64,000 nucleotides of DNA, taken from positions 1,517 to 65,516 of the forward strand of contig CAZFWX010000001.1 in the NCBI GenBank assembly GCA_964522695.1. Direction: 5' to 3'. Positions within the stretch are counted from its first letter, which is position 1. The number at the start of each line of letters is the position of its first letter. The notes beneath the pieces were generated by a model, which ran no database searches, was not told the origin of the DNA, and was given only the letters and a program-made list of their open reading frames with translations. Shown here piece after piece: positions 1-64,000 of the stretch. The position numbers and the translations under genes are program-made. Source of the stretch: an uncultured Desulfobacterales bacterium (lineage in GTDB: Bacteria; Desulfobacterota; Desulfobaccia; Desulfobaccales; 0-14-0-80-60-11).

Positions 1-87
1 TGGGACGAATGGGCCAACGCCCATCTGGCCCAAAGCGTGGGCAATCCTGCCAAGAACCAGGTGCTTCTGTTCTCCCCGCCGCGCTGA
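1..87 (+). CDS. 3' end of an unidentified CDS entering from upstream (..WDEWANAHLAQSVGNPAKNQVLLFSPPR*)
   Basis: Frame 1 is open from the window edge to TGA at 85-87. Too short to assign a family. Confidence 0.3.
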   Translation, partial: WDEWANAHLAQSVGNPAKNQVLLFSPPR

Positions 88-208
88 GGCTCCTTGGGGG
101 TCAAGCGAGGAGGTGACTGCCGGGTTTCTGAAAAAAGGAGAAACCTGCGACGCCAGGCGGGCAGGGAAACCCTAAACCCCAAACCATACATTTTCGGAGG
201 AAAGAGAA

Positions 209-1042
209 ATGAGAAAGCTCGTACTGTTGGTGATGGTGCTGCTGTTGGCGGTTCCGGCTTTTGCCCAAAACTGCTCGGACCCCACGGGTTGCAACGTGGC
301 TTTTAACGTCTATGTGGAAAAGTACAAGGCGATTTACGATTACACCCTGAACGCCAAGTTCTTCTTCACCTTCGCCTACATCGAACTGGACCCCAAGGCC
401 CTGGCCGACTGCGAAGTCTTCAAGTGCGACTATAATGCCGGTAATTATGTCAAGTCATTTGTCGGCACGTACGATGACAACATCACTGATTCCTTTAGCC
501 GGTTTGAAGGCATCGGCCAGGCCAACCAGGCGGCCGGGTTCGCCGTGAACCAGGGCAACGTCGTGGCCATCGCCGCCACCGAGGGCACCAAGAAGTCTGC
601 GGCCATGACCGAGGTCGGGGTGGAACAGACCAATTACTTCAATCACCTGGATTCTTGTATCAACCTGACCGCCTCCACCATCACTGACTCCTTCAACCGG
701 TTCGATGGCATCGGCCAGGTCAACCAGTCCCCCGGTTCCATGAACAACCAGAATAACGTGGTGGCCGTGTCCGCGGGCCTCACCGGTTCTTCTGGTAACT
801 CTGGTAACACTGAAACCTATGGCGGTGGGCGGAGCTACGAAAATGGCGTGTTGGCCACCAACGACACCTTCCTGAGCCAGAACAACGTGTTCAATTGTGC
901 CCAGGTGAATTTTGCCTACAGCTACAACTCCATCAGCAGTTCCTTCAACGGTTTCACCGGTATCGGCCAGGCCAACCAGTCTTCCGGCAGCATGAACAAC
1001 CAGGCCAATATCGTCTCCATCAGCTTTGCCGGCAACCGGTAA
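209..1042 (+). CDS. Secreted Q/N/G-rich protein with three imperfect ~32-aa repeats (curlin/FapC-like amyloid-subunit candidate)
   Basis: Signal-peptide-like N-terminus MRKLVLLVMVLLLAVPAFA|Q. RBS GGAGGAAAG lies upstream. Three repeats at nt 479-574, 677-772 and 929-1024, with core SF-x-[RG]-F-x-GIGQ-[AV]-NQ-x-x-G-x-x-x-NQ-x-N-[VI]-V. Confidence 0.85.
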   Translation: MRKLVLLVMVLLLAVPAFAQNCSDPTGCNVAFNVYVEKYKAIYDYTLNAKFFFTFAYIELDPKALADCEVFKCDYNAGNYVKSFVGTYDDNITDSFSRFEGIGQANQAAGFAVNQGNVVAIAATEGTKKSAAMTEVGVEQTNYFNHLDSCINLTASTITDSFNRFDGIGQVNQSPGSMNNQNNVVAVSAGLTGSSGNSGNTETYGGGRSYENGVLATNDTFLSQNNVFNCAQVNFAYSYNSISSSFNGFTGIGQANQSSGSMNNQANIVSISFAGNR

Positions 1043-1084
1043 TTAAAGTATAATGGGCTGAGGCAACTCAGCAGCAGATCAAAC

Positions 1085-1111
1085 CAGCCCCGGGGGTCTC
1101 CCCCGGGGCTG
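1085..1111 (+). promoter_or_regulatory. Perfect 12-bp GC-rich stem-loop (CAGCCCCGGGGG-tct-CCCCCGGGGCTG) between the repeat-protein gene and the peptidase gene; possible attenuator or mRNA-stabilising hairpin
   Basis: Inverted repeat read directly from the sequence. No T-run follows, so it is not a canonical intrinsic terminator. Confidence 0.4.
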
Positions 1112-1137
1112 CCATCCCACAACGAGAGGCAGACGTC

Positions 1138-2013
1138 ATGTTGACCAGGTATCGCCACATCCCCACATCCACCGGGAACATGAGGCGGCTGGCGGCCGCG
1201 GTGGCCATACCTCTGCTGACCTTGACCCTGCTCCCTTTCACCCCCTGTACGCTTCAGGCCGCGGAGGCCCCGGTCTTCCTGCCCGGCGGCGGCATGGTCA
1301 CCAAAACGGTGACAAGCAAGGCGCAGATGGCGGAGACGCCGGTCTTTCTGCCCGGCGGCGGGGTCTTCCTTAAAGAAGTGGTGACCTTCAAAGGGCGGCG
1401 CATGACCCGGGTTATCCCCCAGACTGCCGACTACAGTTGCGGCGCGGCCGCCGTGGCCACCCTGTTGCGCTTCCACTACGGACACGATGTTCTGGAGAAG
1501 GAAGCCATCCAGGGCATGTTTGAACACGGCGACAAGGAAGGCATCCGGCAGCGGGGTTTCTCCATGCTGGACATGAAACGCTTCCTGCAGAGCCGGGGTT
1601 TGCAGGTGGAAGGGTTCCAGGTCAAGGACATTGACACTCTCAAGAAGTTAACCGTGCCGGTCATTACTCTCATTGATGCTGCCCGGTACAAACACTTTGT
1701 GGTGCTCCGCAAAGTGGACGATCGTTTCGCCTATATTGCGGACCCTTCCTGGGGCAACCGCAGAATTCCTCTGGAGAACTTCCGGAGCATGTGGAACGAG
1801 GTGATTCTGGTGGCCATCGGCCCCTCGCAAGGCTCTCCCGAGGGTCTGTACATGGAGGCGGCTGACGAGGACACGTTGACCAAAGAGGTGGTCGTTCGGA
1901 ACTTTGACGGGGTCAACCCCCGCTTTGCCGTGGATCCCACTTTCTCCATTTACGTGGTCAATCCCCGTCTGTCCACCATACCTCTATCGAGTTTCGGGAC
2001 TCTCTTCCCGTAA
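1138..2013 (+). CDS. Exported papain-like cysteine peptidase, C39 family (FapD-like / bacteriocin-processing-type domain)
   Basis: Catalytic-Cys context ADYSCGAAAVATLL and His context YKHFVVLRKVDDRFAYIADPSWG are typical of Peptidase_C39. Hydrophobic N-terminal leader. The start could instead be the Met at 1180. Confidence 0.8.
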   Translation: MLTRYRHIPTSTGNMRRLAAAVAIPLLTLTLLPFTPCTLQAAEAPVFLPGGGMVTKTVTSKAQMAETPVFLPGGGVFLKEVVTFKGRRMTRVIPQTADYSCGAAAVATLLRFHYGHDVLEKEAIQGMFEHGDKEGIRQRGFSMLDMKRFLQSRGLQVEGFQVKDIDTLKKLTVPVITLIDAARYKHFVVLRKVDDRFAYIADPSWGNRRIPLENFRSMWNEVILVAIGPSQGSPEGLYMEAADEDTLTKEVVVRNFDGVNPRFAVDPTFSIYVVNPRLSTIPLSSFGTLFP

Positions 2014-2030
2014 GAGAACGAGGTATTCTC

Positions 2031-2528
2031 ATGCGTTGCAGAACAAACCGTCGTCTTGTAGGGGTTTCCGTGATCATGCTGCTGGCAGTCATGGCCCCTC
2101 TGGCAGTTTTTGCCGGCCCTGACGCCCAAACCCTTGTGGAGAAGAGGCCTGCCGTCCTCGCCGATCGCGCTCCCTTGAACGACAACCAACTGGAAGGCAT
2201 TCGCGGCCGCTACGGCGCTTACTATTTCGGTCTGGACATCGTCGTCAATATGACCGGTTCAGGGCCTGTGGTCTCCATCACTCCTCATCCCAACATGCCG
2301 CCGGGAACCACCGTCACCCCCACCGGAATTGTCTATGAGAGCGGCAACGTGAGCTACCGGGCAGGTATCGGGCCACAGAGCGTGTACCAAGGGGTTCAGG
2401 TGAGGGGCGACAAAAATATCGTCATGGGAGTGGTGAATCTCGATATTCTGGCTCCCAAAGCCATGTTGCGGGGAGCCGCCACGACCCCAACCATCCCGCG
2501 GCCCTCAGTATTCGGGATGAGTCGCTAA
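2031..2528 (+). CDS. Secreted hypothetical protein (165 aa) within the repeat-protein/C39 cluster
   Basis: Signal-like N-terminus (VGVSVIMLLAVMAPLAVFAGP). Tight co-directional spacing with its neighbours. No family recognised. Confidence 0.6.
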   Translation: MRCRTNRRLVGVSVIMLLAVMAPLAVFAGPDAQTLVEKRPAVLADRAPLNDNQLEGIRGRYGAYYFGLDIVVNMTGSGPVVSITPHPNMPPGTTVTPTGIVYESGNVSYRAGIGPQSVYQGVQVRGDKNIVMGVVNLDILAPKAMLRGAATTPTIPRPSVFGMSR

Positions 2529-2543
2529 GGAAACCAATATACT

Positions 2544-3302
2544 ATGCACCCACATGCGGCATGGAAAATCGGCGTGGCTGCGTTCTTGCTTACGGTGATG
2601 GCCTGGTTGCCCACGGACCTGAGGCTGGCCACCTGGTGCGGACCGGCGGCATGCCTGGGGCAGATGGCCGGTGAGGTGGAGATCAACCCGGAACGGATCA
2701 TTACCGGTTCCCGATCCCTTGCCAACTTTAGTTTCACCGGCTGCATCAACATCAGCGGCAATATCGTCACGGAAACGAATAGCCGGTCCCAGGTGGAAAT
2801 CGCCAACTCCTTCCGCTCCTTCACCGGTCTGGCCCAGGTCAACCAGTCAGGCGGCGCCCTTAACAGCCAGCTCAACCTGGTGGGGATTGCCGGCGTCAGT
2901 AATGGCGGGCGGTCCCAGGTCAGCATGAGCTATCAGAGCCGGGTATCGGACAATATTTTGAACACGTCCAACAATACCTATCAGGCCGCCATCACCGGGG
3001 AGTCATTCCGGGGAGGGACGGGAGTCGCCCAGGTGAACCAAACCGCCGGCAACATGAACGCGCAGATAAACGCATTTAACGTGTCGATGGGGGGGAGGCT
3101 GAACCTGACGGACAACCAATTGTGCGCGGTCCGGACCAATAACAGCATCTACGGACCGCCCAGCAGCACCTATGCCACCAAACTCGACTTGGAGGGGGGG
3201 GCTTTCAAGAACTTCACCGGCTTGGTCACCACCAACCAGGTGGCCGGAAATATGAACCAGGTCAGCACCGTTTTCAACGTGCATGTCGTCCCCGTGCCCT
3301 GA
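2544..3302 (+). CDS. Second Q/N-rich three-repeat protein, a divergent paralog of 209-1042 (FapB/FapC-like candidate)
   Basis: Three repeats at nt 2796-2891, 2988-3086 and 3189-3284, with core SF-x-x-[FG]-TG-[LV]-AQVNQ-x-x-G-x-[LM]-N-x-Q-x-N. Hydrophobic N-terminal segment. Confidence 0.8.
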   Translation: MHPHAAWKIGVAAFLLTVMAWLPTDLRLATWCGPAACLGQMAGEVEINPERIITGSRSLANFSFTGCINISGNIVTETNSRSQVEIANSFRSFTGLAQVNQSGGALNSQLNLVGIAGVSNGGRSQVSMSYQSRVSDNILNTSNNTYQAAITGESFRGGTGVAQVNQTAGNMNAQINAFNVSMGGRLNLTDNQLCAVRTNNSIYGPPSSTYATKLDLEGGAFKNFTGLVTTNQVAGNMNQVSTVFNVHVVPVP

Positions 3303-3357
3303 GCCGGCCCGAGGACTATAAAAGGTCTGCACTACCGTTCAGACGGAAAGGGGTACC

Positions 3358-3768
3358 ATGCCCCGGCAGTCTTCGCTCACGGACAGTCCCCGGGCCCCCT
3401 GGGTCCGGGGACTTCTGTTTTTCTATCCCCTGGTGGGGATCCTCTGCTTTTGCGGGCTCACCCTGGCTGCCGGCCCGGGGAAATATTTCCAGGTGGAGAA
3501 GCTTGCTCCCCAATATTTTAAAATCACCCCGCGGGTTCAGGGTCCCGTCTCCTCTCAACTGGTGGGAGGAGGCGGCTCCCAGGAACTCATCACCCGCCAG
3601 GAAAACGGCCGCACCGTCATCTATGCCCGCATCCCCGCCGGGGCCGCATTAACTCTCCGGGTGGGGGACTTTTATCTGCGTCTGTGGATGAAGACCTCCG
3701 GCGCCTTTGAGGTGCAGGAGGGGCTCAGAGGCCAGGAGGTCTCCCCCACAGGTCCAGAAAATCTCTGA
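3358..3768 (+). CDS. Membrane-anchored or secreted hypothetical protein (136 aa), last gene of the cluster
   Basis: N-terminal TM/signal segment GLLFFYPLVGILCFCGLTLAA. Co-directional with the cluster. No family recognised. Confidence 0.5.
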   Translation: MPRQSSLTDSPRAPWVRGLLFFYPLVGILCFCGLTLAAGPGKYFQVEKLAPQYFKITPRVQGPVSSQLVGGGGSQELITRQENGRTVIYARIPAGAALTLRVGDFYLRLWMKTSGAFEVQEGLRGQEVSPTGPENL

Positions 3769-3966
3769 GGACTACGGGATCCCGCCGGCGAGGCCAGCCA
3801 GGAGTTATAGAAGGAAATTTCTTGGTAAATTTTATAGTAATCTCTTAGCTTCCTTTTTTCCCGTATGCAGATTAAAATAATAACATCAAAAACTTCGCAT
3901 CTTTCCCGCCGGAAGTTGGGACCAATCGCAGGGGTCCTTGATGAGGTCAATGGAACCGAGGAGTAA

Positions 3967-4287
3967 GTGATGAAAACAATGAGGATGATGGTTGCCGGCG
4001 CCGCCGCGGCTCTGCTGATTACCGGCTGCGCCACCATGGACGACACTGCAGCAAGCCATGATTTTACGAAATTATGCGTGGCCGTGGACAAGAATAACGA
4101 CGGCAAGATTGACATGAATGAATTCACGGCTGGAGCCAAAGACCAGGAACAGGCCTCCCAAGTCTTCCGCCAGTGCGATTTGAACAGCGACGGGGCGATC
4201 ACCCAGGAGGAGGCCCAGAAGAACCGGAACCTCATGCGGCAGGAATTAATGAAAAGAGAAGTGATCAGGATAACGGGACCCCGGTAG
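3967..4287 (+). CDS. EF-hand calcium-binding lipoprotein
   Basis: Lipobox LLITG|C. Two canonical EF-hand loops: DKNNDGKIDMNEF and DLNSDGAITQEE. Confidence 0.8.
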   Translation: MMKTMRMMVAGAAAALLITGCATMDDTAASHDFTKLCVAVDKNNDGKIDMNEFTAGAKDQEQASQVFRQCDLNSDGAITQEEAQKNRNLMRQELMKREVIRITGPR

Positions 4288-4674
4288 CCCCTTCCGGTCC
4301 CGGCAGTGGATCTGGCCTTTCAGCCGGTCTGCCCCCACCATGCCCGGCTTAACCCTGGCGGCCCAGGCCGAAGATTGCAGCTCCAGGGATTGTCAGGGCA
4401 CCGCCACCAGTCAGGAGCATGTCTTTGCAGACCTGAACTCCGGGCAGCCCGCCCTTCACGCCGTTTTGTTAATTTTTCTAAGTAACCTCACCTTGTTGTC
4501 CTCATTATCCTTTTCTCATATCCATAGCAGAATTTCTGCTGCCAATTGGCAGTCAAGCCGGTGGAGCAGGCCCCAGCCTGTGCAGGATCAGGCTTAAGAC
4601 CGGCTCAGGGCAATTTGACCCATTGATCGCAACTCGGTATGCTTGATACGGGAAAATGGCGGGAAGTCGAACGT

Positions 4675-4712
4675 CAGCGGGGGATGGGGCGCTAGACCGT
4701 TATCCCCCGCTG
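4675..4712 (-). terminator. 11-bp perfect inverted repeat (CAGCGGGGGAT..ATCCCCCGCTG) 12 nt after the stop of the 4725-5213 gene; terminator-like hairpin without a clear U-tract
   Basis: Read directly from the sequence. The loop is 16 nt. Confidence 0.35.
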
Positions 4713-4724
4713 AGGAAGAAAGGC

Positions 4725-5213
4725 TTATTTGCCGGGGAAGTAATCGTAGGTCGTATATTCCACGAACTTTTCGTCTTTGCTCAGATAGAATCCCTGAATG
4801 ACGGTGGCGGAGCGGCGCACAAACGCGGCGGAAACCTGGTTGGGGGGAAACTTTTTAAATTCAATCCCCTTGATTTCCTTGATCAGCTCTTCTTTGGGGA
4901 TGGGCCGTCGGGCCTTGGTCTGGGCGCTCACCAGGACGCCGGCGCGATTGAAATAATAGACCACTTCTTCTCCCGGAACAGCAAAGCGGGTGACCGCGCC
5001 GACGCTGGCCAGGCGGGAACCGGGCTCGGCCTTAAAAGGGGCCTCGACCCCCCGGGGAACGGCCTTTTTCAGATCCGCCAATTTCACCTTTCCCAAGGCG
5101 TCCACAATATCGGGCTGCTTGGCGGCGGGTGCGCCGGGTTTCGTTTGGGCCAGAGATGGGCTTGCCAGCGCCAGGAGCAGGCTAATAATGAGGAGTACGC
5201 GCAAAATTTTCAC
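4725..5213 (-). CDS. Secreted hypothetical protein (162 aa)
   Basis: Signal peptide MKILRVLLIISLLLALASPSLA|Q. Coding-like composition. No family recognised. Confidence 0.7.
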   Translation of the reverse strand: MKILRVLLIISLLLALASPSLAQTKPGAPAAKQPDIVDALGKVKLADLKKAVPRGVEAPFKAEPGSRLASVGAVTRFAVPGEEVVYYFNRAGVLVSAQTKARRPIPKEELIKEIKGIEFKKFPPNQVSAAFVRRSATVIQGFYLSKDEKFVEYTTYDYFPGK

Positions 5214-5327
5214 TCACAGCCTCCGTTACTAAAGAATTTCGGCACGACCGAAGGTTTTTCCTTCCTTCTAGCAGCATTATAGACGATCGCCGGAAAAGTT
5301 TCTTCTCCTTTTTTTCCATCCCTAGGG

Positions 5328-6713
5328 CTATTGGTTGAGACCGGTTTCCCGATCGCTCAGATTGTATTTCTGCACCAGATGGTACAGCATGGACCGGCTG
5401 ATTTTCAGCGCCTTGCTGGCCAGTTGGGCGTTGCCATGGAAACTGCGCAACACCTTGGCCACCAGCCTGGCCTCGAATTCAGCCTTGGCTCCCTTGAGCC
5501 CCCCGCCGTTTAAGATGGGTTCCGGTTCCAGCTCATCCAGGGACAGGCCCAGGTGTTCCGGACCGATCCAGGGCCCTTCCGCCAGCACCACCGCCCGGCG
5601 GACCCGATTGACCAATTCCCTGATATTGCCGGGCCAATGATGACCCTGGATGACCTGCACCGCCTTGCGAGTAAAGCCGCTGATCTCCCGTTCCACCTTG
5701 CTGGCGTACTGCTTCAAAAAGATGTTGGCCATGATCAGGGAATCCATATCCCGGTCTTTCAAGGGCGGGAGGTGCATATGGACCACATTCAGGCGGTAAA
5801 ACAAGTCTTCCCGGAACCGTGATTTTTTCGTCATCTCCTCCAGGTCGCCGTTGGTGGCGGAAAGAATCCGTAAGTCCACCCGGATGGGATCACGGCCGCC
5901 GACCCGGGTAAAGGAGAATTCCTGCAGGAAACGCAGCAGTTTGACCTGCAACTCCAAGGGCAGTTCTGCCACTTCGTCCAAAAACAGCGTGCCCCCGTGA
6001 GCCCTTTCCACCATGCCGACGGTGGTGCGGTAGGCCCCGCTAAAGGCCCCTTTCTCATACCCGAAGAATTCCGATTCCAGCAATTCCCGGGGGATGGCGC
6101 CGCAGTTAATGGGGACGAAAGGCCCCTTGGCCCGCAGGCTCCGTTCGTGAATGGCCCGGGCCACCATTTCTTTGCCGGTGCCGCTGGCCCCGGTGATCAG
6201 AACCGCCACATCCGAGGGCGCCACCTTGCGGATCATCTGGAAGGTTTCCCGCATGGCCGGGCAGGTGCCGATCATCTCTTCATCCTGTTCCTGCCCGAGC
6301 AAACATTCCGGAAAGTTTTTACTTTCAAACCCCAGAGGCTTGCGGCAACTGGGACACTTTCCCTTTAACTGTTGATGCAGCTCCTTGCCGCAGAAGGGAC
6401 AATCTTTCAGATCCCTGACCTTGGGGAGAATGACGCGTTCCCAAATGAGGGACCTCGATTCGCTGTCTAGATCTAAGAATTCAACTGCGCTGCCGACTTT
6501 ATTGGTGCGCACCACCCGCACCAGAATCTCTTGCTCTGGACCGTTGGGAACCGGCTTGAATTTCAGGTTCGCCAACGAATTAAGATCGGGAATAAAGGAA
6601 CTTTTGAGGAAAGCACCCCCCAACCCCAGGTCCGAAATCGTCCCTTCGCCCGTCAGGCCCGGACCGAAAAGGATATAGGGATAGCTTACCGGGACTCGTG
6701 GAGAATTTCGCAT
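5328..6713 (-). CDS. Sigma-54-dependent transcriptional activator with N-terminal PilZ-like domain and a CxxC..CxxC zinc ribbon
   Basis: N-terminus has R-N-S-P-R (RxxxR) followed by ISDLGLGGAFL (D-x-S/G-x-x-G), which is PilZ-like. Zinc ribbon CPFCGKE..CPSCRK. AAA+ motifs GASGTGKE and ESEFFGYEKGAFSGA (GAFTGA variant). C-terminal Fis-type HTH. Confidence 0.9.
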   Translation of the reverse strand: MRNSPRVPVSYPYILFGPGLTGEGTISDLGLGGAFLKSSFIPDLNSLANLKFKPVPNGPEQEILVRVVRTNKVGSAVEFLDLDSESRSLIWERVILPKVRDLKDCPFCGKELHQQLKGKCPSCRKPLGFESKNFPECLLGQEQDEEMIGTCPAMRETFQMIRKVAPSDVAVLITGASGTGKEMVARAIHERSLRAKGPFVPINCGAIPRELLESEFFGYEKGAFSGAYRTTVGMVERAHGGTLFLDEVAELPLELQVKLLRFLQEFSFTRVGGRDPIRVDLRILSATNGDLEEMTKKSRFREDLFYRLNVVHMHLPPLKDRDMDSLIMANIFLKQYASKVEREISGFTRKAVQVIQGHHWPGNIRELVNRVRRAVVLAEGPWIGPEHLGLSLDELEPEPILNGGGLKGAKAEFEARLVAKVLRSFHGNAQLASKALKISRSMLYHLVQKYNLSDRETGLNQ

Positions 6714-8249
6714 ATCCTATCTCTTCGCGTCAGTGACTCTCGGTGATTTTACAATTTACCGCTGTATTGTTCGGCAAGAATTCTTTCCACCCTCAACTGC
6801 TGCAATGTGAGGGATTTGACAAGGAACATGCTCAAAAAATCGTCTAAAATCATCACCTCCCCTTTCTTGCCGCCAACAGATGGAAAGGTCCGCGCCTGCC
6901 GCCGGCATGTATCGAAAGCACTTTCCCCATTTACCCCTAAGGCAAATGAGAAAATACGGTATGGGGTGAGAGTTTGCTTGCCATCGTGTCATCTCCGGCA
7001 AATTCCCTGCCGGAACTTCACTGTAATGAGGCGCCACATCCTTCGGGCGAACTGTCGCTGCTTCTCCGGCCTAACCTGCCCTCTGGCAGTCTGGAGAATT
7101 TTCCAGCCAGTTAGGCCCAGCATTGTTGAGATTGGAAAGGTACATCAGCAAAAGACGTCCCGCACTGGTTAACCTGTAAAAATCCATTCAGATCGGTTCT
7201 CGCCGCTGGTTTTTTCAGGCCAGCATATCTCAAATTGTGAACGGCTTCGGATAGCTCTGTGTCAAATCCTAACCCTCCGGTTCACAACTGCTGCTCAAGT
7301 ACGGTCTCGCTCAGGGAGGGGATGGTGTTCTTAATTTTGTGCCTATTTAAAGATAAGAATTTACAAAAAATAAAAAAGCCGGGAATACCCTGATTCTTAT
7401 ATTCGTTTTTCCTGACCAGCGAGAGAAGGAGTTCAGAGATGGACCTATCTCCTTATAATCTCTAAATTATTTATCTTACATAGGCAGGCTCCGCGCTCCT
7501 TTCCGGGGGCCGAAAAAAGAACATGGGTGAAAAAATTTTTGCAAACATCAGCCATTTTCTAAATTTTTCGCAATCCGGCAAATGACATGAAAGCTCCTTC
7601 CCCTTTTTTCCCCAGCTTATTTGCTTCCACAACACCATGAACTTGAGATAACCGTAAGAAATCAGAGGATTAGGATGCGTTCCGCATCTTGCGCACATTC
7701 TCAAATTTTAAGGGTAATAGTAGCACTTGTGCAAGGAACGTCTATCCATTGGAATGACCATCTTTTAATAGTTAAAAATGACCATTTTTATCTTTCCTAC
7801 TTGGTGGACGTTTACTTGGCGGTAAGCTCCGGGCGAGTTGACAATGCGTCTCGGTTACAGCGGGAATGGTTGCAGTCTATCTCCCCATAGACCGATTGGC
7901 GAAGGAGTGAAAGGCATGGCGACCTTTCGAGATAAAGATAAGAATGCCTGGCAGGGTCGTCAACCGGACGGCATGGCTCGCCTGAGAAAATTTTGACTCT
8001 CCATCTACCCTGGGGAGGGTGATTCCGGTCCGGGTGTTGAGAGACGCATACCGGCTTTCTTGGAGGTTGGGCCTTGGTCGCGGGGGTATCCCGAGGGTGA
8101 CAACCTGTGGCCGCAAAGAGGGGATGGGGGCGAAGCGCGCCGGGCGGGGGGAGGTCTTCCTCTTCCCACAGGCCAGGAAATCATCAGGAGGTGGTTCCAG
8201 GGCGGCTCTCCGGGAAGCCCTGGCTAACCGGAATCTGCCTCAAGCCTCT

Positions 8250-8895
8250 TCAGTACCCCAAATTCTCGCCCACCAGATTGACGTGCAGGCGATCCTTGAT
8301 CATGTGGCCTTCGATAATGCTCCACACATATTGCAGATGCGCTGCGGCGAACGGCAGTCTGCGCACAGTCCGGTTTCGCCGCAGGGGTTGGCGAAGCCGA
8401 TGCGGATGGTGTTGACGGGCGCGGCGTAGTGCTTGATTCGGGCCATGGCGGTCTCCAGGTCCGGGGCGATCTTGTTCACCCCCACCACCAGAATCACCTG
8501 CCTGGGGCCGAACATCATGGCCGCCACCCGGTTGCCCATGCCGTCCAGGTTGACGATACTCCCGTCCAGGGTGATGGCGTTGGCGCTGGCGATCATGACG
8601 TCCGCCAGCAGGCCCCGGCGCCGCAATTCCAAACTCTCATCCGGCGAGAATCCCGGCCGGTAGGGGTCCATCACCTCCACGCCCGGCAGCGCCGAGATCT
8701 TCTCCCAGAGCCCCATTCCCGTGGTTGTCATGGAGCCGCAGCGGTACACCGTGGCCCCGGGGGAATCATGGCCATAATTTCTTCCGCGGCTTGGGCCGCA
8801 GTGGGAGCGTAGCTCCCCGCCAGCCGCCGCTTCTCCAACTGCTTGATAATGCCCTGGGCCGCCTTTTCATTCCATGCCGCCTGGTGCTGATCCAT
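8250..8895 (-). pseudogene. LUD-domain (DUF162, LutB/LutC/YkgG-like) gene disrupted by two single-base indels
   Basis: The family-like sequence is spread over three frames. N-terminal part: MDQHQAAWNEKAAQGIIKQLEKRR..AMIPPG. Middle part: (T)VYRCGSMTTTGMG...CADCRSPQRICNM. C-terminal part: SIIEGHMIKDRLHVNLVGENLGY*. Frame switches fall near 8750 (G-run) and near 8325. Confidence 0.7.
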
Positions 8896-8972
8896 GTCGC
8901 CCTTCCTGAATGATTGCTTCTGGCTGGAGGGCCGGGGGAACCAATTCCCCCGCTTCCCCCCAGACCCCCCAC

Positions 8973-9095
8973 CCAACCCCCTTTACTGGGGCCGGGGAAG
9001 GTGGGACTGCGTCCCGACTTCCCCGGCCAAAAAAGCGTTAAGGGGTTGGGGGAGGGGGAAGGGGGCTCGCCCCCTGGCCCCCTCCCCCAAAATAC
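8973..9095. repeat. Nested palindromic intergenic element (family A: CCAACCCCCTTTA ... TTAAGGGGTTGGGGGAGGG ... GGGGGCTCGCCCCCTGGCCCCCTCCC)
   Basis: Outer arms at 8973-8985 and 9038-9049. Inner perfect 10-bp stem GCCGGGGAAG/CTTCCCCGGC (8991-9027) encloses GGGAC-tgc-GTCCC. A near-identical arm set is at 34847-35010. Confidence 0.6.
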
Positions 9096-9104
9096 ATCGC
9101 CCTT

Positions 9105-12100
9105 CTACATATTCCGCCGGTACTTGCCGCCCACTTCAAAGAGAACCCGGGTGATCTGGCCCAGGCTGGCCACCCGCACGGTTTCCATGAGTTCCGAAAA
9201 GACGTTGCCGCCGGCGCGGGCCACTTCCTTGAGCGAGGCCAAGGCCCCTGCGGCCTCTTGGGCATGCCTTTGCTTAAACCGTTCCAGGCTTTCCACCTGC
9301 TGGCGTTTCTCCTCCGGGGTGGCCCGGGTGAGCTGGATCTGGTCGCAGGCGGTTGAGGAAGCCTCGGCGTCCACATAGGCATTCACCCCGACGATGGGCA
9401 ACTCCCCCGTATGTTTCTTCAGTTCGTAGTGCAGAGATTCTTCCTGAATTTTGCTGCGCTGGTAATGGCTTTCCATGGCCCCCAGCACCCCGCCCCGGCG
9501 GCTCAGCCGGTCGAATTCCTTGAGCACTTCTTCTTCCACCAGATCGGTGAGTTGTTCAATGAAAAAGCTCCCCTGGAGAGGATTCTGATTTTTGAACAGG
9601 CCGTATTCCTTGCCGATAATCAACTGGATGGCCATGGCCCGGCGCACTGACTCCTCGGTGGGGGTGGTGACCGCCTCGTCATAGGAATTGGTGTGTAGGG
9701 AATTGCAGTTGTCATTCAAGGCCATCAAGGCCTGCAGGGTGGTGCGGATATCGTTGAACTGCATCTCCTGGGCGTGGAGCGACCGGCCCGAGGTCTGCAT
9801 GTGGCACTTGAGCTTCTGGCTGGCTTCGCTGCCGCCGTAGCGGTATTTCAGGGCCAGGGCCCAGATGCGGCGGGCCACCCGGATGATGACGTTGTATTCC
9901 GGGTCCATGCCGCTGGAAAAGAAAAACGACAGGTTGGGGGCGAAAGAGTCCAGGGGCATGCCCCGGCTGAGATAGTATTCCACGTAAGTAAAGGCGTTGG
10001 CCAGGGTGAAGGCCAGCTGGGTGATGGGGTTGGCCCCGGCTTCGGCGATGTGGTAGCCGCTGATGCTCACCGAATAGAAGCCCCGGACGTTATTTTCAAT
10101 GAAGTATTCCTGGATGTCGCCCATCATTTTCAGGGCGAAGCCGGTGGAGAAGATGCAGGAATTCTGGCCCTGGTCTTCCTTAAGGATGTCGGCCTGCACC
10201 GTGCCGCGGATCCGGCTGAGCACGGTTTTCTTGATCTGGTCCCGTTCCCCGGCCCCGGGATCCCGGCCGTTCTCGGCCCGGAATCTGTCCGCCTGCTGCT
10301 CGATGGCCGTATTGAAAAAGAAGGCCAGCATGATGGGGGCCGGGCCGTTGATGGTCAGGGAAACGCTGGTGTTGGGGGCGATGAGATCAAAACCCGCGAA
10401 GAGCCGTTGCATGTCGTCCAGAGTGCAGACGCTGACCCCGCTTTCGCCGATCTTGCCGAAGATATCGGGTTCAAGGGACGGGTCTTCGCCGTACAGGGTA
10501 GGCGAGTCAAACGCGGTGCTCAGCCTGATGGCGGGGTCGCCCTGGGTGAGGTAATGGAACCGGGCGTTGGTGCGGGCGGGGGTGCCTTCCCCGGCAAACT
10601 GCCGCTTCGGATCCTCCCCTTCCCGGCGGAAGGGAAAGACCCCGGCGGTATAAGGGAAATAACCGGGCAGGTGCTCAGCGCGCAGCCATCTGAGCGTGTC
10701 ACCCAGACCCTCGAAACGGGGGAGCGCAATCTTGGGAATCTTCAGGCCCGCCAGGGACTCGCTGGCCAGCGGGGTGGACGTCACCCGCCCCTTGATGGTC
10801 AGGGGAAATTCCGGGCCGGCATAGAGCGGCTTGATTTCTTCCCACTGGGCCAGCAGGGCCTTCACCTCAGGTTTGAGCCTGCCGGCAATTTCCGCCTCCT
10901 GGTCCGTCAGTTCCAGCCCGAATTCCCGGCGGACGGTTTTTAAAGCCTCAAGTTTGCGGCAGTCTGCGGCAGCCTGGGCGGTCTGGGCATGATAGCGGCG
11001 CACTGTCCTGGCGATGTCGCTGAGATAATTGCTCCGCTCCGCGGGCACAATGACAGGCGAAGCCGGTGCCCCCAGGGCCGGCGGGGCGGCAGCCGGGGCC
11101 TCCCAGTCCGCCAGACCCCGGCTTCTCAACGTGGAGATCACCTGGCGGAAAAAGGCGTCCAGACCGGGGTCCTGAAAATTGCTGGCCACCGTCCCCATGA
11201 TGGGGAGTTCCTCGGCGGCCCGGTCAAATAACTGGTGATTGCGCTGATACTGTTTACGTACGTCCCTGAGGGCGTCCGCGGCATTTTTATAGTCAAATTT
11301 ATTGATGACCACGATGTCGGCGTAATCGAGCATGTCGATTTTTTCCAGCTGCGAGGGTGCGCCGTACTCGGGGGTCATGACGTACACCGACAGGTCGGCG
11401 TAGCGGGTGATGGAGACGTCGCCCTGGCCGATGCCGGGGGTTTCAACGATGATGAGGTCAAAACCCGCGGCCTGGAGCACCGCCAGGGCGTCGGTGAGGG
11501 CGCGGGAGAGTTCGCCGTCCGAGCCCCGGGTGGCCAGGGAGCGCATGAAAACCCGGTGGGGAATGAGGGAATTGAGGCGGATGCGGTCGCCCAAAAGCGC
11601 CCCTCCGGTCTTCTTGCGGGTGGGATCGATGGCCAGGATGGCCAGGTGTTTGTCGGGATAGCGGTTCAGCCAGCGCCGGATGAATTCGTCTTCGAGAGAG
11701 CTTTTCCCGGAGCCGCCGGTGCCGGTGAAGCCCAGGACCGGGGCCCGCGACGCCGGCGCAGGCAATTCCTGCCTGAGGGAGGAAAAGGGGGCCGGCTCTT
11801 CGGTCTGGCGTTCGGCCAGGGTGATGAGCTGCGTCAGGGTCAGGCTGTCGCGCCGGGCCAGCCGGGTCTGCCAGTCCGGGGGCAACGGCGGATAGGCGAC
11901 GGTGGCGGCCCGGTGCACCATATCCGTGATGATCCCCTTGAGTCCGGCTTTCTGGCCGTCTGCCGGGGAATAGATGCGGGTGATGCCATAGGCTTCCAGT
12001 GCGGCGATTTCTGCGGGGATGATCACCCCGCCGCCGCCGCCGAACAGCTTGATGAAGCCCACGCCCTGGCCGTCCAGGAGGTCCTTCAGATATTTGAAGA

Positions 12101-12311
12101 ATTCCACGTGGCCGCCCTGGTAGGAGCTGACGGCGATGGCCTGTACGCCTTCCTGGATAGCCGCGGCGGCGATTTCCTGGGCCGAGCGGTGATGGCCTAA
12201 GTGGATGACTTCCACACCGGCGTGCTGGAGCAGGCGGCGGAAGATATTGATGGAGGCGTCGTGGCCGTCAAACAAGGAGGTGGCGGTGACAAATCGTAGT
12301 GGTCCGGGCAT
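9105..12311 (-). CDS. icmF: Fused isobutyryl-CoA mutase (B12-binding domain + MeaB-like G-protein + mutase catalytic domain)
   Basis: N-terminal B12-binding region (TSLFDGHDASINI..), P-loop GTGGSGKSS of the MeaB-type GTPase, and a C-terminal methylmalonyl-CoA-mutase-like barrel. Start placed at MPGPLRF; the ORF track extends to a TTG at 12455. Confidence 0.9.
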   Translation of the reverse strand: MPGPLRFVTATSLFDGHDASINIFRRLLQHAGVEVIHLGHHRSAQEIAAAAIQEGVQAIAVSSYQGGHVEFFKYLKDLLDGQGVGFIKLFGGGGGVIIPAEIAALEAYGITRIYSPADGQKAGLKGIITDMVHRAATVAYPPLPPDWQTRLARRDSLTLTQLITLAERQTEEPAPFSSLRQELPAPASRAPVLGFTGTGGSGKSSLEDEFIRRWLNRYPDKHLAILAIDPTRKKTGGALLGDRIRLNSLIPHRVFMRSLATRGSDGELSRALTDALAVLQAAGFDLIIVETPGIGQGDVSITRYADLSVYVMTPEYGAPSQLEKIDMLDYADIVVINKFDYKNAADALRDVRKQYQRNHQLFDRAAEELPIMGTVASNFQDPGLDAFFRQVISTLRSRGLADWEAPAAAPPALGAPASPVIVPAERSNYLSDIARTVRRYHAQTAQAAADCRKLEALKTVRREFGLELTDQEAEIAGRLKPEVKALLAQWEEIKPLYAGPEFPLTIKGRVTSTPLASESLAGLKIPKIALPRFEGLGDTLRWLRAEHLPGYFPYTAGVFPFRREGEDPKRQFAGEGTPARTNARFHYLTQGDPAIRLSTAFDSPTLYGEDPSLEPDIFGKIGESGVSVCTLDDMQRLFAGFDLIAPNTSVSLTINGPAPIMLAFFFNTAIEQQADRFRAENGRDPGAGERDQIKKTVLSRIRGTVQADILKEDQGQNSCIFSTGFALKMMGDIQEYFIENNVRGFYSVSISGYHIAEAGANPITQLAFTLANAFTYVEYYLSRGMPLDSFAPNLSFFFSSGMDPEYNVIIRVARRIWALALKYRYGGSEASQKLKCHMQTSGRSLHAQEMQFNDIRTTLQALMALNDNCNSLHTNSYDEAVTTPTEESVRRAMAIQLIIGKEYGLFKNQNPLQGSFFIEQLTDLVEEEVLKEFDRLSRRGGVLGAMESHYQRSKIQEESLHYELKKHTGELPIVGVNAYVDAEASSTACDQIQLTRATPEEKRQQVESLERFKQRHAQEAAGALASLKEVARAGGNVFSELMETVRVASLGQITRVLFEVGGKYRRNM

Positions 12312-12607
12312 GTTTCTGTGGATATGACTCGTGAAGGGGATTGGACTCCGGTCAACCTGCGGGGGATTGATCCTGCCTATTTTACCATTAAAACCCCGCC
12401 CGGCAAAGGATATGGGGGGCGGACCGGGCGCGCCCGGCCATATAGCGATTGCCAAATGTTTTTTCCCATGGCGGCGTCCTTCTCATCCCCCCACCCCCTG
12501 TAGAAAGTAGAGAACTACAAGGAATAACTACGAAAGTCTGCCCATGGAAAGGATTTTACGGCAAACGCTATGGGTGGCACAGCTTCTTGTTCCGGGTCCC
12601 AACGGCA

Positions 12608-12644
12608 AATTCCCTGGCGCATCTTTAAGATTCGCCAGGGAATT
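12608..12644 (-). terminator. 12-bp perfect hairpin (AATTCCCTGGCG..CGCCAGGGAATT) downstream of the 12730-13215 gene; weak U-tract
   Basis: Inverted repeat read directly from the sequence. Confidence 0.35.
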
Positions 12645-12729
12645 GGGGCAGCCGGTCCAGGGACCACGGGCAATGGAGCCTTCCGTTGTCCCGCCGGTGA
12701 CAGTATGAAAATGTGTTGATGGGTTAGGT

Positions 12730-13215
12730 TCAGTTCCGCTTGGGCCGGGCCGGGTCCCCGTGCGGCGATTGAATGAAAGGTTCGGGGCGCTCGCACGCGT
12801 CCGCGCTCTGACACCACTCGGGCAGGGGTTCCCCCGTTCCGGCCAGGGCCCGGTCAAACTGGGAAACCACTTCCCAGCCGCGCTCCTTCCAGGCGTTGAG
12901 AGGGGGCGGATAATGCCCGCCAAAGCGGAATTTCTTGGGTTGCCGGGTGTCATAGACGAGCACGTCCACTTCCACGTCGCCCTTCTTCACCCGGTAGCCC
13001 CACTCATAGTTGTCCGTGGTATTGGGCGTCGTGCTCTTGGCAAAAAAAGCGACGGTATGATTTTCCTTTTTCACCACGGAGTAGGTCAGGCAACAGTCGC
13101 CCACGCCTGCTCCTCCCGGACCGGTTAACCCGCCGCAACCGCAGTTGGCCCTGAGCAGACTCAGTCCGTCCACCTGGAAACCCTGGGGCACCTTCTTGAT
13201 CAATTCTTCAGTCAT
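12730..13215 (-). CDS. Cys-rich hypothetical protein (161 aa; NCGCGG..GDCC motif)
   Basis: Start placed at MTEELIKK. Coding-like composition. No family recognised. Confidence 0.6.
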   Translation of the reverse strand: MTEELIKKVPQGFQVDGLSLLRANCGCGGLTGPGGAGVGDCCLTYSVVKKENHTVAFFAKSTTPNTTDNYEWGYRVKKGDVEVDVLVYDTRQPKKFRFGGHYPPPLNAWKERGWEVVSQFDRALAGTGEPLPEWCQSADACERPEPFIQSPHGDPARPKRN

Positions 13216-13361
13216 GGCGAAGCTCCTTAACTCCCCTTCCAAAAGACTTGGACCGAATTTTGGTCGTTAACATGTATATCGAGGGGCGCATTCTCCTCGG
13301 CCAGGAAAATTCCCTGCCAAAACGGCCAAACGTCCTGCCGCAATGAGCAGGAGCCTCTCGG

Positions 13362-14450
13362 TTAAGCCAGGGGCAAGGTAATGACGAAGTTGGCGCCCCG
13401 GGGATCCGGTTCACAGGAAATATCCCCTCCCTGGCTGCGCATGGCCTCACGGCCCAGGAAGAGGCCCAAACCCATGCCCTGGCTGTCGTCCTGTCCCGGA
13501 CTCCCTCCGCCGAAGACCTCTTGACAGCCGTCCCGGGACAGGGGAACGCCGCTGTTGTGAACCAACAGCCGGAAATAGGCGGGGTCCGCAGCCCGGTCGA
13601 TGGAGATACTGCAACCGGAACCCCCGTATTTCACGGCGTTGCTGACGATGTTGCGAAAGATGCTCTTCAGGGTGGCCTGCTGGCCTCGCACGGTCCTTTT
13701 ATCCGGGGGTAAAAGGCAGATGCGGTTGTCCAGGGTGATGCCCTGGCGCGCAATATCATCCTGCATTTCCGCCAGGACCGGCTCCACCACCTCCCGCCCC
13801 AGGTCCACCCACAGCCGCGCCTCGCCCTGCTGGCCTTCTTTCCGGAATTTCAGCAGGAATTCTTCGGCCACCCCGCCTAAGGTATGGACTTTGCTGACCG
13901 TTTCCTGGAAGATGGCCTCCACCTCCGGGTCCCATTTGCCTTCCTGGCGGCGCTGCAACAGCCTTATCCCGGCCTGGATGGAGGTGACCAGGGACCGGAT
14001 GTCATGAAACATGAGGCCCAGGTTGTTGAGCAAGCGGCGGCTGGCCGGGTGCAGGAGGTTGTTGTCGCCGGCAGGCGCCATGGCTCCTTCCTCCCTCTGC
14101 AGGTGGGAGAGCAGGCGGCGCCACAGCTCCGCGGCCCGGCAGGGTTCGATGATGTATTCATCCACCTCGATTTCAAAGAATGTCGCGGGCAGGCGTTGGT
14201 CCTCGCTGACAATCACCAGCCTGGTCCGGGGGTCCAGTTCCTTTACCAGGGGCGCCAGGGCCAGCCGGCCGGGAGATGCGCCGTTGAGTTTCAGCACGGC
14301 CAGGTCGATATTTTTGGTGCTGAGGACGGCCAGGCCGTCTTCGGAAGAATCGGTGAGGTGCACCTGATAGCCCTTGCCTTCCAAAAGCAATCCCATCATT
14401 TTCAGGATCAAGGATCCGTCATTAACGATCAAGATTTCTTCCTGGATCAT
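13362..14450 (-). CDS. Hybrid receiver-domain histidine kinase (REC-like + HisKA + HATPase_c)
   Basis: N-terminal CheY-like fold; the expected phospho-acceptor position reads DLAVLKLNG (Lys where Asp is expected). H-box FHDIRSLVTSI. ATPase motifs NAVKYGG and GMGLGL. Confidence 0.8.
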   Translation of the reverse strand: MIQEEILIVNDGSLILKMMGLLLEGKGYQVHLTDSSEDGLAVLSTKNIDLAVLKLNGASPGRLALAPLVKELDPRTRLVIVSEDQRLPATFFEIEVDEYIIEPCRAAELWRRLLSHLQREEGAMAPAGDNNLLHPASRRLLNNLGLMFHDIRSLVTSIQAGIRLLQRRQEGKWDPEVEAIFQETVSKVHTLGGVAEEFLLKFRKEGQQGEARLWVDLGREVVEPVLAEMQDDIARQGITLDNRICLLPPDKRTVRGQQATLKSIFRNIVSNAVKYGGSGCSISIDRAADPAYFRLLVHNSGVPLSRDGCQEVFGGGSPGQDDSQGMGLGLFLGREAMRSQGGDISCEPDPRGANFVITLPLA

Positions 14451-14757
14451 GGTTCACCTCCCATTCTTCTTGTGAAAAGGCCGGCTGACAGTGGCGTTGT
14501 CCCGACCAAATATCTGTAATTGCGGCGATAAGGCTGAGGAGAACGACGAGAATGGCCAGGAACAGGACCTCGCCTGACCCCACTCGCGGCGGCAGTTTTC
14601 TTCCCCCGGGAGGAGAGCCTGTCCGGAACCGCCGGAGCATCACCGGGCTTACTCGGCCTGCAATGAGTCAGCTACATTGTTGAATAAATCAGACAAGAGG
14701 TCTATGCGTAGGGGTGACTATTTCGGGATAGTCACTTATGACCAATCGGCGGCAAAC

Positions 14758-15399
14758 TCATGTGGGATTTTCGGAGGTATAGCCCTGCTCCAGGGCGTAG
14801 CGCACCAGATCGGCGCGGCTTTTCAGGTCCAGCTTCTCCATGATGTTGGCCCGGTGGCGTCGCACGGTATGAATGCTGATAAATAACAGTTTGGCGATCT
14901 CCTGCGCGGTTTTACCTTCGGCCAGAAGCTTCGCCACTTCCTTTTCCCGCACGCTTAAAGGATCGCTGGGGCTGAAGCCCAGGGCCAGATCCGCCAACTG
15001 GGCGGACAAGAGCGGCGAGAAAAACCTCTCGCCGTTTCTGATGGCGGCGATGGCCTGCATCAGTTCCGTATCCGCGTCTTCTTTCAGCAGGAAACCATCC
15101 ACCCGGGCGGCAATGGCCTGTTGCACGAATTCCAGGCCTTTGTGCATGGTGAGCTGCAAAATTTTCACCTGGGGATACAGCCGTTTGATTTCCCGGGCCG
15201 CTTCCAGGCCTCGCAGGTTGGGCATGGAAATGTCCAGGATCACCAGGTGGGGTCTGCTTCTTTTCAAGAGTTCCAGGAGTTCCAGACCGTCGCCCGCTTC
15301 ACCCACGACTTTGAGGTCGGGGGATTCCTCGATGATCTTCCTGACACCCTGCCGGAAGAGCAGGTGATCGTCGGCCAGTATGATATTATAGGGATTCAC
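14758..15399 (-). CDS. NarL/LuxR-family response regulator (REC + LuxR HTH)
   Basis: ILADDH..LVILDISMP receiver motifs. LuxR HTH SVREKEVAKLLAEGKTAQEIAKLLFISIHTVRRHRANIMEKL. Overlaps the upstream kinase gene by 4 nt. Confidence 0.9.
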   Translation of the reverse strand: MNPYNIILADDHLLFRQGVRKIIEESPDLKVVGEAGDGLELLELLKRSRPHLVILDISMPNLRGLEAAREIKRLYPQVKILQLTMHKGLEFVQQAIAARVDGFLLKEDADTELMQAIAAIRNGERFFSPLLSAQLADLALGFSPSDPLSVREKEVAKLLAEGKTAQEIAKLLFISIHTVRRHRANIMEKLDLKSRADLVRYALEQGYTSENPT

Positions 15400-18300
15400 G
15401 GTCTTTCTCCTTCGGGCGCCGCGGGGATGGTGAAACTGAGCTGCGTGCCTTCCCCTCTGATGCTGTGAATGGCCAGAGTTCCCCCCACCATCTGCAGCCG
15501 CTCATCCATTGCCACCAGCCCCAGCCCCCGGGTGGAGCCCCCCTCCCCCAGCACTTCGGCCACGTTAAAGCCGCAGCCGTCGTCGACAATGGTGAAATGC
15601 ACCTGTCCGTCCTCCGGACGGGCGGCAATCATCACGTGGGAAGGCTGGGCGTGCTTGCCGATATTGGTCAGGGCCTCCTGGAAGATCCGGTAAATAATGG
15701 TTTGCTCCGGGACGGAGAAAAGCCGGTCCAGGTCCGGCAGATCCACCGCCCAGGTCACCTGACTGTGATACACGGCGAAGTCGTCGATCATGGATTTGAG
15801 GGCCCGGGTCAGTCCCAAATCCTCCAGATCACCAGGGCTCAAATCCCGATACAGACGCCTGATCTCTTCGATGATGCCGTTGATGTACGTCAGGTTCTCC
15901 TGCAATTCCTTTTTCAATTCCTTCTGTTTCGGCAGCAGGGCCTTCTCCACGGAACTCAGGGAAAGTCTCAGGATTAACAGGGCGTGCCCCAACTCGTCGT
16001 GCAGTTCCGCAGCCAGGCGTTTGCGTTCGTTTTCCTGGGCCGAAAGCAATTGATCGGCCAGGAAGCGCAGCCGCCGCTCCGATTCCTTGAGTCTCTTCTC
16101 AGTCCGGTGGTGCAGCAGACCTTCCACAACGGCCACGGCCAGGGCTTCCACGGCTTCCTGATCCGCCTGGGTGTAGGCTGAGCCCTTGTTGGCCAGGCCA
16201 ATGATACCCTTGACCTTGCCGTCGAAGAGCATGGGCACTCCCAGGAAAGCGGTGATGGAGGGCTGGCCTGCCGGCCCGTCCGGGCTGTGAAGCAGCGCCG
16301 GCGGTTCGTTGATGACCAGGGACATCCCCCCCGGGATGGCGTCCTGGTATAAACGGCGCACCGAGACGGGCGGGGGGGGCGCGGGACTCTCAACCTGGGA
16401 AAGGCCGCAGCCGGCCCAGCCGGGGTCGCTGACGGCAAGAAAATCAAAGGTTCCCCCTTCCTTCACTTCATCAATGAAGCCAAAGGCAGACCCGGTGAGT
16501 TCCTGGGCCACGGCCAGGCAGGCCTGGCCCAAATCGTCTTCGGTCTGGCAGGTCAAGGCCTCCCGCAGAATCCGGTTCAGGCCCTGCAAGATGGCGCTCT
16601 GCCGCTGGATCCGGGCCTGCGCCTCCTTAAGGTCGCTGATATTCCGGGCGATACTGGAAAAGAACTGCACCCGGCCGGCGGCATCCCGATGGGCCAGGAT
16701 CAATTGGGAAACGGGCATCTCCCAGCCATCAGGCGCAAGGATGGCGGTTTCCCCCTTCCAGAAACCCTCCCGGGCCGCCATCGGGAATCCCTCCTTCAAT
16801 ACCAGGTCAGTCGCCCAGCGGGGATGGACCAGATTAATCTCCACCTGGGCCGGATCACTCCCTTCGGGCAACCCCAGAGCTTTTCTGAAGGCGCGGTTCA
16901 GATACTTCACCTGCCGGTCCGCGTCGGCAATCGCCACCAGGTCCGGAGTGGCCTCCAGGATCTCGATGAGCCGGTTCCGGTCCTCTTCGGCCTGCACCCG
17001 TTCGGTGACGTCATTTAAGGAAAACACCAGGAAATCCACCTCTCCGGCCTCATTGAGGATGGGGGAAAGGCTCCAGTCCCAGTACGTCACCCCCCATTCG
17101 GGGTGGTCAGGGAAGGTAAAGGGTTTGGCCAGGGCCACATGGGGTCGTTTGCTCTCCACCACCTTTCTGAAAATGACCTCGTTTTCCGTGTGGGGAAATA
17201 AATCAAAATGGTTGCGGCCGATGAACTCGGCGGCCGGCCGCCGGCAGGACCGGGCATAGGCCTCGTTCACCCGCAGAAAATTGAAATCCGGGTCAAGGAA
17301 GACCAGGGGGGTGATGTTGTGGGTGAAAAAGGCTTCCAGTTCCCGGGCCTGGTCCCGGATGATCTGCTCGGCCCGCTTGCGGTCGGTGATGTCAATGCCC
17401 ATCTCCAGCACCAGGGGCGAGCCGTCCACATCGGCAAAGGGATAATCGTAAATCTGGTAGGTGCGGCCGTCAGACCGGGTCAGCTCCCACTCCTTGGGTT
17501 GACCGGTGTGGAAGACCGAAAAGGTGGGGCAGTCGGGACAGGGATCCGTTCTCCCCCAAAAGATTGAATAACAGCTGCCTGTCTCCGGCTCCCCGAAGCG
17601 CTCCCGGAACACCCGGTTGGCAAAACGCACGCTATAATCCGGGGCCTGGAGATAGACGAAGGCCGGCAGGTTCTCCAACAGATGAAAGAACCGCTGGCGC
17701 TCCTCGGCCAGGGCCTGTTCGGCCCGTTTCCGGTCGCTGATATCGAACATGGTTGACCGGCTCATGAGATAATTGCCGGCGGCATCGGTGACCGCCGTGG
17801 CGCTGAGGACCACCGGCACAATGGCGCCGTCTTTGCGCACAATCTCGTATTCCAGATCGCGCACCCAGCCCCTTTCCTTGAAACCCGGAAAGTTGTCGAA
17901 GAAGATCTGGCGGCTGGCCGGGGTGAGGAGGTCGGGAAATTTTACCTTCCCCAGCACTTCCTCCCGGGAGTAGCCCAGCCACCTCAGTTCCGTATCGTTG
18001 ATCTGCACCATAATGCCGTCGGAGTCCAGGGAGTGATAGCCGCAGGGAGCGTTATTGTAAAGGTCCTGGATCTGCTCGGCATGTTGCGCCAGTTCCGCCT
18101 CGGCTCGCTTGCGGTCGGTAATGTCCACGCCCATTTCCAGCACCAGGGGGGAGCCGTCCACGTCGGTGAAGGGATAGTCGTGAATCTGGTACGCGTTGCC
18201 GTCGGGTCCAGACCATTCCCAGATTTCGGGGGTGCGGGTCGCAAAAACCTTCAAGGCCTTGCAGTCCTGGCAGGGCCCCTCCAAACCGAAGAAAAACTCA

Positions 18301-20801
18301 TAGCAGAACCGGTTTTCCGGGTCGCCGAAGCGGCGGATGAATTCCCGGTTGGCAAAGGGAATCTTCCCCTGGCGATTGATGAGCGCCACGTAGGCGGGAA
18401 TATTCTCCAAGACGGCAAAAAGGCGCTGGCGTTCCACGACCAGGGCCTCCTCGGCCTGCCGCCGCGCGGTGATGTCAATGCCGATGCCTCCCACCAGGTA
18501 GGGGCGGCCCTGGGCGTCGAGGATGGGGAACCGGTGGGCCAGGAGATAACGGGGACCTTCGTCCCCTTCCAGGGTGACCACATGTTCCAGGGCTTGTCCG
18601 GTTTCCACCACCTGGCGGTCCAAGTTCTGGAATCTTTGGGCCATGTCCGGCGACCAGACGTCTGCCAGGGTCTTGCCCTGCCATTCCCTTTTTTCCAGAC
18701 CCACCAGGTTTTCCCAGGTCTCGTTGGCGAAGAGATATCTCCCGTCCAGGTCCCGGATAACCGCGGTGCCCGGCAGGTTCCCCATGAAAGCCTGGAAGAG
18801 GGCTTCGCTTTCCCGGAGTCTCGTTTCGACCTGCTGCCTCTCTTCGATTTCCCGGAGCAATTGCTCGTTGGCCAGTTGCAGGGCCAGGGTGCGCTCCACC
18901 ACCCGGCCCTCCAGTTCGGCATGGGTCTGCCTGAGCTTTTCTTCAGCCCTGCGGCTCACCAGGGCGATGGCGGCCAGGTCGGCGAAGCCGGAGGTTAGGC
19001 GGGCGTCGTTGTCGGTAAAGCCCCCCGGCTTGTTGGCCAGGCCGATCAGTCCCACCACTTTGGCTTCATGAATCAGGGGGGCGAAAAGGATGTTCTCCAG
19101 GGTCACGTGTCCCTCGGGCAGGAAGGCGACGTGCCCGCTGGCCAGAAAGGAATTGTCGAAAACCACCTTGCCGGTGCGGTAGGCCTCCTCCCTAAGCCCG
19201 CGGATGGGCATGGGCAGATCGGGGTCTACAGAGCACGGCCTGCCGCCGGCATCCAGAAACAACACCTCATTTTCGGCGCCATCCGGACTCAGCAAGGCGA
19301 TGTAGCCGGCCGGGGCCCCGGTCGTGGCCTTGCACTGCTGGAAGATCTTCCAAGCGGCGTCTTCAAAGGTGTGGTCATCCATGACCGCCCGGGCGGCCCG
19401 CAACAGGGCCCCGGTTTCCTGGTGGCGCAGCGTCGCCTCCCCCAGGGCCTGCTGCAGTCTTTCTTCGGCCCGCTTGCGGTCGGTGATATCCCGGGCCACG
19501 TGCACGCTGCCCGCCACACGGCCCTGATTATCCTTTAAAGGGGTGACGGTGACAAAATAATGACGGTCGAGTTCCTGTATTTCACTGGAATGCTCTTGCC
19601 AGTCTTGCAGCAGAAGCGAGTGGGGGCAAAACTCCGGCGGGGTATCCTGCCGGTGCACCACCTCGTAGCAGGGCCGGCCGATGAGGTCTTCCGGCATCTT
19701 CCCCAAGGCCGCGGCCATGGCCCGGTTGGCCCGCAGAATGTGGTGGTCCGTGTCTAAAATGGCGATGAGATCGGGAACCGTGTGAAAGGTGAGCTCCCAC
19801 TCCTCCTTGGCCCGGAGGACCTCGGCCTCGGCCTGTTTGCGGGCCGTGATGTCTATGGCATAGATACGTGCCGTGGACAGATCATGGGGAAAAGATAGCT
19901 CCAGCGCATAAACCCTGGTTTCCAAGGTCAGGTCCAAGGAATACTGACGCAGGCCCTGCTCCCGGGCCTGGGCAAACAGGTCCGGCAGGTTGCCAGGCAG
20001 GAAGGCGTTCAACCCTTCAGTCAACCCCAACTGTTCCACCACCCGCCTGGCGGCAGGATTGGCATAAATCACCCGGCCTTTCTCATCCACTTCCAAAACC
20101 GGGTTAGGATTTAATCTCGGGAAGGAAGCCAGGCGCTGAATCCTTTGCTCTGCCTCCTTTTTTTCGGTAATGACCCGGAAAAAGATCGAGAGACCGTCAT
20201 CGTAGGGATACGCCCGCACCTCGTACCAGTTGGCGTAAGGGGCAATCTCAAAGTAGGTTTCGAAGAAAACCGGTTTTTTCTCCCGCAGGGCCTGCTGGTA
20301 ATATTTTTCAAAGACCGACCCCCGGCTCTCCGGAAAAGCCTCCTCAAAGAGATGCCGTCCCAGGACCTCTTCCCGTTTGCGGCCCAGAAGAGTTTCCGCG
20401 GCATCGTTGAAATAGGTAACCACCAGGTTACCGTCCAGCACCAAAAAGCCGTCGCTGATGCTTTCCAGGATGGCGACCAGACGCTCCTTGGCGGCCTGCA
20501 ATTCTTTGCCGGCCTGATGATGATCGTCCATTTCCCGTTTGAGTTGCTGGTTGTTGTTGGAAAGCTCCATTACCTGGTCTTCCAAATAATGGGGACCTCC
20601 TGCAGCGGCCTCGAGCCGGGAATGGCGACGACGCAGTTCCTCGTTGTGCAACTCCAGTTCCATCTGCCGGACCCGAAGCTCATACATCAGCTTGCGGGTT
20701 TCCTCAACAGAAAGCTCCTGGTCGGCCCGCACCTGGGCCTTCAGCTTCTCTTCGGCCCGGCGCCGCAACTCAGCAAGTGATGGTTGTATTTCCTGCTTCA
20801 T
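15396..20801 (-). CDS. Very large (1801 aa) cytoplasmic multi-PAS/GAF sensor histidine kinase (HisKA_3 + HATPase_c)
   Basis: Many DITxRKxAE PAS-linker motifs and GAF-like segments. C-terminal ERKRLAAELHDELGH H-box plus an ATPase domain. Forms a 4-nt-overlap operon with the NarL-type regulator. Confidence 0.9.
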   Translation of the reverse strand: MKQEIQPSLAELRRRAEEKLKAQVRADQELSVEETRKLMYELRVRQMELELHNEELRRRHSRLEAAAGGPHYLEDQVMELSNNNQQLKREMDDHHQAGKELQAAKERLVAILESISDGFLVLDGNLVVTYFNDAAETLLGRKREEVLGRHLFEEAFPESRGSVFEKYYQQALREKKPVFFETYFEIAPYANWYEVRAYPYDDGLSIFFRVITEKKEAEQRIQRLASFPRLNPNPVLEVDEKGRVIYANPAARRVVEQLGLTEGLNAFLPGNLPDLFAQAREQGLRQYSLDLTLETRVYALELSFPHDLSTARIYAIDITARKQAEAEVLRAKEEWELTFHTVPDLIAILDTDHHILRANRAMAAALGKMPEDLIGRPCYEVVHRQDTPPEFCPHSLLLQDWQEHSSEIQELDRHYFVTVTPLKDNQGRVAGSVHVARDITDRKRAEERLQQALGEATLRHQETGALLRAARAVMDDHTFEDAAWKIFQQCKATTGAPAGYIALLSPDGAENEVLFLDAGGRPCSVDPDLPMPIRGLREEAYRTGKVVFDNSFLASGHVAFLPEGHVTLENILFAPLIHEAKVVGLIGLANKPGGFTDNDARLTSGFADLAAIALVSRRAEEKLRQTHAELEGRVVERTLALQLANEQLLREIEERQQVETRLRESEALFQAFMGNLPGTAVIRDLDGRYLFANETWENLVGLEKREWQGKTLADVWSPDMAQRFQNLDRQVVETGQALEHVVTLEGDEGPRYLLAHRFPILDAQGRPYLVGGIGIDITARRQAEEALVVERQRLFAVLENIPAYVALINRQGKIPFANREFIRRFGDPENRFCYEFFFGLEGPCQDCKALKVFATRTPEIWEWSGPDGNAYQIHDYPFTDVDGSPLVLEMGVDITDRKRAEAELAQHAEQIQDLYNNAPCGYHSLDSDGIMVQINDTELRWLGYSREEVLGKVKFPDLLTPASRQIFFDNFPGFKERGWVRDLEYEIVRKDGAIVPVVLSATAVTDAAGNYLMSRSTMFDISDRKRAEQALAEERQRFFHLLENLPAFVYLQAPDYSVRFANRVFRERFGEPETGSCYSIFWGRTDPCPDCPTFSVFHTGQPKEWELTRSDGRTYQIYDYPFADVDGSPLVLEMGIDITDRKRAEQIIRDQARELEAFFTHNITPLVFLDPDFNFLRVNEAYARSCRRPAAEFIGRNHFDLFPHTENEVIFRKVVESKRPHVALAKPFTFPDHPEWGVTYWDWSLSPILNEAGEVDFLVFSLNDVTERVQAEEDRNRLIEILEATPDLVAIADADRQVKYLNRAFRKALGLPEGSDPAQVEINLVHPRWATDLVLKEGFPMAAREGFWKGETAILAPDGWEMPVSQLILAHRDAAGRVQFFSSIARNISDLKEAQARIQRQSAILQGLNRILREALTCQTEDDLGQACLAVAQELTGSAFGFIDEVKEGGTFDFLAVSDPGWAGCGLSQVESPAPPPPVSVRRLYQDAIPGGMSLVINEPPALLHSPDGPAGQPSITAFLGVPMLFDGKVKGIIGLANKGSAYTQADQEAVEALAVAVVEGLLHHRTEKRLKESERRLRFLADQLLSAQENERKRLAAELHDELGHALLILRLSLSSVEKALLPKQKELKKELQENLTYINGIIEEIRRLYRDLSPGDLEDLGLTRALKSMIDDFAVYHSQVTWAVDLPDLDRLFSVPEQTIIYRIFQEALTNIGKHAQPSHVMIAARPEDGQVHFTIVDDGCGFNVAEVLGEGGSTRGLGLVAMDERLQMVGGTLAIHSIRGEGTQLSFTIPAAPEGERP

Positions 20802-21019
20802 GGTGCTTGTCCCTGGGGAGGGTGATAACTAAAAAACTTTGCCGCCGCGTGGCAGCCGCGCCACCTGGCCTTGCCCCGGGAGTTCTCCCGGCAAAGGCGC
20901 AAAGACTATCGTCATATCCCAGATATAACTTACAAATTCCCGATCCATAAACTCTCTCTCCCCTGGTGGGAGGGGGTTGGGGGGAGGGGTATAAGTTTTC
21001 GTCACTTGTTGAAATTTCA

Positions 21020-21057
21020 CCCCCACCCCTGCCCTCCCCCATCAGAGGGGGAGGGAG
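21020..21057 (+). repeat. Family-B GC hairpin repeat (CCCCCACCCCTGCCCTCCCCC-atcaga-GGGGGAGGGAG)
   Basis: Perfect 9-bp stem 21032-21040/21047-21055. Near-identical copies at 40635-40670 (+) and 45151-45185 (-). Confidence 0.6.
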
Positions 21058-21233
21058 TAAAGACCCAATTCAAAATGAAAGGTATTCCCGGGACGATAGC
21101 CACTTCCTATAAAAATATGGTGACAAAGGAACAAAGTAAAGGGGGTTTTCAGAATAACGGAAACCCGCGCCCCCAGTTCAGGAGCGGTTTAATTCGCCTG
21201 AATTCCGCGGCGCAGACTTGCCGGCCGCCACCC

Positions 21234-22487
21234 TCATTCCAGCCGCCAGCGGGGGAGCCAGATATGCACCGCGGTCCCCTGGCCCGGGGTGGAGTCGATC
21301 TCAATTTCCCCCAGGTGATTGGCGATGATGTGATAAACAGCGGTGAGGCCCATGCCGGTCCCCTGGGGTTTGGTGGAAAAGAAGGGATCGAAGACCCGGG
21401 GCAGGTCTTCCGGGGCGATGCCGGCCCCGCTGTCCTGTACGGTGAGCTTAAGCCGCTGGGCCTGCGCCTCTAAGGAGATCCTGAGGACCCCGCCCTTGGG
21501 CATGGCCTCCCGGGCGTTGTTCAGCAGGTGCTGGAGGGCCAGGGACAAAAGACTGGCGTCCCCGGGCGCCGGCGGCAGGAACGGGGAAAAGTGCCGTTCC
21601 ACCTCCACCTTGGCCTTCAGGAAATCTCCCCGCTGCGCGGCCAGCACCCGGTCGATGAGCTCGGGCAGCCGGATGGGCTTGAGCACCGGCTCGCCCAGCT
21701 TGGTGAAGGCCTCGATTTCCCGCACCATTTGCTCCAGCTTGCGGATCTGGGAGGCCATGAGGGCCAGAGTCGCCTGCTGGGGGTCATCCGCGCCCAGGTG
21801 CTTTTCCAGGCGGTGCAGGAAGCCGCCGATAATGGCCACGGGGTTTCTCACTTCGTGGGCCACGCCCTGGGACAGCTTGCCCAGGGCGGCCAGGCGCTCG
21901 GCCCGCAGGAGCTTGCGCTGGGCGATCTGCAGTTCGCCCGTGGCGGCCAGCAATTTTTCCTGCAAGCGGCTGTAGAGCCGGGCGTTTTCCAGGGCCGTGC
22001 CGATGAGGTTGCCCGCCAGGGTCAGGACTTCCAGGTCCCCGGCGTTAAACCCCTGGGGATCTTTTTTATTTAAAACTTCCAGGACCCCCACCAGCCGGTC
22101 CCGGGATTTGAGCGGCACGCAGAGGATGGAGCGGGTGGCAAAGCCGGAGTGGCTGTCGAACCGTGCACAAAAATGGGGGTCCTGGGAGGTGTCGGCGATC
22201 ATCAGGGGATTTTCCGACAGGGCCACCGCGCCGGCCACGCCCTCCCCCATTTTCAGGCGCAATTCCTTGACCTCGTCGCCCTTCTCCCCCCGGGCCAGGC
22301 GGAAAAACAGGTCGCCCTGCTCCGGGTCCACTTCAAAGATGGAGCTGGCTTCGGCCTCCAGCAGTTCTTCCACATAATCCATGGCCTGGTTGAGCACCGT
22401 GTGAATGTCGAGGGAGGAGTTGATGAGGGCCGAGAAATTCACCAGCCGGCGCAGTTCCTGGATGTCGGCGAAAGGAGATCTGGCCAT
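21234..22487 (-). CDS. GAF-domain sensor histidine kinase
   Basis: N-terminal GAF-like region, H-box SQGVAHEVRNP, ATPase motifs NNAREA and GTGMGL. Confidence 0.85.
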   Translation of the reverse strand: MARSPFADIQELRRLVNFSALINSSLDIHTVLNQAMDYVEELLEAEASSIFEVDPEQGDLFFRLARGEKGDEVKELRLKMGEGVAGAVALSENPLMIADTSQDPHFCARFDSHSGFATRSILCVPLKSRDRLVGVLEVLNKKDPQGFNAGDLEVLTLAGNLIGTALENARLYSRLQEKLLAATGELQIAQRKLLRAERLAALGKLSQGVAHEVRNPVAIIGGFLHRLEKHLGADDPQQATLALMASQIRKLEQMVREIEAFTKLGEPVLKPIRLPELIDRVLAAQRGDFLKAKVEVERHFSPFLPPAPGDASLLSLALQHLLNNAREAMPKGGVLRISLEAQAQRLKLTVQDSGAGIAPEDLPRVFDPFFSTKPQGTGMGLTAVYHIIANHLGEIEIDSTPGQGTAVHIWLPRWRLE

Positions 22488-22673
22488 GGGATGGTCACCG
22501 AAAGCTGATGAAAAAATTATTTGTCAGGTCCCCCTGAGAAGAAGAGGGAGTTTCAATTCCCTTTGGAGGCGGGGTGGCTCTAAGTCTTCTGAAAATTTCC
22601 TTGTTATCATACTCTGGGCCGCCATTGGGAGCAACTCCCGGGACGGCGCGGGGCGCTAAGAGCGTTCCCCGGG

Positions 22674-23990
22674 TCAATCCTTGGGAAAACGAAAGATCAG
22701 GTGCTCCAAAACCAGGGCCGCCAGGATGCCCACCACCAAGCCGTTGCTAAAGAGCGGCGCCAGGGTGGCGGGCAGGAGCTGAAAAAAAGCCTTGGGCAGA
22801 AAGGCCACCGTGGCGCCCAACAGAATGGGCAGGCCCACCGTCAGGTATTCCCGCCGGGCGAACTGGCCCCTTTGGCCCAGCATGACGTTCACCCCCGCGG
22901 TGAATTGGGACGCCAGGGCCACAAACAGCACCGCGGCGATGGCCGAGGAGGGAATCCCGGCAAAGAGCGCCCACAGCTTGGGGAGAAAGGCGCTCACCAC
23001 CATGAGCGCCCCGGCTGCGGCCAGCACGTAGCGGCTGGCCACCCGGGTGAGCAGCACCACCCCCGGCCCTAAAGAATAGCTGACCAGCCCCACCACCCCC
23101 AGGGCCGCGGCCGCCACACCGCCCGCCCCGGTCATGGCGATGCCCCGGTTCAGGCGGGACTCCAGCCCCTCCTTCCCCACCACTTCGGCCATCCCCTGAA
23201 TGCTGCCCACGGTATTGAGCATCACGGCCACGTAGGTGCAGATCATGACGACCACCGCAGCGGCGGAGAAGGCGGGCAGCGGTCCCCGCCACGGCGACGG
23301 CCAGGCCAGCCAGGCCGCCTCAGCCACTGGCCGGAAGGAAACCTCGCCGGTCAGGGAAAACAGCGCCAGCCCGAACAGGATTCCCCCCAGCATGCTGGTG
23401 TTCTGGAGGAGGCCCCGGGTCCAGTGCGACAGGAGCACCACCGCCAGCATGATGAGCAGGGAGAAGCCGGCCACGTGCAGGTTGCCGTGGGGCCGCCCGG
23501 GGCCCATGCCGATGAGGAGGGGATAAAGAAAGGGAATCAGGGTCAGGGCCACCAGGATGAGGATCACCCCCACCACGGTGGCGGTGAACCAGCGCGCCAG
23601 CCATGTGAACCAGCCCAGGACGCCGATGAGCACTAAAAATAAACCGCCGGCCAAAATACCGCCCGTAAGCGCGGCCAGCCCCTGGGGCGCCAGCACCACG
23701 AAGCTGAGCAGCACTGCGGTGGAGGGCCCTTCCAGCAAAGGGTAGCGATGGCCCGCCAGGCTCTGCAGGGTGGTCATGAGCCCGGTGACGATGAGCAGGC
23801 GCTGGCAGAACGCGGCCTGCGCGGCCTGGTCCAGTCCCAGGGCGGCGCCGCACAGCACCGCGGCCACCACCACGTTGGGAATGGTGATGGTGAGCCACTG
23901 CAGCCCATAGAGCAAGGTCTTATGGACCGGCGGCGCTTCGTCCAACCCATAGAGAAAGGGTTCCTGGTCCGGTGATTTCATGTTACCCAA
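22674..23990 (-). CDS. NCS2 (xanthine/uracil/purine permease) family transporter
   Basis: About 12 hydrophobic segments. N-terminal LYGLQWLTITIPNVVV resembles the nucleobase:cation symporter-2 family. Assignment is by recollection only. Confidence 0.6.
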   Translation of the reverse strand: MGNMKSPDQEPFLYGLDEAPPVHKTLLYGLQWLTITIPNVVVAAVLCGAALGLDQAAQAAFCQRLLIVTGLMTTLQSLAGHRYPLLEGPSTAVLLSFVVLAPQGLAALTGGILAGGLFLVLIGVLGWFTWLARWFTATVVGVILILVALTLIPFLYPLLIGMGPGRPHGNLHVAGFSLLIMLAVVLLSHWTRGLLQNTSMLGGILFGLALFSLTGEVSFRPVAEAAWLAWPSPWRGPLPAFSAAAVVVMICTYVAVMLNTVGSIQGMAEVVGKEGLESRLNRGIAMTGAGGVAAAALGVVGLVSYSLGPGVVLLTRVASRYVLAAAGALMVVSAFLPKLWALFAGIPSSAIAAVLFVALASQFTAGVNVMLGQRGQFARREYLTVGLPILLGATVAFLPKAFFQLLPATLAPLFSNGLVVGILAALVLEHLIFRFPKD

Positions 23991-24194
23991 CGGTCCTATC
24001 CGCCCTTGAGCCTTTGATAACCATCCGGGACCAGGGCCGGCCCGGTCTCTTGCGTCCTAAAGCTAATCCTAACTCATCCAGGAGTGGCTGTTCTCCCCTT
24101 ATTTCCCGGACGTTTGCTCTCAGGGGTGTGGGAAGGAGGTGTGGAGGGCAGGGGTCCTTGACCGCCGGTCCCCTCATCTGTAAACCTGGCGCGG

Positions 24195-25169
24195 CTACGC
24201 CGCTTCCTGGGCCTGTTTTTCCCGGTTGAGGACGGCGTGAAGCGCGGCCAGGGCCACTTCCATCTGGGAGTCGTCGGGTTCCAGAGCCGTCAAGCGTTGA
24301 GTGAAGAGGCCGGGCCACAGGAGCACCCGGGCTAACGGGTGGTCGGGCTGGCGGCCGCCCCAGCGGATGATCTCGTAGGAGACTGCGGCGATGGGGAACA
24401 TGAGGCCCACTTTTACCACAGTCTGCACCAGGGCGTTGAAAAACCCGGAGCGGGTCAGGGCCGGAAAGAGGGGAAAGAATATGGTAAAGATGAGGATGCT
24501 CACCAGCACCACCACCAGGAGAAATGAGGTGCCGCAGCGGGGATGGCAGGTGCAATGGCGGCGGACGTGGTCCAGGTCCAGGGGTTCGCCCGCTTCGTAA
24601 GTGCAGATGGATTTGTGCTCAGCGCCGTGGTACTGAAAGACCCGGCGGATTTCCTTGAACCAGGAGATACCCCAGATGTAGAGGAGCAGAAAGCAGACCT
24701 TGATAATGCCGTCAATGACGTGAAACGTGAAGTGGGCCGGGGTGAGGGCGACGCCCACCACGAGGCCCGCCAGGCCGCTCAGCCAGTGGGGCAGGAAGCC
24801 GAAAAAGAGAAAGGCCAGGCCAAAGGCCCCGGCCATGGTGAGGGTGAGGCTGACCCAGCCCAGTTTTTCCGGCTCTTTCTCCAGGCCTTCCTGCCCTTGT
24901 TTGTTCTCCTCTTCCACCAGGGCCTGGGCCGAGAAAGTAAGGGCCTGGATGCCGGTGACCAGGGATTCGATGAGCATCACCGGCCCGCGCAACAGCGGGC
25001 GTTTGAGGATGGGATAGCGTTCCGCCACGGAGCGGTAAGGCTCATCCTTAAGGACGACGGACCCGTCCGGCAGACGCACGGCTACGGCCAGGGCCTGGGG
25101 GGAACGCATCATGACGCCTTCCAGGACGGCCTGGCCGCCCACCGGCAAAAGGGGCGAAGAGGCGCTCAA
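24195..25169 (-). CDS. DUF1385 (YqhQ-like) membrane protein
   Basis: [14 protein letters not shown] and YHGAEHK motifs. Classic position directly downstream of rpmE (4-nt overlap). Confidence 0.85.
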
Positions 25170-25408
25170 TTGGTCTCAGGGGCTTCGGCGGCTTCGGTCT
25201 TGTTGGCTTCCAGGTGGGCGTATTTGCGGCGGAAGCGCTCCACCCGCCCGGCGGTGTCCACCAATTTTTGCTTGCCGGTGAAGAAGGGATGGCACTTGGA
25301 GCAGATTTCCACGCGGATGGCGTCCCGGGTGGAGCCGGTGAAAAATTCCTGGCCGCAGGCGCAGCGCACCTTGACCTGGTTATACTGGGGATGGATGTCT
25401 TTCTTCAT
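25166..25408 (-). CDS. rpmE: 50S ribosomal protein L31
   Basis: [10 protein letters not shown]..Cx[29 protein letters not shown]. Confidence 0.95.
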
Positions 25409-25653
25409 CTGTGGGCCTCGGGGCTGATTTTCTCCATGGTTTCCGGCCGGCGCCGGCCAGGAGGATGGTCCAAATATTATAATTTACCTGGTTCGCTGAA
25501 AAAAGCGATGAAAAAATCATGTGGCAATGCTTTCTCCTGTTACCAAAGGCGGTTGTGAGCTGCCGACCCACTTAAAATCAGGTAAGACTTGGTGGCGCAG
25601 GCTTCCAGCCGGTGCGGACACAGGGGAGCGGTGTTTTAGATAGAATAGATACT

Positions 25654-25893
25654 TTAACCTGAATCAGCGTCCCTGATTTTAGACCGCCCCCGCTTCCAAA
25701 GGATTATCAGGGCCGCCAGGAAAAAGAGAAGCGCCAGGACCGGCCCGGCAAAGAAAAACCCGGTCATGACCGCTTCCAGGTCTTTATCGTGGCGGTTGGG
25801 GGAAAAGCCAAAAACCAGCAGGATGCCCCCGGCCACGCCCAGTCCGTAGCCCAGCGCACCCCAGAGGCAGGCGAAAAAGAAACGTTTGAGCAT
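25654..25893 (-). CDS. Small two-TM membrane protein
   Basis: Two hydrophobic helices. Start placed at MLKRFFF. No family recognised. Confidence 0.45.
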   Translation of the reverse strand: MLKRFFFACLWGALGYGLGVAGGILLVFGFSPNRHDKDLEAVMTGFFFAGPVLALLFFLAALIILWKRGRSKIRDADSG

Positions 25894-26095
25894 GAAGTCC
25901 CCCGGCCGGAATGATCTGTGCAGGGTGCGCACTGCGCAGCATTTCCTCGGGCCAGGGCTATTAGTGGGGCGGCCGTCCCTGGCCGCCTTGACTGGCGGGC
26001 ACGGAGGCCCCGTTCCACCAGCATTTTCTCGCCCCCAGGGGGCCCCACTGCGCCACCTGGTCTTTCGGCGGGCGGGACGCCCGCCCTGCCGATCT

Positions 26096-28051
26096 TCATC
26101 CCCACGCCTGGCCGATATGGCTGACGATGATGTGGGCCCGGATGGTGCTCAGGGTGTGGTAGCTGCCGCCCAGCATGCGGCTGATTTCCGGCAGGCAGCT
26201 GGGTTCGTGCCAGTAGCGCTCGGTGTTCAACACCAGGGTGTTGATGCCCAGGCCACCGATCCTGGCCGCCAGGGCCTTCACTTCCTCCATGGGGGGCCGG
26301 CCGCTTAAGGTGATGTTGGCCTTGCCGTCGGTGATGAGCACCATCAAAAAGGCGTCCTTGGGGTAGCGGGCCTTTTCCTGCCCAATAACTTCCATAGCCA
26401 GGTGCAGGCCGTGGGGCAGGGGCGTCTTGCCGCCGGTGGGCAATTGCGTCAGATAACGGCGGGCCGCCTCCACGCTGCCGGTGAAGGGCAGGGCCAGGCG
26501 CGCGCTCTCCCCCCGAAAGACGATGAGCCCCACCCGCTCCCGGTGCTGGTAGGCGTCCAGGAGCAAGGAGAGGATGGCGGCCTTGGTTTCGGCCATGCGC
26601 TCGTCCGCGCCCATGGAGCCCGAGGCGTCCACCACGAAGAGCAGGTGTCGGCCGATGCGGCGCTCCCGCACCTTGAAGCGCAGGTCCGGGTCGGCGATGG
26701 CCAGGGCCAGGTTGCCCCGCTCGCGGCCCTGTTGAAAGGGGGCCGCGGCCCGGAGGGTGGCGTCCAGGGCCAGGTCCGGGGAGTTGGGGCGCACCAGGGT
26801 GGGCCGCACGTAACGGCCCCGGTGATCTTCGCTTTTGGCGTGGGTGCGGCCGCCCGGAGTGATGCGCACGCCCCGGTCCGGCAGCAAATCCAGGGGCCGG
26901 ATGGCAAAAAGGTCGCCGGGCGCGGTGACGGTCTCGCCTACCGGCCTGCTCCCCCCGGCCGTGGGCTCCCCCGCAGGCGGCGGGCCGCTGGGGACATAGT
27001 GCGGCTCGGCCTCGTCTTCCTGGAACTTCCGGAAGCTTTCCTCCAGCTTCTCCCGGTCCAGCACCCGCTCCCCGAAGGGCTGGCGCTTCAGGCGGTGGGG
27101 CAAAACCAAGAGCGCCGCTTCCCGCACGTCCGCGGCCTCCACCTCATCCCGGCCACGGAGCGCGGCCAGGGTGTGCGCGGTTTTAAGCATGGTGATGTCG
27201 GCCCGGTGGCCGTCCACGCCTTGTTCCAGACAAATTGCGGTGATGAGGCGCACGATAGGGGTGCCGGCCCTGACCCGGGCCAGCCGCGCCCGGGCCGAGA
27301 GAATGGCCTGGCGCAGGCGCTCCTGCTCGCCTTCCCATTCTTGGGCGAAGGCCTCGGGGGCGGCCTCATAGGCCAGGCGCCTTGTCGCCACGGCCATGCG
27401 GTCCTCCAAATTATGGAGACCCATGACCTCCACGCACAGCCCGAAGCGGTCCAGCAGTTGGGGGCGCAACTCCCCTTCCTCGGGGTTCATGGTGCCCACC
27501 AGGATGAAGCGGGCCGGGTGGGCAAAAGAGATGCCCTCCCGCTCCACCACGTTCACCCCCATGGCTGCCGCGTCCAGGAGTACGTCCACCAGGTGGTCGT
27601 CCAGGAGATTCACTTCGTCCACGTAGAGGATGCCCCGGTTGGCGTGGGCCAAGAGCCCCGGCTCGAAGCGCTTCTCGCCGCTTTTAAGCGCCCGCTCCAA
27701 ATCCAGCGTGCCCAACAGGCGGTCCTCGGTGGTGCCAAGAGGCAGATCCACTACGGGCATGGGGCGCTCCCGGCGGGGCAGGGCCTCGCCGGATTCTTTG
27801 CGCCGCCGACATTCGTCGCAGAGCTGGTCGCCGTTGTCCGGGTCGCAGCCGAAGGGGCATCCCGCCACCACGGCCATGGGGGGCAAAAGCGCGGCCAGCC
27901 CCCGGGCTGCGGTGGATTTGGCCGTGCCTTTCTCGCCCCGCACCAACACACCGCCCAGACGGGGATTGACGGCATTGAGGATCAGGGCTTTTTTCAAGGA
28001 ATCCTGGCCCACCAGGGCGGCGAAGGGATAGACGGGACGGTTGGGGGTCAT
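26096..28051 (-). CDS. ChlI/ChlD-type chelatase subunit (AAA+ ATPase N-terminal domain + C-terminal vWA/MIDAS domain)
   Basis: FAALVGQDSLKKALILNAVNP..GEKGTAKST (BchI/ChlI-like Walker A). Pro-rich linker. C-terminal vWA (LLFVVDASGSM). Start placed at MTPNRPVYPF. Confidence 0.8.
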   Translation of the reverse strand: MTPNRPVYPFAALVGQDSLKKALILNAVNPRLGGVLVRGEKGTAKSTAARGLAALLPPMAVVAGCPFGCDPDNGDQLCDECRRRKESGEALPRRERPMPVVDLPLGTTEDRLLGTLDLERALKSGEKRFEPGLLAHANRGILYVDEVNLLDDHLVDVLLDAAAMGVNVVEREGISFAHPARFILVGTMNPEEGELRPQLLDRFGLCVEVMGLHNLEDRMAVATRRLAYEAAPEAFAQEWEGEQERLRQAILSARARLARVRAGTPIVRLITAICLEQGVDGHRADITMLKTAHTLAALRGRDEVEAADVREAALLVLPHRLKRQPFGERVLDREKLEESFRKFQEDEAEPHYVPSGPPPAGEPTAGGSRPVGETVTAPGDLFAIRPLDLLPDRGVRITPGGRTHAKSEDHRGRYVRPTLVRPNSPDLALDATLRAAAPFQQGRERGNLALAIADPDLRFKVRERRIGRHLLFVVDASGSMGADERMAETKAAILSLLLDAYQHRERVGLIVFRGESARLALPFTGSVEAARRYLTQLPTGGKTPLPHGLHLAMEVIGQEKARYPKDAFLMVLITDGKANITLSGRPPMEEVKALAARIGGLGINTLVLNTERYWHEPSCLPEISRMLGGSYHTLSTIRAHIIVSHIGQAWG

Positions 28052-28070
28052 GTTTTTCCTTATGCATGGC

Positions 28071-28134
28071 AAAAATGTAGAGCAGGCGCCCTCGCCTGCA
28101 ACAGTACAGCCGGGGCTGGCTGTTCTACATTTTT
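28071..28134. repeat. 64-bp hairpin element with 15-bp arms (AAAAATGTAGAGCAG..CTGTTCTACATTTTT, 1 mismatch) abutting the chelatase start
   Basis: Inverted repeat read directly from the sequence. Confidence 0.45.
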
Positions 28135-28515
28135 CTGGTCATGCGGGTATTGACTCGGCTCTGAAAATGTCTCGTAGGGCGCGTCTTACGCGCTAAAGAT
28201 GGTGCGTGAGACGCACCCTACACCACACCGGCTACACCGCACCGGCTGGAAAGTCTGCGCCATCTATCTTGCGCTGTTACGTAAAGTTCGGTAGCGCGGG
28301 AAAGCGAAGCGCATCCCGCCACTTGCATAGCCCAGGCTGGGAAGCCTGTGCCACCAAGACTTTCATGGTTTTTGGTGTTCCTTTGGAACTTGAAAGGCTC
28401 GTTCCCAAGCTCCTGCTTGTAAACGGACTTGGACGTCAACCTCTGGTTGACATCCAAAGCGGAGCTTTGGTGACCAAAGGGTTCCCAAGCGGGAGCCTGG
28501 GGACCAGGGAATATC

Positions 28516-28830
28516 CTATAACTGCAAATCCTCATTTACCCGCACATCCCGCTCAATGCGCTCCGCCAGTTTCGTGTCTCGGGCCATTTCCAGGTCGTAG
28601 TGCATCTGCAAATTCAGCCAGAATTGGGGGGTGCTGTGGAAATATTTGGCCAGGCGCAGGGCTGTGTCCACGGTGATGCTGCGGTGTTTGCGGATGATGT
28701 CGTTGATGCGCTGAACTGGCACCCCTAAATCCCGGGCCAGGCGGTTCTGGCTGATCCTCAGGGGCTTGAGATACTCCTCCAGAAGAATTTCGCCGGGATG
28801 AACGGGAGAAAGCTTTCCTTGAGCCATCAC
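28516..28830 (-). CDS. higA: HigA-family antitoxin (XRE HTH)
   Basis: VHPGEILLEEYLKPLRISQNRLARDLGVPVQRINDIIRKHRSIT. Confidence 0.9.
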   Translation of the reverse strand: MMAQGKLSPVHPGEILLEEYLKPLRISQNRLARDLGVPVQRINDIIRKHRSITVDTALRLAKYFHSTPQFWLNLQMHYDLEMARDTKLAERIERDVRVNEDLQL

Positions 28831-28836
28831 TTCACC

Positions 28837-29118
28837 TCAATGATAATCAACGATTTCCACTTCATGGGCATCTGACCCCTGCCAGATGAAACAGAGGCGA
28901 AACTGGTCATTTATTCTGATGCTGTACTGTCCTTTCCGGGCGCCCCGCAAGGCCTCAAGACGGTTGCCCGGGGGACTCCGTAAATCCTCGAGAGCTTCAG
29001 CGGCATCCAGCATCCACAGCTTCCGCAAAGCCGCCCGGTGGATATCCGGAGGGAACTTCTTCGCCGGACGGCGTTGCCAGAGCAGTTCCGTATCCTTGCT
29101 GCGGAAGGATTTGATCAC
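28837..29118 (-). CDS. higB: HigB-family (RelE/ParE superfamily) toxin
   Basis: MIKSFRSKDTELLW..LDAAEALEDLRSPPGNRLEALRGARKGQYSIRINDQFRLCF. Toxin-first order, 6 nt upstream of higA. Confidence 0.9.
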   Translation of the reverse strand: MIKSFRSKDTELLWQRRPAKKFPPDIHRAALRKLWMLDAAEALEDLRSPPGNRLEALRGARKGQYSIRINDQFRLCFIWQGSDAHEVEIVDYH

Positions 29119-29301
29119 AAGAAAAGTTTATGATGGGAAAGGTATCATGTCAAGCATGAAGGGTCTTTGAGAACCAGGGCCTTCATGCGAAAATCCTGAC
29201 CCGCCAAGGGGGGCGAAGGAGTAAACCGGACGATAAGACGGCATGTCAATCGTTAGATTTTGGGGGAAAGCCATGCTGGCGGCAGCTTTCCCCCTGGTGT
29301 T

Positions 29302-29712
29302 TCACATTCCCAGCTTGCCTTTCAGCAGTGTAAAGCCCTTTTCCAGGAGGCCCCCTTCCGGCAGGGCGCCTTCCGGGGTGAGCTTGTCGATGATCTGGGG
29401 CAGCAGTCCGGAGAGTTTCTGGGCGGCCTCTTCGCGGCTCAGACCCAGTTGCGCGGCAACGTCCTCAATGGTCCGGCCGCCCAGGGCCTGCTGGAGCTGC
29501 TCCGCAGAGACGGGCAGATTTTCCCCCGTGCTGATCCAGGAACTCACTTCCTGGCCCAGGCCGCCTGCCTGCAGCCGTTGCACCAGCCCGGCCAGGCCGC
29601 CGGTGTCCGGATTGTTGACCAGGCCAAGGGCCTGCTCCAGGAGGCCGCCCTGTTCCTCGCCTCCGCCCAGTTGTTTCTTCAGGAAATTTACCGCGTCGTC
29701 AAACAGTCCCAT
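29302..29712 (-). CDS. YidB/DUF937 family protein
   Basis: MGLFDD..GGLAGLVQRLQAGGLGQEVSSWISTGENLPVSAEQLQQALG. Confidence 0.75.
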   Translation of the reverse strand: MGLFDDAVNFLKKQLGGGEEQGGLLEQALGLVNNPDTGGLAGLVQRLQAGGLGQEVSSWISTGENLPVSAEQLQQALGGRTIEDVAAQLGLSREEAAQKLSGLLPQIIDKLTPEGALPEGGLLEKGFTLLKGKLGM

Positions 29713-29796
29713 GGCGTCCTCCTGCGGCGGAGCCTCCACCCGCTTTAATTGATGAAAGATTTATGCGACCTGCACAGAACCGGCCCCGCCGGATAA

Positions 29797-30297
29797 TTAC
29801 GGCGCCGGCGGCTTCGAGGGCTTCCCCCCTTTGGTGTTGTCAATGACCTCTTTTTTCACCACCTTGCCTTTGTCCAGGGTGAGCACCAGGTCCCGCTCAT
29901 GCACGGACAGGTACCCCATGTGCACATAATGGATAACTTTGCCTTCGGGGATCCGCAAGGTCCCGCTGAACCAGGTGGCGGGCACCCGGCCCTTGCTGCC
30001 CGGAAAAAGGGCCTCCAGCCCCACCTCGCCCTTATCGGTCCAGGCCTGGATGTCTTTCAGGTAAAGCATGCCCCGGTCGATCTCCCAGACGGCCACATAG
30101 CCCCGCCAGTTGGCGGTATGGGGCGAACGGAAAGGGGGACGGGGGTTGTCCGGGCCGTAATATTTTTCCAGGGGATTGCTGTAGAGGAAATGCTTCTGAC
30201 CGTCGATGAAGATAATGTCCGGAAACTGGGCGGTGGCCAGCGCCGGCGCCGGCATGAGCGCCCCCAGCAGGGCCAGGGCCAGAAATACCTTGGGCAT
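29797..30297 (-). CDS. Secreted hypothetical protein
   Basis: Signal peptide MPKVFLALALLGALMPAPALA|TA. No family recognised. Confidence 0.6.
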   Translation of the reverse strand: MPKVFLALALLGALMPAPALATAQFPDIIFIDGQKHFLYSNPLEKYYGPDNPRPPFRSPHTANWRGYVAVWEIDRGMLYLKDIQAWTDKGEVGLEALFPGSKGRVPATWFSGTLRIPEGKVIHYVHMGYLSVHERDLVLTLDKGKVVKKEVIDNTKGGKPSKPPAP

Positions 30298-30333
30298 GAC
30301 GGACTCCCTTCTTCCCTTCACAGTGGCGGGCGC

Positions 30334-30816
30334 TTAGCGGTTGGTGGTGATATACCACAGGCCGGCCAGGACCAGGAGGAAAATCAGCAAAATGGCCAGA
30401 ATGGAGAACCGGGCCGATTTGGCCGGAGTGAGCGGCCGCGGCGCGGGCTGCGGCATTTGCTCCCGGTTTTCCACGCGGCGGTGCAGCCAGAAAGGCCAGA
30501 GTGTGGCGTCACCGCTCAGAAACTCCAGTCGCACCGGCAGGGCGAAGGGAAATTTCCTCTGGTAATCAGGCTGATAGCGTTCCGCATAATACCGGAACCG
30601 CACTTCCCGGGGCTCAGGGTCCCGCCGGTTGGCGGGATCGTAATATTCGGCGTAGGCCGCCTGCAAATAAGCAATGCCCAGGCGCAGATACCCGGCCCGG
30701 TTGCCTGTGAGTTCCGAGGACCAGTCGTCGCTCAGATGCTGTTCGAGCCACGCTTGTTCCTGCGGGACGGCCTCATCCAGTGCGGCGATGAGTCTTTTGA
30801 TTTTATCATCATCCAT
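30334..30816 (-). CDS. C-terminally membrane-anchored hypothetical protein
   Basis: Start placed at MDDDKIKRL. Single C-terminal TM segment FSILAILLIFLLVLAGLWYI. Confidence 0.55.
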   Translation of the reverse strand: MDDDKIKRLIAALDEAVPQEQAWLEQHLSDDWSSELTGNRAGYLRLGIAYLQAAYAEYYDPANRRDPEPREVRFRYYAERYQPDYQRKFPFALPVRLEFLSGDATLWPFWLHRRVENREQMPQPAPRPLTPAKSARFSILAILLIFLLVLAGLWYITTNR

Positions 30817-30841
30817 GAAAAGCTCCACCGCCGGCCCGCGC

Positions 30842-31195
30842 TTATTCCGGCAGGGAAGGCATGGCCAGCCGCAGGGCCGCGGCGGCCGCCACAGGGACCA
30901 GGGAGAGGCCCAAGGATACGGCCCGCCAGGGTGTTGCCGGCGCAAAGGACAGCCCCCACCTGAGCCAGGCGGCGGTGATGGAGGCCAGGGTGATCCCCAG
31001 GACCTCTATGACAAAATTGGACAGGGTGGCCACGGAGCCGATCCTGGCGGCGATGAGGGCGAACCAGAGGGGCAGCCCCAGGAAGGGCGAAGCGTAATCC
31101 CACCAGGTGGCGGACTGGCGCTGACGCATGAGCCGCACCGGCAGCAGCGCCAGGACTCCCAGGAGCAGCAGGGCGAGGGCGGAGAAGGCGATCAT
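30842..31195 (-). CDS. Small integral membrane protein (about 4 TM)
   Basis: Hydrophobic throughout. 25 nt upstream of the next gene. Confidence 0.55.
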   Translation of the reverse strand: MIAFSALALLLLGVLALLPVRLMRQRQSATWWDYASPFLGLPLWFALIAARIGSVATLSNFVIEVLGITLASITAAWLRWGLSFAPATPWRAVSLGLSLVPVAAAAALRLAMPSLPE

Positions 31196-31443
31196 GACAG
31201 GAAAATCCTTCTTTCATTATAGGGCTTAACGACGCGGATGGCGAGGGGAAGGGTGGAAGAAAGAGGTTTGGGGGTTGTCCGCCACAGTCGCGCTCGAGCC
31301 TGCGGCCCTCTCAAGGCTGTGAAAAATTTGCTGGCGCAGGGTTTCCAGCCTGCGCCCACGGGAATCGCTTAGGGACGTCCGATATCTTTTCCTGCACTTG
31401 CGTCACTTCTTGTTTGAAAAGCCGCACCTGTCTGATACGTCAG

Positions 31444-31583
31444 GTAGCACAGGCGTCCTCACCTGTGCCGTTGCTTTGGTTCCGCTATTCCCCACCAACT
31501 ACTTCAGTGGAGTCCCCCTCATCCTCCCTCTCCCCCATGGGGGAGAGGGGGCCAAAGAGCACCGGTGAGGACACCTGTGCTAC
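31444..31583. mobile_element. MITE-like 140-bp element: 20-bp terminal inverted repeats (1 mismatch) flanking a perfect 24-nt palindrome
   Basis: Left arm GTAGCACAGGCGTCCTCACC (31444-31463). Right arm GGTGAGGACACCTGTGCTAC (31564-31583). Central CCCTCTCCCCCATGGGGGAGAGGG (31526-31549). No coding capacity. Confidence 0.4.
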
Positions 31584-31705
31584 TAGAGTCCGGCCAATGC
31601 CCGCCGCCTTCCTTTTCCTTCTTCTTTTCCCAATTTCCCCTTCCCGGTCTTTCTCTGAAAACCACTTCCCTCCTTCCCTTCCCCCCACAAAATTCCCCAA
31701 TTCCC

Positions 31706-31735
31706 TTGACCGGTTGCGCCCGGGTGTGGTAATTT
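31706..31735 (+). promoter_or_regulatory. Candidate sigma-70 promoter for paaK (TTGACC - 17 nt - GTAATT)
   Basis: Hexamers read from the sequence. Weak -10 element. Confidence 0.3.
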
Positions 31736-31771
31736 TTCATGATTGAATCACTTACAGGAGTCCGTTTTTCC

Positions 31772-33085
31772 ATGATTTACGACATAGAAAACGAAACCCG
31801 TCCCCGGGAGGACCTGGAGGCGCTGCAACTGACGCGTCTTAAGGCCGTAGTGGAGCGGGTCTATCACCTGGTGCCCTTCTACCGCCGTCGCCTGGACGAA
31901 GCGGGGGTGAAGCCCGAGGACATCCGCAGTCTGGCGGATCTTTCGCGCCTCCCCTTCACCACCAAGCAGGACCTCAGGGACAACTATCCCTTCGGCATGT
32001 TCGCCGCGCCCATGGAGCAGATCGTGCGGCTGCACGCCTCCTCGGGCACCACCGGCAAGCCCACCCCCGTGGGCTACACGGCCCGGGACATCAACACCTG
32101 GTCCGAGCTCATCGCCCGCACCCTGGCCGCGGGCGGCGTCACCCGGGGCGATATCGTCCACGTGGCCTACGGTTATGGCCTCTTTACCGGCGGCTTAGGC
32201 TTCCACTATGGCGTCGAGCGCCTGGGGGCCACGGTCATCCCCGTTTCCGGCGGCCAGACCCGGCGCCAGATCATGCTCATACAGGACTTCAAACCCAATG
32301 CCATCTGCTGCACCCCGTCCTTTGCCCTGTATCTGGCCGAAGTGGGGCAGGAAATGGGCGTGGACTTCGCCAGGACCAGCCTCAGGGTGGGCTTCCACGG
32401 CGCCGAGCCCTGGAGCGAGGCCATGCGCCACGAAATCGAGCAGCGCCTGCACCTCGACGCGCTGGACATCTACGGCCTGTCTGAAATCATCGGCCCGGGC
32501 GTGGGCATCGAGTGCATTGAAGCCAAAAAAGGCTTGCACATCTTCGAGGACCACTTCCTGCCGGAGATCATCAACCCGGCCACCCTGGAGCAGTTGCCCT
32601 CGGGCGAAACGGGGGAACTGGTCATCACTACCCTCACCAAGGAAGCTTTCCCGCTGTTGCGCTACCGCACCCGGGATATCACCTCGCTCAATCTCACGCC
32701 CTGCGCCTGCGGCCGCACCATCGGCCGCATCACCCGCCTCCAGGGCCGGAGCGACGACATGCTCATCATCCGGGGCGTGAACGTCTTTCCCTCACAGATC
32801 GAGTCCGTGCTGGTGGAGACCCCCGGCGTGGCCCCGCACTACCAACTCATCGTGGAGCGGGAGGGGCACCTGGACACTCTGGAGGTGCAGGTGGAAGTGG
32901 ATGAGGCCACGTTCAGTGACGAGGTCAAGCAGTTGCAGACCCTGGCCAAACGCATCGAGCGGCAGATTAAGGATTACTTCACCGTGTCCGTCAAGGTGCG
33001 CCTGGTGGAGCCCCGCACCATCCCCAGAAGCGAAGGCAAGGCCCAGCGCGTCATCGACCGGCGCAAGACCACCGAGGGAGCTTAG
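31772..33085 (+). CDS. paaK: Phenylacetate-CoA ligase family (PaaK-like aryl/acyl-CoA ligase)
   Basis: [43 protein letters not shown] and [12 protein letters not shown]-binding motif. Confidence 0.85.
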
Positions 33086-33087
33086 AC

Positions 33088-33519
33088 ATGAAAGTGGAGC
33101 AGATCTCCGTTTTCCTGGAAAACAAGGCCGGGCGGCTGGCCGAAGTAACCCGTACGCTGGGCGACGCGGGCGTCAGCATCCGGGCTTTATCTTTGGCCGA
33201 CACCACCGATTTCGGCATCCTGCGCCTCATCGTCGATCAATACGAGAAGGCCCGGGAAGTCCTGAAGGCCAAAGGTTTCACCGTGGGCATGACGGAAGTG
33301 GTGGCCATCGAGGTGCCCGACCGTCCCGGCGGCCTGGCCTCGGTCTTGCAGGTACTGTCCCAGGCTGGCATCAACGTGGAGTATATGTACGCCTTTGTGC
33401 AGCACAGCGGCAAGAACGCGGTCATCATTTTCCGCTTCGACAATCTGGAGGAAGCCATCAAAATCCTCCAGAAAGAAGGCATCCATATCTACAAGGGTGA
33501 GGAGGTCTACCGGCTTTAG
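33088..33519 (+). CDS. ACT-domain protein (PaaK-associated)
   Basis: Tandem ACT-like segments ([34 protein letters not shown]..). 2 nt after paaK. Confidence 0.8.
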
Positions 33520-33609
33520 CCGGGGACTGAGCTTCCTTGCGGGCCGGGCCAGGCGGCGCGCCGTCCGCACGCGTTGATTTCATTGCCGCACCCCAAATCG
33601 GAGGAATCC

Positions 33610-34770
33610 ATGAAAATCCGGTCAGGCATCGCCTTAGCAGCCGTGTTGATGGTTGCGGGAGTTTTCTCCCTGTCTTTGAGCCCCGCCCTGGCGGCGGAAC
33701 CTTTCGTCATCGGCGGCATCTTCTCCGCCACCGGCCCCCATTCCTATCTGGGCGACCCGGAAAAGAAAACCATGGAGATGCTGGCTGCGGCCATCAATGC
33801 CAAGGGGGGCATCATGGGCACGCCGGTGAAGGTGATCATTGAAGACGACGAAGGAGACTCCACCAAGGCCCGCCTCCACGCCGAAAAGCTGGTGCACAAA
33901 GACAAGGTCCTGGCCGTCATCGGCCCCAGCCTCACCCCCACTAGCTTGAGCGCCCTGGAGGTCACCCAGAAGGCCAAGGTGCCCATGATCTCCTGTGCGG
34001 CCGCGGCGGAAATCACCGCGCCTGCGGACCAGCGCCAGTATGTCTTTAAGACCGCCCAGACAGACCAGATGGCCGTGGCCCGGATTTTGGCCTATCTCAA
34101 GAAAAAAGGCCTGACCAAGGCGGCCATCATCACCGTCACCAGCAGCTTCGGCGAGGCCGGCAAGAAACAGCTTCTGGCTCAGGCGGGACCGGCCGGCATC
34201 GAGATCGTGGCCCAGGAATCCTTCGGCGACAAGGACACGGACATGACCCCGCAGCTCACCAACATCAAGGGGAAAAATCCCCAAGTGGTGATCTGCTGGG
34301 GCACAGGGCCAGCCCCGGCCCTGGTGGCCAAGAATATGAAGCAGCTGGGTATGACCATGCCCCTGGTGCAGAGCCACGGCGCAGCCTCCCAGAAGTTCAT
34401 CGAACTGGCCGGTGACGCCGCAAACGGCATCCTCATGCCCGCAGGCAAACTGGTGATCTACAAGCTCCTGCCCGACAGCGACCCCCAGAAGGCGGTGTGC
34501 GCGAAGTACGATGAGGAGTTCCAGGCCAAGTACAACAAGCCCGCCTCCAGCTTCGGCGGCTACGCCTACGACGCCATGGGCATGCTCATCGTCGCCCTGC
34601 AGGATGCCGGCGCCAACCGTGACAAGATCCGGGACGCTTTGGAGAAGACCAAGGGCCACATTGGCGTAAGCGGCGTCTTCAACATGAGCCCCCAGGATCA
34701 CAACGGCCTGACCCCCGACGCCTTCGTCATCGTCAAGATCGACAAGGGCGCCTTCGTCCTGGCTGATTAG
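33610..34770 (+). CDS. Periplasmic branched-chain/aromatic amino-acid ABC substrate-binding protein (LivK/Peripla_BP_6)
   Basis: Signal peptide. IGGIFSATGPHSYLGD..AVIGP motifs. RBS GGAGG. Confidence 0.85.
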   Translation: MKIRSGIALAAVLMVAGVFSLSLSPALAAEPFVIGGIFSATGPHSYLGDPEKKTMEMLAAAINAKGGIMGTPVKVIIEDDEGDSTKARLHAEKLVHKDKVLAVIGPSLTPTSLSALEVTQKAKVPMISCAAAAEITAPADQRQYVFKTAQTDQMAVARILAYLKKKGLTKAAIITVTSSFGEAGKKQLLAQAGPAGIEIVAQESFGDKDTDMTPQLTNIKGKNPQVVICWGTGPAPALVAKNMKQLGMTMPLVQSHGAASQKFIELAGDAANGILMPAGKLVIYKLLPDSDPQKAVCAKYDEEFQAKYNKPASSFGGYAYDAMGMLIVALQDAGANRDKIRDALEKTKGHIGVSGVFNMSPQDHNGLTPDAFVIVKIDKGAFVLAD

Positions 34771-34846
34771 AGCCCTTGCACTGAGTTTGTGGGAGGAGGG
34801 CCGGGGCCGGGGGAGCCACAGCTCCCCTACCATCCTCGCACCCCCT

Positions 34847-35010
34847 CCAACCCCCTTTATTTGCCTGGTTAAGGCGGCCCAGGCTTCCAGTCTGCGTAGT
34901 CGCACAGGCAGGATGCCTGCTCCACTTAAAGCTTAAAGGGGTTGGGGGAGGGAGTTTGAGGGAAGGTGCAGGGGGCTTCGCCCCCTGGCCCTCTCCCTCA
35001 ATTTATCTTT
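34847..35010. repeat. Family-A nested palindromic element, second copy, also carrying a family-C motif (GGCTTCCAGTCTGCG..ACAGGCAGGATGCCTG)
   Basis: Shares the 13-mer CCAACCCCCTTTA, TTAAAGGGGTTGGGGGAGGG and GGGGGCTTCGCCCCCTGGCCC with 8973-9095. Confidence 0.6.
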
Positions 35011-35040
35011 CCTAAATTTTTCGCATCTCCCCCGGGAATT

Positions 35041-35910
35041 GTGGCTAACTTCGGCTCTTTACTCCAATTTCTGATTTCCGGCCTGACCAACGGCGCCATC
35101 TACGCCCTCATCGCTTTAGGGTTCGGCATCATTTACAACGCCACCACCATCATCAATTTCGCCCAGGGCGAGATGGTCATGCTGGGGGCCCTGTGCGCCA
35201 TCAGCCTCTATCATGTCTATCCCTCGCTGCCACTGGCCTTTACAGGCGGCGTGGCCCTGGTGACCGTGGTGGGCTTGCTCCTGGAGCGCCTGGCCCTCCG
35301 GCCCGCCCGGGACGTTACGCCCATTACCCTCATCATCATCACCGTGGGCGGGGCGGTGTTCATCAAAGGCCTGGCCATGATCTTCTGGGGCAAGGAGGCC
35401 TACACCCTGCCGCCGTTTACGGGCAGCACGCCCCTTCACCTGGGTCCGGCCACCCTGATGCCCCAGAATCTCTGGGTCCTGGGGGTGGGGGCCCTGGTGG
35501 TGATCCTGCTGGAAGCTTTCTTCCGCCTGACGCTGGCGGGCAAGGCCATGCGGGCCTGCGCCTACAACCAGCGAGCCGCCCGGCTGGTGGGCATTCCGGC
35601 TCACCGCATGGTGCAGCTCTCCTTCGGCCTGAGCGCCGGGCTGGGGGCAGCGGGAGGCATCCTCATCGCCCCCCTCACCCTGGGCGTCTATGACATGGGC
35701 ACCATGCTGGGTCTCAAGGGTTTTTGCGCCGCCATCCTGGGCGGCCTGGGCAGCAGCCTGGGGGGAGTTTTGGGCGGCCTCATCCTCGGGGTGGCCGAAG
35801 CCTTGTCCTCGGGACTCATCTCGTCGGGCTACAAAGACGCAGTAGCCTTTTTCATCCTGCTGGTGGTGCTTTTCTGGCGCCCCCAAGGCCTGGTGGGGGG
35901 CAAGGAGTGA
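35041..35910 (+). CDS. livH: Branched-chain amino-acid ABC permease LivH
   Basis: LLQFLISGLTNGAIYALIALGF start motif. GTG start chosen at 35041, because the upstream part of the ORF is a translated repeat element. Confidence 0.85.
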   Translation: MANFGSLLQFLISGLTNGAIYALIALGFGIIYNATTIINFAQGEMVMLGALCAISLYHVYPSLPLAFTGGVALVTVVGLLLERLALRPARDVTPITLIIITVGGAVFIKGLAMIFWGKEAYTLPPFTGSTPLHLGPATLMPQNLWVLGVGALVVILLEAFFRLTLAGKAMRACAYNQRAARLVGIPAHRMVQLSFGLSAGLGAAGGILIAPLTLGVYDMGTMLGLKGFCAAILGGLGSSLGGVLGGLILGVAEALSSGLISSGYKDAVAFFILLVVLFWRPQGLVGGKE

Positions 35911-36875
35911 AGCGCCTGGCCTTCCTTAACCCCGGCATCCTTTTTTTGCCGGTAATGCTGCTCACGTCTCTGGCGGTGCCCAACAACTACTACTTCACCC
36001 TCCTGAACATCATCGGCATCCACACCATTTTGACCCTGGGGCTGAACCTGCTCATGGGCTACGCCGGCCAGATTTCCCTGGGCCACGCCGCCTTTTTCGG
36101 TCTGGGGGCCTACACCTCCGGCATCCTCACCACGGCAGGCCTGGTGAACCCCTGGCTGGCCCTGGTCCTGGGGCTGGCGGTGTCGGGGATTGCGGCTTTT
36201 CTCATCGGCGTCCCGGTGCTCAAACTCCGGGGCTATTACCTGGCCATGGCCACCCTGGGCTTCGGGGTCATCGTTTACATCGTCTTCACCCAGGCCCAGC
36301 GTTTCACCGGCGGACCCTCAGGCCTCACCGGCATCCCTTCCTTAAGCCTCCTGGGCTTTGCCCTGGACACCCCCGGACGGCTCTACTTTCTCATCTGGGC
36401 CGCGGTGGGGCTGCTGCTGCTGCTCAGCGCCAACCTGGTGGACTCCCGGGTGGGGCGGGCGTTGCGGGCCCTGCACGACAGCGAGGTCGCGGCCCAGTCC
36501 CTGGCCGTGGACACCGCCCGCCTGAAGCTGCAAATCTTTATTCTGAGCGCCCTGTACGCTTCTTTGGCCGGCAGTCTCTACGCCCACGCCCTGAATTTTA
36601 TCGCCCCGTCCTCCTTTGACATCATGTTTTCCATCAAGCTGGTCACCATGGTAGTGGTGGGCGGCATGGCCAGCATCTGGGGCTCGCTCCTGGGCGCGGC
36701 GACGCTCACAGTCCTGCCGGAATTCCTGGCCTTCTTTCACGAATTCGAGATTGTCATTTACGGCGCCATTCTCATGGTGGTGATGATCTTTCTGCCCCGG
36801 GGTCTGCTGCGGGGCTTCTTAGAATTGTGGGATCGCCGCCGCCGGTCGCCCCAGGGAGGGCCACTCCCTGACTGA
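35907..36875 (+). CDS. livM: Branched-chain amino-acid ABC permease LivM
   Basis: GTG start overlapping the livH stop. GYAGQISLGHAAFFGLGAY motif. Confidence 0.85.
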   Translation: MKRLAFLNPGILFLPVMLLTSLAVPNNYYFTLLNIIGIHTILTLGLNLLMGYAGQISLGHAAFFGLGAYTSGILTTAGLVNPWLALVLGLAVSGIAAFLIGVPVLKLRGYYLAMATLGFGVIVYIVFTQAQRFTGGPSGLTGIPSLSLLGFALDTPGRLYFLIWAAVGLLLLLSANLVDSRVGRALRALHDSEVAAQSLAVDTARLKLQIFILSALYASLAGSLYAHALNFIAPSSFDIMFSIKLVTMVVVGGMASIWGSLLGAATLTVLPEFLAFFHEFEIVIYGAILMVVMIFLPRGLLRGFLELWDRRRRSPQGGPLPD

Positions 36876-36891
36876 AACCGCGCTCCTCCGG

Positions 36892-37644
36892 TTGGATGAC
36901 GTGTCCATCTCTTTCGGCGGCCTGGCCGCGCTGAACCAGGTGAGCTTTGCCGTGGAGTCCGGCACCGTCAAGGCCGTCATCGGGCCCAACGGCGCGGGCA
37001 AGACCACCCTGTTTCACCTTATCACCGGCTTCCTCACCCCCGAGGCCGGACGCATCGTATTCCAGGACGAAGAAATCCAGGGCCAGCCGGCCCACGCCAT
37101 CGCCGCCCGGGGCATTGCCCGCACCTTTCAGCTGGTCCAGCTCTTTGATCATCTCACCGTCCTGGAAAACATCATGGTGGGCCGCCATAGGCTCACCCGC
37201 TCGGGCCTGGTGGCGGGCGCCCTGCGATTGCCCCGCTCCCGCCGGGAGGAGGCGGCCATCCGCCGGGACGCCTGGGAATCTTTGGAATTCGTGGGCCTCA
37301 CCGGCCGGGCGCAGCAGTTGGCCGGGTCTTTGCCTTTGGGGCTCAAGCGCCTCCTGGAAATTGCCCGGGCCCTGGCCGCGGCGCCGAAGCTTTTGCTCCT
37401 GGATGAGCCCGCCTCGGGCCTGGACCCGGTGGAGACGGAGCGTCTGGGCGAGCGCATCATGGACCTGCGCCGCCGGGGGCTCACCGTGCTGTTGGTGGAG
37501 CACGACATGAGCCTCACCATGGAAGTGGCCGACGACATCGCGGTGCTCAGCTACGGCCGCCTCCTGGCCCAGGGCCCGCCCCGGGCCATCCAGCGGCATC
37601 CGGAGGTCATCGCCGCGTACCTGGGCACGGACTGGCAGGGCTGA
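36892..37644 (+). CDS. livG: ABC ATP-binding protein LivG
   Basis: Walker A GPNGAGKTT, signature LPLGLKRLLEIARAL, Walker B LLLLDEP. The true start may lie a few codons upstream. Confidence 0.85.
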   Translation: MDDVSISFGGLAALNQVSFAVESGTVKAVIGPNGAGKTTLFHLITGFLTPEAGRIVFQDEEIQGQPAHAIAARGIARTFQLVQLFDHLTVLENIMVGRHRLTRSGLVAGALRLPRSRREEAAIRRDAWESLEFVGLTGRAQQLAGSLPLGLKRLLEIARALAAAPKLLLLDEPASGLDPVETERLGERIMDLRRRGLTVLLVEHDMSLTMEVADDIAVLSYGRLLAQGPPRAIQRHPEVIAAYLGTDWQG

Positions 37645-37840
37645 ATTGTTTTGCAGGGCCGGAAAGCCCAGCGCACCCTGCCTTTCGGGGTGCTCTCTGG
37701 AAGTGCCTAAACTTAAGGTGCTGCATGCTTTCCAGTCTGCGAAGCCCAAATAGCAGGCGGAAAGCCGGCGATTACGAAAATTTCCTTGTTTTCAGATCAA
37801 AATATCAGCTCAGACGCCACTTCTGAGGGGAAAAGACGCC

Positions 37841-38254
37841 ATGGTCAGCAGCAAGTTTTCGAGACAAGTCGCCATCTTTGTTGTTTTATTTTCATTATTT
37901 GGCATGCTGCACCTTCCCCAGGCCCAGGCCGGCTGCGCGGTGACGGTGAAAAATGAGACCGGCTACGATCTCGTGTTGCTCAAGTACGTGAAAGAGGATG
38001 GCGTCGGCAAGAAGGTGATGGGGCAGACCGCCTTGAAAAAGGGTGGTGCTCATACCTTCAACCTGGGCACTGCGGGCACCTACCGGGCCTACGCCTCCCT
38101 CATGATGGACGGCCAGCTCAAATATGCCAAGGGCAACGCCTACACGGTGAAGGACGGCACCCGGGCCGAACTGAAGTTGCTCAGGGTGGTGGCCAATGAG
38201 AAAGGCAGCTCCATCAGCTTTATCAATCAGGACGAGTTTGACCGCCTCAAATGA
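37841..38254 (+). CDS. Small secreted hypothetical protein inserted between livG and livF
   Basis: Signal peptide ..LHLPQAQA|GC. No family recognised. Flanked by repeat-bearing spacers. Confidence 0.6.
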   Translation: MVSSKFSRQVAIFVVLFSLFGMLHLPQAQAGCAVTVKNETGYDLVLLKYVKEDGVGKKVMGQTALKKGGAHTFNLGTAGTYRAYASLMMDGQLKYAKGNAYTVKDGTRAELKLLRVVANEKGSSISFINQDEFDRLK

Positions 38255-38389
38255 CGGCGTTCCCCCGGCAGGAATGGAAAAGGTTGCCCTTCGGGGTCGC
38301 CCCCTTTGATTAAAATAATTCTATTCCGGCGAAGCCGCGTGGTATGATGGCCTCCCAGGGTTCGCCGGACGGCCGGGCGCATTAACTTT

Positions 38390-39124
38390 ATGCTCAGAAT
38401 CCGCAATCTTTTCGCCTACTACGGATCGGTCACGGCCTTGAGCGGCGTCACCTGCCGGGTCCGGGAGGGCGAGATCGTGGCCCTGATCGGCGCCAACGGC
38501 GCGGGCAAGACCACGCTCCTGAACGCCGTCTGCGGCATGGTGCGCTGGCAGGGCGAGGCCGCCTTCCGGGGGCGCTCCCTGGTCGGACTGGCCCCGGAGG
38601 AGATCGTGGGGCTGGGCATTTCCCAGGTGGCCGAGGGCCGGCAGCTCTTCGCGCCCATGACCGTGGCCGAAAACCTTGAGTTGGGAGCCTACCGCCGCCG
38701 CCGGGAAGCCAAGACCGCGCTGGTCGAAGATCAGGAGCGGGCCTTCACCTTGTTTCCGGTGCTGAAGGAACGCCTGGCCCAAAAAGCCGGCACCCTGAGC
38801 GGGGGCGAACAGCAGATGCTGGCCATCGCCCGGGCCCTCATGGCCCGTCCAAAACTCTTGTTGCTGGATGAGCCTTCTTTAGGTCTTGCACCACTGGTCG
38901 TGGAAACCATTTTGGCCACCCTGGGGGATCTTAGGGCTGCGGGGATGACCATTTTGCTGGTGGAGCAAAACGCCCGGGCCGCGCTCAAGGTGGCGGACCG
39001 GGCCTATGTCCTGGAAACCGGGCGCATTATGCTGTCCGGGGCGGCCGCGGATCTGTTGGCGGACCGCCAGGTGACCCGGGCCTATCTGGGACGGGACTAC
39101 AAAGAATTCACCGAAGGGAGGTGA
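38390..39124 (+). CDS. livF: ABC ATP-binding protein LivF
   Basis: Walker A GANGAGKTT, signature LSGGEQQMLAIARAL, Walker B LLLLDEP. Confidence 0.9.
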   Translation: MLRIRNLFAYYGSVTALSGVTCRVREGEIVALIGANGAGKTTLLNAVCGMVRWQGEAAFRGRSLVGLAPEEIVGLGISQVAEGRQLFAPMTVAENLELGAYRRRREAKTALVEDQERAFTLFPVLKERLAQKAGTLSGGEQQMLAIARALMARPKLLLLDEPSLGLAPLVVETILATLGDLRAAGMTILLVEQNARAALKVADRAYVLETGRIMLSGAAADLLADRQVTRAYLGRDYKEFTEGR

Positions 39125-40377
39125 GGTTCGTGCGGCAGCCGGAATTCGAGGCCATGGAACCGGAGGAGTTGGAACTGCTGCAACTGGAGCGCCTGCAAAG
39201 CAGCCTCACCCGGGCCTACCGCCAGGTGAAATTTTACCGCCGCCAGTTCGAGCAGACGGGTTTGCGACCTCAGGATATCCAGTCCCTGGGCGACCTGGCC
39301 CGCCTGCCTTTCACCAGCCGGGAGGACCTCTCGGAGAACTACCCCTACGGCCTGTTCGCCGTGCCCCTTAGGGACATCGTGCGCATCCTCTCCTCGCCCG
39401 GCACCACCGATAAGCCCCTGGTGGTGGGTTACACCTCCCAGGACGTCAAACTCTGGCTGGAACTGCTGGCCCGCCTGTACACCGCCGCGGGGGTCACCCG
39501 GGAGGACATTGTCCAGCTCATCCTGCCGCCGGGGCTCGCCAACTGGCGACGGGACTTCCAGGCCGGGGCCGAATACCTGGGGGCTTCGGTCATTCCGGCG
39601 GCTACTTTAAATTTTGCCAAGGAACTCATGGTCTTGAGGGATTACAAGACCTCGGTCCTGGTCACCACCCCGCCCTTAGCCCGGCACCTGCTCACGGTGA
39701 TGGAGCAGATGGAGCTCATGCCCGCGGACTTAAGCCTCAAGAAGGTCCTGCTGGTGGCCGCGCCTTTAACGCCCATGGTGCGCCGGGAAATTGAAGAAGG
39801 CCTCCAGGTGCGGGCCGCCAGCGCCTACGGCATCACCGAAGTCATGGGGCCGGGCCTGGCCTACGGCTGCGAGGTTGATGAGGGCCTGCATTTCTCGGCC
39901 GACCATTTCTTCCCGGAAATTGTCGATCCGGTGACGGGCGCACCTTTGCCTGCGGGAGCCGAAGGCGAGCTGGTGATCACCACCCTGTCCACTCTGGCCG
40001 TGCCCCTGGTACGCTTTAAAAGCGGCGACCGGGCCCGGCTGGAGACGGAGCCCTGTCTCTGCGGCCGCACCCTGGTGCGCCTGGCCGAAGTGCGGGGGCG
40101 GGTGGACGCCATCTTCTCCGTAGGCGGCATCAAGGTCCATCCCCGGCAGATCAGCGCCCTGTTGGCCGAGGCCCTGGGGGGGGAGGCCCCCGAGTTCCAC
40201 TACCAGGTGGTCACCGAGGCGGGTCTGGAGGTCCTGGACCTGGAACTCACCGTGGCTGAGTCTTTCTTCTCGGATGAAATCAAAGCCCTGGAAGGCCTGT
40301 GCCGCAAGGTCAGGCGGCATTTCCAGGACCACCTGGGCTTAAACGCCCGCATTACGTTAAGGGAAATGACCCCCTAG
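39121..40377 (+). CDS. Divergent PaaK-like CoA ligase paralog (degenerate AMP-binding loop)
   Basis: N-terminus is collinear with paaK (FYRRQFEQTGLRPQDIQSLGDLARLPFTSREDLSENYPYGLFA), but the loop reads SSPGTTDKP instead of SSGTTGKP. Confidence 0.8.
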   Translation: MRFVRQPEFEAMEPEELELLQLERLQSSLTRAYRQVKFYRRQFEQTGLRPQDIQSLGDLARLPFTSREDLSENYPYGLFAVPLRDIVRILSSPGTTDKPLVVGYTSQDVKLWLELLARLYTAAGVTREDIVQLILPPGLANWRRDFQAGAEYLGASVIPAATLNFAKELMVLRDYKTSVLVTTPPLARHLLTVMEQMELMPADLSLKKVLLVAAPLTPMVRREIEEGLQVRAASAYGITEVMGPGLAYGCEVDEGLHFSADHFFPEIVDPVTGAPLPAGAEGELVITTLSTLAVPLVRFKSGDRARLETEPCLCGRTLVRLAEVRGRVDAIFSVGGIKVHPRQISALLAEALGGEAPEFHYQVVTEAGLEVLDLELTVAESFFSDEIKALEGLCRKVRRHFQDHLGLNARITLREMTP

Positions 40378-40556
40378 AGGTAATGCTGGTCAACAGCGAA
40401 TCCTCTCTGGGGGCGAGGTCCCTTCGCCCAGCTTGCAGGGGAAGGACAAAGCGGGGGGCCCTACGGCAACCAGGCATTATCAAGGCCGAAAGGAAATGCC
40501 TGGTGTTTAATGGGACTGTTTAGCAAAACCGAATAATATTTTCTGAGACCACTATT

Positions 40557-40579
40557 CCCCCTCCCCTCGGGGGAGGGGG
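40557..40579. repeat. 10-bp perfect GC hairpin (CCCCCTCCCC-tcg-GGGGAGGGGG)
   Basis: Read directly from the sequence. Related to family B. Confidence 0.5.
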
Positions 40580-40634
40580 TCAGGGGGATGAGGCTTTTTC
40601 CCGGCACCCAATAATCCTGCCGCAGAATTTGCCG

Positions 40635-40670
40635 CCCCCACCCCAGCCCTCCCCATCCAGGGGGAGGGAG
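40635..40670 (+). repeat. Family-B GC hairpin repeat copy (CCCCCACCCCAGCCCTCCCC-atccag-GGGGAGGGAG)
   Basis: Near-identical to 21020-21057. Confidence 0.6.
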
Positions 40671-40778
40671 AATCTGACCGATTAGCCCAGGGAAATGGAA
40701 AAGCCTTGCACGAAAAGACATGCTGATGGCAGTTTCCTGATCTCATTGGGCCGGCCACTTTTATTAAAGGAGGTACGT

Positions 40779-41921
40779 ATGAAACGTACTCATTGGTTCA
40801 TGGTTTTGGCATTGGTCCTGGGCGCCTGCCTCGTCGCCGGCCTGGGCTGCGGGGAAAAGAAAAGCACCAAGGTCGGCTCGGTGCTGCGCCTGTCCATCGG
40901 CGCCGAACACGGCATCCCCTCCAAACGGGGCGTGCTCATGGCCGTGGAGGAAGTGAACCAGGCCGGCGGCATCAACGGCATGAAGGTGGAGGCCGTGGTG
41001 GAGGACGAGAAGGACTCCCCCACCACCGGCGTCAACGCGGTGCAGAAGCTCATCAACGTGGACAAGGTCATCGCCATGGTGGGGCCCATGACGTCGGGCG
41101 CGGCCTCGGCGGCGGCCAAAACTGCGGAAGAAGCCAAAGTGGTGATGGTGACCCCCACCGCCACCACTCCCAAATTGAGCGGCATCGGCCAGTATGTCTA
41201 CCGGGGCTGCTCCCGCATCGACACCCAGTCCCAGGTGATGACCCAGTACATCGCCGAGAAGCTCAAGCCCAAAACCGTGGCCATTCTGTTCAGCAATGAG
41301 CCCTATGGCAAGGGCTGCGCCGAGGCCTTCGGCAAGGACTTCGCCAAGGTGGGCATCCAGGTGGTGGCCACCGAGTCCTTCAACCGGGGCTCCCGGGACT
41401 TTAAAAGCGAGCTGACTAAGATCAAGGAAAAGAATCCGGATATTCTCTTCATCCCCGGCTACACCCCGGAAACCGCGCCCGCCGCGGCCCAGGCCCGGCA
41501 GTTGGGCATGAACCAGAAGATCATCGGCGTCTACGGCGACATGGACCCGGTCTACGCCCAGCTGGCCGGCGCGGCCGCAGAAGGCCACCTCATCAACGGG
41601 GAGTACGACGAAGATTACGACACCCCCAAGAACAAGAAATTCCGGGAAGCCTACTATGCCAAGGCCAAAGAGGCCAAAGAGCCGGTGAACATCATGTTCG
41701 CGGCCCTGTGCTATGATTCGGCTTCCCTGATTCTGGAGGGCATCAAGAAAAACGGCCCCACCAGCGAGGGCGTCAAGAAGTTTCTGGACACGGTGAAGGA
41801 CTTCGACGGCGTGACTGGCAAGCTCTCCTTTGACGACAAGCACGACGTGGTGCGCAGCGGCAGCAAAGGCGGCGTCTACCTCTTCGAAATCAAAAACGGC
41901 AAGTACGTCAAGGTGCAATAG
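40779..41921 (+). CDS. Second LivK-type periplasmic substrate-binding lipoprotein
   Basis: Lipobox LVAGLG|C. RBS AAGGAGG. Peripla_BP_6-like motifs (AMVGPMTSG). Confidence 0.85.
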   Translation: MKRTHWFMVLALVLGACLVAGLGCGEKKSTKVGSVLRLSIGAEHGIPSKRGVLMAVEEVNQAGGINGMKVEAVVEDEKDSPTTGVNAVQKLINVDKVIAMVGPMTSGAASAAAKTAEEAKVVMVTPTATTPKLSGIGQYVYRGCSRIDTQSQVMTQYIAEKLKPKTVAILFSNEPYGKGCAEAFGKDFAKVGIQVVATESFNRGSRDFKSELTKIKEKNPDILFIPGYTPETAPAAAQARQLGMNQKIIGVYGDMDPVYAQLAGAAAEGHLINGEYDEDYDTPKNKKFREAYYAKAKEAKEPVNIMFAALCYDSASLILEGIKKNGPTSEGVKKFLDTVKDFDGVTGKLSFDDKHDVVRSGSKGGVYLFEIKNGKYVKVQ

Positions 41922-41933
41922 TTCCGAAATATT

Positions 41934-41978
41934 CCGGGGAGATGGCGGCGCCTGGCCCCCATCTCCCCGGCCTTTTCG
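41934..41978 (+). terminator. Rho-independent terminator after the second livK-like gene
   Basis: 12-bp perfect stem CCGGGGAGATGG/CCATCTCCCCGG followed by CCTTTTCG. Confidence 0.6.
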
Positions 41979-42089
41979 CCCACCTTACCGGATTTCCCTC
42001 CTTCCCCTTGGGCCGCGGGCTCATGAGATCCTGTTCCCTTATTCCCGTCTCCTCCCTGCTTACTGCTCACCGCTCACTACTCACTGACA

Positions 42090-44837
42090 TCAATGCCGGC
42101 GCCTTAGGGGTTTGGCGGTTTGGCGCAGGACCAGTTTGGTCAGTTCCACCACCGGCCACAGCATGAGCGCCAGGGTGGAGGCCAGGAGCCACTCCCGCAG
42201 ATCCAGGGGGACGACGTGGAAAAGTTTGGCCAGGGGGGGCCACATGACCACGGCCACGATCATGGCCAGGGACAGGGCCACCGCGCCCATGAGATAGCGG
42301 TTGGTGAAGAACCCCACCCGGAACAGGGAATGGGAGTCCGAGCGGCAGTTGAACGCGGCCACCATCTCCGTCAACACCAGGGTGACGAAGACCATGGTCT
42401 GGGCCCGGACCAAAGACAGCTCCGGCTGGCCGCTGATGGCCAAAAAGCCGTGGCAATAGGAATGAAACAGGGGAATGAGGATGATGGTGAGATAGGAGGC
42501 GATCACCATCTGCAGGACCACCACGGGCATGGTGAACACGCCCTCCTCGGGAGGCCGGGGGGGCCGGGACATGAGGTCCGGGGCCTTGGGGTCCACCCCC
42601 AGGGCCAGGGCCGGCAGGCCGTCGGTGGTGAGATTCACCCAGAGGATCTGCAAGGCGATGAGGGGCAGGGGCATCCCCAGGGCAAAGGCGCCGGTGAGCA
42701 CCATGATTTCCCCCAGGTTGGCGCTCAACAGAAAGATCAGGTATTTTTTGATGTTGTCATAGATGGCCCGGCCTTCCTCCACTGCGGCCACCAGGGTGGC
42801 GAAATTGTCGTCGGCCAGGATCATGTCCGCGGTCTCCTTGGTGACTTGGGAGCCGGTGATGCCCATGGCCACGCCGATGTCCGCCCTTTTCAGGGCCGGG
42901 GCGTCATTGACGCCGTCGCCGGTCATGGCCACCACGTCCCCCCGGGCTTTCAGCAGGTCCACCAGGCGCAGCTTGTGCTCCGGCGCCACCCGGGCGAAGA
43001 TGACCACGGAATTGAGGGCCGTTTGCAGGTCCTCGTCGCTCATCTGCTCCAGGGCCTGTCCGCTTATCACGGCCCCGGGGGGCGGCGAAGCCCCCACCAG
43101 GCCGATTTCCCGGCCCACGGCCTTGGCGGTGGTGGGATGGTCGCCGGTGACCATGATCACCCGGATGCCGGCTTGGCGGCATTTGGCCAGAGCCTTGAGG
43201 GCCTCGGGCCGGGGCGGGTCAATGAGCCCGGCCAGGCCCACCCACACCAGGCGCTCTCCCCCCTCTTCCAAATTCAGGGACGCCGGCAACTCCTCCATCT
43301 GCCGGTAAGCCAGCCCCAGCACCCGCAAAGCGCCGGCGGCCATGGCCGCGGCCTGATCCATGATGTCCTGGCGGTCCGCGTCGCCCAAAGGCCTTTCGCC
43401 CTGCTCGGTGAGGAGGCGGTCGCAACGGGGCAGGAGGCTTTCCGGCGCGCCCTTGCTGCAGGCCAGAACCCTGCCCGGACTCCCATGAAAGGTGGTCATG
43501 CGTTTGTCTTCGGAGGAAAAGGGGATCTCCCCCACCCGGGGAAAATCCCGGGCCAGGGCTTCCCGGTCCAGGCCGGCTTTCAGGGCCAGCGTCACCAGGG
43601 CGCCTTCGGTGGGGTCACCCTGCAAATACCAGTCGTCGTCCTGCTCTTCCAGGATGGCATCGTTGCATAAAAGCCCGACACGGGCCGAGGCTTGCAGGAC
43701 CTGGTCCTGAGCCGGATCAATTCTTTGCCCGGCCTGGGTAAAATCGCCCTGGGGGGCGTAGCCCCGGCCGCCCACCTCCACTTCCCGGCCGTCCAGGTAC
43801 AGGCGGCGCACGGTCATCTCATTTTTGGTCAGGGTGCCGGTCTTGTCGGTGCAGATCACCGTGGTGCAGCCCATGGTTTCCACCGCGGGCAGGCGCTTGA
43901 CAATGGCCTGGCGGCGGGCCATGCGGGTGGTGCCGATGGCCAGGGCGCCCGTGACCACCGCGGGCAGGGATTCGGGCACCGCGGCCACGGCCAAGGAGAT
44001 GCCCCAGATGAGCATCTCCAGCCAGGGGTGGCCCTTGATGACCCCGAACGCTGTGGCGCCGGCGCTGATCACGAGGCAGATGACGCTTAACGTCAGGCCG
44101 ATGGTGGCCATGCGGGCTTCCAGGGGCGTCTGCTCCTGGGGCACCTCCCCCAGCATCCGGGCGATGCGGCCGAATTCCGTATTCATGCCCGTGGCGGTGA
44201 CCACGGCCTTGCCCCGGCCGTAGGTGATTACCGTGCCGCCAAAGACCATGCCCTTCTGGTCGGCCAGGGGGAGACCGGCGCGGAGGTCGGCGGCTCCGGT
44301 TTTGTCCACCGCAATGGATTCCCCCGTCAGGATGGCCTCATCGGCTTTGAGGTTGACGGCCTCCAGCAACCGGGCGTCGGCAGCTACTTTGTCCCCGGTG
44401 TGCAGCACCAGGATATCGCCCGGCGCCACCTCCCGGGCCGGGATGACCTGCTCCCGGCCGTCCCGCAGCACCGTGGCCGTGGGCGCGGCCATTGCCATCA
44501 AAGCTGCGGCGGCCCGCTCGGCGCGATACTCCTGAATGAAGCCCAGTATGGTGCAGCCAAAGACGATTACCAGGATGACATAGGCATCCAGATGTTCGCC
44601 CAGAACCAGGGAGAGCCCCGTGGCGGCCAGCAGGATGACGATGAGCAGGTTTTTAAATTGGCGCAGAAAGATGGCCAGTCCGGAAATCTGCCGGGGCGGC
44701 GCCAGTTCGTTGGGTCCATGGAGATTCAGACGCTTTCGGGCTTCGGCCGCGCTTAAGCCGGTGGCCCGAGTGTTTAAGAACGCCAACGCCTGTTCCGCAG
44801 TCAAATTATAGGCCGGAGGACTGTCTTTATGGTGCAA
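42090..44837 (-). CDS. P-type (P2, SERCA/PMCA-like) cation-transporting ATPase
   Basis: DKTGTLT phosphorylation motif, TGES, PESLPAV, TGDGVNDAPALK. Confidence 0.9.
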   Translation of the reverse strand: MHHKDSPPAYNLTAEQALAFLNTRATGLSAAEARKRLNLHGPNELAPPRQISGLAIFLRQFKNLLIVILLAATGLSLVLGEHLDAYVILVIVFGCTILGFIQEYRAERAAAALMAMAAPTATVLRDGREQVIPAREVAPGDILVLHTGDKVAADARLLEAVNLKADEAILTGESIAVDKTGAADLRAGLPLADQKGMVFGGTVITYGRGKAVVTATGMNTEFGRIARMLGEVPQEQTPLEARMATIGLTLSVICLVISAGATAFGVIKGHPWLEMLIWGISLAVAAVPESLPAVVTGALAIGTTRMARRQAIVKRLPAVETMGCTTVICTDKTGTLTKNEMTVRRLYLDGREVEVGGRGYAPQGDFTQAGQRIDPAQDQVLQASARVGLLCNDAILEEQDDDWYLQGDPTEGALVTLALKAGLDREALARDFPRVGEIPFSSEDKRMTTFHGSPGRVLACSKGAPESLLPRCDRLLTEQGERPLGDADRQDIMDQAAAMAAGALRVLGLAYRQMEELPASLNLEEGGERLVWVGLAGLIDPPRPEALKALAKCRQAGIRVIMVTGDHPTTAKAVGREIGLVGASPPPGAVISGQALEQMSDEDLQTALNSVVIFARVAPEHKLRLVDLLKARGDVVAMTGDGVNDAPALKRADIGVAMGITGSQVTKETADMILADDNFATLVAAVEEGRAIYDNIKKYLIFLLSANLGEIMVLTGAFALGMPLPLIALQILWVNLTTDGLPALALGVDPKAPDLMSRPPRPPEEGVFTMPVVVLQMVIASYLTIILIPLFHSYCHGFLAISGQPELSLVRAQTMVFVTLVLTEMVAAFNCRSDSHSLFRVGFFTNRYLMGAVALSLAMIVAVVMWPPLAKLFHVVPLDLREWLLASTLALMLWPVVELTKLVLRQTAKPLRRRH

Positions 44838-45150
44838 GCCTGCCCCCTTGCAATGTTTATTTGATAGTAAAGGGCAACGCGGCGATTGTCCAGTTGCGCC
44901 TGACAGGAAGGGGGGAAAGGGCAGGCGGTTGAATCAGCTAAACCTGGGGCGTCCGGAAATCATGGATATGGGAGCAGGTGGGGATAACCTGACAATTCCT
45001 TGGGTCAGTCAGGCAAAAAGAAGATAGATCTTGCCGGAGGAGCCGACATCACGCCCGGAGGCGAGGAAAAGCGCTGATTTTCTTGAGAGACGCCCGGCGT
45101 TGCCTTTCAGAAAGAGCTTAACAGAGTCGCCATGTCAAATCGGCCAAATT

Positions 45151-45185
45151 CTCCCTCCCCCTGATGAAAGAGGGCTGGGGTGGTG
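45151..45185 (-). repeat. Family-B GC hairpin repeat, degenerate reverse-orientation copy
   Basis: Its reverse complement CACCACCCCAGCCCTCTTTCATCAGGGGGAGGGAG aligns with 21020-21057. Confidence 0.5.
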
Positions 45186-45324
45186 TTAATAGTTTTTCAA
45201 TAGATTTCCCTATCTTGCAAACTCAGCTCCCCCTGCCCCCAAACCCCTCCCGCCAGGGGAGGGGGAGAATAGAGGGCCGATAATTTTGTCAGGAAATCCT
45301 GAAACGCCAGACTATGAATAGGGA

Positions 45325-45780
45325 TCATTTCTTACCCCGGTAATATCCTCCTCCACCTTTGTGGCCCGGGACTGTCCCTCCCTTGGGGATACCGCCCTTG
45401 GGAGAGTAAACGCCGCCGCCCTTTCCGGCCGGCTGGCCGCCCCGATAGACGGGGGTCTTGCTTTTATCATAGAAGATCCTGCCTTTATCATAACGGTAGG
45501 AGTGAGGGTAATAATAATATTGATTATAAGGATAATAATAACGAAAGGGGGAATTATAATAATAGTTGTAACTGTAGGGATATGTGGTATCATAGGGATA
45601 ATAAGAACCATAATCAGAATAAGCGACACAGGACATGAGATTGAGAGTGAATAAAAATGCAAAAAGAATGTAAAGAGTATTTATCAGATTAAAATAGTCT
45701 CCGTCCGCATCTTTGGCGGCAGTTATTCCACGCCTCTCCTCCCACTGTTGCGGAGCGCCGTGCATTGCATACCTCCTCAT
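45325..45780 (-). CDS. Tyrosine-rich, Gly/Lys-tailed low-complexity exported protein (possible lipoprotein)
   Basis: Hydrophobic leader ending LNLMS|C. The mature part is about 26% Tyr by manual count (YYPYDTTYPYSYNYYYNSPFRYYYPYNQYYYYPHSYRY), followed by a GGxxGK-rich tail. The locally AT-rich DNA is explained by TAT/AAT codons. Confidence 0.55.
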   Translation of the reverse strand: MRRYAMHGAPQQWEERRGITAAKDADGDYFNLINTLYILFAFLFTLNLMSCVAYSDYGSYYPYDTTYPYSYNYYYNSPFRYYYPYNQYYYYPHSYRYDKGRIFYDKSKTPVYRGGQPAGKGGGVYSPKGGIPKGGTVPGHKGGGGYYRGKK

Positions 45781-46149
45781 CCCCTTACTCAGGACTGGAG
45801 TAAGAAACCAAGCCGTTGGCCGGATCAGCCACCGGCTGAGTCAGTCTCAGGCCGATGGAGCAACCCCCGGGCTTTAGCCCTGTCCGGAGGGCTATTTCAC
45901 CTAACCGGCCATTCAGGGGGCGCGAAATATCTGCGCGTAATTCAAAAATAAATCCTTAAACAAATAATTCAATGGGGGGGAGGCCGCTTGCTGAACCGGG
46001 AGGTCAAACGGTCTGTTCAAGTCCTGATTGGGTGAGTCATGCCGGAAACGGGGAGACGAAAATCTCCCGACGCCCTGGCATTTGCCGGCTGTGAGACTTA
46101 TCAGATAAGCAGGTTCCGGGAGAAGGCGGGAAAAAGGAGGAATGCACCC

Positions 46150-46593
46150 ATGACCAAGAAGGGCTGGTGGCTGGCAGGAGGCCTGATATTGTTGGCGGCG
46201 ACTCTTGCGCCCGCCGCGTGGGGGCAACCGGCAGAACCGCCCCAAGGCTGCCCGCCGGGGATACAGGGGGAGAAGCTGATCAAAGAGTTGAACCTGTCTC
46301 CGGAGAAGGCCCAGGCATTCATGGGGCTGTGCGGCAAATACGACAAGATCCGGAGAGAAATCAGGGAGGCCATGACAGCCCACGAAGAGGCCCTGGCGAA
46401 GGTCCTGGCCGCAGCTCAGCCGGATGAAGCCAAAGTCAAGGAACTGGTGGCCGCCATCGCCCAGGACCATGAAAGGCTATTCGACACCTTCAAGGCCCAG
46501 CGCCGGGAGGAAATGGCCCTTTTGACCACCGTGCAGCAGGGAAAATTCATCCTGGTCCTCAAGAAATGGCACGATGACATGAGGAAGCCGTAG
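46150..46593 (+). CDS. Periplasmic Spy/CpxP/ZraP-like (LTxxQ) protein
   Basis: Signal peptide ..APAAWG|Q. All-helical, charged sequence with LTTVQ. RBS AAGGAGG. Confidence 0.65.
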   Translation: MTKKGWWLAGGLILLAATLAPAAWGQPAEPPQGCPPGIQGEKLIKELNLSPEKAQAFMGLCGKYDKIRREIREAMTAHEEALAKVLAAAQPDEAKVKELVAAIAQDHERLFDTFKAQRREEMALLTTVQQGKFILVLKKWHDDMRKP

Positions 46594-46697
46594 ATCGCCC
46601 GGATTTTTGCTGGTCCCCTCACGCGCCCCCAGAAATTCCTGGCTGGGGACTGGGCAGTCGTAAGCCCTGGCCCCCCTGGCCATTTGCCAATCCCGGC

Positions 46698-47825
46698 TCA
46701 CTTCTTCTCAAAAAGGGGCAGGTACTTGCCGTAACCATCCTTTTCCAGGTCTTCTTTGGGAATGAAACGCAGGGCGGCGGAGTTCATGCAGTACCTTAAG
46801 CCTGTGGGCTTAGGGCCGTCTGGGAAGACGTGGCCGAGATGCGAGCCGCCGTGTTTGCTGCGCACCTCGATGCGTTTGGAAAAGAGCTTCCAGTCGTCCT
46901 TCTCCACGATGTTGCCGGGCTCAAGCGGCTTGGTGAAGCTGGGCCAGCCAGTGCCGGAGTCATACTTGTCCAGCGATGAGAACAGCGGCTCGCCCGAGAC
47001 GATGTCCACGTAGATCCCTTCCCGTTTGTTGTCCCAGTATTCGTTCTGAAAAGGCGGTTCTGTGCCCTCTTCCTGGGTCACCTTGTATTGCAGGGGGGTC
47101 AGCTTTTTGCGCAATTCGGCCTCGCTGGGTTTCTTAAAGCCGGGGTTGCCGGGGGCCTGGGCGGCAGGCTTGCCTGCCTTGCCCCAGGTCCCTTCCAGGA
47201 ACTGATCCCGGCCAGAGTTATGGCGGTAGTACTTGTACCGCAGAGGGTTTTTCCTGTAGTAGTCCTGGTGATAATCTTCGGCCCGGTAAAATGTGCTGAA
47301 GGGCAGGATCTCGGTGACAATGGGCCTGGTAAAGCGCCCGGATTTCTCCAACTCTTTTTTGGATTCCTCGGCCAGCCGCTTTTGCCCGGCGTCATGGTGG
47401 AAAATGACGCTGCGGTATTGACGCCCCCGGTCCACGAATTGCCCGCCGGCATCCGTGGGGTCCACATGCCGCCAGAAGTAGTCCAGCAATTCCTGGTAGG
47501 AGACTTTGCGGGGATCGTAGCGCACCTGGATGACCTCCACATACCCCTTCCGGGCGTAATCCTCATAGGTGGGATTGGCCCCGTCGCCCCCCGCATAGCC
47601 GGACACGGCCTCCACCACGCCGGGCAGTTTTTCAAAGTCGGATTCGGTGCACCAGAAACAGCCGCCGGCAAACGTGGCGACTTCGAGTTGTGACTGTCCT
47701 TCCGGCATGCCGCCTCCCTGCCCAGGTTGCTGCTTCGCTGCGGCCGCAGCGTTGGAGGCCCGTGTCAGAGCTAACCCGCCCATAACGGCCAGCGCCAAAA
47801 AAGAAATCAGCAAAAAATTTTTCAT
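46698..47825 (-). CDS. msrAB: Exported bifunctional peptide-methionine sulfoxide reductase MsrA-MsrB
   Basis: Signal peptide. MsrA motif GGCFWC. MsrB motifs GTGWPSF and RYCMNS. Confidence 0.9.
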
Positions 47826-47950
47826 GAAAACGTCTTCGCGCGAAACTCCCCGGCCGGCATCCGGCAGGGGCGGGTTCTTTCAAAGGAAGGAGCAAAAGGG
47901 CTGCCCCGCGCCTCTTGCTCCTTCCAACCCATACACTCCCAAGGAAAATC

Positions 47951-48364
47951 TTATTTACCTTTGTCATCCAGGGGGTAGCCGGCTTTTTCCCACTCCACCC
48001 AGCCGCCCTTCAGGACTGACACCTTGGTAAATCCCAATTCAACGAGTCTGCGTCCCACCCGGGAACTGGTGCCTTCGCCGGATCAGGCGCAATAAAGGAC
48101 AATCTCCTGGTCCGGGGCGTACTTTTTGGCCCAGACCTCTATCTTGCTGGCCTCTTCCCGCATTGCGCCCTTGATCTTTTTGGCGCTGCCCGCCCAATCC
48201 TTGGGGGCGCGCACGTCAATGATGGTCAGGCCCGGCTTCCCCAGGGCCGACTTGAGCTCGTCTTTGCTTATCAGGGGCGCATCCTTGGCCCCGGCCGTCT
48301 GCAACGGGGCCAGTAACAGCCCCAGGCAGATGGTCAGCATAAATAATTTTCTCCAGTGAAACAT
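47951..48364 (-). CDS. Exported single-domain rhodanese with an in-frame UGA (48083-48085) at the catalytic-Cys position; probable selenoprotein
   Basis: The ORF-track fragment ends ..EIVLYCA*. The same frame continues SGEGTSSRVGRRLVELGFTKVSVLKGGWVEWEKAGYPLDDKGK* to TAA at 47951-47953, which completes a typical rhodanese C-terminus. Confidence 0.65.
48058..48082 (-). other. Candidate bacterial SECIS-like hairpin immediately 3' of the rhodanese UGA
   Basis: mRNA UCCGG(C)GAA-GGCACCAG-UUCCCGGG folds to 8 bp with one bulge. Folded by hand only. Confidence 0.3.
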
Positions 48365-48366
48365 GG

Positions 48367-49200
48367 TTAACCCCGATTCAGCCGCCAGTCATATTTTTTG
48401 TAGGCCACCTTCAAGACGCCGGCGTTATCCTGGATAAAGGCAAGGTCTTCTTTATTATCCAGGTAACGGGCAATAAACCGCAAACGTTCCGCCTGGCTGG
48501 CCCCAAAGTCCCGGCCATACCATTTGAAGATGCTGGACAGGGAGATACTCATCCCGGACCGGTCGAGAACCGCGCCCCCTGAGTTTATGAAGGTTTGGGC
48601 GGCAATGGTGAGTTCCTCCTCCAGATTTTCGGGGGTATACACGTCGATGAAGGGGCATGAGGAAGACCCGCAGACCAGGGTGAAGTGGATGCGGGGATCG
48701 AGGAGCTCCACGATGAAGTTCAGCCGAGGGTCGCGGCCCCCAAAGCGCCGGAAGAAAGCATAGGGCGGACGGCGGTTACCCCGGAGAACGCCGTGCTCGA
48801 TGTCGTCGGGACTGAAGAGGTGACCGCCGATCTGGTAGTAGACCCGGCCGAAAAAATTCCAGATCTCTTTGACCGAATCTTTGACACCCAGGGCGATAAC
48901 CCCGTGGATGACGATGACATTGTACAGGTTGATCCAGAAGGCGATCCTTTCCTCCCGACGGGTCAGCACCCCCAGGTCCATGGTCTTCAGATTATGGCTC
49001 AGCTGCAAAAAATCCTGATATATCCCGGATTGGCCCATCCGTTCATAGGCCACCCTGCCGGTTCCGGCTTCGAAAAACGCCCCCCGCATGGCGGTCATGG
49101 CGCTCTTCAGTTGCGCAGCCATTTCCTGGGGGAAAAGCTGGGCGGCGGGTTCACCGTCATTTAAAAGGGTCTTCTTAAAAAGAAATCCCGGAGAAAACAC
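48367..49200 (-). CDS. DUF547 domain protein
   Basis: ERIAFWINLYNVIVIHGV motif. Confidence 0.8.
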   Translation of the reverse strand: MFSPGFLFKKTLLNDGEPAAQLFPQEMAAQLKSAMTAMRGAFFEAGTGRVAYERMGQSGIYQDFLQLSHNLKTMDLGVLTRREERIAFWINLYNVIVIHGVIALGVKDSVKEIWNFFGRVYYQIGGHLFSPDDIEHGVLRGNRRPPYAFFRRFGGRDPRLNFIVELLDPRIHFTLVCGSSSCPFIDVYTPENLEEELTIAAQTFINSGGAVLDRSGMSISLSSIFKWYGRDFGASQAERLRFIARYLDNKEDLAFIQDNAGVLKVAYKKYDWRLNRG

Positions 49201-49277
49201 TGGCTGTTCCTTCTGCCGCGCAAAAGCCAGATCATCCTGCGCCCGGCATTTACTCCAGCATATGGATCTGACCGGGG

Positions 49278-50630
49278 TTAGCGGCCGCGGCTTCTCTGGA
49301 AGGTGAACTCCACCGCCGCCTTTACCGGCTTCCCCTCTACTTCCAGAACAGGGTAGGCCAGGAAATTTATCGGGCCGGACTTGGGTCCCGGTTCAACCAC
49401 CAGATCGCGCCCGCGACTGAATTCGAAGCGATTGGCCGGATGGTGGCCGAAGTAGTAGGTGGCCAGATCCGCGTATTTGTTGCCTTCGCTGATGTCCACC
49501 GGCCACCATTTGCCTTCGGCATAAAATTCCGCCCAGCAGTGATAACCGTCAATGCCGCCGTCGTTGCGCTCCGAAGGGATCGCCGCGCCGATGGCGAAGC
49601 GGGCCGGCAGGCCTGTCGCCCTGGCCAGGGCAATGAAGTAGGCGTGAAAATCCGTGCAGTTGCCGGTGCGGGCGTCACAGGCGTAGACCGCGTCGCCCTT
49701 GCCCCAGCCCTCCCCGTATTTTATATAGCGCATGCGCTCGATGACGTGGTCATACAGGGCCCGGGCCCGCACCAGATCGCCCGTCTTGCCCTGAACGGCC
49801 TGCCGGGCCTCTTGCCGGAAGGTCTCATTGAGCGGCACCAGGCGCTCCGGTGCAAGATACTTGCCCGGGCCAGGAGTCGGCGCGGCATAGGGAGCTTTCT
49901 CGAGGCGCTTGACCTGATAGGCGATCTCAACTTTTTTCCCACTGTCCTCCGGGCCAAGTTCGAGGAACAGGACCCGGTTGCCGTGTTCCTGCTCCGTCAG
50001 AACGCTTTTTTTCCCCGGAACCTGCATGGCCTTGACCGTCACCGTCTGGAAGGCGTCGGTGGACGCCAGCGGCAGCCACATGCGGGCGGGGGCGGTGAGG
50101 GCAGGCAGCGTGGCCCGGTAGAAAAACTCGAACTCATCGCGTCCCCTGATAACCCCCAGGAGGCTTTCGGCAGCCCCCGTGACGGGAACGCGGCGCCAGG
50201 CGCCATCACTCTGCTGCTCCCAGGCGTAATAAGGCTTGCCGTTGAGCTTATGGACAATGGTTTCGGTGACCTTCATGCTCGCCGGATCGCCGGCAAGGAA
50301 AAAATCAACGTCATAGACGTCGCCGCTCACATCCACCAGGTCAACGCAGGCGAAATACCGGCCCTGGTCCAGCTTGGAAAGATACTCCGTATGGACCCGA
50401 ACCAGTTTCAGGCGCAGTTCCTTATCACCAAAGGCGAGCTTGAAATATCCTCCCCCCTGGCGGACCTGCTCTTCGATATGCCTCTCAATGCCTGCCTGGA
50501 TCTGGGCGGTCACCGGGGCGGGCTGGGGAGAGGCGAAAGCTGCCCGGGGGCCCGGCTTCTCTCCCGGAGCGCCCGGCGAACACACAACGCAAATTAGCAC
50601 CCCCGCTGCCGTCAGCGTTTTCCAGATCAT
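49278..50630 (-). CDS. Secreted transglutaminase-like (Cys-His-Asp core) protein
   Basis: Signal-like N-terminus. GNCTDFHAYFIALARATGLPARF core motif. Confidence 0.8.
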   Translation of the reverse strand: MIWKTLTAAGVLICVVCSPGAPGEKPGPRAAFASPQPAPVTAQIQAGIERHIEEQVRQGGGYFKLAFGDKELRLKLVRVHTEYLSKLDQGRYFACVDLVDVSGDVYDVDFFLAGDPASMKVTETIVHKLNGKPYYAWEQQSDGAWRRVPVTGAAESLLGVIRGRDEFEFFYRATLPALTAPARMWLPLASTDAFQTVTVKAMQVPGKKSVLTEQEHGNRVLFLELGPEDSGKKVEIAYQVKRLEKAPYAAPTPGPGKYLAPERLVPLNETFRQEARQAVQGKTGDLVRARALYDHVIERMRYIKYGEGWGKGDAVYACDARTGNCTDFHAYFIALARATGLPARFAIGAAIPSERNDGGIDGYHCWAEFYAEGKWWPVDISEGNKYADLATYYFGHHPANRFEFSRGRDLVVEPGPKSGPINFLAYPVLEVEGKPVKAAVEFTFQRSRGR

Positions 50631-50680
50631 CGTTTTCCCGTAGAGCCTGGGCTGTCAATACCGCTAGCGGACGGCAAGCC

Positions 50681-50923
50681 TCACTTCGGATGCTCGGACT
50701 TCTTTTCCCCTGCCTTGGGGTGCTCAGGTTTTTTTTCCTCAGCCTTGGGATGTTCAGATTTCTTTTTCTCCTTCTCCGCTGACGGGTCCTCCTTCTTCTT
50801 TTCCCCGGCGGGGTGCTCCGTTTTTTTCGGATCTTCCGTCTTGGTCGGCTGGGCCAGGCTCGCACCCGAAAGGAATACGAGAACTGCGAACGACAGAAGT
50901 ACGACACTCAAACCTTTGATCAT
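50681..50923 (-). CDS. Small secreted Lys/Glu/His-rich repeat protein (KK-x-EHPK repeats)
   Basis: Signal peptide ..SGASLA|Q. Four or more copies of a (E/K)KK(T/S/P)EHP(K/A) unit. Confidence 0.6.
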   Translation of the reverse strand: MIKGLSVVLLSFAVLVFLSGASLAQPTKTEDPKKTEHPAGEKKKEDPSAEKEKKKSEHPKAEEKKPEHPKAGEKKSEHPK

Positions 50924-51078
50924 TTGCCGTCTCCTTATTTTCCGGGCTGATGGTTTCCGCCAGCCCCATGGTTATTCTCATTTACAGTAATTCTCGCGGG
51001 CATTGCCGGCCATGGTAAAAAATAACCATTTTAATCGAACAGATGACAGGCGGCTCTTTCGCCTCCCTTGCCTGCCCC

Positions 51079-52080
51079 TTAATCCGGCAGTCTGACGATG
51101 GTCCGGCCCTGGTGCCGCCGGCTGAGAATGAGCTCGATCTGGGCCTCGAGCCTGTCTAAGGGGATCTCCGTGGTGAGTTTCTCCAGATGGGGAAGTTTCC
51201 AGACGGTGGCGATCTTCTCCCACACCTGGCGGCGCCGGGGCATGGGGCAGTTCTGGGAATCGATGCCCATGAGGGTGACGCCCCGCAGGATGAAGGGGTA
51301 GACCGTGAGGGGCAGGTCCGGGGAGGCTGCGTTGCCGCAGCAGGTGACGCCGCCGCCGTATTGCACCGAACGGATGGTGGTGACCAGCAAGGGCCCGCCC
51401 ACGGTGTCCACCGCGCCGGCCCAGCGGGCCGCCAAAAGAGGCCGGCTGCCGGTGTCCGTGGCCTCCTGGGCGCTGATCACCTCGTGCGCGCCCAATTCCT
51501 TTAAGTAGTCCGCCGTTTCCGGCCGGCCGCTCGCCGCGGTCACCGCATAGCCTTCTAATGCCAGGAGAGAGACGGCGATGCTGCCCACCCCGCCCGTAGC
51601 GCCGGACACCAGGACCTTCCCCTGCTCGGGCCTGACGCCGTACTCCATCAGGCGGAACACGGACAAGGCCCCGGTGAAGCCCGCGGTGCCATAAATCATG
51701 GACTCCCGCAGGGACAGCCCCTCGGGCCGCTTCAGCACCCAGGCCGCGGGCACCCGGATATACTGCCCGAAGCCGCCCGGGGTGTTCATGCCCAGATCAT
51801 AGCTGGTGACAATGACTTCGTCTCCCGGCTGAAAATCGGGGCTGAGGCTGGCCTCCACCACCCCGGCGGCGTCGATGCCCGGGGTATGGGGGTAGGTTTT
51901 GGTCACTCCCTTGTTGCCCGTGGCCGACAGCACGTCCTTGTAGTTGAGGGACGAATACCTGACCCGGACCAGGACCTCGCCCTCGGGAAGATCGCTGATG
52001 CGCCTTTTCCCGATTTCCCGGAGATAGCGCTGGTCCTCCGTTTCCGTGACCACCAGGGCCTGAAAAGAATTATCCTGCAT
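51079..52080 (-). CDS. yhdH: YhdH/AcuI-family NADPH-dependent quinone/acrylyl-CoA reductase (MDR superfamily)
   Basis: VRYSSLNYKDVLSATGNKGVTKTYPHTPGIDAAGVV signature. Confidence 0.8.
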   Translation of the reverse strand: MQDNSFQALVVTETEDQRYLREIGKRRISDLPEGEVLVRVRYSSLNYKDVLSATGNKGVTKTYPHTPGIDAAGVVEASLSPDFQPGDEVIVTSYDLGMNTPGGFGQYIRVPAAWVLKRPEGLSLRESMIYGTAGFTGALSVFRLMEYGVRPEQGKVLVSGATGGVGSIAVSLLALEGYAVTAASGRPETADYLKELGAHEVISAQEATDTGSRPLLAARWAGAVDTVGGPLLVTTIRSVQYGGGVTCCGNAASPDLPLTVYPFILRGVTLMGIDSQNCPMPRRRQVWEKIATVWKLPHLEKLTTEIPLDRLEAQIELILSRRHQGRTIVRLPD

Positions 52081-52230
52081 GAGCCCCTCCCCTCCCGGCG
52101 GCGCCGGGACGAAAAATGGTTTTTCAATGAATTTTTGCCTATTGTATCAAACGTTGTGTTGTCAGGGAGAGATTCTGGGTAAGGTGAGGCCCCAGGAAAC
52201 GGCGCATCTTGCCACAGGAGGGTCGGGCGC

Positions 52231-52980
52231 ATGAAAAATTTGGAATTGGCGGCTATCAAGGAAAATCTGCCCCTTGCCGGGCTCAGCCAGGGGCAGATCC
52301 GGGAACTGCAGGCCGCGCTTTGCCGCCTGGGGTATCCGGTGGGGCGGATTGACGGTTTGTGGGGCCCCAGGACCCGCAATGCCTGGGCGGAATTCGCGGC
52401 CGACAGCCAGGCCGGCCAGCCCGGGGCCATCGGCCCGGCGTCAGTGGCGGCGCTGCAACGGCAACTGGAGGAGATGGGAGCGGGAAAGGCTCGCGACTTT
52501 TCCACCCGGGCTGGCGCAGTGGCGGCCATTCAGTCTGAATGCCGGGCCCAGGGGATCGGGCTCTTCACCCAGATTGCCTATGTGCTGGCCACGGTGGAGT
52601 GGGAGACCAATGACACCTTTCAACCCGTGAAAGAGGCCTATTGGCGGGACGAGGACTGGCGGCGCCGCCATTTAGGCTATTTTCCCTACTATGGCCGCGG
52701 TTACGTGCAACTGACCTGGAAGAACAACTATGCGACGTATTCGCAAATTTTAGGGATAGATCTGGTCAATCACCCGGACAGGGCCATGGAGTGTGACATT
52801 GCCGTGTTTATCCTGGTGCACGGCTTCAAAACGGGGACATTCACCGGCAGGAAGATCAGTGATTATATCAATGAAAGGAAAAAAGATTTTTTCAATGCCC
52901 GGCGCTGCATCAATGGTTTGGATCGTGCGGCGGAAATTGCCCGGTTAGCGGAAAGATATCTTCAGAATATGCCTGAATGA
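52231..52980 (+). CDS. Peptidoglycan-binding domain + GH19-like (chitinase/endolysin-type) muramidase
   Basis: N-terminal PG_binding_1-like region (LQAALCRLGYPVGRIDGLWGPRTRNAW). C-terminal YFPYYGRGYVQLTWKNNY, typical of GH19-type lysozymes. Confidence 0.7.
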   Translation: MKNLELAAIKENLPLAGLSQGQIRELQAALCRLGYPVGRIDGLWGPRTRNAWAEFAADSQAGQPGAIGPASVAALQRQLEEMGAGKARDFSTRAGAVAAIQSECRAQGIGLFTQIAYVLATVEWETNDTFQPVKEAYWRDEDWRRRHLGYFPYYGRGYVQLTWKNNYATYSQILGIDLVNHPDRAMECDIAVFILVHGFKTGTFTGRKISDYINERKKDFFNARRCINGLDRAAEIARLAERYLQNMPE

Positions 52981-53024
52981 GTTTTTTAATTATGACCTTT
53001 CTGGGGCTTCTGCCTCCCACTTAA

Positions 53025-53085
53025 TTAAAGGGGGTCAGGAGAGACGGGTGTCCACTAATCTTGATCTCGCCCGATCCCCCTTTAA
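53025..53085. repeat. 10-bp inverted repeat TTAAAGGGGG..CCCCCTTTAA (family-A-related arms) between convergent genes
   Basis: Read directly from the sequence. Confidence 0.4.
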
Positions 53086-53276
53086 TAAATGGGTGTTGTT
53101 GATAACTTCCTGGTAAGGACCTGTGATCTAAAACAAACCTTGTCAACATCGCTACACTATGATTTACAGCCTTTTCCTCGGAACCTATTTTCTCATTACC
53201 TGGCTTTGGTTATGGCCCCCGTTGTCCCCACGAAACTGCTGCCGGCTTCATGAAACATCCGTTTATGGGGTCAGGC

Positions 53277-53984
53277 TCACTGGTTAATGCTGGCCTGCTG
53301 TGAATTCTGGGGAACATCTTTTAGCGGGGGCTGGCAATACCGGCACTGAACGTATCCTCTAGTCTGGGCCTCCTGCACGGAAGTGAATTCCAACACATTT
53401 CCGGGCGCAATCTGCTTCACCCATTGGCAATGGGGATAATGGTATTTATTGGACGTTTTGGAGCCCACATATTTGACCAGGACTGGCAGGCCATGGGGCG
53501 GGTTGGCCGCCGCGGCCGTCTGCACAAACCCGCTCTGGCCATTGGCGGTATTGCTCCGGGAACCGGCCAGGACCACCGCCATGCCCTTGGCCATCTGCTT
53601 GGGGTCGCTCAAGGTCAGCAGGGTTCCGGCCCGGCCATCGGTCAATCTGTCGCCGTTGCTGCCGGCAAACAAACCATTGCGCTCACCGGTCCGGACGGAG
53701 GCGTCCAGGGGTTTCGCCAATTGAGCGGAGACGGCTTTACCGGCAGGCGGCAACGGCGCCTGGGTCTCCTGAACAAAGAGTCCGGGCCGGCAAAGCGGCT
53801 TGCTGATCATGTACCCCAAACCGGCGACGTTCAGCACCGCTAGAATGACCAGCAGAAATCTCAATTTGGTGATGCGGGTTTTCAGAATGGAGATTTGTGT
53901 CCCCTGCACCCTTTGAAAAAATGCCACCTTATCCTTAGCAGGCTTGCGCTGAAAGAATTTTTCACCCACCGCAGCGTTCCCCAT
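53277..53984 (-). CDS. Membrane-anchored protein with C-terminal Ada-Zn/'sunset'-type Cys/His motif
   Basis: One TM segment (LRFLLVILAVLNVAGLGYMI). C-terminal KYHYPHCQWVKQI..N..F....EA...GY..CRYCQP. Confidence 0.6.
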   Translation of the reverse strand: MGNAAVGEKFFQRKPAKDKVAFFQRVQGTQISILKTRITKLRFLLVILAVLNVAGLGYMISKPLCRPGLFVQETQAPLPPAGKAVSAQLAKPLDASVRTGERNGLFAGSNGDRLTDGRAGTLLTLSDPKQMAKGMAVVLAGSRSNTANGQSGFVQTAAAANPPHGLPVLVKYVGSKTSNKYHYPHCQWVKQIAPGNVLEFTSVQEAQTRGYVQCRYCQPPLKDVPQNSQQASINQ

Positions 53985-54413
53985 GATACCGGTCTCCTCG
54001 TCCCCGCGAAAAGATTGCTTGGTTGCCCCTTAAGCCAATTACCAGGCATTGGCGCCGATGCTGCCCCTTACCTGATGACCATTTCCGCACCTTTCCTAAA
54101 TTGGGGTTTTCCTTGAGGGCTGGGTGAAGATCTCTGCTCCTGTTCAGGAAATCAACCATATTTTGACGCTGCACCATGAATGTAAGCCTTGAGCCCTGCG
54201 GTCTTTCAGGGAACCCGATTGGTTGGCAGCCGGGATCCGGGTCCGCAAGGTCAGATTGTTTGCCATATTAAAAGCAAAAAATGGGCCAAGGCCAGGGCGG
54301 CTATGAGGTGACTCGGGGGTATGACATAGGCAACATATTGAATGCCTAAAGTTTTCCAAAATATCAGGCCCGGCCGGAGGAATGCATTTTCAGGAAAAAC
54401 GGGAAAACACCTT

Positions 54414-54443
54414 CTTAAAACCCTGAGTCCGGCCTCAGGGTTT
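54414..54443 (-). terminator. Rho-independent terminator on the minus strand (CCCTGAG-gccgga-CTCAGGG + UUUUAAG)
   Basis: Perfect stem (10 bp when the A/U extension is included) followed by a U-run when read on the minus strand. Lies about 520 nt beyond the dsrE-like stop. Confidence 0.5.
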
Positions 54444-54964
54444 GTCCCGGGGCAGACTCAGTGATCTTCCTGTTTTTATTCAGATTATTGATACGGGTCT
54501 TCTGCTTTGGCGAGAAATTCTCTTCTCGCGAGAATTATTCCATGCCCCCCCGGAACCTGCAATGGCCCGGGGCTGTCTGCCGCACCTTTGGCCACACCTA
54601 TGCCCGCGGGATCATGCCAGACAGACTCAATCACTGATTCTTATTTAATTCAAGATAGTTATTGACATAGGAGCTTTGCGGCTCCACTTGATCACCCCGT
54701 CCAGCGGCACTGGCGTGCCTCCTGCGTCCAGGAGGAGGGCTCCAGGGTCGGCCTCGCCCCTGCTGACGATAACCTCGTGACAGTTTTGCAGGATCCGGGC
54801 CAAAGCGCGCCAGTGACCGGCATGACGGAGCCTCCACCGTCCGATGGCGGGGCACGGGATGGCGGCCGGCGCCGCCAGGCAGGGGAAACGGGGGGGCAGG
54901 AACATTTCCGGGGCGGGCTGATAACCCGCCCCGGCATGATGGGCAACCGGCAATCAGGAAGGCA

Positions 54965-55408
54965 TCAGGTGAACAGGCACAGCTTGGCGTCTTTGGCGTA
55001 CCTCAGGAACTCCTCGGCATTCCAGATGGCGATGCCTTCTATGAAATCCTCGTCCTTGAACTCCATCATGTCAATGGTCATGCGGCAGGCGATGAGCTCC
55101 ACGCCCTCGATCTGGGCCATCTCCATAAGGTCCGGCAAAGCCGGAATCTGGGCCTTTTCGGCCTTTTTCTTCATCATGGCCGTGGCGATGGTGGACATGC
55201 CGGGCACCGCGCCCATGACCCCGGGGGGGATGAACTTGGCCTTCTCCACACCGCCTTTGAGCACCAGGTTGACACCCATGAAGGTATAGAAGACCTTGGC
55301 TTCCATGCCCAGCCGGGCGGCGTTGATGCCCAGAATTAAAGACGGGTAGGCCCCGTCCAGGGTGTCCCGGGAACAGATGAAACAGGCCCTTTCTTTCTTC
55401 TCGCTCAT
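54965..55408 (-). CDS. DsrE/DsrF-like sulfur-relay family protein
   Basis: ACFICSRDTLDGAYPSLILGINAARLGMEAKVFYTFMGV is typical of the DsrE2/'peroxiredoxin-like' DsrE family. Confidence 0.75.
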   Translation of the reverse strand: MSEKKERACFICSRDTLDGAYPSLILGINAARLGMEAKVFYTFMGVNLVLKGGVEKAKFIPPGVMGAVPGMSTIATAMMKKKAEKAQIPALPDLMEMAQIEGVELIACRMTIDMMEFKDEDFIEGIAIWNAEEFLRYAKDAKLCLFT

Positions 55409-55469
55409 TTTTATGACTCCTTATTGCTTCTGCGGTTTTTTGTATTGATCGCCCTGAACTGCGGGGCGT

Positions 55470-55766
55470 CTACCCCCCGATGAATTTCCCCAGCACGTCA
55501 ACCATTTTGTTCATGCGGCTGAAGAGTTCTTCGGGGTCGGGTTTTTCGCTGATTTCGCTGTAGCACTTGAGGAGGTAGGCCTTGAGCACCAGGGCGCCCG
55601 CCGATTTGAGAGCAGACTGCACCGCCCGGACCTGGATGAGGATGTCTTCGCATTCCTTGCCGTCAACGATCATGCCCTGCAGGCCGCGGACCTGCCCCTC
55701 GATCTTTCGCAAGCGGGACACCACATTCCGCTGCATCTGCTCCTTGGTCTGCTCCATCAGTACCAT
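55470..55766 (-). CDS. csoR: CsoR/RcnR/CstR-family (DUF156) transcriptional repressor
   Basis: Start placed at MVLMEQTKE. RLRKIEGQVRGLQGMI signature. Two Cys residues (..GKECEDIL.. and ..LLKCYSE..) and no obvious W-X-Y-Z His. Confidence 0.8.
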   Translation of the reverse strand: MVLMEQTKEQMQRNVVSRLRKIEGQVRGLQGMIVDGKECEDILIQVRAVQSALKSAGALVLKAYLLKCYSEISEKPDPEELFSRMNKMVDVLGKFIGG

Positions 55767-55889
55767 GGTTCCCCCTGTTCTTTTTGAGTCAGGCGCCGGC
55801 CGGCTTGCGCCCGTCGTTGACCACCGCACACTGAACCCAATGTCCACGGCATTGGAGTACAGCGAAGAGGACAACCGGGTCGGTTGTCC

Positions 55890-56944
55890 CTAGATGTTGG
55901 TCCCGGTGGAGGTGACTTTGCTGTTGAAACCGTGGACGTACCCACGTTGATGATGAACCGGTCGGTGATCTCATAGCCCGCCCCCACGCTGAGATGATGC
56001 TCCGTGACGGCCGGGAAGCCGATGTTCCGGAAGGTTTCAAAGTAGTATTGGGGAATGTATTGGCCCTGCAGGTATACCGGGGTGAGGCCGTTGTCCCCCC
56101 GGTGCTCCTTGACGGGATTATTGCCATAATTATACCCCGCCCGCAAGGACAACTTGGGAATGGGTTTATACTGCACGCCGAAGTTGACCATAATCTGATC
56201 TTGCCAGTCAAAGTCGCCGTAACCGGCCGCGCCCGACCAGTTGAGCCATTTGATGTTGGCCTCCAGGAGCAGCTGCTCGGGGAAGGGCTCATAAGCCACG
56301 CCAAAGCCCAAGGTGTGCGGGGATTCCAGCACCAGATCGTCCCGGCGGCCGTTTTGATCGAAGTCCAGGACCTTATTGAGGGCGAAGCCCAGGGACAGCC
56401 AGGGCAGCGGCTGATAGGCCACCGTGGGCGCGAACTTCATGATCATGAGATCGGTGAAGGCGCCCGCGGTCAGAGGGGGGCCCATGGGGAAGAAGGCCCG
56501 GTCCAGGGGGGTGTCCAGGTAATTGACCCCCTGCCCCGAGATGCCGTAAGCGCCGAAGCCGAAGCGCCATCTAGGCAGTTCCGCGAAGTTCCAGGATATA
56601 CCCATAGTGGGTATTTGTTAAATGCGATGCTCACTGGTGGATTGGCAGAACTGGGGGCCGTTCGTGAACGAGGCCCGCACCGTGGGCATGAACAGCGTGC
56701 CGGCGAAGTCCACCTGGGAACTGGGGCAGAAGGATCCGAAGCACATGCTGGCGGGATTGGCAAAGACCGCGCTGATGGCGTCCTGGGGCGCGGCGATGCC
56801 GACTCCGCCCATGGCCCGGGAAATGGGGCCGACGCCGATGAGATTATCGCCGTTGGTAGCCTGTGAGAAGGAAGGCACCATCACCAGGGCCAGGATGGCC
56901 AGGAGCCAGGGGAGCCGGCGAGTCGCCATAACCGCATACCTCAT
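55890..56944 (-). pseudogene. FadL/TodX-family outer-membrane transport porin interrupted by an in-frame TAA and a probable 1-nt frameshift
   Basis: The N-terminal ORF (signal peptide, NGDNLIGVGPISRAMGGVGIA..) and the C-terminal ORF are in the same frame, separated by TAA at 56618-56620. Near 55938 the barrel-like sequence continues in another frame (..INVGYVHGFNSKVTSTGTNI*), while the open frame runs into csoR. Confidence 0.6.
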
Positions 56945-57149
56945 TAATTATTAACTCTACCCCAGTTTGGTATTTTTCCCCCTTTCTGTCAAGAAATTTT
57001 TTCCAAGAATTTGCTCCGGCAATTTCCCCTTCCCGTCATCCTACCCTACCACCTTTGCCCCTGCGCCTTGCAGTTTGGCTGGCGGCGTCCAGTCGGCCAC
57101 ACATTCCGGGTAATTTTTTCTTCCCGGCGTCCTTAACCTTTGGCTTTCC

Positions 57150-57166
57150 TGCGGCAAAATGCCGCA
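57150..57166. promoter_or_regulatory. Perfect inverted repeat TGCGGCA-aaa-TGCCGCA; candidate enhancer (UAS) for a sigma-54 activator
   Basis: Lies about 180 bp upstream of the -24/-12 element. Confidence 0.35.
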
Positions 57167-57204
57167 AAGGGGAGTTTTTCTCCCTTGTTGATAATAACTA
57201 ATCA

Positions 57205-57217
57205 AATCAATGAGTTG
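57205..57217 (+). promoter_or_regulatory. IHF-consensus match AATCAATGAGTTG (WATCAANNNNTTR) between the candidate UAS and the sigma-54 promoter
   Basis: Exact match to the consensus as I recall it. Sits in an AT-rich tract. Confidence 0.35.
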
Positions 57218-57330
57218 ACAATTATTTTCGATCTTTGCCGGTAATTACGCCACCTTTCCCCTCCCCTCCCAACCATCAGATTTATGGCTAATTAACTATT
57301 TTTCCTAATATTTTCGTCTCAATGACTGCC

Positions 57331-57346
57331 AGGCACGCCCTTTGCT
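57331..57346 (+). promoter_or_regulatory. Sigma-54 (-24/-12) promoter aGGCACGcccTTTGCT
   Basis: GG at 57332-57333 and GC at 57344-57345, giving the exact 12-nt register. Matches TGGCACG-N4-TTGCW at every position except the first T. The ATG at 57370 follows, preceded by RBS AAAGGAGAG. Confidence 0.6.
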
Positions 57347-57369
57347 CATAAAGAGGCCCAAAGGAGAGA

Positions 57370-57804
57370 ATGGCGAAAGTCGGCGCAAACAGGATGGGGC
57401 GTGCAACGAAAGGTGGTGAGGCCATGGCGACATGCAGCACGGTTCTGATTGCCGAACCCGGGGATCATCTGACCGGCGGCCTGCGGCTGTGGGTGCGCGA
57501 CAACGGGCATCAGCTTCTCACCGTGGACAAATTCACGGATCTCCTCATCACCTTGCAGCGGGAAAAGGTCAGCGTTCTGGTCATGGACGTGCGCCTCTCC
57601 GAGGGACATGGGTATGAAGCCATCTCCATCATCAAGGGGTTGTGTCAGAAACTGCCCATCATCATCTGCGCCGCGGAAAACAACCCGGAACAGGAGGCCC
57701 TCATCCGCCAGAAAGGCATCTTCTATTACCACGTCACGTCGTTCGGCCTGGAAGAACTGATGATGGCCATTTCCAACGCCCTGGGGCGGGCCGCGCACGT
57801 CTGA
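57370..57804 (+). CDS. Stand-alone CheY-like receiver-domain protein
   Basis: VLIAEPGD..VLVMDVRLSEGHGYEAISIIK..PIIICAAE receiver pattern. Confidence 0.7.
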   Translation: MAKVGANRMGRATKGGEAMATCSTVLIAEPGDHLTGGLRLWVRDNGHQLLTVDKFTDLLITLQREKVSVLVMDVRLSEGHGYEAISIIKGLCQKLPIIICAAENNPEQEALIRQKGIFYYHVTSFGLEELMMAISNALGRAAHV

Positions 57805-57815
57805 AGGGAGACCCC

Positions 57816-58685
57816 ATGCAACTGGAACCCAAACTGGCAAAAGGGGAATTTGTCATTCTGGCGGAGATGGAGCCTCCCAAAGGGGCAGACGTCTCCGAAA
57901 TGGTGGGCCATGCCCTGGCCGTCAAAGGCCGGGTGGACGGCTTTGTGGTGCCGGAGATGAGCAGCGCGGTGATGCGCTTGAGCTCCCTGGGCGGGGCCAT
58001 GCTCCTGGCCAACCGGGGCTTGACCTCAGTGATGCAGGTCTGCTGCCGGGACCGCAACCGCCTGGCCCTGCAGGCGGACCTCCTGGCCGCCAACGCCCTG
58101 GGCATAGAGAACGTCATGGCCGTGACCGGCGATGACATCACCTTTGGCGACCACCACAAGGCCCGGCCGGTGAATGACCTGGACCTGATGGAGCTGCTGG
58201 GGGCCCTCAAGACCCTCATGTCCGGCCGGGATCTGGCCGGCATCGAGCTCAAGGGCGCGCCCCGGTTCTTCGTGGGGGCCCTGGCCAACACCGGAGCCAA
58301 GGCCCTGGACCTGGAGCTGGCCGACCTGGACCAGAAGGTGGCCGCAGGGGTGCGCTTCTTTCTGACGCCCCCGGTCTTTGACCTGGCCGTCCTGGAACGC
58401 TTCCAGAAGCGCCTGGCCGGCGCCGGCGCCTATCTCATCCCCACCGTGCTCCTGCTCAAAAGCGTGGGCATGGCCCGGTACCTGGACCGCCATATCGAGC
58501 AGGTCAGCGTTCCCGCCGCGGTCATCGACCGGCTCCAGAAGGCCCCGGAGCGGGTGCGGGAGTGTGTGGCCATCGCCGGGGAACTGGTGGCCGGCGTCCG
58601 GGATATGGGGCTAAGCGGCGTCAACCTGTCCACCATCGGCTGGGAAGACAAACTCCCGGCCGTGCTCGCGGCCGCGGGTCTGTAA
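57816..58685 (+). CDS. metF: Methylenetetrahydrofolate reductase (MetF, acetogen/sulfate-reducer type)
   Basis: FVILAEMEPPKG..CRDRNRLALQADLLAANALGIENVMAVTGDD..FFLTPPVFD motifs. RBS GAAGGGAG. Confidence 0.85.
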   Translation: MQLEPKLAKGEFVILAEMEPPKGADVSEMVGHALAVKGRVDGFVVPEMSSAVMRLSSLGGAMLLANRGLTSVMQVCCRDRNRLALQADLLAANALGIENVMAVTGDDITFGDHHKARPVNDLDLMELLGALKTLMSGRDLAGIELKGAPRFFVGALANTGAKALDLELADLDQKVAAGVRFFLTPPVFDLAVLERFQKRLAGAGAYLIPTVLLLKSVGMARYLDRHIEQVSVPAAVIDRLQKAPERVRECVAIAGELVAGVRDMGLSGVNLSTIGWEDKLPAVLAAAGL

Positions 58686-58710
58686 TCACTGTCGGCAAGA
58701 GGGCGGTATC

Positions 58711-61700
58711 ATGGCAGAATCACAGATGCAATCCAATCCTTCCACCCCTCCCACCGGTGCGGTCATGGTGGTGGGCGCGGGTATCGCCGGGGTGCAGGCG
58801 GCCCTGGACCTGGCCAAATCCGGCATTTTCGTCCACCTGGTGGAGAGCAAACCGGCCATCGGCGGGGTCATGGCCCAACTGGACAAGACCTTCCCCACCA
58901 ACGACTGCTCCATGTGCATCCTCTCGCCCAAATTGGTGGAATGCGGCCGCCATCTGAATATCCAGATTCATACCTTAACCGAAGTGCAGGACATCAGCGG
59001 AGAGCCGGGGCATTTCACCGTCAGCCTGACCAAGCACCCCCGCTATATCGACCCGGCCAAATGCACCGGCTGCGGCGACTGCACCAAGGTCTGCCCGGTG
59101 CTCATTCCGGATGAGTTCAACCAGGGACTGGCGGACTGGAAGGCCACCTACCGCCTTTATCCCCAGGCCATCCCGGCCGCCTTCGCCATCAAGAAGCTGG
59201 ACCGGGCGCCCTGCACTCTCACCTGCCCTGCGGAAATCAACGTCCAGGGCTACGTCCAGCTCATCAAGATGGGCAAATATGAAGAGGCGGTCAGGCTCAT
59301 CATGGAGCGCCTGCCGCTGCCCGGCGTTCTGGGCCGGGTCTGCCCGCACCCCTGTGAGGACCAGTGCCGGCGCAAGGACTTGGATGAACCCGTTTCCATC
59401 TGTTCCCTCAAGCGCTTCGCCGCAGACCAGGTGGATCTCGCGGCCATCAATCCGCCGCCCGTGGAGGCCCGGCCGGAGAGAATCGCCATCGTCGGCTCCG
59501 GCCCCGCGGGGCTGGCCTGCGCCTACCATTTGGCCCTTAGGGGCTACCGGCCCACCATCTTCGAGGCCCTGGACAAGCCCGGCGGCATGCTGCGGGTGGG
59601 CATCCCGGACTACCGCCTGCCCAAAGACATATTAGATAAGGAAATTGACAATATTCTGCGCCTGGGGGTGGAGCTCAAAACCAATACCGCCCTGGGCCGG
59701 GATTTCACCCTGGACGGCCTCTTTGACCAGGGCTACCAGTCAGTTTTCCTGGGTCTGGGCTGCCACCTGGGCAAACCCCTGGGCATCCCCGGCGAGGACG
59801 CGGACGGCGTGGTCCAGGGCGTGGATTTCCTGCGGCGTCAGAGTCTGGGCCAGCCCCAGCCCGTGGGGAAGCGCCTGGCCGTGGTGGGCGGCGGCAACGT
59901 GGCCATCGACGTGGCCTGCACCGCCCGGCGCCTGGGGTCGGACGTCACCATCGTCTACCGGCGCTCCCGGGAGGAGATGCCCGCGTTCCACCACGAAGTG
60001 GAGCAGGCCCTGTGCGAAGGCGTCAAGATCGTCTATCTGGCCGCGCCCCTGAAAGTCGTCGCCGGTCCTGACGGCAAGGTCACGGGGCTCTTGTGCCAGC
60101 AGATGGAGCTGGGCGAGCCCGACGCTTCGGGCCGGCGCAAACCGGTGCCCATCCCCGGCCAAGAGTTCGAACTGGCCGTGGACATGGTGGTGCCGGCCAT
60201 CGGCCAGGAAGCGGCGCTAACGGCCTTCCAAGACTGGGGCGTCAACGTCAGCAAGTGGGGCACCATCGAGGTGGACGAGGTCAGCTACCAGACCTCCCGG
60301 CCCGGGGTCTTCGCCGCGGGCGACGTGCACACCGGCCCCTGGATCGCCATCGAAGCGGTGGGGGGCGGCATCGAGGCCGCAGAATCCATTGACCGCTACC
60401 TCAAGGGCCTGGACCTCACCGCGGGCCGGGTCCTGGGCAAGGAGGCCCACCAGCGCTGGGCCGACATCCCCAAGGACGAATACGGCCAGTTGCGGGAGGA
60501 AATGCCCACTCTGCCGCCCGAGACCTCCTGCGCCTGCTTTGACGAAATTGCCCTCGGCTTCAGCGAAGCCCAAGCTCAAAAAGAGGCGGCCCGCTGCCTC
60601 AATTGCGGCATCTGCTCCGAATGCATGCAGTGCGTTATCGCCTGCCAGGCCAATGCCGTGGACCATACGCAACAGCCGGAGACGCTGAACGTGGAGGTGG
60701 GTTCCGTGATTCTGGCGCCGGGATTCAAGACCTTTGATCCGGCGCGCATGGCCACCTACGGCTACCTGACCCACCCCAACGTGGTCACCGCCCTGGAATT
60801 TGAGCGCATCTTATCGGCCAGCGGCCCCTTCGAAGGGCACCTGGTGCGGCCCAGCGACCACAAGGAACCCAAAAAGATCGCCTGGCTGCAGTGCGTGGGC
60901 TCAAGGGACGTCAAGACCCACTCGTATTGCTCGTCGGTATGCTGCATGTACGCCATCAAAGAGGCGGTCATCGCCAAGGAGCACGCCGACTACCCCCTGG
61001 ACTGCGCCATCTTTTTCATGGACCTGCGCACTTTCGGCAAGGACTTCGAGAAATACGCCAACCGGGCCCAGGATGAAGCCGGGGTGCGCTTCATCCGCTC
61101 CCGCATCCACAGCATCGACCCGGCCCCGGACGGAGGTTTGGCCCTGCAATACCTGGATGAAACCGGGGCCATTAAGACGGAAGACTTCGACCTGGTGGTC
61201 CTGTCCGTGGGCATGGAGATCACCGAGGACGTGAAAAGGCTGGGCGCCAAACTGGGGGTGGAGCTGAACAGCCACGCCTTCGCGTCCACCCATCCCTTTG
61301 CGCCGGTGGCCACCTCCCGGCCCGGGGTGTACGTCTGCGGCGCCATGGCCGGCCCCAAGGACATCCCAGAATCCGTCACCCAGGCCTCCGCTGCGGCCGC
61401 AGCCAGCAGTGCGCTCCTGGGCCAGTCCCGCTGGACCCTGACCCGCACCCGGCAGATCCCCGAACCCAAGGATATAACCGGCGAGCCCGCCCGGGTGGGC
61501 GTGTTCGTCTGCGACTGCGGCATTAACATCGCCAGTGTGGTGGATATTCCCAGGCTGTCCGAATACGCCCGGGGTCTGCCCCATGTAGTCTTTGTGCAGG
61601 AGAACCTCTTCACCTGCTCCCAGGACACCCAGGTGCAGATGCTCAAGGCCATCGAAGACCACAATATCAACCGGGTGGTGGTGGCCGCATGCACGCCCCT

Positions 61701-63150
61701 GACGCACGAGGCCCTGTTCCGGGAAACCCTGCTGGACGCGGGGCTGAACAAGTATCTCTTCGAGATGGCCAACATCCGCAACCAGGACTCCTGGGTGCAT
61801 ATGCATGAGAAGGAGGAGGCCACGGAGAAGGCCCAGGACCTGGTGCGCATGGCCGTGGCCCGGGCCACCCTGCTCAAGCCCCTGGTGGAGACGCCTCTGA
61901 CCATCAATCAGCGGGCCCTGGTGCTGGGCGGCGGGGTGGCGGGCATGAACGCCGCTTTGAACCTGGCGGATCAGGGTTTTGAAACCATCCTGGTGGAAAA
62001 GGAGCGGGAACTGGGGGGTCTCGCCCGCCGGGTGCACCATACTCTCGAAGGCATGGACGTGCAGGCCTACCTGGACGGCCTCATCGACCAAGTGAAAAGC
62101 CATGAGAAAATCCAGGTCCTCACCCAGGCCCTGGTGGTGGGCTACAGCGGCTACAAGGGCAACTTCGTGACGGAAGTCCTGGTGGGCCCCGGCATGTATG
62201 AACGCAAAATCGAGCACGGGGCCACGGTCATCGCCACCGGCGCGCAGGAGTACCGGCCCAAGGAATTTGCTTACGGCAGCCATCCCGGCGTCATGACCCA
62301 GCTCGAACTGGGCCAGATGGTGCACGAACAGAAGGATAAAGTGGCGGGCTGGCAGCGGGCCTTCTTCATCCAGTGCGTGGGCTCCAGAAACGAAGAGAAC
62401 CCCAACTGCAGCCGCATCTGCTGCCAGGGCGCGGTGAAGCATGCCCTGGAACTCAAAAAGCTCAACCCGGTCATGGAGGTGGTGGTGCTCTACCGGGATA
62501 TGCGCACCTACGGGCTCCAGGAGGACTACTATCTGGAGGCCCGCAACCAGGGGGTGCTCTTCTCCCGCTTCGATCTGGAGCGGCTCCCCCAGGTGAGCGA
62601 AGCCGGCGGGAAGCTCTCGGTGCAATTCCTGGACCACGTCCTGCAGATGCCGGTGAGCCTGCCCGCGGACGCGGTCATCCTGAGCGCGGCCACGGTGGCC
62701 GGCGATAACGAGGAGCTGGCCTCGCTGCTCAAGGTCCCCCGGGGCTCGGAAGGCTTTTTTATCGAAGCCCACGCGAAACTCAGGCCCGTGGATTTCTCCA
62801 GCGAGGGCATCTTCCTGGCGGGCAGCGCGCACAGCCCCAAGCTGGTCACGGAGAGCATCGCCCAGGCCCTGGCTGCGGCCTCCCGGGCCGGGGCGTTTTT
62901 AGCGGACACCAGCCAGACCATCAGCGGCGTCACTGCCTGCGTCACGCCGGACCGCTGCGCCGCCTGCCTCATCTGTGTGCGGGTCTGCCCCTTCAAGGTG
63001 CCGCAGATCAACCAGGATAATGTTTCGGAGATAAACCGGGCCCTGTGCCAGGGGTGCGGCATCTGCGCCTCGGAGTGCCCGGCCAAGACGATCCAGGTGT
63101 CCCATTACGAGGACGACCAGATTACCGCCAAGATCAAGGCGCTGTTTTAA
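58711..63150 (+). CDS. hdrA: Giant HdrA-like flavoprotein (1479 aa): two HdrA modules with an inserted GltD/NfnB-like NAD(P)H-binding module (HdrL-type)
   Basis: FAD motif VVGAGIAGVQAALDLA. Several CxxCxxCxxxCP clusters. GltD-like block PCTLTCPAEINV..GRVCPHPCEDQC..IAIVGSGPAGLACAYHL..VVGGGNVAIDVA. Two HdrA cores (CVGSRD..YCSSVCCMYAIK and CVGSRNEE..CSRICCQGAVK). Confidence 0.9.
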   Translation: MAESQMQSNPSTPPTGAVMVVGAGIAGVQAALDLAKSGIFVHLVESKPAIGGVMAQLDKTFPTNDCSMCILSPKLVECGRHLNIQIHTLTEVQDISGEPGHFTVSLTKHPRYIDPAKCTGCGDCTKVCPVLIPDEFNQGLADWKATYRLYPQAIPAAFAIKKLDRAPCTLTCPAEINVQGYVQLIKMGKYEEAVRLIMERLPLPGVLGRVCPHPCEDQCRRKDLDEPVSICSLKRFAADQVDLAAINPPPVEARPERIAIVGSGPAGLACAYHLALRGYRPTIFEALDKPGGMLRVGIPDYRLPKDILDKEIDNILRLGVELKTNTALGRDFTLDGLFDQGYQSVFLGLGCHLGKPLGIPGEDADGVVQGVDFLRRQSLGQPQPVGKRLAVVGGGNVAIDVACTARRLGSDVTIVYRRSREEMPAFHHEVEQALCEGVKIVYLAAPLKVVAGPDGKVTGLLCQQMELGEPDASGRRKPVPIPGQEFELAVDMVVPAIGQEAALTAFQDWGVNVSKWGTIEVDEVSYQTSRPGVFAAGDVHTGPWIAIEAVGGGIEAAESIDRYLKGLDLTAGRVLGKEAHQRWADIPKDEYGQLREEMPTLPPETSCACFDEIALGFSEAQAQKEAARCLNCGICSECMQCVIACQANAVDHTQQPETLNVEVGSVILAPGFKTFDPARMATYGYLTHPNVVTALEFERILSASGPFEGHLVRPSDHKEPKKIAWLQCVGSRDVKTHSYCSSVCCMYAIKEAVIAKEHADYPLDCAIFFMDLRTFGKDFEKYANRAQDEAGVRFIRSRIHSIDPAPDGGLALQYLDETGAIKTEDFDLVVLSVGMEITEDVKRLGAKLGVELNSHAFASTHPFAPVATSRPGVYVCGAMAGPKDIPESVTQASAAAAASSALLGQSRWTLTRTRQIPEPKDITGEPARVGVFVCDCGINIASVVDIPRLSEYARGLPHVVFVQENLFTCSQDTQVQMLKAIEDHNINRVVVAACTPLTHEALFRETLLDAGLNKYLFEMANIRNQDSWVHMHEKEEATEKAQDLVRMAVARATLLKPLVETPLTINQRALVLGGGVAGMNAALNLADQGFETILVEKERELGGLARRVHHTLEGMDVQAYLDGLIDQVKSHEKIQVLTQALVVGYSGYKGNFVTEVLVGPGMYERKIEHGATVIATGAQEYRPKEFAYGSHPGVMTQLELGQMVHEQKDKVAGWQRAFFIQCVGSRNEENPNCSRICCQGAVKHALELKKLNPVMEVVVLYRDMRTYGLQEDYYLEARNQGVLFSRFDLERLPQVSEAGGKLSVQFLDHVLQMPVSLPADAVILSAATVAGDNEELASLLKVPRGSEGFFIEAHAKLRPVDFSSEGIFLAGSAHSPKLVTESIAQALAAASRAGAFLADTSQTISGVTACVTPDRCAACLICVRVCPFKVPQINQDNVSEINRALCQGCGICASECPAKTIQVSHYEDDQITAKIKALF

Positions 63151-63160
63151 GGAGTGGCCC

Positions 63161-63613
63161 ATGGACGCGTTCCGACCGAAAATCCTGGCCTTTTGCTGCA
63201 TGTACTGAGCGTACTCGGCCGCGGACCTGGCAGGTTCGATGAGGCTGCAGTACCCCCCGGACATCCGCATCATTCAGGTGCCGTGCACCGGCAAGGTGGA
63301 CATCATCCACCTGCTCACGGCCTTTGAAGAGGGGGCGGACGGGGTTTTCGTGGCCGGTTGCCAGGAGGGCGATTGCCACTTCCTGGAAGGCAACCTGCAT
63401 GCCAAGAAACGGGTCCAACGGGTCAAGGAGATCCTGGAGAAGGTGGGCCTGGGCGCGGGCCGGGTGGAGATGTTTAACCTGTCCGCAGGCATGGGCCCCC
63501 GCTTTGCAGAAATCGCCCGGGAGATGGACGCGCGTATCAGGGAGATGGGCCCCAGTCCCATCCGGAAGGCCAAGCCCTCCCTCCCCCAGGCCGCCACGGA
63601 GGTGCGGGTATGA
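63161..63613 (+). CDS. mvhD: MvhD-like (methyl-viologen-reducing hydrogenase delta subunit family) protein with in-frame UGA at 63206-63208; probable selenoprotein
   Basis: ATG at 63161, with RBS AAGGAG 7 nt upstream. MDAFRPKILAFCCMY-UGA-AYSAADLAGSMRLQYPPDIRIIQVPCTGKVD is in frame with the track ORF 63239-63613. The UGA sits where the family has the second Cys of the F-x-C-x-W-C-S-Y-x-G-A-D motif. Confidence 0.7.
63222..63238 (+). other. Candidate SECIS-like hairpin 14 nt after the mvhD UGA (CGGACC-uggca-GGUUCG)
   Basis: 6-bp stem (one G-U pair) folded by hand. Confidence 0.3.
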
Positions 63614-64000
63614 TCAGGGCAGTGGGAAAACCGTTGGAAGAAGTGGTGGAAATGGTCCGGGAGCACCCCCGGGTGCTGGTGGCGGGCTGCGACGGCTGCG
63701 TCACCGTGTGCGAGGCGGGCGGCTTGAAGGAGGTCAAGGTGCTGGCCAGCGCCTTGCGCCTGTATTTCAACCAGGCCGAAGCTCCCAAGCAGATCGACGA
63801 AACCAGTCTCACCCGCCAGTGCGACAAAGAATACCTGGCCACCATCAGCGACAAGATTGACGGCTATGACGCCGTATTGTCCCTGGCCTGCGGCTGCGGC
63901 GTCCAGTTCATGGCGGATATGTACACCACCAAGCCCGTCTTTCCGGGGGTAGACACCACCTTTCTGGGCGTCACCGAGGAGCGGGGTCTGTACACCGAGC
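63610..64000 (+). CDS. metV: MetV (methylene-THF reductase C-terminal/zinc-finger domain protein), 3'-truncated by the window edge
   Basis: ATGA overlap with mvhD. VLVAGCDGCVTVCEAGG..LSLACGCGV Cys pattern. Confidence 0.75.
   Translation, partial: MIRAVGKPLEEVVEMVREHPRVLVAGCDGCVTVCEAGGLKEVKVLASALRLYFNQAEAPKQIDETSLTRQCDKEYLATISDKIDGYDAVLSLACGCGVQFMADMYTTKPVFPGVDTTFLGVTEERGLYTE

Follow-up and report, generated by a model that had tools for sequence, protein, structure and literature searches.

The 64-kb window, i.e. the whole stretch of DNA analysed here, harbors on its minus strand (48364..47951) a gene that very probably encodes the 137-residue precursor of a selenocysteine-containing single-domain rhodanese. 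This assignment, already put forward in the first-pass annotation, relies on a conserved in-frame TGA, on homologues that carry a Cys at the same position, on a covarying hairpin, on purifying selection past the TGA, on a second candidate selenoprotein gene (mvhD) in the window, and on a match to the NCBIfam model NF041203. Judged by this match, the gene is an ordinary member of a known and curated family, the LYCAU selenoproteins. Since this family has already been described and curated, the result is an annotation fix rather than a discovery. Its main value lies in the corrected annotation, in which split fragments become one LYCAU selenoprotein gene.

Gene, Leader and Rhodanese Domain

The gene and its parts are the following:

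47951..48364, minus strand: predicted selenoprotein gene, 137 codons plus TAA, with a signal peptide ahead of one rhodanese domain that bears the L-Y-C-A-U motif
48287..48364, minus strand: predicted Sec-type signal peptide, residues 1-26, from simple sequence measures
47984..48265, minus strand: rhodanese domain, residues 34-127 (Pfam PF00581)
48089..48091, minus strand: TGC codon of Cys92, partner in the C-x-U dyad, from the homologue alignment
48083..48085, minus strand: in-frame TGA, codon 94, probably read as selenocysteine, present in 27/27 non-redundant homologues

The minus-strand ORF starts with an ATG at 48364 and is translated as MFHWRKLFMLTICLGLLLAPLQTAGAKDAPL...QEIVLYCA, up to a TGA at 48085..48083. 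Past this TGA, translation of 47940-48364 on the minus strand yields in the same frame SGEGTSSRVGRRLVELGFTKVSVLKGGWVEWEKAGYPLDDKGK, a stretch of 43 codons that ends with a TAA at 47953..47951. Translation thereby reproduces the coordinates and the peptide of the first-pass annotation, which had described an ORF ending at ..QEIVLYCA(UGA) with 43 in-frame codons behind it. The codons CTT TAT TGC GCC TGA, at 48097..48083, form the L-Y-C-A-U motif. With U replaced by C, the Pfam Rhodanese profile (PF00581) matches residues 34-127 (E-value 2.4e-15). Because the match covers these residues, the rhodanese domain runs across the UGA, and the rest of the domain lies beyond this codon, as had been claimed.

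The N-terminus of the protein (MFHWRKLFMLTICLGLLLAPLQTAGA, followed by KD) resembles a signal peptide when judged by simple sequence measures, in agreement with the earlier proposal. Two K/R residues (R5 and K6) are present, acidic residues are absent, the core is hydrophobic (KD 2.7), and the end is A-x-A-like; heuristic measures predict cleavage after TAGA. An equivalent signal-peptide-like N-terminus is found in all homologues. The structure predicted by AlphaFold for the Cys homologue P0004 (mean pLDDT 78) matches the rhodanese structures 3ilm, 6mxv, 1gmx, and 1qxn with a Foldseek probability of 1.00.

Conservation of the UGA Codon

The homologue set is composed of 27 non-redundant sequences from metagenomes and MAGs, with identities of 42-91%. 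All 27 have a TGA at the codon 94 position, and TAA or TAG occurs in 0/27, a pattern well beyond chance. A protein search of a 5.8-billion-protein collection returns nine relatives, eight of which are gene-caller products with ...LYCA or ...LYCG as their last residues. The remaining one, P0004, is full length (...LYCACPNEWTSSRVGRRL...) and possesses a Cys where the UGA stands. In a second protein search, seeded with this Cys form, 21 of the 23 matches end at LYCA, and Sec forms therefore dominate the clade. When the DNA of the protein matches is translated through the stop, a conserved xxxGTSSRVGR.L..GFTK.KVLKGGW.EW follows in every case; the internal stop is always TGA and the final stop always TAA.

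A scan of 185,579 species-representative genomes adds 38 further loci, found in MAGs of Desulfobaccales, Syntrophobacterales, Syntrophales, other Thermodesulfobacteriota, Thermodesulfovibrionales, and Candidatus Deferrimicrobium, as well as in Acidobacteriota relatives. Outside the Cys forms, the aligned codon of these loci is TGA, and neither TAA nor TAG is found. The closest relatives belong to Desulfobaccales/Desulfobacca MAGs. Alignment with Cys-containing orthologs places, at the UGA codon, a TGT in L005 (the locus of P0004) and a TGC in the Acidobacteriota loci L038-L047 (Bryobacterales, Terriglobia), which read LYCACKD.

The codons located after the UGA are conserved rather than decayed. 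Their frame is kept, and dN/dS values of 0.06-0.56 over 38 codons (Nei-Gojobori method, window gene versus 11 relatives) indicate that they are under purifying selection. An independent short-read assembly, L001 (Logan SRR12686701), is identical in sequence, TGA included.

A Compact SECIS-Like Hairpin

A conserved hairpin is found downstream of the UGA:

48052..48066, minus strand: SECIS-like hairpin GUUCC-CGGGU-GGGAC, with stems at 48066..48062 and 48056..48052 and loop at 48061..48057

The 55 nt counted from the UGA align without gaps among the 27 non-redundant Sec-form genes. In this 27-sequence alignment, RNAalifold finds a single helix, pairing columns 20-24 with columns 30-34 around a 5-nt loop. 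In the helix columns, 98.5% of the cells are paired, versus 33-61% after a shift of the 3' partner by 1-3 columns, and the covariation score of the hairpin is reached by 0/500 shuffles. At pair 21/33, U-A and C-G occur in 13 sequences each and U-G in one. As both of its columns are third codon positions (AGY Ser, GGN/GCN), the compensation takes place at synonymous sites. Pair 22/32 is either G-C or U-G, and pair 24/30 is C-G in 26 sequences and U-A in one. In all 27 sequences the second loop position is a G and the third a G or U. The UGA and the start of the loop are separated by 21 nt.

The limits of the bSECIS model, as given in PMC13188914, are a loop of 3-9 nt, a stem of 4-16 bp, a G in the first two loop positions, a spacing of 16-37 nt, and an MFE of -7.5 kcal/mol or lower. 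Compared to this model (bSECISearch, Zhang and Gladyshev), the 5-nt loop, the 5-bp stem, the loop G, and the 21-nt spacing are within the limits. The conserved 5-bp stem, however, is near the minimum length, and the window hairpin reaches -7.5 kcal/mol only with a non-conserved lower stem. Alone, the hairpin folds at about -5.1 kcal/mol; when it is enforced and the lower stem is added, the folding energy of the window sequence is -8.1 to -11.2 kcal/mol. The lower stem (columns 9-12 with 40-43), with 67.6% of its cells paired, was dropped as a part of the SECIS, and it is not claimed here because it is poorly conserved.

The first-pass annotation had placed the hairpin elsewhere, at 48058-48082, directly 3' of the UGA. 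Such a hairpin is indeed present in the MFE fold of the window sequence, but its stability does not exceed that of shuffled sequences (z = -0.65). It also involves the three codons that follow the UGA, which vary among the homologues, and it is therefore not conserved; the conserved hairpin is the one at 48066..48052.

The distant Cys forms of Acidobacteriota lack the SECIS-like hairpin. Cys forms near the Sec forms (L005, L023-L025) still keep it, so its conservation could stem in part from protein coding or recent ancestry. In the close Cys form L005:2250, in which the codon is TGT, the hairpin GCUCC-CGGGU-GGGGC is the same as in the Sec form L011:10283, which suggests a recent switch between Sec and Cys. 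A SECIS this compact and supported by covariation (5 bp, 5-nt loop, 21-nt spacing) could be of use for the automated annotation of selenoproteins.

Probable Selenocysteine Decoding and mvhD

Among about 40 ORFs of the 64-kb window, Pfam scans reveal no SelA, SelB, or SelD, and ARAGORN finds no tRNA genes in the window, tRNA-Sec included. As the window is devoid of sel genes, the Sec machinery of the genome is deduced only from two UGA-containing genes, the rhodanese gene and the following:

63161..63613, plus strand: mvhD/FlpD gene with a TGA at 63206..63208 (FCCMY-TGA-AYSAADLAG); Pfam FlpD matched over 1-123/123

The Pfam FlpD match extends across the in-frame TGA (E-value 1.2e-50), and this TGA is located at a Cys-equivalent position, as had been pointed out for a second in-frame UGA at a conserved Cys of mvhD. 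By this match, mvhD is the second predicted selenoprotein gene of the window. Together, the LYCAU selenoprotein and mvhD would mark the organism as Sec-decoding. In deltaproteobacterial symbionts, the selenoprotein families reported as most abundant are MvhD/FrhD and HdrA (PMC1976440).

A stable hairpin is predicted just past the mvhD TGA, with a 66-nt fold at -23.1 kcal/mol. Upstream of mvhD, an MTHFR gene (57642-58685, plus strand) is followed by a gene for a 1479-residue HdrA-like flavoprotein/ferredoxin fusion (58711-63150), an ORF in which no internal TGA is found. With mvhD, the 57642-63150 region looks like a cluster of the metF-hdrA-mvhD type.

Alternative Readings of the UGA

In a pseudogene or truncated gene, the TGA would be a nonsense mutation at codon 94 and the downstream similarity a decaying remnant. 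Public gene callers do stop at this TGA (85 aa at NCBI, 93 aa at JGI), and the tail is sometimes called as a separate ORF of 33-35 aa. This reading is nevertheless extremely unlikely: the same TGA is shared by 27 non-redundant homologues of 42-91% identity from several phyla, never as TAA or TAG. The downstream frame is moreover free of indels and stops, with dN/dS at 0.06-0.56, and a fragment ending at residue 93 would be deprived of the active-site loop, a helix, and two strands. The TGA might also be an assembly or sequencing error in place of a real TGC or TGT. Nothing specific points to it, beyond frameshift-like disruptions in the long-read MAG loci L035 and L036, and its probability is vanishingly small given the identical TGA of the independent short-read assembly L001 and the TGA of 26 further homologues from unrelated samples. 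The conserved TGA and frame, the dN/dS values, and the independent assembly together rule out a pseudogene, a sequencing error, and two separate genes.

The UGA could in principle be decoded otherwise than as Sec, either by reassignment to Trp or Gly or by leaky near-cognate read-through, with Cys or Trp, independently of SelB. This would fit with the 64-kb window showing no Sec machinery genes, but it is very unlikely. TGA is the ordinary stop of msrAB (46700) and of mvhD (63611-63613), and UGA is therefore not reassigned. Furthermore, homologues carry Cys, not Trp or Gly, at the UGA position; a covarying hairpin occurs at SECIS spacing; and the other in-frame TGA belongs to mvhD, a classic selenoprotein, at a Cys-equivalent position. 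Sec insertion at codon 94 is the preferred reading.

The LYCAU Family and Known Relatives

The read-through protein scores 150.7 bits (cutoff 115, E-value 1.5e-44) against NCBIfam NF041203.1, rhodanese_LYCAU, with residues 17-135 on profile positions 8-126 of 126. NF041203 is an equivalog model for a "rhodanese-related (seleno)protein", with a curated cutoff of 115 bits, and its name is the exact motif of the window gene. The protein of locus L026 reaches 168.7 bits on the same model. With this family, the window protein shares the motif, the size, the hydrophobic leader, and the UGA with a bSECIS-fitting hairpin; there is no substantive difference, the window copy being merely annotated short (85/93 aa).

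A rhodanese selenoprotein family with a CxU motif is listed in reviews (PMC13188914, PMC9312934). According to the first of these, it has been predicted since 2005, first with bSECISearch (reference 13 of PMC13188914). The selenoproteins counted in the Sargasso Sea data likewise include rhodanese-related sulfurtransferases. The earlier statement that rhodanese-like selenoproteins occur in deltaproteobacteria is borne out by the delta-proteobacterial symbionts of Olavius algarvensis, for which eight rhodanese-related sulfurtransferase selenoprotein genes, including a UxU form, were documented in 2007 (PMC1976440). The Olavius UxU form corresponds to the same family concept, and three of the present loci (L026, L029, L031) carry U-x-U, whereas in the window gene the first position is a Cys instead of a Sec.

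Of the further rhodanese selenoproteins, form 1 (UxxS, WP_010941598.1) and forms 2 and 4 (UxxG) have in common with the window protein a rhodanese fold with a Sec in or near the active-site loop, but their motifs and architectures differ. TsoB, a rhodanese/DsbD fusion (UxxxxU, NF045694), is alike in its fold with Sec and differs in architecture; the window protein scores 24 bits on its model, for a cutoff of 805. E. coli GlpE (1gmx) and PspE (2jtq), the Wolinella polysulfide-sulfur transferase Sud (1qxn), Anabaena Alr3790 (3ilm), and the Francisella protein 6mxv have in common with the window protein the fold and the strand/active-site loop/helix layout. These single-domain Cys rhodaneses possess one catalytic Cys and a 6-residue loop, whereas the LYCAU family displays a loop two residues longer, a C-x-U dyad, and T-S where many rhodaneses have R-S. 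PspE and Sud are periplasmic.

Variants of the Active-Site Loop

The vast majority of long-loop homologues have a C at the Cys92 position, and three (L026, L029, L031) have a TGA. In these three MAG loci (L026:10241, L029:10241, L031:10226), the codons TAC TGA GCC/ACC TGA place two TGAs one codon apart, giving U-x-U. Only one hairpin, of the same kind, is found downstream, so that a single SECIS apparently serves the two UGAs.

In a short-loop subgroup, ...IVLY-U/C-QKEGTIVRVARKL, the loop lacks two residues and contains a single Cys/Sec. Its members carry Sec in L032:10256 and L037:2289 (Y-U-QKEGT) and Cys in L023-L025 (Y-C-QKEGT), and the subgroup passes NF041203 at 136.3 bits. The hairpin is kept as UCGUC-CGGGU-GGCGA, and 21 nt again separate the UGA from its loop.

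The full-length protein P0019, from an ENA metagenome, has neither Cys nor Sec in its active-site loop (...EIVLYYTKGIKSSRVGREL...) and is presumably a catalytically inactive rhodanese-like variant. In L035 and L036 (long-read MAGs MFD01872 and MFD01721), the frame is lost at or shortly after the active-site region; these loci may be decayed copies or bear assembly indel errors.

The C-x-U Dyad and Proposed Mechanism

The canonical catalytic position, Sec94 or Cys92, is ambiguous from sequence alignments and the structural model. The first-pass annotation had located the UGA where the active-site Cys normally sits, with another Cys two residues upstream. The C-A-U arrangement stands, and HMMER (phmmer and hmmsearch versus the PDB) places U94, ungapped, on the catalytic Cys of the best match, 6mxv (YFYCGGGFRS). 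From U94, the G-F of the next helix is 17 residues away, as in GlpE. The assignment of the catalytic position to the UGA is countered by two results that favor C92. When the family profile is compared by hhalign to GlpE, C92 is paired with C65 and A-U forms a two-residue insertion. In the AlphaFold model of P0004, the central strand ends at the Tyr, the loop is C-A-C-P-N-E, and the helix starts from the next residue, which in this model is canonical geometry for the first Cys. The C92 and U94 placements score equally. The short-loop subgroup, with its 21-nt spacing kept, mildly favors equating its single Cys/Sec with U94. We conclude that Cys92 and Sec94 are both within the predicted active-site loop, between the central β-strand and the next helix.

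Following the general bacterial Sec pathway, SelB-GTP-Sec-tRNA(Sec) would bind the hairpin once the ribosome has reached the UGA, and would insert Sec at codon 94. When selenium or SelB binding is lacking, translation would stop at the UGA and release a 93-residue fragment devoid of the last third of the domain. The predicted N-terminal signal peptide would direct export, leading to a periplasmic protein of about 111 residues. The Sec94 selenolate would then be the nucleophile that accepts sulfane sulfur or another electrophile, and Cys92 would resolve the intermediate via an intramolecular selenenylsulfide, a division of roles that is the most likely chemistry for the dyad. In all long-loop members, each dyad position is occupied by C or U, with U-x-U in three, which argues that both residues are needed. 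The protein would thereby act in a redox or sulfur relay, and not as a plain one-Cys thiosulfate sulfurtransferase.

Genomic Neighborhood

Downstream of the rhodanese gene, on the same strand, the window contains:

47885..47925, minus strand: long GC-rich hairpin followed by UUUG, terminator-like, between the rhodanese stop and the msrAB start
46698..47825, minus strand: MsrA-MsrB fusion (Pfam PMSR+SelR) with a signal-peptide-like N-terminus

The terminator-like hairpin (GGAAGGAGCAAGAGG...CCCUUUUGCUCCUUCC) lies in an 81-nt region that folds at -37.3 kcal/mol, and its inner part is scored as a terminator-like site (47907..47889). It is likely a transcription terminator that separates the rhodanese gene from msrAB. 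On the other side, a DUF547 gene (48367..49200, minus strand) ends 3 nt ahead of the rhodanese start codon, and a transglutaminase-core gene (49278-50630, minus strand) is located upstream of it. From this layout, the DUF547 and transglutaminase-like genes are more likely than MsrAB to be the co-transcribed partners of the rhodanese. In L028, a transglutaminase-like homologue (85% identity over 101 aa) is found just upstream of the rhodanese.

From the signal peptide and the adjacency to an exported MsrAB, a periplasmic Se-based redox or sulfur-transfer role had been suggested. The adjacency itself is real and the N-termini are similar, but a functional link to MsrAB finds no support beyond three near-identical relatives, and the terminator-like hairpin stands in between. 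According to tblastn of the window neighbours against all loci, MsrAB and DUF547 lie beside the rhodanese only in L001, L009, and L010, whose rhodaneses are 89-100% identical to the window protein. It is highly improbable that the exported C-x-U rhodanese is a dedicated periplasmic redox/sulfur-relay partner of the adjacent MsrA-MsrB fusion. In favor of such a partnership are the adjacency kept in these three closest relatives and the signal-peptide-like N-termini of both proteins; against it are the absence of the adjacency in the rest of the family and the strong terminator-like hairpin. If such a partnership exists, the cell envelope would contain a selenium-dependent module for methionine-sulfoxide repair. 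More generally, all-against-all clustering of the ORFs within 5 kb of the rhodanese gene in 29 loci yields no neighbour conserved across the family, and the gene neighborhood was dropped as a clue to function, no family-wide partner having been found.

Adjoining MsrAB, a divergent gene (46039-46593, plus strand) encodes a 184-residue protein with a Pfam Metal_resist domain (heavy-metal resistance, Spy/CpxP-like) and a hydrophobic N-terminus. With the exported MsrAB, it could be part of an envelope-stress neighborhood.

Annotation in Public Records

The gene is recorded as a protein of 85 aa at NCBI and of 93 aa, labelled "SseA", at JGI. Mis-annotation of this kind is systematic in NCBI, JGI, ENA, and Logan, in which the family appears as a 'rhodanese/SseA' fragment of 85/93-99 aa, at times accompanied by an ORF of 33-35 aa. 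The C-terminal part is thus found as a separate ORF in L002:4123-4227 and L003:2088-2189.

Follow-up and report, generated by a model that had tools for sequence, protein, structure and literature searches.

A predicted enhancer-dependent sigma-54 promoter conserved among sulfate-reducer relatives precedes a receiver-metF-hdrA-mvhD-metV operon

Classical examples of enhancer-dependent sigma-54 promoters that make use of IHF include Klebsiella nifH with its activator NifA, Pseudomonas putida Pu with XylR, and E. coli glnHp2 with NtrC. In Desulfovibrio vulgaris, the orp operons are co-regulated by sigma-54 and a cognate enhancer-binding protein (EBP), as a 2011 J Bacteriol study by Fievet and colleagues is reported to describe. 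A role for IHF at these operons has been reported as well. For the sigma-54 regulome of D. vulgaris Hildenborough, regulons were predicted by cross-genome comparison of promoters and EBP sites; many EBPs adjoin their target operons, among which are energy-metabolism genes, for example the ohc operon (Kazakov et al. 2015, PMC4641369). In this phylum, sigma-54 regulons are known to be very large and extend to energy metabolism (PMC4641369, PMC12316311). The account of the D. vulgaris regulome (PMC4641369) makes no mention of metF, methylenetetrahydrofolate or hdr, and our literature search found no paper linking sigma-54 to metF or hdr in these bacteria, although such a link may still be published. 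An enzyme module of the corresponding kind is the Moorella thermoacetica MetFV-HdrABC-MvhD complex (Mock et al. 2014, summarised in PMC6085437).

Here we examine the DNA ahead of a MetF/Hdr module in the window, by which we mean the whole 64,000-nucleotide stretch that was analysed. A first-pass annotation of this sequence had singled out a -24/-12 element, an exact IHF-consensus match in an AT-rich tract and a perfect inverted repeat, and had proposed that these place an operon beginning with metF under sigma-54 control. All three motifs lie exactly where that annotation had put them, and both the perfection of the repeat and the exactness of the IHF match within AT-rich flanks are borne out (Table 1). 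The comparisons reported below make it very probable that a genuine sigma-54 promoter, equipped with upstream activator sites, has been singled out here.

Table 1. Positions of promoter-region features and operon genes, counted from the first nucleotide of the window.
Feature	Position	Strand	Sequence	Description
Far-upstream conserved island	57105-57124	+	CCGGGTAATTTTTTCTTCCC	GGGTAA-type element inside; near-invariant in comparison with L083, flanks diverge
Inverted repeat	57150-57166	strandless	TGCGGCA-AAA-TGCCGCA (TGCGGCAaaaTGCCGCA)	Perfect, 7-nt arms; left half of block 1
Second palindrome	57169-57184	strandless	GGGGAG-TTTTT-CTCCC (GGGGAGTTTTTCTCCC)	Right half of block 1
IHF-consensus match	57205-57217	+	AATCAATGAGTTG	9/9 against WATCAANNNNTTR; inside AT-rich block 2
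Proximal block 3	57238-57254	strandless	CCGGTAATTACGCCACC	~78-94 nt upstream of the -24 GG; missed in the first-pass annotation
Sigma-54 core promoter	57332-57346	+		GG 57332-57333, -24 element; TTGC 57342-57345, -12 element
Predicted transcription start	57355-57359 (~57357)	+		Inferred from standard sigma-54 geometry, GC dinucleotide at -13/-12
Atypical receiver, first gene	57424-57804	+		126 aa; PF00072; alternative start 57370 gives 144 aa
metF (MTHFR family)	57816-58685	+		289 aa; PF02219, E 1e-26; starts 11 nt past receiver stop
hdrA-like fusion	58711-63150	+		1479 aa; inserted GltD/NAD(P)-binding module
mvhD	63161-63613	+		PF02662; ATG 63161; in-frame TGA 63206-63208 (selenocysteine)
metV-like (DUF5981/PF12225 family)	63610-64000	+		Cut by window end; 86% identical to 222-aa PF12225 protein of L084

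The operon is headed not by metF, as had been assumed, but by the receiver gene, with the other genes following at close spacing. The 347 homologs of the receiver recovered at E ≤ 1e-10 are mostly 125 to 128 aa long. Furthermore, in a comparison with the nearest relative (L083), which shares synteny with the window and encodes a receiver of 94% identity, the stretch from 57370 to 57423 carries two synonymous and five non-synonymous changes and looks non-coding. These observations speak against ATG 57370 as the start and make ATG 57424 the probable one. The distance of 24 nt from T57346 to ATG 57370 given in the first-pass annotation is exact as a measurement, but the operon's probable first start lies 78 nt beyond the GC. 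Farther along the operon, the in-frame TGA of mvhD stands in the motif FCCMY-U-AYSAADLAG; it is kept in nine loci, with Cys (CNWC) in three others, which indicates a selenocysteine-containing MvhD. A hairpin following this TGA is no stabler than shuffled sequence (z = -0.42).

The neighbours on the upstream side, both on the minus strand, encode a FadL/TodX-like outer-membrane protein and a CsoR-like repressor. The FadL/TodX-like gene (55757-56944) contains an in-frame TAA (56618-56620) that leaves ORFs of 108 and 282 aa, and an intact 417-aa gene occupies that place in L083; either the gene has undergone a nonsense mutation or is a pseudogene, or the TAA is an error of sequencing.

The putative promoter is situated in a non-coding intergenic region of 425 nt between divergent genes, where it faces the downstream operon. 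As the annotation had proposed, AGGCACGcccTTTGCT (57331-57346) resembles TGGCACG-N4-TTGCW, with agreement at 11 of the 12 specified positions. Within the window, however, a pattern of this kind carries little weight by itself: at no more than one mismatch it occurs once against 0.71 expected, and at least one match appears in 46 of 100 shuffles. The same is true of the other two motifs, with two IHF-pattern matches against 0.77 expected and 85 perfect inverted repeats (arms of at least 7, spacers of 0-6) against ~40 in shuffles, such that the inverted repeat on its own is statistically not significant within the window. Because no motif exceeds chance inside the window alone, we judged all of them by context and by comparison with other genomes.

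The annotation had also suggested a scan with a sigma-54 position weight matrix (PWM). We built such a matrix from 52 orthologous loci, leaving the window out, and ran it on the window, wherein the flagged site came first: position 57330 scores 17.4 bits and ranks first among ~128,000 positions, and the runner-up reaches 11.8 bits. Two weaker sigma-54-like matches, each at 10 of 12 positions and on the minus strand, are TGGCCCATTTTTTGCT (54273-54288) and CGGGACGTCTTTTGCT (7147-7162), the latter ~450 nt upstream of a PilZ-type EBP gene. A sigma-70 promoter on the plus strand was rejected, as no sigma-70-like site was found on that strand between 56500 and 57900. We likewise rejected a 5′ leader RNA or riboswitch, for which an Rfam search of 56900-57900 returned nothing credible. 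A Pfam scan found no RpoN among the RpoN-size ORFs of the 64-kb window; the window does encode an EBP with a Sigma54_activat domain, which suggests that the organism uses sigma-54.

For the comparison, a MetF-based scan with one genome per species yielded 80 loci from Desulfobaccales, Syntrophobacterales, Desulfobacterales and relatives. In 55 of these, metF is immediately preceded by the receiver gene, and the promoter test was carried out on the 53 loci whose upstream sequence extends to 450 nt or more. At a threshold of at least 9 of 12 positions, a GG..GC element of the GGCAC-N5-TTGC type is present on the plus strand between -130 and -50 from the receiver-gene start in 49 of the 53 orthologous loci, compared with a background rate of 0.028 per 100 nt (binomial P = 2e-76). 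Elsewhere in those 450-nt stretches there are just three matches on the plus strand and two on the minus strand. The family core reads GGCA(C/T)(A/G)-N4-TTGC(A/T), wherein the GG and the TTGC are fixed and the spacer and flanks vary. Where the receiver gene is absent, CGGCAC-N5-TTGCT precedes metF in 18 of 25 loci.

An alignment of the 53 sequences, which form 44 clusters at 80% identity, reveals four co-linear conserved blocks: a distal block, an IHF-like block, a proximal block and the -24/-12 core. The invariance of GG and GC in this alignment (A1) derives partly from the anchoring of the sequences, and the positional statistics given above are independent of it. The genes upstream vary between loci, and none of the related GTDB loci L001-L080 has a FadL-like neighbour. 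Thus, the blocks travel with the receiver-metF operon, and we rejected the view that they are a property of the divergent FadL-like gene. Judged by these alignments, the cassette is conserved in dozens of sulfate-reducer relatives. Sigma-54 control of the MTHFR/Hdr module, as put forward in the first-pass annotation, is strongly supported by phylogenetic footprinting and by the linkage of EBP genes in relatives described below. The annotation's description of this regulatory link as unusual did not hold, in that the link is conserved over at least three orders within the phylum.

The distal block (block 1) occupies 57150-57184 of the window and has the family consensus GGTAAAnTGGTAACAnATGnGGCATTTTTACCCAT. 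The window's inverted repeat aligns to the block 1 consensus CnGGTAAAnTGGTAAC, and information content upstream of the core peaks in the right half, which has the consensus GGCATTTTTACCC. Measured to the GG, the inverted repeat is 182 nt away, the second palindrome 163 nt, and the palindrome GTAATTAC (57241-57248), which lies inside block 3, 91 nt. As for the proposal that the repeat is an EBP site about 180 bp upstream, its position is that of the distal activator block, but the family consensus there is not that palindrome. In keeping with this, the window's block 1 scores -3.2 bits against the family PWM, the second-lowest value of the 53 (median 41.7). This score implies that the same EBP may bind only weakly there or that the specificity has changed.

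Such a low value is also what would be seen if the core were real and block 3 were the only enhancer here, with the repeat and the IHF match as decayed or incidental remnants of an ancestral distal block. The insignificance of the inverted repeat by itself fits this explanation, as does the finding that EBP sites in D. vulgaris lie mostly within 100 nt of the promoter (PMC4641369). The comparison with L083 points the other way. The islands conserved between the two genomes are the inverted repeat, the second palindrome, block 3, the stretch 57105-57124 and the -24/-12 elements; the inverted repeat is identical and the second palindrome differs by two substitutions, amid sequence that falls to roughly 55% identity around them. 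Moreover, the same palindrome, GCGGCAAAATTGCCGC, is found in L034 at the position of the window's repeat. GGYA-N4-TRCC dyads are concentrated at two fixed positions, ~-160 and ~-90 from the GG, with a density of 2.5 per kb compared with 0.13 per kb in the background, and the GGCA-N3-TGCC core of the window's repeat is one base shorter than this enriched dyad. These observations suggest that the repeat lies within a real, constrained element whose palindromic form appears to be lineage-specific.

Two further points concern this region. The palindrome at 57169-57183, the sole terminator-like call, was considered as a terminator and rejected, as its T tail is poor and there is no upstream plus-strand gene to terminate. 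The island at 57105-57124 did not align in the 53-locus alignment and is possibly an extra activator half-site.

The IHF-like block (block 2) lies downstream of block 1 and upstream of block 3, that is, between two activator-type blocks. Its family consensus, TATCAATAnGTTA, also fits WATCAANNNNTTR at the aligned position of the window's match. Among the 53 loci, this aligned position agrees with the IHF consensus at 7/9 or better in 75% of cases compared with 5% of control windows, and at 8/9 or better in 26% compared with 0.3%; these controls were not matched for AT content, and AT-rich DNA inflates IHF-consensus matches. The IHF site of the proposed UAS-IHF-promoter layout is a candidate whose position appears to be conserved in the family, but it does not directly precede the core promoter, and the corresponding IHF core in L083 reaches only 6/9, which also fits the explanation with block 3 as the only enhancer.

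Other elements are seen closer to the core in other loci. Eight of them (L012, L013, L018, L021, L023, L024, L027 and L077) have TTGTGATTTAATGCACTTA-like sequences ~20-40 nt upstream of the -24 GG that resemble Rex or CRP/FNR half-sites, whereas at that spot the minus strand of four others (L003, L004, L005 and L022) matches the IHF consensus perfectly instead. In the window, neither a TTGTGATTTAATGCACTTA-like sequence nor a minus-strand IHF consensus is present just upstream of the core.

The proximal block (block 3) has the family consensus CCGGnAAATATGCCnC. With 13.5 bits, the window's copy ranks fourth in the window and stands above the family median of 11.9, and 57232-57249 is invariant in L083. 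From this conservation, block 3 is probably a proximal activator site. A separate sequence, GTTTGGTATTTTTCCCCCTT (56965-56984), beside the start of the FadL-like gene, is among the top window matches for two matrices, with 11.8 bits for the right half of block 1 and 13.4 bits for block 3, and may be another family site or a chance occurrence. The above-median score of block 3 next to the poor score of block 1 is the pattern that a proximal-only enhancer would leave; given the near-invariance of the distal palindromes in L083, we regard that explanation as unlikely and favour a promoter served by both the distal and the proximal block.

The identity of the activator is suggested by gene linkage. 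In eight Syntrophobacterales-type loci, genes for a REC-PAS-HisKA-HATPase kinase and a REC-AAA+-HTH_8 EBP are located directly upstream on the same strand, and the stop codon of the EBP gene falls inside block 1. In 13 Desulfobacterales-type loci without the receiver gene, an NtrC-type EBP gene is divergent from metF. Desulfobaccales, Desulfobacca acetoxidans among them, have orthologs of the Syntrophobacterales EBP that are 72-75% identical and belong to the same gene cluster, which comprises hdrA, mvhD, metV, a second MTHFR, a canonical receiver, an ACT protein, a PAS kinase, a REC-PAS kinase and the EBP. There, a distance of ~8.6 kb separates the end of hdrA from the EBP and kinase genes, and the EBP gene is followed by a second module consisting of hdrC/B-like genes, hdrA (1500 aa), mvhD, metV and metF.

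This second hdr/metF module is preceded by a second copy of the cassette (11357-11566 in L087 and 11324-11663 in L088). Its block 1 scores 34-35 bits and overlaps the EBP codons LRVNW-stop; an IHF-consensus site, a block-3-like element and a sigma-54 promoter of 15.5 bits follow, and in L087 the IHF consensus between block 1 and the sigma-54 promoter is perfect. The physical tie between the EBP gene and block 1 in two orders assigns the enhancer to this REC-AAA+-HTH_8 EBP family. The activator is thus likely to be an NtrC-type EBP paired with a REC-PAS histidine kinase. No NtrC-type EBP is encoded in the 64-kb window; by analogy with the gene order in Desulfobaccales, the gene in this genome would be expected ~8-9 kb past the end of hdrA, just beyond position 64000.

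Two side observations relate to the signalling genes. Downstream of the first operon, L084 (16609-20381) and L087 (4210-10008) encode a CheY-like canonical receiver, an ACT-domain protein, a multi-PAS histidine kinase and a REC-PAS kinase, a gene set that suggests a multi-step phosphorelay to the EBP. In L025, L029, L032, L033, L037, L042, L053, L061, L070, L072 and similar loci, which are of Desulfobacterales type and have no receiver gene, a different putative enhancer palindrome, TATGCCA-N3/4-TGGCATA, is found upstream of metF, often in two copies and together with a divergent NtrC-type EBP gene and a CGGCAC-N5-TTGCT promoter.

The one EBP gene that the 64-kb window does contain encodes a PilZ-AAA+ protein (5328-6713, minus strand). 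The departure of the window's distal block from the family consensus leaves room for a different activator, and this protein, whose binding the first-pass annotation had suggested testing, could fill that role. We consider this very improbable. The gene is ~50 kb from the promoter, and the closest match to the repeat motif, a weak one with two mismatches, is inside its own coding sequence, with no copy in the DNA upstream. In addition, block 3 of the window retains the family motif, and in every relative with a linked EBP that protein is a REC-AAA+-HTH_8 protein tied to block 1.

The explanation that best accounts for these data, and which we regard as highly probable, is that an EBP-activated sigma-54 promoter at 57332-57346 drives the five-gene receiver-metF-hdrA-mvhD-metV operon. 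Proceeding from the motifs, their co-linear conservation and the linkage of EBP genes in relatives, we infer the binding and bending events, where transcription starts, and which EBP acts in this genome and where it is encoded. Sigma-54 RNA polymerase would form a closed complex at the core. A cytoplasmic REC-PAS histidine kinase would phosphorylate an NtrC-type EBP (REC-AAA+-HTH_8), and the phosphorylated protein would bind and oligomerise on GGYA-N3/4-TRCC dyads which, counted from the predicted start, lie at ~-200 to -173 in the distal block and at ~-111 in the proximal block. An IHF-type bend between both blocks, at the match at ~-146, would aid contact between EBP and polymerase. ATP-driven opening would then yield a transcript from ~57357 that encodes the atypical receiver, MetF, the HdrA-like protein, the selenocysteine-containing MvhD and MetV. 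The notion that the core is a chance match, of which 0.71 with up to one mismatch would be expected in the window, and that an unrecognised promoter of sigma-70 type drives the operon is hardly credible in view of the fixed position and strand of the element in 49 of 53 loci, its top PWM score in the window, the lack of a plus-strand sigma-70-like site in 56500-57900 and the EBP genes linked to the cassette in relatives.

The receiver that heads the operon has an unusual active site. Among 54 homologs, the phospho-acceptor Asp, equivalent to D57, is kept in all 54. Of the acidic pair, D12 is replaced by Glu and D13 by a non-acidic residue, which in the window is Pro; Ala mostly stands at T87, as it does in the window, and at K109 there is Lys, Asn or Thr, the last of these being the window's residue. 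The protein has the PF00072 fold, and since the full set of active-site residues is not present we classify it as an atypical receiver. We rejected a recent duplication of the EBP's REC domain as its origin, because the two share just 26% identity over 68 aa. Sources annotate this family of ~126 aa simply as a generic response regulator. The receiver could provide feedback on the relay or act as a partner of the enzyme complex.

A wider and more tentative reading, possible but doubtful as a whole, is that the two-copy cassette defines a dedicated MetF/Hdr regulon for the Wood-Ljungdahl pathway's methyl branch over much of the phylum, driven by a phosphorelay and with the atypical receiver in a regulatory role. 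The relay would comprise a PAS kinase, a canonical receiver, a REC-PAS kinase and the NtrC-type EBP. The atypical receiver, wherein the second acidic residue is missing and often the Thr and Lys as well, would not serve as a normal phospho-acceptor. It would either titrate the kinase or the EBP as feedback, or couple signalling to the MTHFR/Hdr complex as a subunit.

In complete-oxidising sulfate reducers and syntrophs, the control of the methylene-THF reductase/Hdr step, both in its direction and in its level, is poorly understood. The presence of a conserved two-component sigma-54 cassette before these genes implies that a specific signal switches the step, in place of constitutive expression, and the PAS kinase suggests that this signal may be related to redox state or to a metabolite. 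The cassette also points to particular proteins, namely the EBP of the cluster, its kinases and the atypical receiver, and it is carried by the cultured species Desulfobacca acetoxidans and Desulfonema magnum. In addition, its set of motifs offers annotators an aid for finding more members of the regulon.

To the extent that sequence analysis allows, we regard the sigma-54 core promoter as established. The finding is well supported, and the mechanism predicted for it belongs to standard sigma-54 biology. Like the classical promoters, this one has a GG-N10-GC core, dyad-type sites 80-200 bp upstream, an AT-rich element with the IHF consensus, and a predicted AAA+ activator of the NtrC family. 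It differs from them in that the IHF-like block lies between the two activator-type blocks rather than before the core, in that the first gene encodes an atypical receiver, and in that the distal block in relatives overlaps the stop codon of the activator gene. The D. vulgaris regulome belongs to the same phylum and was likewise predicted by cross-genome comparison. With the orp operons, the present operon would share the combination of sigma-54, a dedicated EBP and probably IHF over anaerobe-specific redox proteins in a sulfate reducer, whereas the genes, the EBP and its binding sites are different and the orp operons have no leading receiver gene. The likeness to the Moorella thermoacetica complex, as far as the summary of that work describes it, concerns the enzyme and not its regulation: both comprise a MetF, MetV, MvhD and HdrA module. 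The operon described here, however, encodes HdrA as a fusion of 1479 aa and a selenocysteine-containing MvhD, and the module is preceded by a receiver gene under predicted sigma-54 control.

Follow-up and report, generated by a model that had tools for sequence, protein, structure and literature searches.

A predicted HdrBC-less, Moorella-type methylene-THF reductase operon in a Desulfobaccia-type bacterium

Genes for a methylene-THF reductase (MTHFR)-family protein, a very large flavoprotein and MvhD lie together at the 3′ end of a 64,000-nucleotide stretch of DNA (the window) from a Desulfobaccia-type bacterium. What kind of enzyme do they encode, and to which electron carriers would it be coupled? 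The original prediction listed five genes here (a receiver (REC), an MTHFR-family gene, a 1479-aa HdrA/GltD open reading frame, mvhD and the start of metV), and our analysis finds all five where it placed them, on the + strand. The features of the region are:

57332..57345, + strand: sigma-54 type (−24/−12) promoter-like motif GGCACGCCCTTTGC, ~25 nt 5′ of the REC start codon
57370..57804, + strand: REC1, an atypical stand-alone receiver-domain protein of 144 aa (PF00072)
57816..58685, + strand: MetF′, a divergent MTHFR-family paralogue of 289 aa (PF02219)
58711–63150, + strand: HdrL, an open reading frame of 1479 aa with matches to HdrA and GltD/NfnB
63161..63613, + strand: MvhD, 150 aa, with selenocysteine (Sec) at codon 16 (PF02662)
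63610..64000, + strand: MetV, residues 1–130 of 222, truncated at the end of the window; ATGA overlap with mvhD

The packing is as tight as had been proposed, with gaps of 11, 25 and 10 nt in addition to the ATGA overlap between mvhD and metV, and a stand-alone receiver is indeed the first gene (57370–57804; 42 bits against PF00072, cut-off 30.2). Whereas an exact-sequence look-up of the 1479-aa protein gave no match and that of MetF′ returned short contigs only, the 124-aa post-UGA part of MvhD, used as query, retrieved a contig (L088) that matches the final 1808 nt of the window at 99.95% identity and extends the operon. On this contig, a complete MetV (222 aa) is followed by a canonical MetF (311 aa), a REC protein, an ACT-domain protein, two histidine kinases and a sigma-54 activator. 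With metF after metV, the core thus has the Moorella order hdrA-mvhD-metV-metF, and the window region is the 5′ two-thirds of a predicted operon REC-metF′-hdrL-mvhD(Sec)-metV-metF. The original view that HdrA and MvhD split MetF from MetV is therefore incorrect: canonical metF directly adjoins metV, with an ATGA overlap, both on L088 and in relatives at 77–80% identity. Consensus scans for promoters and terminators gave nothing above shuffled expectation, so that the operon ends cannot be set in this way. No Wood–Ljungdahl genes were found within the 64 kb window, and the pathway context is therefore assumed from taxonomy; nor does the window contain tRNA genes, tRNA-Sec included.

The largest gene product has four recognizable segments, named here with their residues in HdrL:

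58711..59196, + strand: residues 1–162, covering the FAD-binding beginning of the first (TrxR-like) HdrA module together with the initial half of the ferredoxin domain inserted into it
59203..60612, + strand: residues 165–634, GltD/NfnB-like insertion ([4Fe-4S] region, FAD site, NAD(P)H Rossmann fold)
60613..61425, + strand: residues 635–905, other half of the inserted ferredoxin domain, with the remainder of the first HdrA flavin domain
61486..63150, + strand: residues 926–1479, second HdrA module and stop codon (alignment to PDB 5ODC)

In the first module (HdrA-1), residues 43–162 align with HdrA 171–290 of 5ODC and residues 635–849 with HdrA 293–509, and C118, C121, C124 and C128 are invariant among homologues. 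The 470-aa GltD module splits the ferredoxin domain inserted in HdrA-1; Pfam (PF14691, PF07992 and PF00070), NF009410 (583 bits, cut-off 516) and the NfnB and GltD structures 4YLF and 5JCA (residues 164–566, E = 1e-87 to 1e-91) all match this GltD module. The proposal of a MetF/MetV–HdrA–MvhD module that incorporates a GltD/NfnB-type NAD(P)H domain is borne out. The second module (HdrA-2) comprises an N-terminal cluster domain, a TrxR-like FAD domain and a C-terminal ferredoxin domain (residues 926–1098 align with HdrA 3–175, and 1334–1479 with HdrA 502–650), but lacks the inserted ferredoxin domain. HdrL is thus, as judged from these alignments, a covalently fused pair of HdrA modules, with three flavin domains and about eight clusters in total; full-length homologues occur in many phyla. 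E698 and K750 in HdrA-1 correspond to E356/K409 (Methanothermococcus thermolithotrophicus numbering), which at the flavin are a signature of bifurcation, though an indicative one only (PMC9430772), and are invariant in 10 of 10 homologues. The signature Glu position in HdrA-2 is G1201, which varies among homologues.

A fusion of HdrA with an NfnB/GltD module is therefore present as originally described, but it is not a new acquisition and does not set this protein apart from the Moorella system, since HdrA of Moorella thermoacetica (1487 aa) also carries GltD, interrupting an N-terminal TrxR/ferredoxin module, with a second HdrA at residues 922–1487 (PMC9430772). The name HdrL goes back to Strittmatter (2009), who used it for an HdrA/glutamate-synthase fusion of Desulfobacterium autotrophicum; as in the definition given there, the present protein combines HdrA domains with a GltD-type NAD(P)H/FAD domain and has mvhD as the next gene (PMC2702500).

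With U counted as C, MvhD matches PF02662 at 171 bits. Its in-frame TGA (63206–63208) had been taken to encode Sec, a reading now backed by the aligned codon in related loci, which is TGA in 22, TGC or TGT (Cys) in 64 and Ser in 5. The sequence can form a hairpin ~20 nt past the UGA, with GGC in the apical loop, but its folding energy is no better than that of shuffled sequence (z-score −0.35), and an Rfam scan of 57000–64000 returned no RNA family and no SECIS model. The MetV fragment is 75% identical to the N terminus of a related 222-aa MetV in which PF12225 spans residues 111–204; because this domain begins only at about residue 111, the 130-aa fragment has no Pfam match of its own. A search by sequence found no solved-structure relative of MetV.

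Two MTHFR-family proteins are thus encoded in the operon. MetF′ matches PF02219 over its full length (94 bits), yet shares only 34% identity with MetF2, the canonical MetF encoded after MetV, and matches solved MTHFR structures only at E ~5e-4. Its family comprises more than 120 cluster representatives at 66–100% identity, nearly all of 276–291 aa. For both paralogues, the active site was compared with that of E. coli MTHFR, for which we take Glu28, Asp120 and Gln183 to be the reference residues. By this presumed numbering, MetF′ keeps the Glu28 equivalent, has D at the Asp120 position (E or Q in most orthologues) and Pro in place of Gln183, whereas MetF2 keeps all catalytic residues checked; the FAD-loop motif reads VVPEMSS in MetF′ versus NVTDNQT in MetF2. 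MetF′ would be an extra subunit of uncertain role, with an active site that is altered or non-catalytic. MetF′–HdrL pairs also occur without an adjacent MetV, in three loci (L021, L022 and L044). As MetF′ sits at the hdrCB position of other loci, it was considered as a replacement for HdrBC; this was rejected as a general statement because a REC–MetF′-like pair occurs alongside hdrC/hdrB-like genes in three loci of Desulfobacteraceae (L010, L016 and L080).

The operon is predicted to be under sigma-54 control. The promoter-like motif shows the canonical spacing, with GG at −24 and GC at −12, 5′ of the first gene, and GGCAC-N5-TTGC has a single match across the 64 kb window. Both GGCAC and TTGC are invariant upstream of REC in five loci, the rest of this intergenic DNA being 49% identical. 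The sigma-54 activator gene downstream of the operon on L088 is of the NtrC type, and expression is probably governed by this downstream PAS-kinase/NtrC-type system. REC1 itself retains the phospho-acceptor Asp and lacks the N-terminal acidic pair; at its Thr and Lys positions the window alone has C and T, where orthologues carry T and K. The ATG at 57370 follows an AGGAGA ribosome-binding site, and the gene is called as 144 aa in near-identical contigs. An alternative start lies at 57424.

The arrangement recurs. HdrL-MvhD-MetV, whose co-occurrence had been put forward as a check, is found in 32 of the 61 related loci with enough downstream DNA, and loci with this order (in part extended by MetF) come from Desulfobacterota, Chloroflexota, Bacillota, Acidobacteriota, Planctomycetota and other phyla; with such recurrence, the order is not due to chance. 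The absence of hdrB and hdrC from the 64 kb window, as first reported, also stands: the window and four related loci (L003, L005, L006 and L007) gave no tblastn match to 90 HdrB/HdrC neighbor proteins. Following the original suggestion to look further, neither gene was called in the 9.6 kb that L088 adds beyond the window, and HdrB/HdrC homologues were absent within 10 kb in four close relatives. By contrast, hdrC and hdrB are adjacent in 21 of the 32 HdrL-MvhD-MetV loci, including one labeled Desulfobacca acetoxidans, and the present genome could carry genes for HdrB and HdrC at another place.

Overall, the locus is best explained as an HdrBC-less Moorella-type ('type IV') methylene-THF reductase operon, the product of which is probably coupled to ferredoxin. 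NAD(P)H would be exchanged at the GltD module of HdrL, and electrons would travel along the HdrL iron–sulfur chain to the [2Fe-2S] cluster of MvhD, and from there via MetV to the MetF flavin, the likely site of methylene-THF/methyl-THF interconversion. A sulfate reducer of the Desulfobaccia type probably runs the reaction towards oxidation of methyl-THF under physiological conditions. As this is uphill towards NAD(P)+, coupling to a second carrier at the HdrA-1 flavin would be needed, and in the absence of HdrB and HdrC this carrier would most likely be ferredoxin. The overall reaction would then be methyl-THF + Fd(red) + 2 NAD(P)+ <-> methylene-THF + Fd(ox) + 2 NAD(P)H.

That the HdrL complex bifurcates electrons is suggested by homology, and bifurcation is still open even for the Moorella enzyme (PMC5861303). 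[quoted passage not shown] Ferredoxin-driven oxidation of methyl-THF has been proposed for syntrophic acetate oxidizers (PMC6295475), and isolated MetVF from S. ovata formed methyl-THF only with ferredoxin in the assay (PMC9430772). However, NADH-dependent reduction of methylene-THF was not observed with the Moorella enzyme, nor was ferredoxin an acceptor, according to the summary in PMC6295475, and the Hdr proteins of S. ovata did not co-purify with MetVF (PMC9430772). A more far-reaching form of the proposal, namely an HdrBC-free, three-flavin HdrA–GltD/MvhD(Sec) core wired to MetVF plus MetF′ that links the oxidation of methyl-THF to the reduction of NAD(P)+ through ferredoxin-dependent confurcation in acetate-oxidizing Desulfobaccia, is rather unlikely.

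A similarly low probability attaches to the strongest alternative, a simple, non-bifurcating NAD(P)H:methylene-THF oxidoreductase in which HdrL–MvhD merely serves as the NAD(P)H-oxidizing input wire to MetVF, akin to RnfC2 in the type III enzyme of Acetobacterium woodii. The NADH-dependent MetVF–RnfC2 complex is an established precedent (PMC9430772), the GltD module with its NAD(P)H site is present, and there is no HdrBC second-substrate site. Moreover, the ferredoxin site of methanogen HdrA is the inserted ferredoxin domain, which in HdrA-1 is occupied by GltD, so that no ferredoxin docking site is identifiable on HdrL in the alignment to 5ODC; this counts against the ferredoxin-coupled reading and would also suit a plain input wire. 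On the other hand, three flavin domains and about eight clusters far exceed the needs of a wire, HdrA-1 invariably carries the Glu/Lys pair that marks bifurcating HdrA flavins, and transfer from methyl-THF to NAD(P)+ is endergonic (−200 versus −320 mV) in the oxidative direction expected for an acetate-oxidizing sulfate reducer.

Less probable again is a complete Moorella-type hexamer that obtains HdrB and HdrC from another locus, its second substrate being a DsrC-like thiol/disulfide or an unknown carrier. The 21 loci with adjacent hdrC and hdrB speak for it, as do the several HdrL paralogues in such genomes (PMC2702500) and the abundance of HdrABC/HdrL in Syntrophobacter fumaroxidans under sulfate reduction, for which a link to DsrC was proposed (PMC5947623). 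But HdrB and HdrC are missing from the window, the 9.6 kb downstream and up to 10 kb around the genes in four close relatives, and this absence is conserved across the clade at 74–80% identity, which argues for a self-sufficient unit. Very unlikely, finally, is a conditional one-carbon or redox-balancing module (or one acting on another pterin-like substrate via MetF′) rather than a catabolic Wood–Ljungdahl enzyme: sigma-54 and two-component control, the ACT-domain protein in the cluster, the lack of Wood–Ljungdahl genes nearby, the departures of MetF′ from MetF at conserved active-site positions and its pairing with HdrL where no MetV adjoins would fit, but acetogen-type MetV–MetF is tightly and widely linked to HdrL–MvhD, and every catalytic residue checked is intact in MetF2.

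The operon would encode a known kind of enzyme, the heterodisulfide-reductase-linked methylene-THF reductase originally discovered in the acetogen Moorella, from which it differs by the missing HdrB and HdrC and by an additional divergent reductase-like subunit. A widespread variant that lacks HdrBC could not use a heterodisulfide-type site, so that the candidate second carriers narrow to NAD(P)H and ferredoxin; it would also be a simpler target for purification or modeling. MetF′ represents an uncharacterized family of MTHFR paralogues that travels with HdrL in Desulfobacterota. If the HdrBC-free confurcating core were real, it would show the least machinery that Hdr-type methylene-THF reductases need and identify their second electron carrier, which has long been sought, whereas a plain NAD(P)H-dependent reductase would amount to routine genome annotation.

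Among known systems, the NfnAB/NfnSL transhydrogenase (4YLF, 5JCA) shares with HdrL the GltD-like module (two [4Fe-4S] clusters, FAD and an NAD(P)H site), and its overall stoichiometry is similar to the one proposed here; in HdrL, however, the module is an internal domain of HdrA and there is no NfnA/PyrK-type small subunit. HdrA of ANME-1 archaea carries, like HdrL, an NfnB-like insertion of ~500 aa in the inserted ferredoxin domain; the accessible text of that study discusses a MetF–NADPH link and treats this HdrA alongside HdrABC systems, describing no clustering of this HdrA with MvhD-MetV-MetF (PMC9012536). Closer in host are the HdrL/MvhD pairs of the Desulfobacterota D. autotrophicum HRM2 (PMC2702500) and S. 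fumaroxidans (PMC5947623), which have the same HdrA/glutamate-synthase fusion with an NAD(P)H site and mvhD always next, often as a selenoprotein gene. HdrL1 and HdrL3 of HRM2 contain Sec, which the present HdrL does not, and the two papers treat their HdrL loci in the context of Dsr, Fdh or HdrABC and of sulfite reduction, making no link to MetVF (PMC2702500, PMC5947623).

The closest counterpart is the Hdr-type (type IV) HdrCBA–MvhD–MetVF reductase of M. thermoacetica, described by Mock et al. in 2014 (as summarized in PMC9430772 and PMC5861303). Both systems have the order hdrA-mvhD-metV-metF, a PF12225 MetV and an acetogen-type MetF. To judge from the published description, both HdrA proteins are ~1480 aa long, with GltD in the N-terminal TrxR/ferredoxin module and a second HdrA that starts at about residue 922–926 and lacks the inserted ferredoxin domain. 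Unlike the Moorella system, the operon described here has neither hdrC nor hdrB, its MvhD is a selenoprotein, its upstream part adds genes for a receiver protein and for a divergent paralogue of MTHFR, and a predicted sigma-54 promoter is combined with a downstream two-component system, in a Desulfobaccia-type host in which the enzyme probably works in the oxidative direction.

Five closely packed genes occupy the plus strand at 57370-64000, where the original prediction had placed them; the first four are separated by 11, 25 and 10 nt.

Genes at the end of the window
57370-57804, +: stand-alone receiver (REC1), 144 aa; PF00072, 42 bits
57816-58685, +: divergent MTHFR-family protein (MetF'), 289 aa; PF02219, 94 bits, entire profile covered
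58711-63150, +: HdrA/GltD fusion (HdrL), 1479-aa ORF
63161-63613, +: MvhD, 150 codons, in-frame TGA at codon 16; PF02662, 171 bits
63610 to past the window end, +: start of MetV, with the predicted ATGA overlap with mvhD

The MetV fragment has no Pfam match of its own; it shares 75% identity with the N-terminal part of a 222-aa protein from a homologous locus (L005), in which residues 111-204 match PF12225 (MetV domain). The 124-aa part of MvhD that follows the UGA has an exact match on a JGI contig (L088), which differs from window 62193-64000 by one mismatch in 1808 nt and thus represents the same population.

Genes on L088, in order
1: MetV, 222 aa
2: canonical MetF, 311 aa, PF02219, again with an ATGA overlap
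3: canonical receiver, 126 aa
4: ACT-domain protein
5: PAS histidine kinase
6: receiver-kinase
7: NtrC-type sigma-54 activator

Three relatives with HdrL proteins of 77-80% identity (L003, L005 and L006) share the order REC, MTHFR', HdrL, MvhD, MetV, MetF, REC, ACT. Together with L088, this defines the core as hdrA-mvhD-metV-metF, the order found in Moorella. The upstream gene, originally read as the MetF partner of MetV, is instead an extra paralogue with 34% identity to the true partner; the earlier observation is confirmed, and its interpretation was right in part. The noted lack of hdrB and hdrC also extends further: tblastn with 90 HdrB/HdrC proteins gave zero matches in the whole 64 kb, and neither gene is present on the L088 continuation.

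Alignment of HdrL with the methanogen HdrA structure 5ODC gives matching blocks that reveal two HdrA modules in a single chain.

Blocks of HdrL
43-162: HdrA 171-290
165 to ~634: GltD/NfnB module (NF009410, 583 bits, over cut-off; NfnB structures, 1e-87 to 1e-91)
635-849: HdrA 293-509
926-1098: HdrA 3-175
1334-1479: HdrA 502-650

In HdrA-1, the first module, the NAD(P)H/FAD unit interrupts the inserted ferredoxin domain; HdrA-2, the second, has an N-terminal cluster domain and a C-terminal ferredoxin domain, without an inserted ferredoxin domain. The inserted module ends, on its C-terminal side, with RCLNCG (window 60595-60610; residues 629-634), the motif with which the iron-sulfur region begins in GltD-type proteins; compared with free-standing GltD/NfnB, its order may thus be permuted. 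The Glu/Lys pair regarded as a signature of bifurcating HdrA flavins (PMC9430772) is invariant in HdrA-1 (E698, K750) and not conserved in HdrA-2. The gain of a GltD module by HdrA, put forward as the central novelty, was already known: HdrA of M. thermoacetica (1487 aa) is described with this architecture (PMC9430772), the name HdrL was given to the fusion in 2009 in Desulfobacterium autotrophicum, with mvhD always the next gene (PMC2702500), and an NfnB insertion in HdrA has been described for ANME-1 (PMC9012536).

Selenocysteine in MvhD, as predicted, agrees with the aligned codon, which is TGA in 22 loci, Cys in 64 and Ser in 5, in sequence terms the usual Sec/Cys signature; D. autotrophicum, too, has an MvhD that is a selenoprotein (PMC2702500). 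The hairpin after the UGA in mvhD is statistically undistinguished in this GC-rich DNA.

Full-length HdrL cluster representatives number more than 120, at 59-80% identity. At least 599 HdrL matches came from a scan in which each species was represented by one genome, and 80 loci were kept; near-full-length matches among these, covering most of residues 1-1479, carry the labels Desulfobacterota, Acidobacteriota, Chloroflexota, Bacillota, Planctomycetota and, in one MAG, Hodarchaeota. Of the 61 loci with enough downstream DNA, 32 have the order HdrL-MvhD-MetV. In 21 of these 32, hdrC/hdrB, identified by Pfam (CCG and 4Fe-4S dicluster domains), lie nearby, placed directly upstream (Moorella and a locus with the label Desulfobacca acetoxidans are examples) or fused after metF (for example in Anaerolineae). 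They are absent from four with adequate flanks, the window plus L088 being a fifth such case, and the flanks of seven are too short to judge. At other loci a different, conserved three-gene module replaces MetVF, so HdrL-MvhD appears to be a core of general use, linked to NAD(P)H and serving several partners. This module lies 0.5-5 kb after HdrL (L025, L026, L028, L029, L060, L064, L031 and others) in many HdrL-MvhD loci of Syntrophales, Smithella and Bacillota; its cysteine-rich proteins have ~330, 340 and 285 aa, the last resembling, by eye, PyrK/NfnA-type FAD/NAD proteins. Tandem HdrL genes occur in L018, L024, L082 and L044, the second copy ~1-4 kb after the first; the N-terminus of the second copy is closer to that of the window's HdrL (60-63%), and the copy appears as ORFs of ~900-1000 aa rather than one of ~1480 aa. 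This second copy may contain an in-frame TGA and be a selenoprotein, as HdrL1 and HdrL3 of D. autotrophicum are.

MetF' belongs to a large, uniform family (more than 120 representatives, nearly all 276-291 aa). Compared with E. coli MetF and the MetF proteins following MetV, it keeps the Glu28 equivalent, has Pro in place of Gln183 and carries VVPEMSS rather than NVTDNQT in the flavin loop; at the position corresponding to Asp120, the window has Asp and most orthologues have Glu or Gln. In L044 and the window clade, HdrL comes directly after a REC-MetF' pair in the gene order; a more distant REC-MetF'-like pair precedes hdrC/hdrB-like genes in Desulfobacteraceae (L010, L016, L080), and MetF'-HdrL pairs stand apart from MetVF in L021 and L022. 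MetF' is thus a recurrent HdrL companion in Desulfobacterota rather than a straight HdrBC substitute.

Upstream of REC1, GGCAC-N5-TTGC (57332-57345) occurs once in the window and is the sole conserved block among five otherwise divergent aligned upstream regions. This conservation, with an NtrC-type activator encoded downstream, indicates a predicted sigma-54 type -24/-12 promoter with REC1 as first gene, as originally proposed; the motif's counterparts on L088, downstream of metF, are that activator, the PAS kinase and the receiver-kinase. REC1 keeps the phospho-acceptor Asp, and the N-terminal acidic pair is missing in all members; at the conserved positions that are Thr and Lys in orthologues, the window copy (57424-57801) reads Cys and Thr. 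REC1 may be a phosphorylation-independent receiver. Directly upstream and divergent (54965-56944, -) lie genes for a DsrE-like protein, a CsoR/RcnR-type metal-sensing repressor and a FadL/Toluene_X-like outer-membrane protein. Because the relatives with 77-80% identity do not have these neighbours in common with the window, REC1 marks the start of the conserved unit.

Features elsewhere in the window
5328-6713, -: sigma-54 activator, an N-terminal PilZ domain replacing the receiver domain
9105-12455, -: 1116-aa B12-binding, MeaB GTPase and methylmalonyl-CoA-mutase fusion (IcmF-like fused acyl-CoA mutase)
14758-20801, -: stretch holding a histidine kinase of 1800 aa, with numerous PAS and GAF domains and a HisKA_3 domain, and the next-listed ORF
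14758-15399: adjoining 213-aa ORF, response regulator-like by N-terminal sequence
31739-41921, +: two phenylacetate-CoA-ligase-like ligases (Pfam AMP-binding, AMP-binding_C_2); between them ORFs resembling, by eye, an ACT-domain protein and an ABC transporter of the branched-chain amino-acid type

The sequences show which domains and cofactor sites are present and that linkage of the genes is conserved; the operon probably encodes a methylene-THF reductase of the Hdr type that works with NAD(P)H. NAD(P)H would enter or leave at the GltD module, and the MetF flavin would receive electrons from the HdrL clusters by way of the MvhD [2Fe-2S] cluster and MetV. Two activities are reported for the Moorella complex, oxidation of NADH with benzyl viologen and reduction of methylene-THF with reduced viologen (PMC5861303). 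An organism like Desulfobaccia is likely to use the oxidative direction, which is uphill to NAD(P)+ (-200 versus -320 mV; PMC6295475) and would require coupling. With no HdrBC, ferredoxin would be the most plausible partner, one proposed for syntrophic acetate oxidisers (PMC6295475). That the enzyme is both ferredoxin-coupled and bifurcating is a tentative and rather doubtful extension. Against an NAD(P)H/ferredoxin enzyme, GltD takes up the usual ferredoxin site, Wood-Ljungdahl genes were not found nearby, and HdrBC might be encoded elsewhere.

By its likeness to the Moorella-type enzyme and to HdrL, the system belongs with both. It differs from the former in lacking HdrBC, a defining feature, and in adding MetF', REC and sigma-54 control; this HdrBC-less variant could help to identify the missing electron partner of the Moorella-type class.

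Follow-up and report, generated by a model that had tools for sequence, protein, structure and literature searches.

The mvhD gene at the downstream end of the 64-kb stretch of DNA analysed here (hereafter the window) starts 78 bases upstream of its called start, and an in-frame UGA at 63206 is almost certainly read as selenocysteine (Sec). With a probability of about 90%, mvhD encodes a 150-residue selenoprotein whose UGA is decoded as Sec by means of a SECIS element within the coding sequence (CDS), the product being the MvhD adaptor of an HdrL-MetVF module. Sec-containing MvhD, the CxxU motif, and SECIS elements within a CDS are established biology; the window mvhD is an ordinary, already known type of member of a selenoprotein family, and the result is a correct re-annotation. 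The MvhD/VhuD family (PF02662, CxxU) is included in a table of experimentally verified prokaryotic selenoproteins (PMC13188914), in agreement with an earlier interpretation made from the DNA letters (the sequence-only reading), which had described MvhD/VhuD homologs as known selenoproteins. The elements of the gene are as follows.

63149..63154 (+): Shine-Dalgarno sequence AAGGAG, read directly; it overlaps the TAA of the hdrA-like gene and is separated from the ATG at 63161-63163 by a 6-nt spacer
63161..63613 (+): full-length mvhD CDS, 150 codons including the proposed Sec16, based on translation, family profiles, and PDB matches
63206..63208 (+): in-frame UGA, the proposed selenocysteine codon, at residue 16 in the motif C13-M-Y-U16
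63221..63238 (+): putative bacterial SECIS core, with the invariant 17-mer GCGGACCTGGCAGGTTC at 63221-63237 and an RNAalifold consensus hairpin
63239..63241 (+): internal Met27, the wrong start in gene calls, where the called ORF is 63239-63613

The stop codon of the upstream hdrA-like gene is the TAA at 63148-63150. From the ATG at 63161, the mvhD frame reads MDAFRPKILAFCCMY-TGA(63206-63208)-AYSAADLAGSMRLQYPP and continues into the called ORF (Met 63239) up to the TGA at 63611-63613, which overlaps the ATG of metV (63610) as ATGA. A GGAG or GGGG before the mvhD start is retained in relatives. Direct reading and translation confirm the proposal of the sequence-only reading that the ATG at 63161, preceded by AAGGAG, opens the called frame. 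Its proposal that gene callers truncate the gene also holds, since in public gene calls this protein and the three most closely related to it (P0001-P0004; 89-100% identical) are each given as 124 aa. These four closest database proteins are the only ones of such length among the homologues, indicating that gene callers shortened all of them likewise.

When Cys is placed at codon 16, the resulting 150-aa protein matches Pfam PF02662 (FlpD/MvhD) over positions 1-123 of 123 with 171 bits (cut-off, 22.3 bits), while the called 124-aa ORF matches positions 21-123 only, with 136.8 bits; the N-terminal 26 residues contribute 34 bits to the match and extend it to model position 1. Additionally, the 150-aa product covers positions 2-131 of 132 of the NCBIfam VhuD model and matches PDB MvhD chains with E=2.5e-42. 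The sequence-only reading would have been refuted had the region 63161-63238 not been conserved as protein; the opposite was found, in that homologues recovered from a search of 5.8 billion proteins share the N-terminus FxPKIxAFCCxY[C/U]AYxAADLAGSMRL.

Alignment with Cys- and Sec-containing MvhD/VhuD proteins places the UGA exactly on the Cys/Sec position, that is, on the second Cys of the MvhD motif to which the sequence-only reading had assigned it. Codon 16 is aligned to Cys in all 18 Cys-type homologues of the alignment and to Cys16 of Methanothermobacter marburgensis MvhD (PDB 9SW2 chain D). The alignment to the latter is gap-free with identical numbering and, therefore, the UGA corresponds to Cys16. 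The same codon aligns with X (Sec) of Methanococcus maripaludis VhuD (PDB 9SFI chain K); a check of both PDB entries bore out their identities. In a species survey that included one genome per GTDB species (80 loci), the codon aligned to residue 16 is TGA in 41 loci and TGT or TGC in 38, with a single remaining locus reaching a contig end and being assigned no codon. A locus with TGA and TGT copies in tandem (L014) was counted in the TGA group, to which the cultured species Desulfocarbo indianensis (L076) and Desulfovirgula thermocuniculi (L062) also belong. Further, a rough NJ tree shows Sec and Cys forms intermixed, with the state changing at least 6 times.

Residues C42, C67, and C72 are invariant in the alignment and C13 is present in all full-length rows; Cys13, Cys42, Cys67, and Cys72 are thus the presumptive [2Fe-2S] ligands of the protein, and Sec16 would serve as a redox relay and not in binding the cluster. 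In structures of the methanogen Mvh-Hdr complex, the additional Cys16 has the [2Fe-2S] cluster of MvhD on one side and the CxxC pair and FAD of HdrA on the other (PMC13580544). The sequence-only reading had suggested that truncation would remove part of the Cys-ligand set. This stands for Cys13, a probable ligand, but not for Sec16, which is lost as well and is probably a redox residue.

The small hairpin that the sequence-only reading had pointed out at 63222-63238, downstream of the UGA, is also present and is invariant only in TGA-containing orthologues. It has the form CGGACCU-GGC-AGGUUCG, with 7 bp and a folding energy of -8.2 kcal/mol (23-nt fold); a 55-nt fold downstream of the codon yields -20.8 kcal/mol. 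In the stem, 63223-63228 pairs with 63232-63237, with an extra C63222-G63238 pair in the window, and the apical loop is GGC (63229-63231). The hairpin begins 13 nt after the UGA, leaving 20 nt (63209-63228) between the UGA and the apical loop, and it lies within the codons for A-D-L-A-G-S. The consensus model of the bacterial SECIS specifies a loop of 3-9 nt, an upper stem of 4-16 bp, and a G[G/U] loop start (PMC13188914 Fig. 2A), along with a UGA-to-loop distance of 16-37 nt and an MFE <= -7.5 kcal/mol (PMC13188914). The window hairpin agrees with all four parts of the model, having a 3-nt loop on a stem of 6-7 bp (6 bp in all forms), a GG loop start at 63229-63230, 20-nt spacing, and -8.2 kcal/mol. 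It resembles the consensus bSECIS (bSECISearch model; E. coli fdhF type) in being a stem-loop within the CDS after the UGA with a small GG loop (PMC13188914), but differs from it in that its sequence is specific to the gene family and that conservation extends to no more than a mini-hairpin of 6 bp with a loop of 3 nt. Archaeal SECIS elements, by contrast, are situated in non-coding sequence and differ in structure (PMC13188914).

The evidence that this element is constrained at the RNA level comes from synonymous sites. The 17-mer GCGGACCUGGCAGGUUC (63221-63237) is identical in 45 of 45 distinct TGA forms and in 0 of 36 distinct Cys forms. The ADLAGS peptide itself is also encoded in 27 of the 36 Cys forms, but these depart from the 17-mer at 2-7 positions. 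All six base pairs are retained in 45/45 Sec forms versus 0/36 Cys forms. Likewise, the entropy at the third position of the five codons GCG GAC CUG GCA GGU is 0 in Sec forms versus 0.98-1.94 bits in Cys forms, and the joint frequency of these five Sec-form codons among Cys forms is 0.004. Synonymous variation in the flanking codons is equal and near-saturated in the Sec and Cys sets. Since invariance is limited to the codons of the hairpin and the flanks are equally variable, it is the RNA that is constrained, within the hairpin only and in connection with the UGA. Moreover, the interleaving of Sec and Cys forms, with at least six switches between them, indicates that invariance of the 17-mer does not reflect one shallow clade.

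There are no compensatory base-pair changes to count, as all six pairs are invariant. When compared to shuffled sequences, folding energy is unexceptional (z = -1.4 for the 23-mer and -0.35 for 71 nt), and mean folding energies downstream of the codon in Sec versus Cys forms are -13.9 versus -15.3 kcal/mol (p = 0.058), a difference in the wrong direction. Given that the energies are non-significant, the evidence for the element is synonymous-site invariance and not energy. A scan of the whole window at Rfam gathering thresholds returned no match; thus, the SECIS is covered by no curated model. A longer lower stem predicted in the window (63211-63253) is unconserved in more distant Sec forms and was, therefore, left out of the element. 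A copy of the hairpin with 2 mismatches at 53560-53574(-) is within chance expectation.

Collectively, a mechanism can be proposed in which translation would begin at the ATG at 63161 and the UGA at 63206 would be decoded as selenocysteine by SelB and Sec-tRNA(Sec), these being recruited by the minimal bacterial SECIS hairpin at 63222-63238 with its GGC loop. The presence of a selenoprotein predicts a need for selenium and selABCD in the organism. No homologs of selA, selB, or selD (NCBIfam, 20 largest ORFs) and no tRNA-Sec or any other tRNA (ARAGORN) were detected in the 64-kb window, but this is only part of a genome and the missing sel genes there are therefore uninformative.

An alternative explanation is that the UGA is a true stop, in which case the locus would encode a 15-residue leader followed by a 124-aa MvhD that starts at Met27 (63239), or would be a decaying pseudogene. 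This is the choice made by gene callers; an AGG is located a few nt before the ATG at 63239, and the lack of Sec machinery within the 64-kb window is in keeping with it. However, a 124-aa form would be devoid of Pfam positions 1-20, among them those of Cys13 and residue 16, both conserved throughout the homologues. The 15 codons upstream of the UGA also behave as protein-coding sequence: the ATG and TGA are kept upstream of the called products of four relatives (89-100% identical; independent JGI, ENA, and Logan assemblies), and the differences among these relatives in the 15 codons are in-frame codon changes, some of which are synonymous. Further, Met27 is an internal residue in 17 of the 18 full-length Cys-type homologues that cover the position, being replaced by Leu in P0028. 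Finally, the recurrence of TGA at this one codon in 41 species, followed by a hairpin that never varies, would be expected neither of a true stop nor of a pseudogene. Termination at this codon is, therefore, considered highly improbable.

It is also very unlikely that the UGA is read as a standard amino acid (Cys, Trp, or Gly), either through near-cognate suppression or through genome-wide reassignment. Cys is functionally acceptable at residue 16 in half of the homologues, and the identity of the inserted residue is predicted from sequence, both of which leave some room for such a reading. However, UGA is an ordinary stop throughout the window, including at the end of mvhD itself (63611-63613), which argues against genome-wide reassignment. 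In addition, the TGA-linked invariant hairpin fits the bSECIS model, and the homologous position is Sec in the solved VhuD structure. Lastly, the possibility that the TGA is a sequencing or assembly error for TGC or TGT, from which a single base change would yield Cys, is effectively refuted by its presence in three JGI contigs with the same called protein and identical upstream translation, in four species-level relatives (JGI, ENA, and Logan), and in 41 GTDB species representatives.

The 64-kb window yielded no second selenoprotein candidate. When the whole window was scanned, on the basis of GC3, for in-frame TGAs in coding-like sequence, the only sites returned were that in mvhD and one artefact, at 58028(-), which is antisense to an MTHFR gene. 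A TGA-joined ORF at 28516-29127(-) was resolved into two separate genes, one for a HigB/RelE-like toxin and, directly after it and in frame with it, one for a HigA-like HTH antitoxin. Some members of the MsrA/MsrB family are selenoproteins elsewhere; the fused MsrA/MsrB methionine sulfoxide reductase encoded at 46698-47825(-) is an uninterrupted Cys form and not a selenoprotein.

The proposed decoding of the UGA as Sec is next considered in the context of the genes among which mvhD is found. The cluster within the window consists of mvhD and the following genes.

57424..57804 (+): gene for a response-regulator receiver, the first in the cluster (Pfam PF00072), in the same position in a relative (L004)
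57816..58685 (+): MTHFR-family paralogue, 289 aa, upstream of hdrL (Pfam PF02219, 94 bits), in the same position in L004
58711..63150 (+): HdrL-type fused subunit, 1479 aa (NCBIfam HdrA2, 947 bits; PRK12771, 584 bits; Pfam)
63610..64000 (+): 5' part of metV, cut by the end of the window and complete in L001

On L001, a contig with an identical mvhD, metV (L001:1418-2086; PF12225, 131 bits) is followed by metF (L001:2083-3018; PF02219, 130 bits). The order hdrA-mvhD-metV-metF is found in 67 of 80 related loci, comprising 42 of 44 Sec loci and 25 of 36 Cys loci, the latter including Moorella/Neomoorella. The cluster is flanked upstream by the response regulator and the MTHFR paralogue, and 3' of metF by a response regulator, an ACT-domain protein, and histidine kinases. 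Two MTHFR-family genes thus flank the hdrL-mvhD-metV core, one (57816-58685, 289 aa) without an adjacent MetV and the other (L001:2083-3018) a canonical metF (311 aa), and a stand-alone response-regulator gene is located near each of the two.

The HdrL-type protein is a tandem HdrA into which, at ~aa 165-632, a GltD/NfnB-like NAD(P)H module of ~460 aa is inserted, and it has a CxxC pair, C66/C69. The residues of this pair (DCSMC) align to Cys202/Cys205 of M. marburgensis HdrA and to Cys194/Sec197 of M. maripaludis HdrA (PMC13518236). Neither hdrB nor hdrC is adjacent to the mvhD cluster in the window or among its neighbours in L001, indicating a HdrL-type variant and not the hexameric type of Moorella. 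When compared to the 1022-aa tandem HdrA of the relative with a 90% identical MvhD (L004:6844-9912), the 1479-aa HdrL is equivalent to that protein plus the ~460-aa insertion. The NAD(P)H module was therefore gained or lost between close relatives that have the same metF cluster.

In such a module, the mvhD product would be a [2Fe-2S] adaptor subunit docking on the HdrA-type flavoprotein whose gene immediately precedes mvhD, and MvhD and this HdrA-type protein would, together with MetV and MetF, make up a methylene-tetrahydrofolate reductase module of the Wood-Ljungdahl pathway. [quoted passage not shown] A comparable function has been put forward for BamF of the class II benzoyl-CoA reductase of Geobacter metallireducens, an MvhD-homologous [2Fe-2S] adaptor with Sec19 beside the cluster (bioRxiv 10.64898/2026.04.10.717634), for which a selenenylsulfide intermediate is proposed en route to the bifurcating FAD (bioRxiv 10.64898/2026.04.10.717634). 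The role proposed for Sec16 is that of Sec19, the two being compared by description. BamF differs from the window MvhD in the complex of which it is part, in its additional domains, and in its length, which is greater by >100 aa.

Several known systems are close to that of the window. M. maripaludis VhuD matches the window protein in PF02662 (E=5e-39) and in having Sec (X) at window residue 16 in CxxU, and its role as an adaptor that docks its [2Fe-2S] cluster on HdrA is that proposed for the window MvhD (PMC13518236). VhuD differs in being archaeal and in having a second Sec where the window has Cys67. Its partner is [NiFeSe] hydrogenase or formate dehydrogenase with HdrABC, whereas that of the window MvhD would be MetVF. 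The MetVF complex of Moorella (PMC5736913) shares the hdrA-mvhD-metV-metF order with the window, and the Moorella/Neomoorella orthologues (L029, L031, and L050) are 65-66% identical to the window protein. In contrast to the window gene, these Moorella forms have TGT (Cys) at codon 16 and are without the hairpin, and the window HdrA differs from that of Moorella in being of the tandem, GltD-fused HdrL type with no adjacent hdrB or hdrC in the window or L001.

Parallels are also found in other Desulfobacterota. Desulfobacterium autotrophicum HRM2 has four Sec-containing mvhD genes, mvhD1/2/3/5 (PMC2702500), and a Sec-containing mvhD of Desulfococcus multivorans (dmul_C28840/50) was annotated as two split ORFs (PMC5109826). 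As in the window, these genes have an in-frame UGA and a SECIS, and mvhD directly follows hdrA or hdrL, a fusion of HdrA and glutamate synthase (PMC2702500, PMC5109826). The window HdrL, with its tandem HdrA and GltD/NfnB-like insertion and with mvhD next to it, matches the 'HdrL' fusion of D. autotrophicum (PMC2702500). Some hdrL of D. autotrophicum are Sec-containing while the window hdrL is an uninterrupted Cys form, the likeness being drawn from published descriptions (PMC2702500).

In the MetVF-linked MvhD clade, about half of the species have TGA at residue 16 and share one 17-nt SECIS over at least two phyla. The occurrence of one invariant mini-SECIS across phylogenetically mixed MetVF-linked mvhD, the roughly 50:50 division between Sec and Cys, and the tandem pair at L014 are mildly interesting. 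Based on the single invariant 17-nt SECIS, its occurrence in at least two phyla, the at least 6 Sec/Cys switches, and the tandem copies at L014, it is conceivable, although doubtful, that the Sec allele and its SECIS could move as a cassette by horizontal transfer or recombination. At L014 (Desulfobacteraceae MAG JBKHJN010000027.1), hdrA and metV are separated by a tandem pair of mvhD copies (357-797 and 870-1313), of which the first has TGA and the invariant hairpin and the second has TGT; the pair resembles the Vhu/Vhc selenium back-up arrangement of methanococci.

The deposited 124-aa protein is without the N-terminal 26 residues, which include Cys13 and Sec16, and models built on the 124-aa form would therefore be wrong. 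The TGA orthologues in the 41 species-representative genomes have very probably been miscalled likewise. Taken together with the four closest entries, which are miscalled, this suggests that, for Desulfobacterota, Sec in the methylene-THF reductase module of the Wood-Ljungdahl pathway is systematically under-reported by metagenome-derived catalogues.

Several other genes in the window were noted. Fap functional-amyloid-like genes (FapC-like, FapD C39 peptidase-like, and FapB-like) are located at 209-3302(+); all score below NCBIfam cut-offs and are at most distantly related to the Fap system. A fused isobutyryl-CoA mutase/GTPase, IcmF, of 1116 aa is encoded at 9105-12455(-) and scores above the NCBIfam cut-off (1700 bits). 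A multi-PAS sensor histidine kinase of 1801 aa is encoded at 15396-20801(-), with more histidine kinase/response-regulator genes at 13362-14450 and 21234-22487. Lastly, at 31739-41921(+), genes for two PaaK-type phenylacetate-CoA ligases are interspersed with those for a Liv-type ABC transporter of branched-chain amino acids, a set that comprises two substrate-binding proteins, a permease, and an ATPase.
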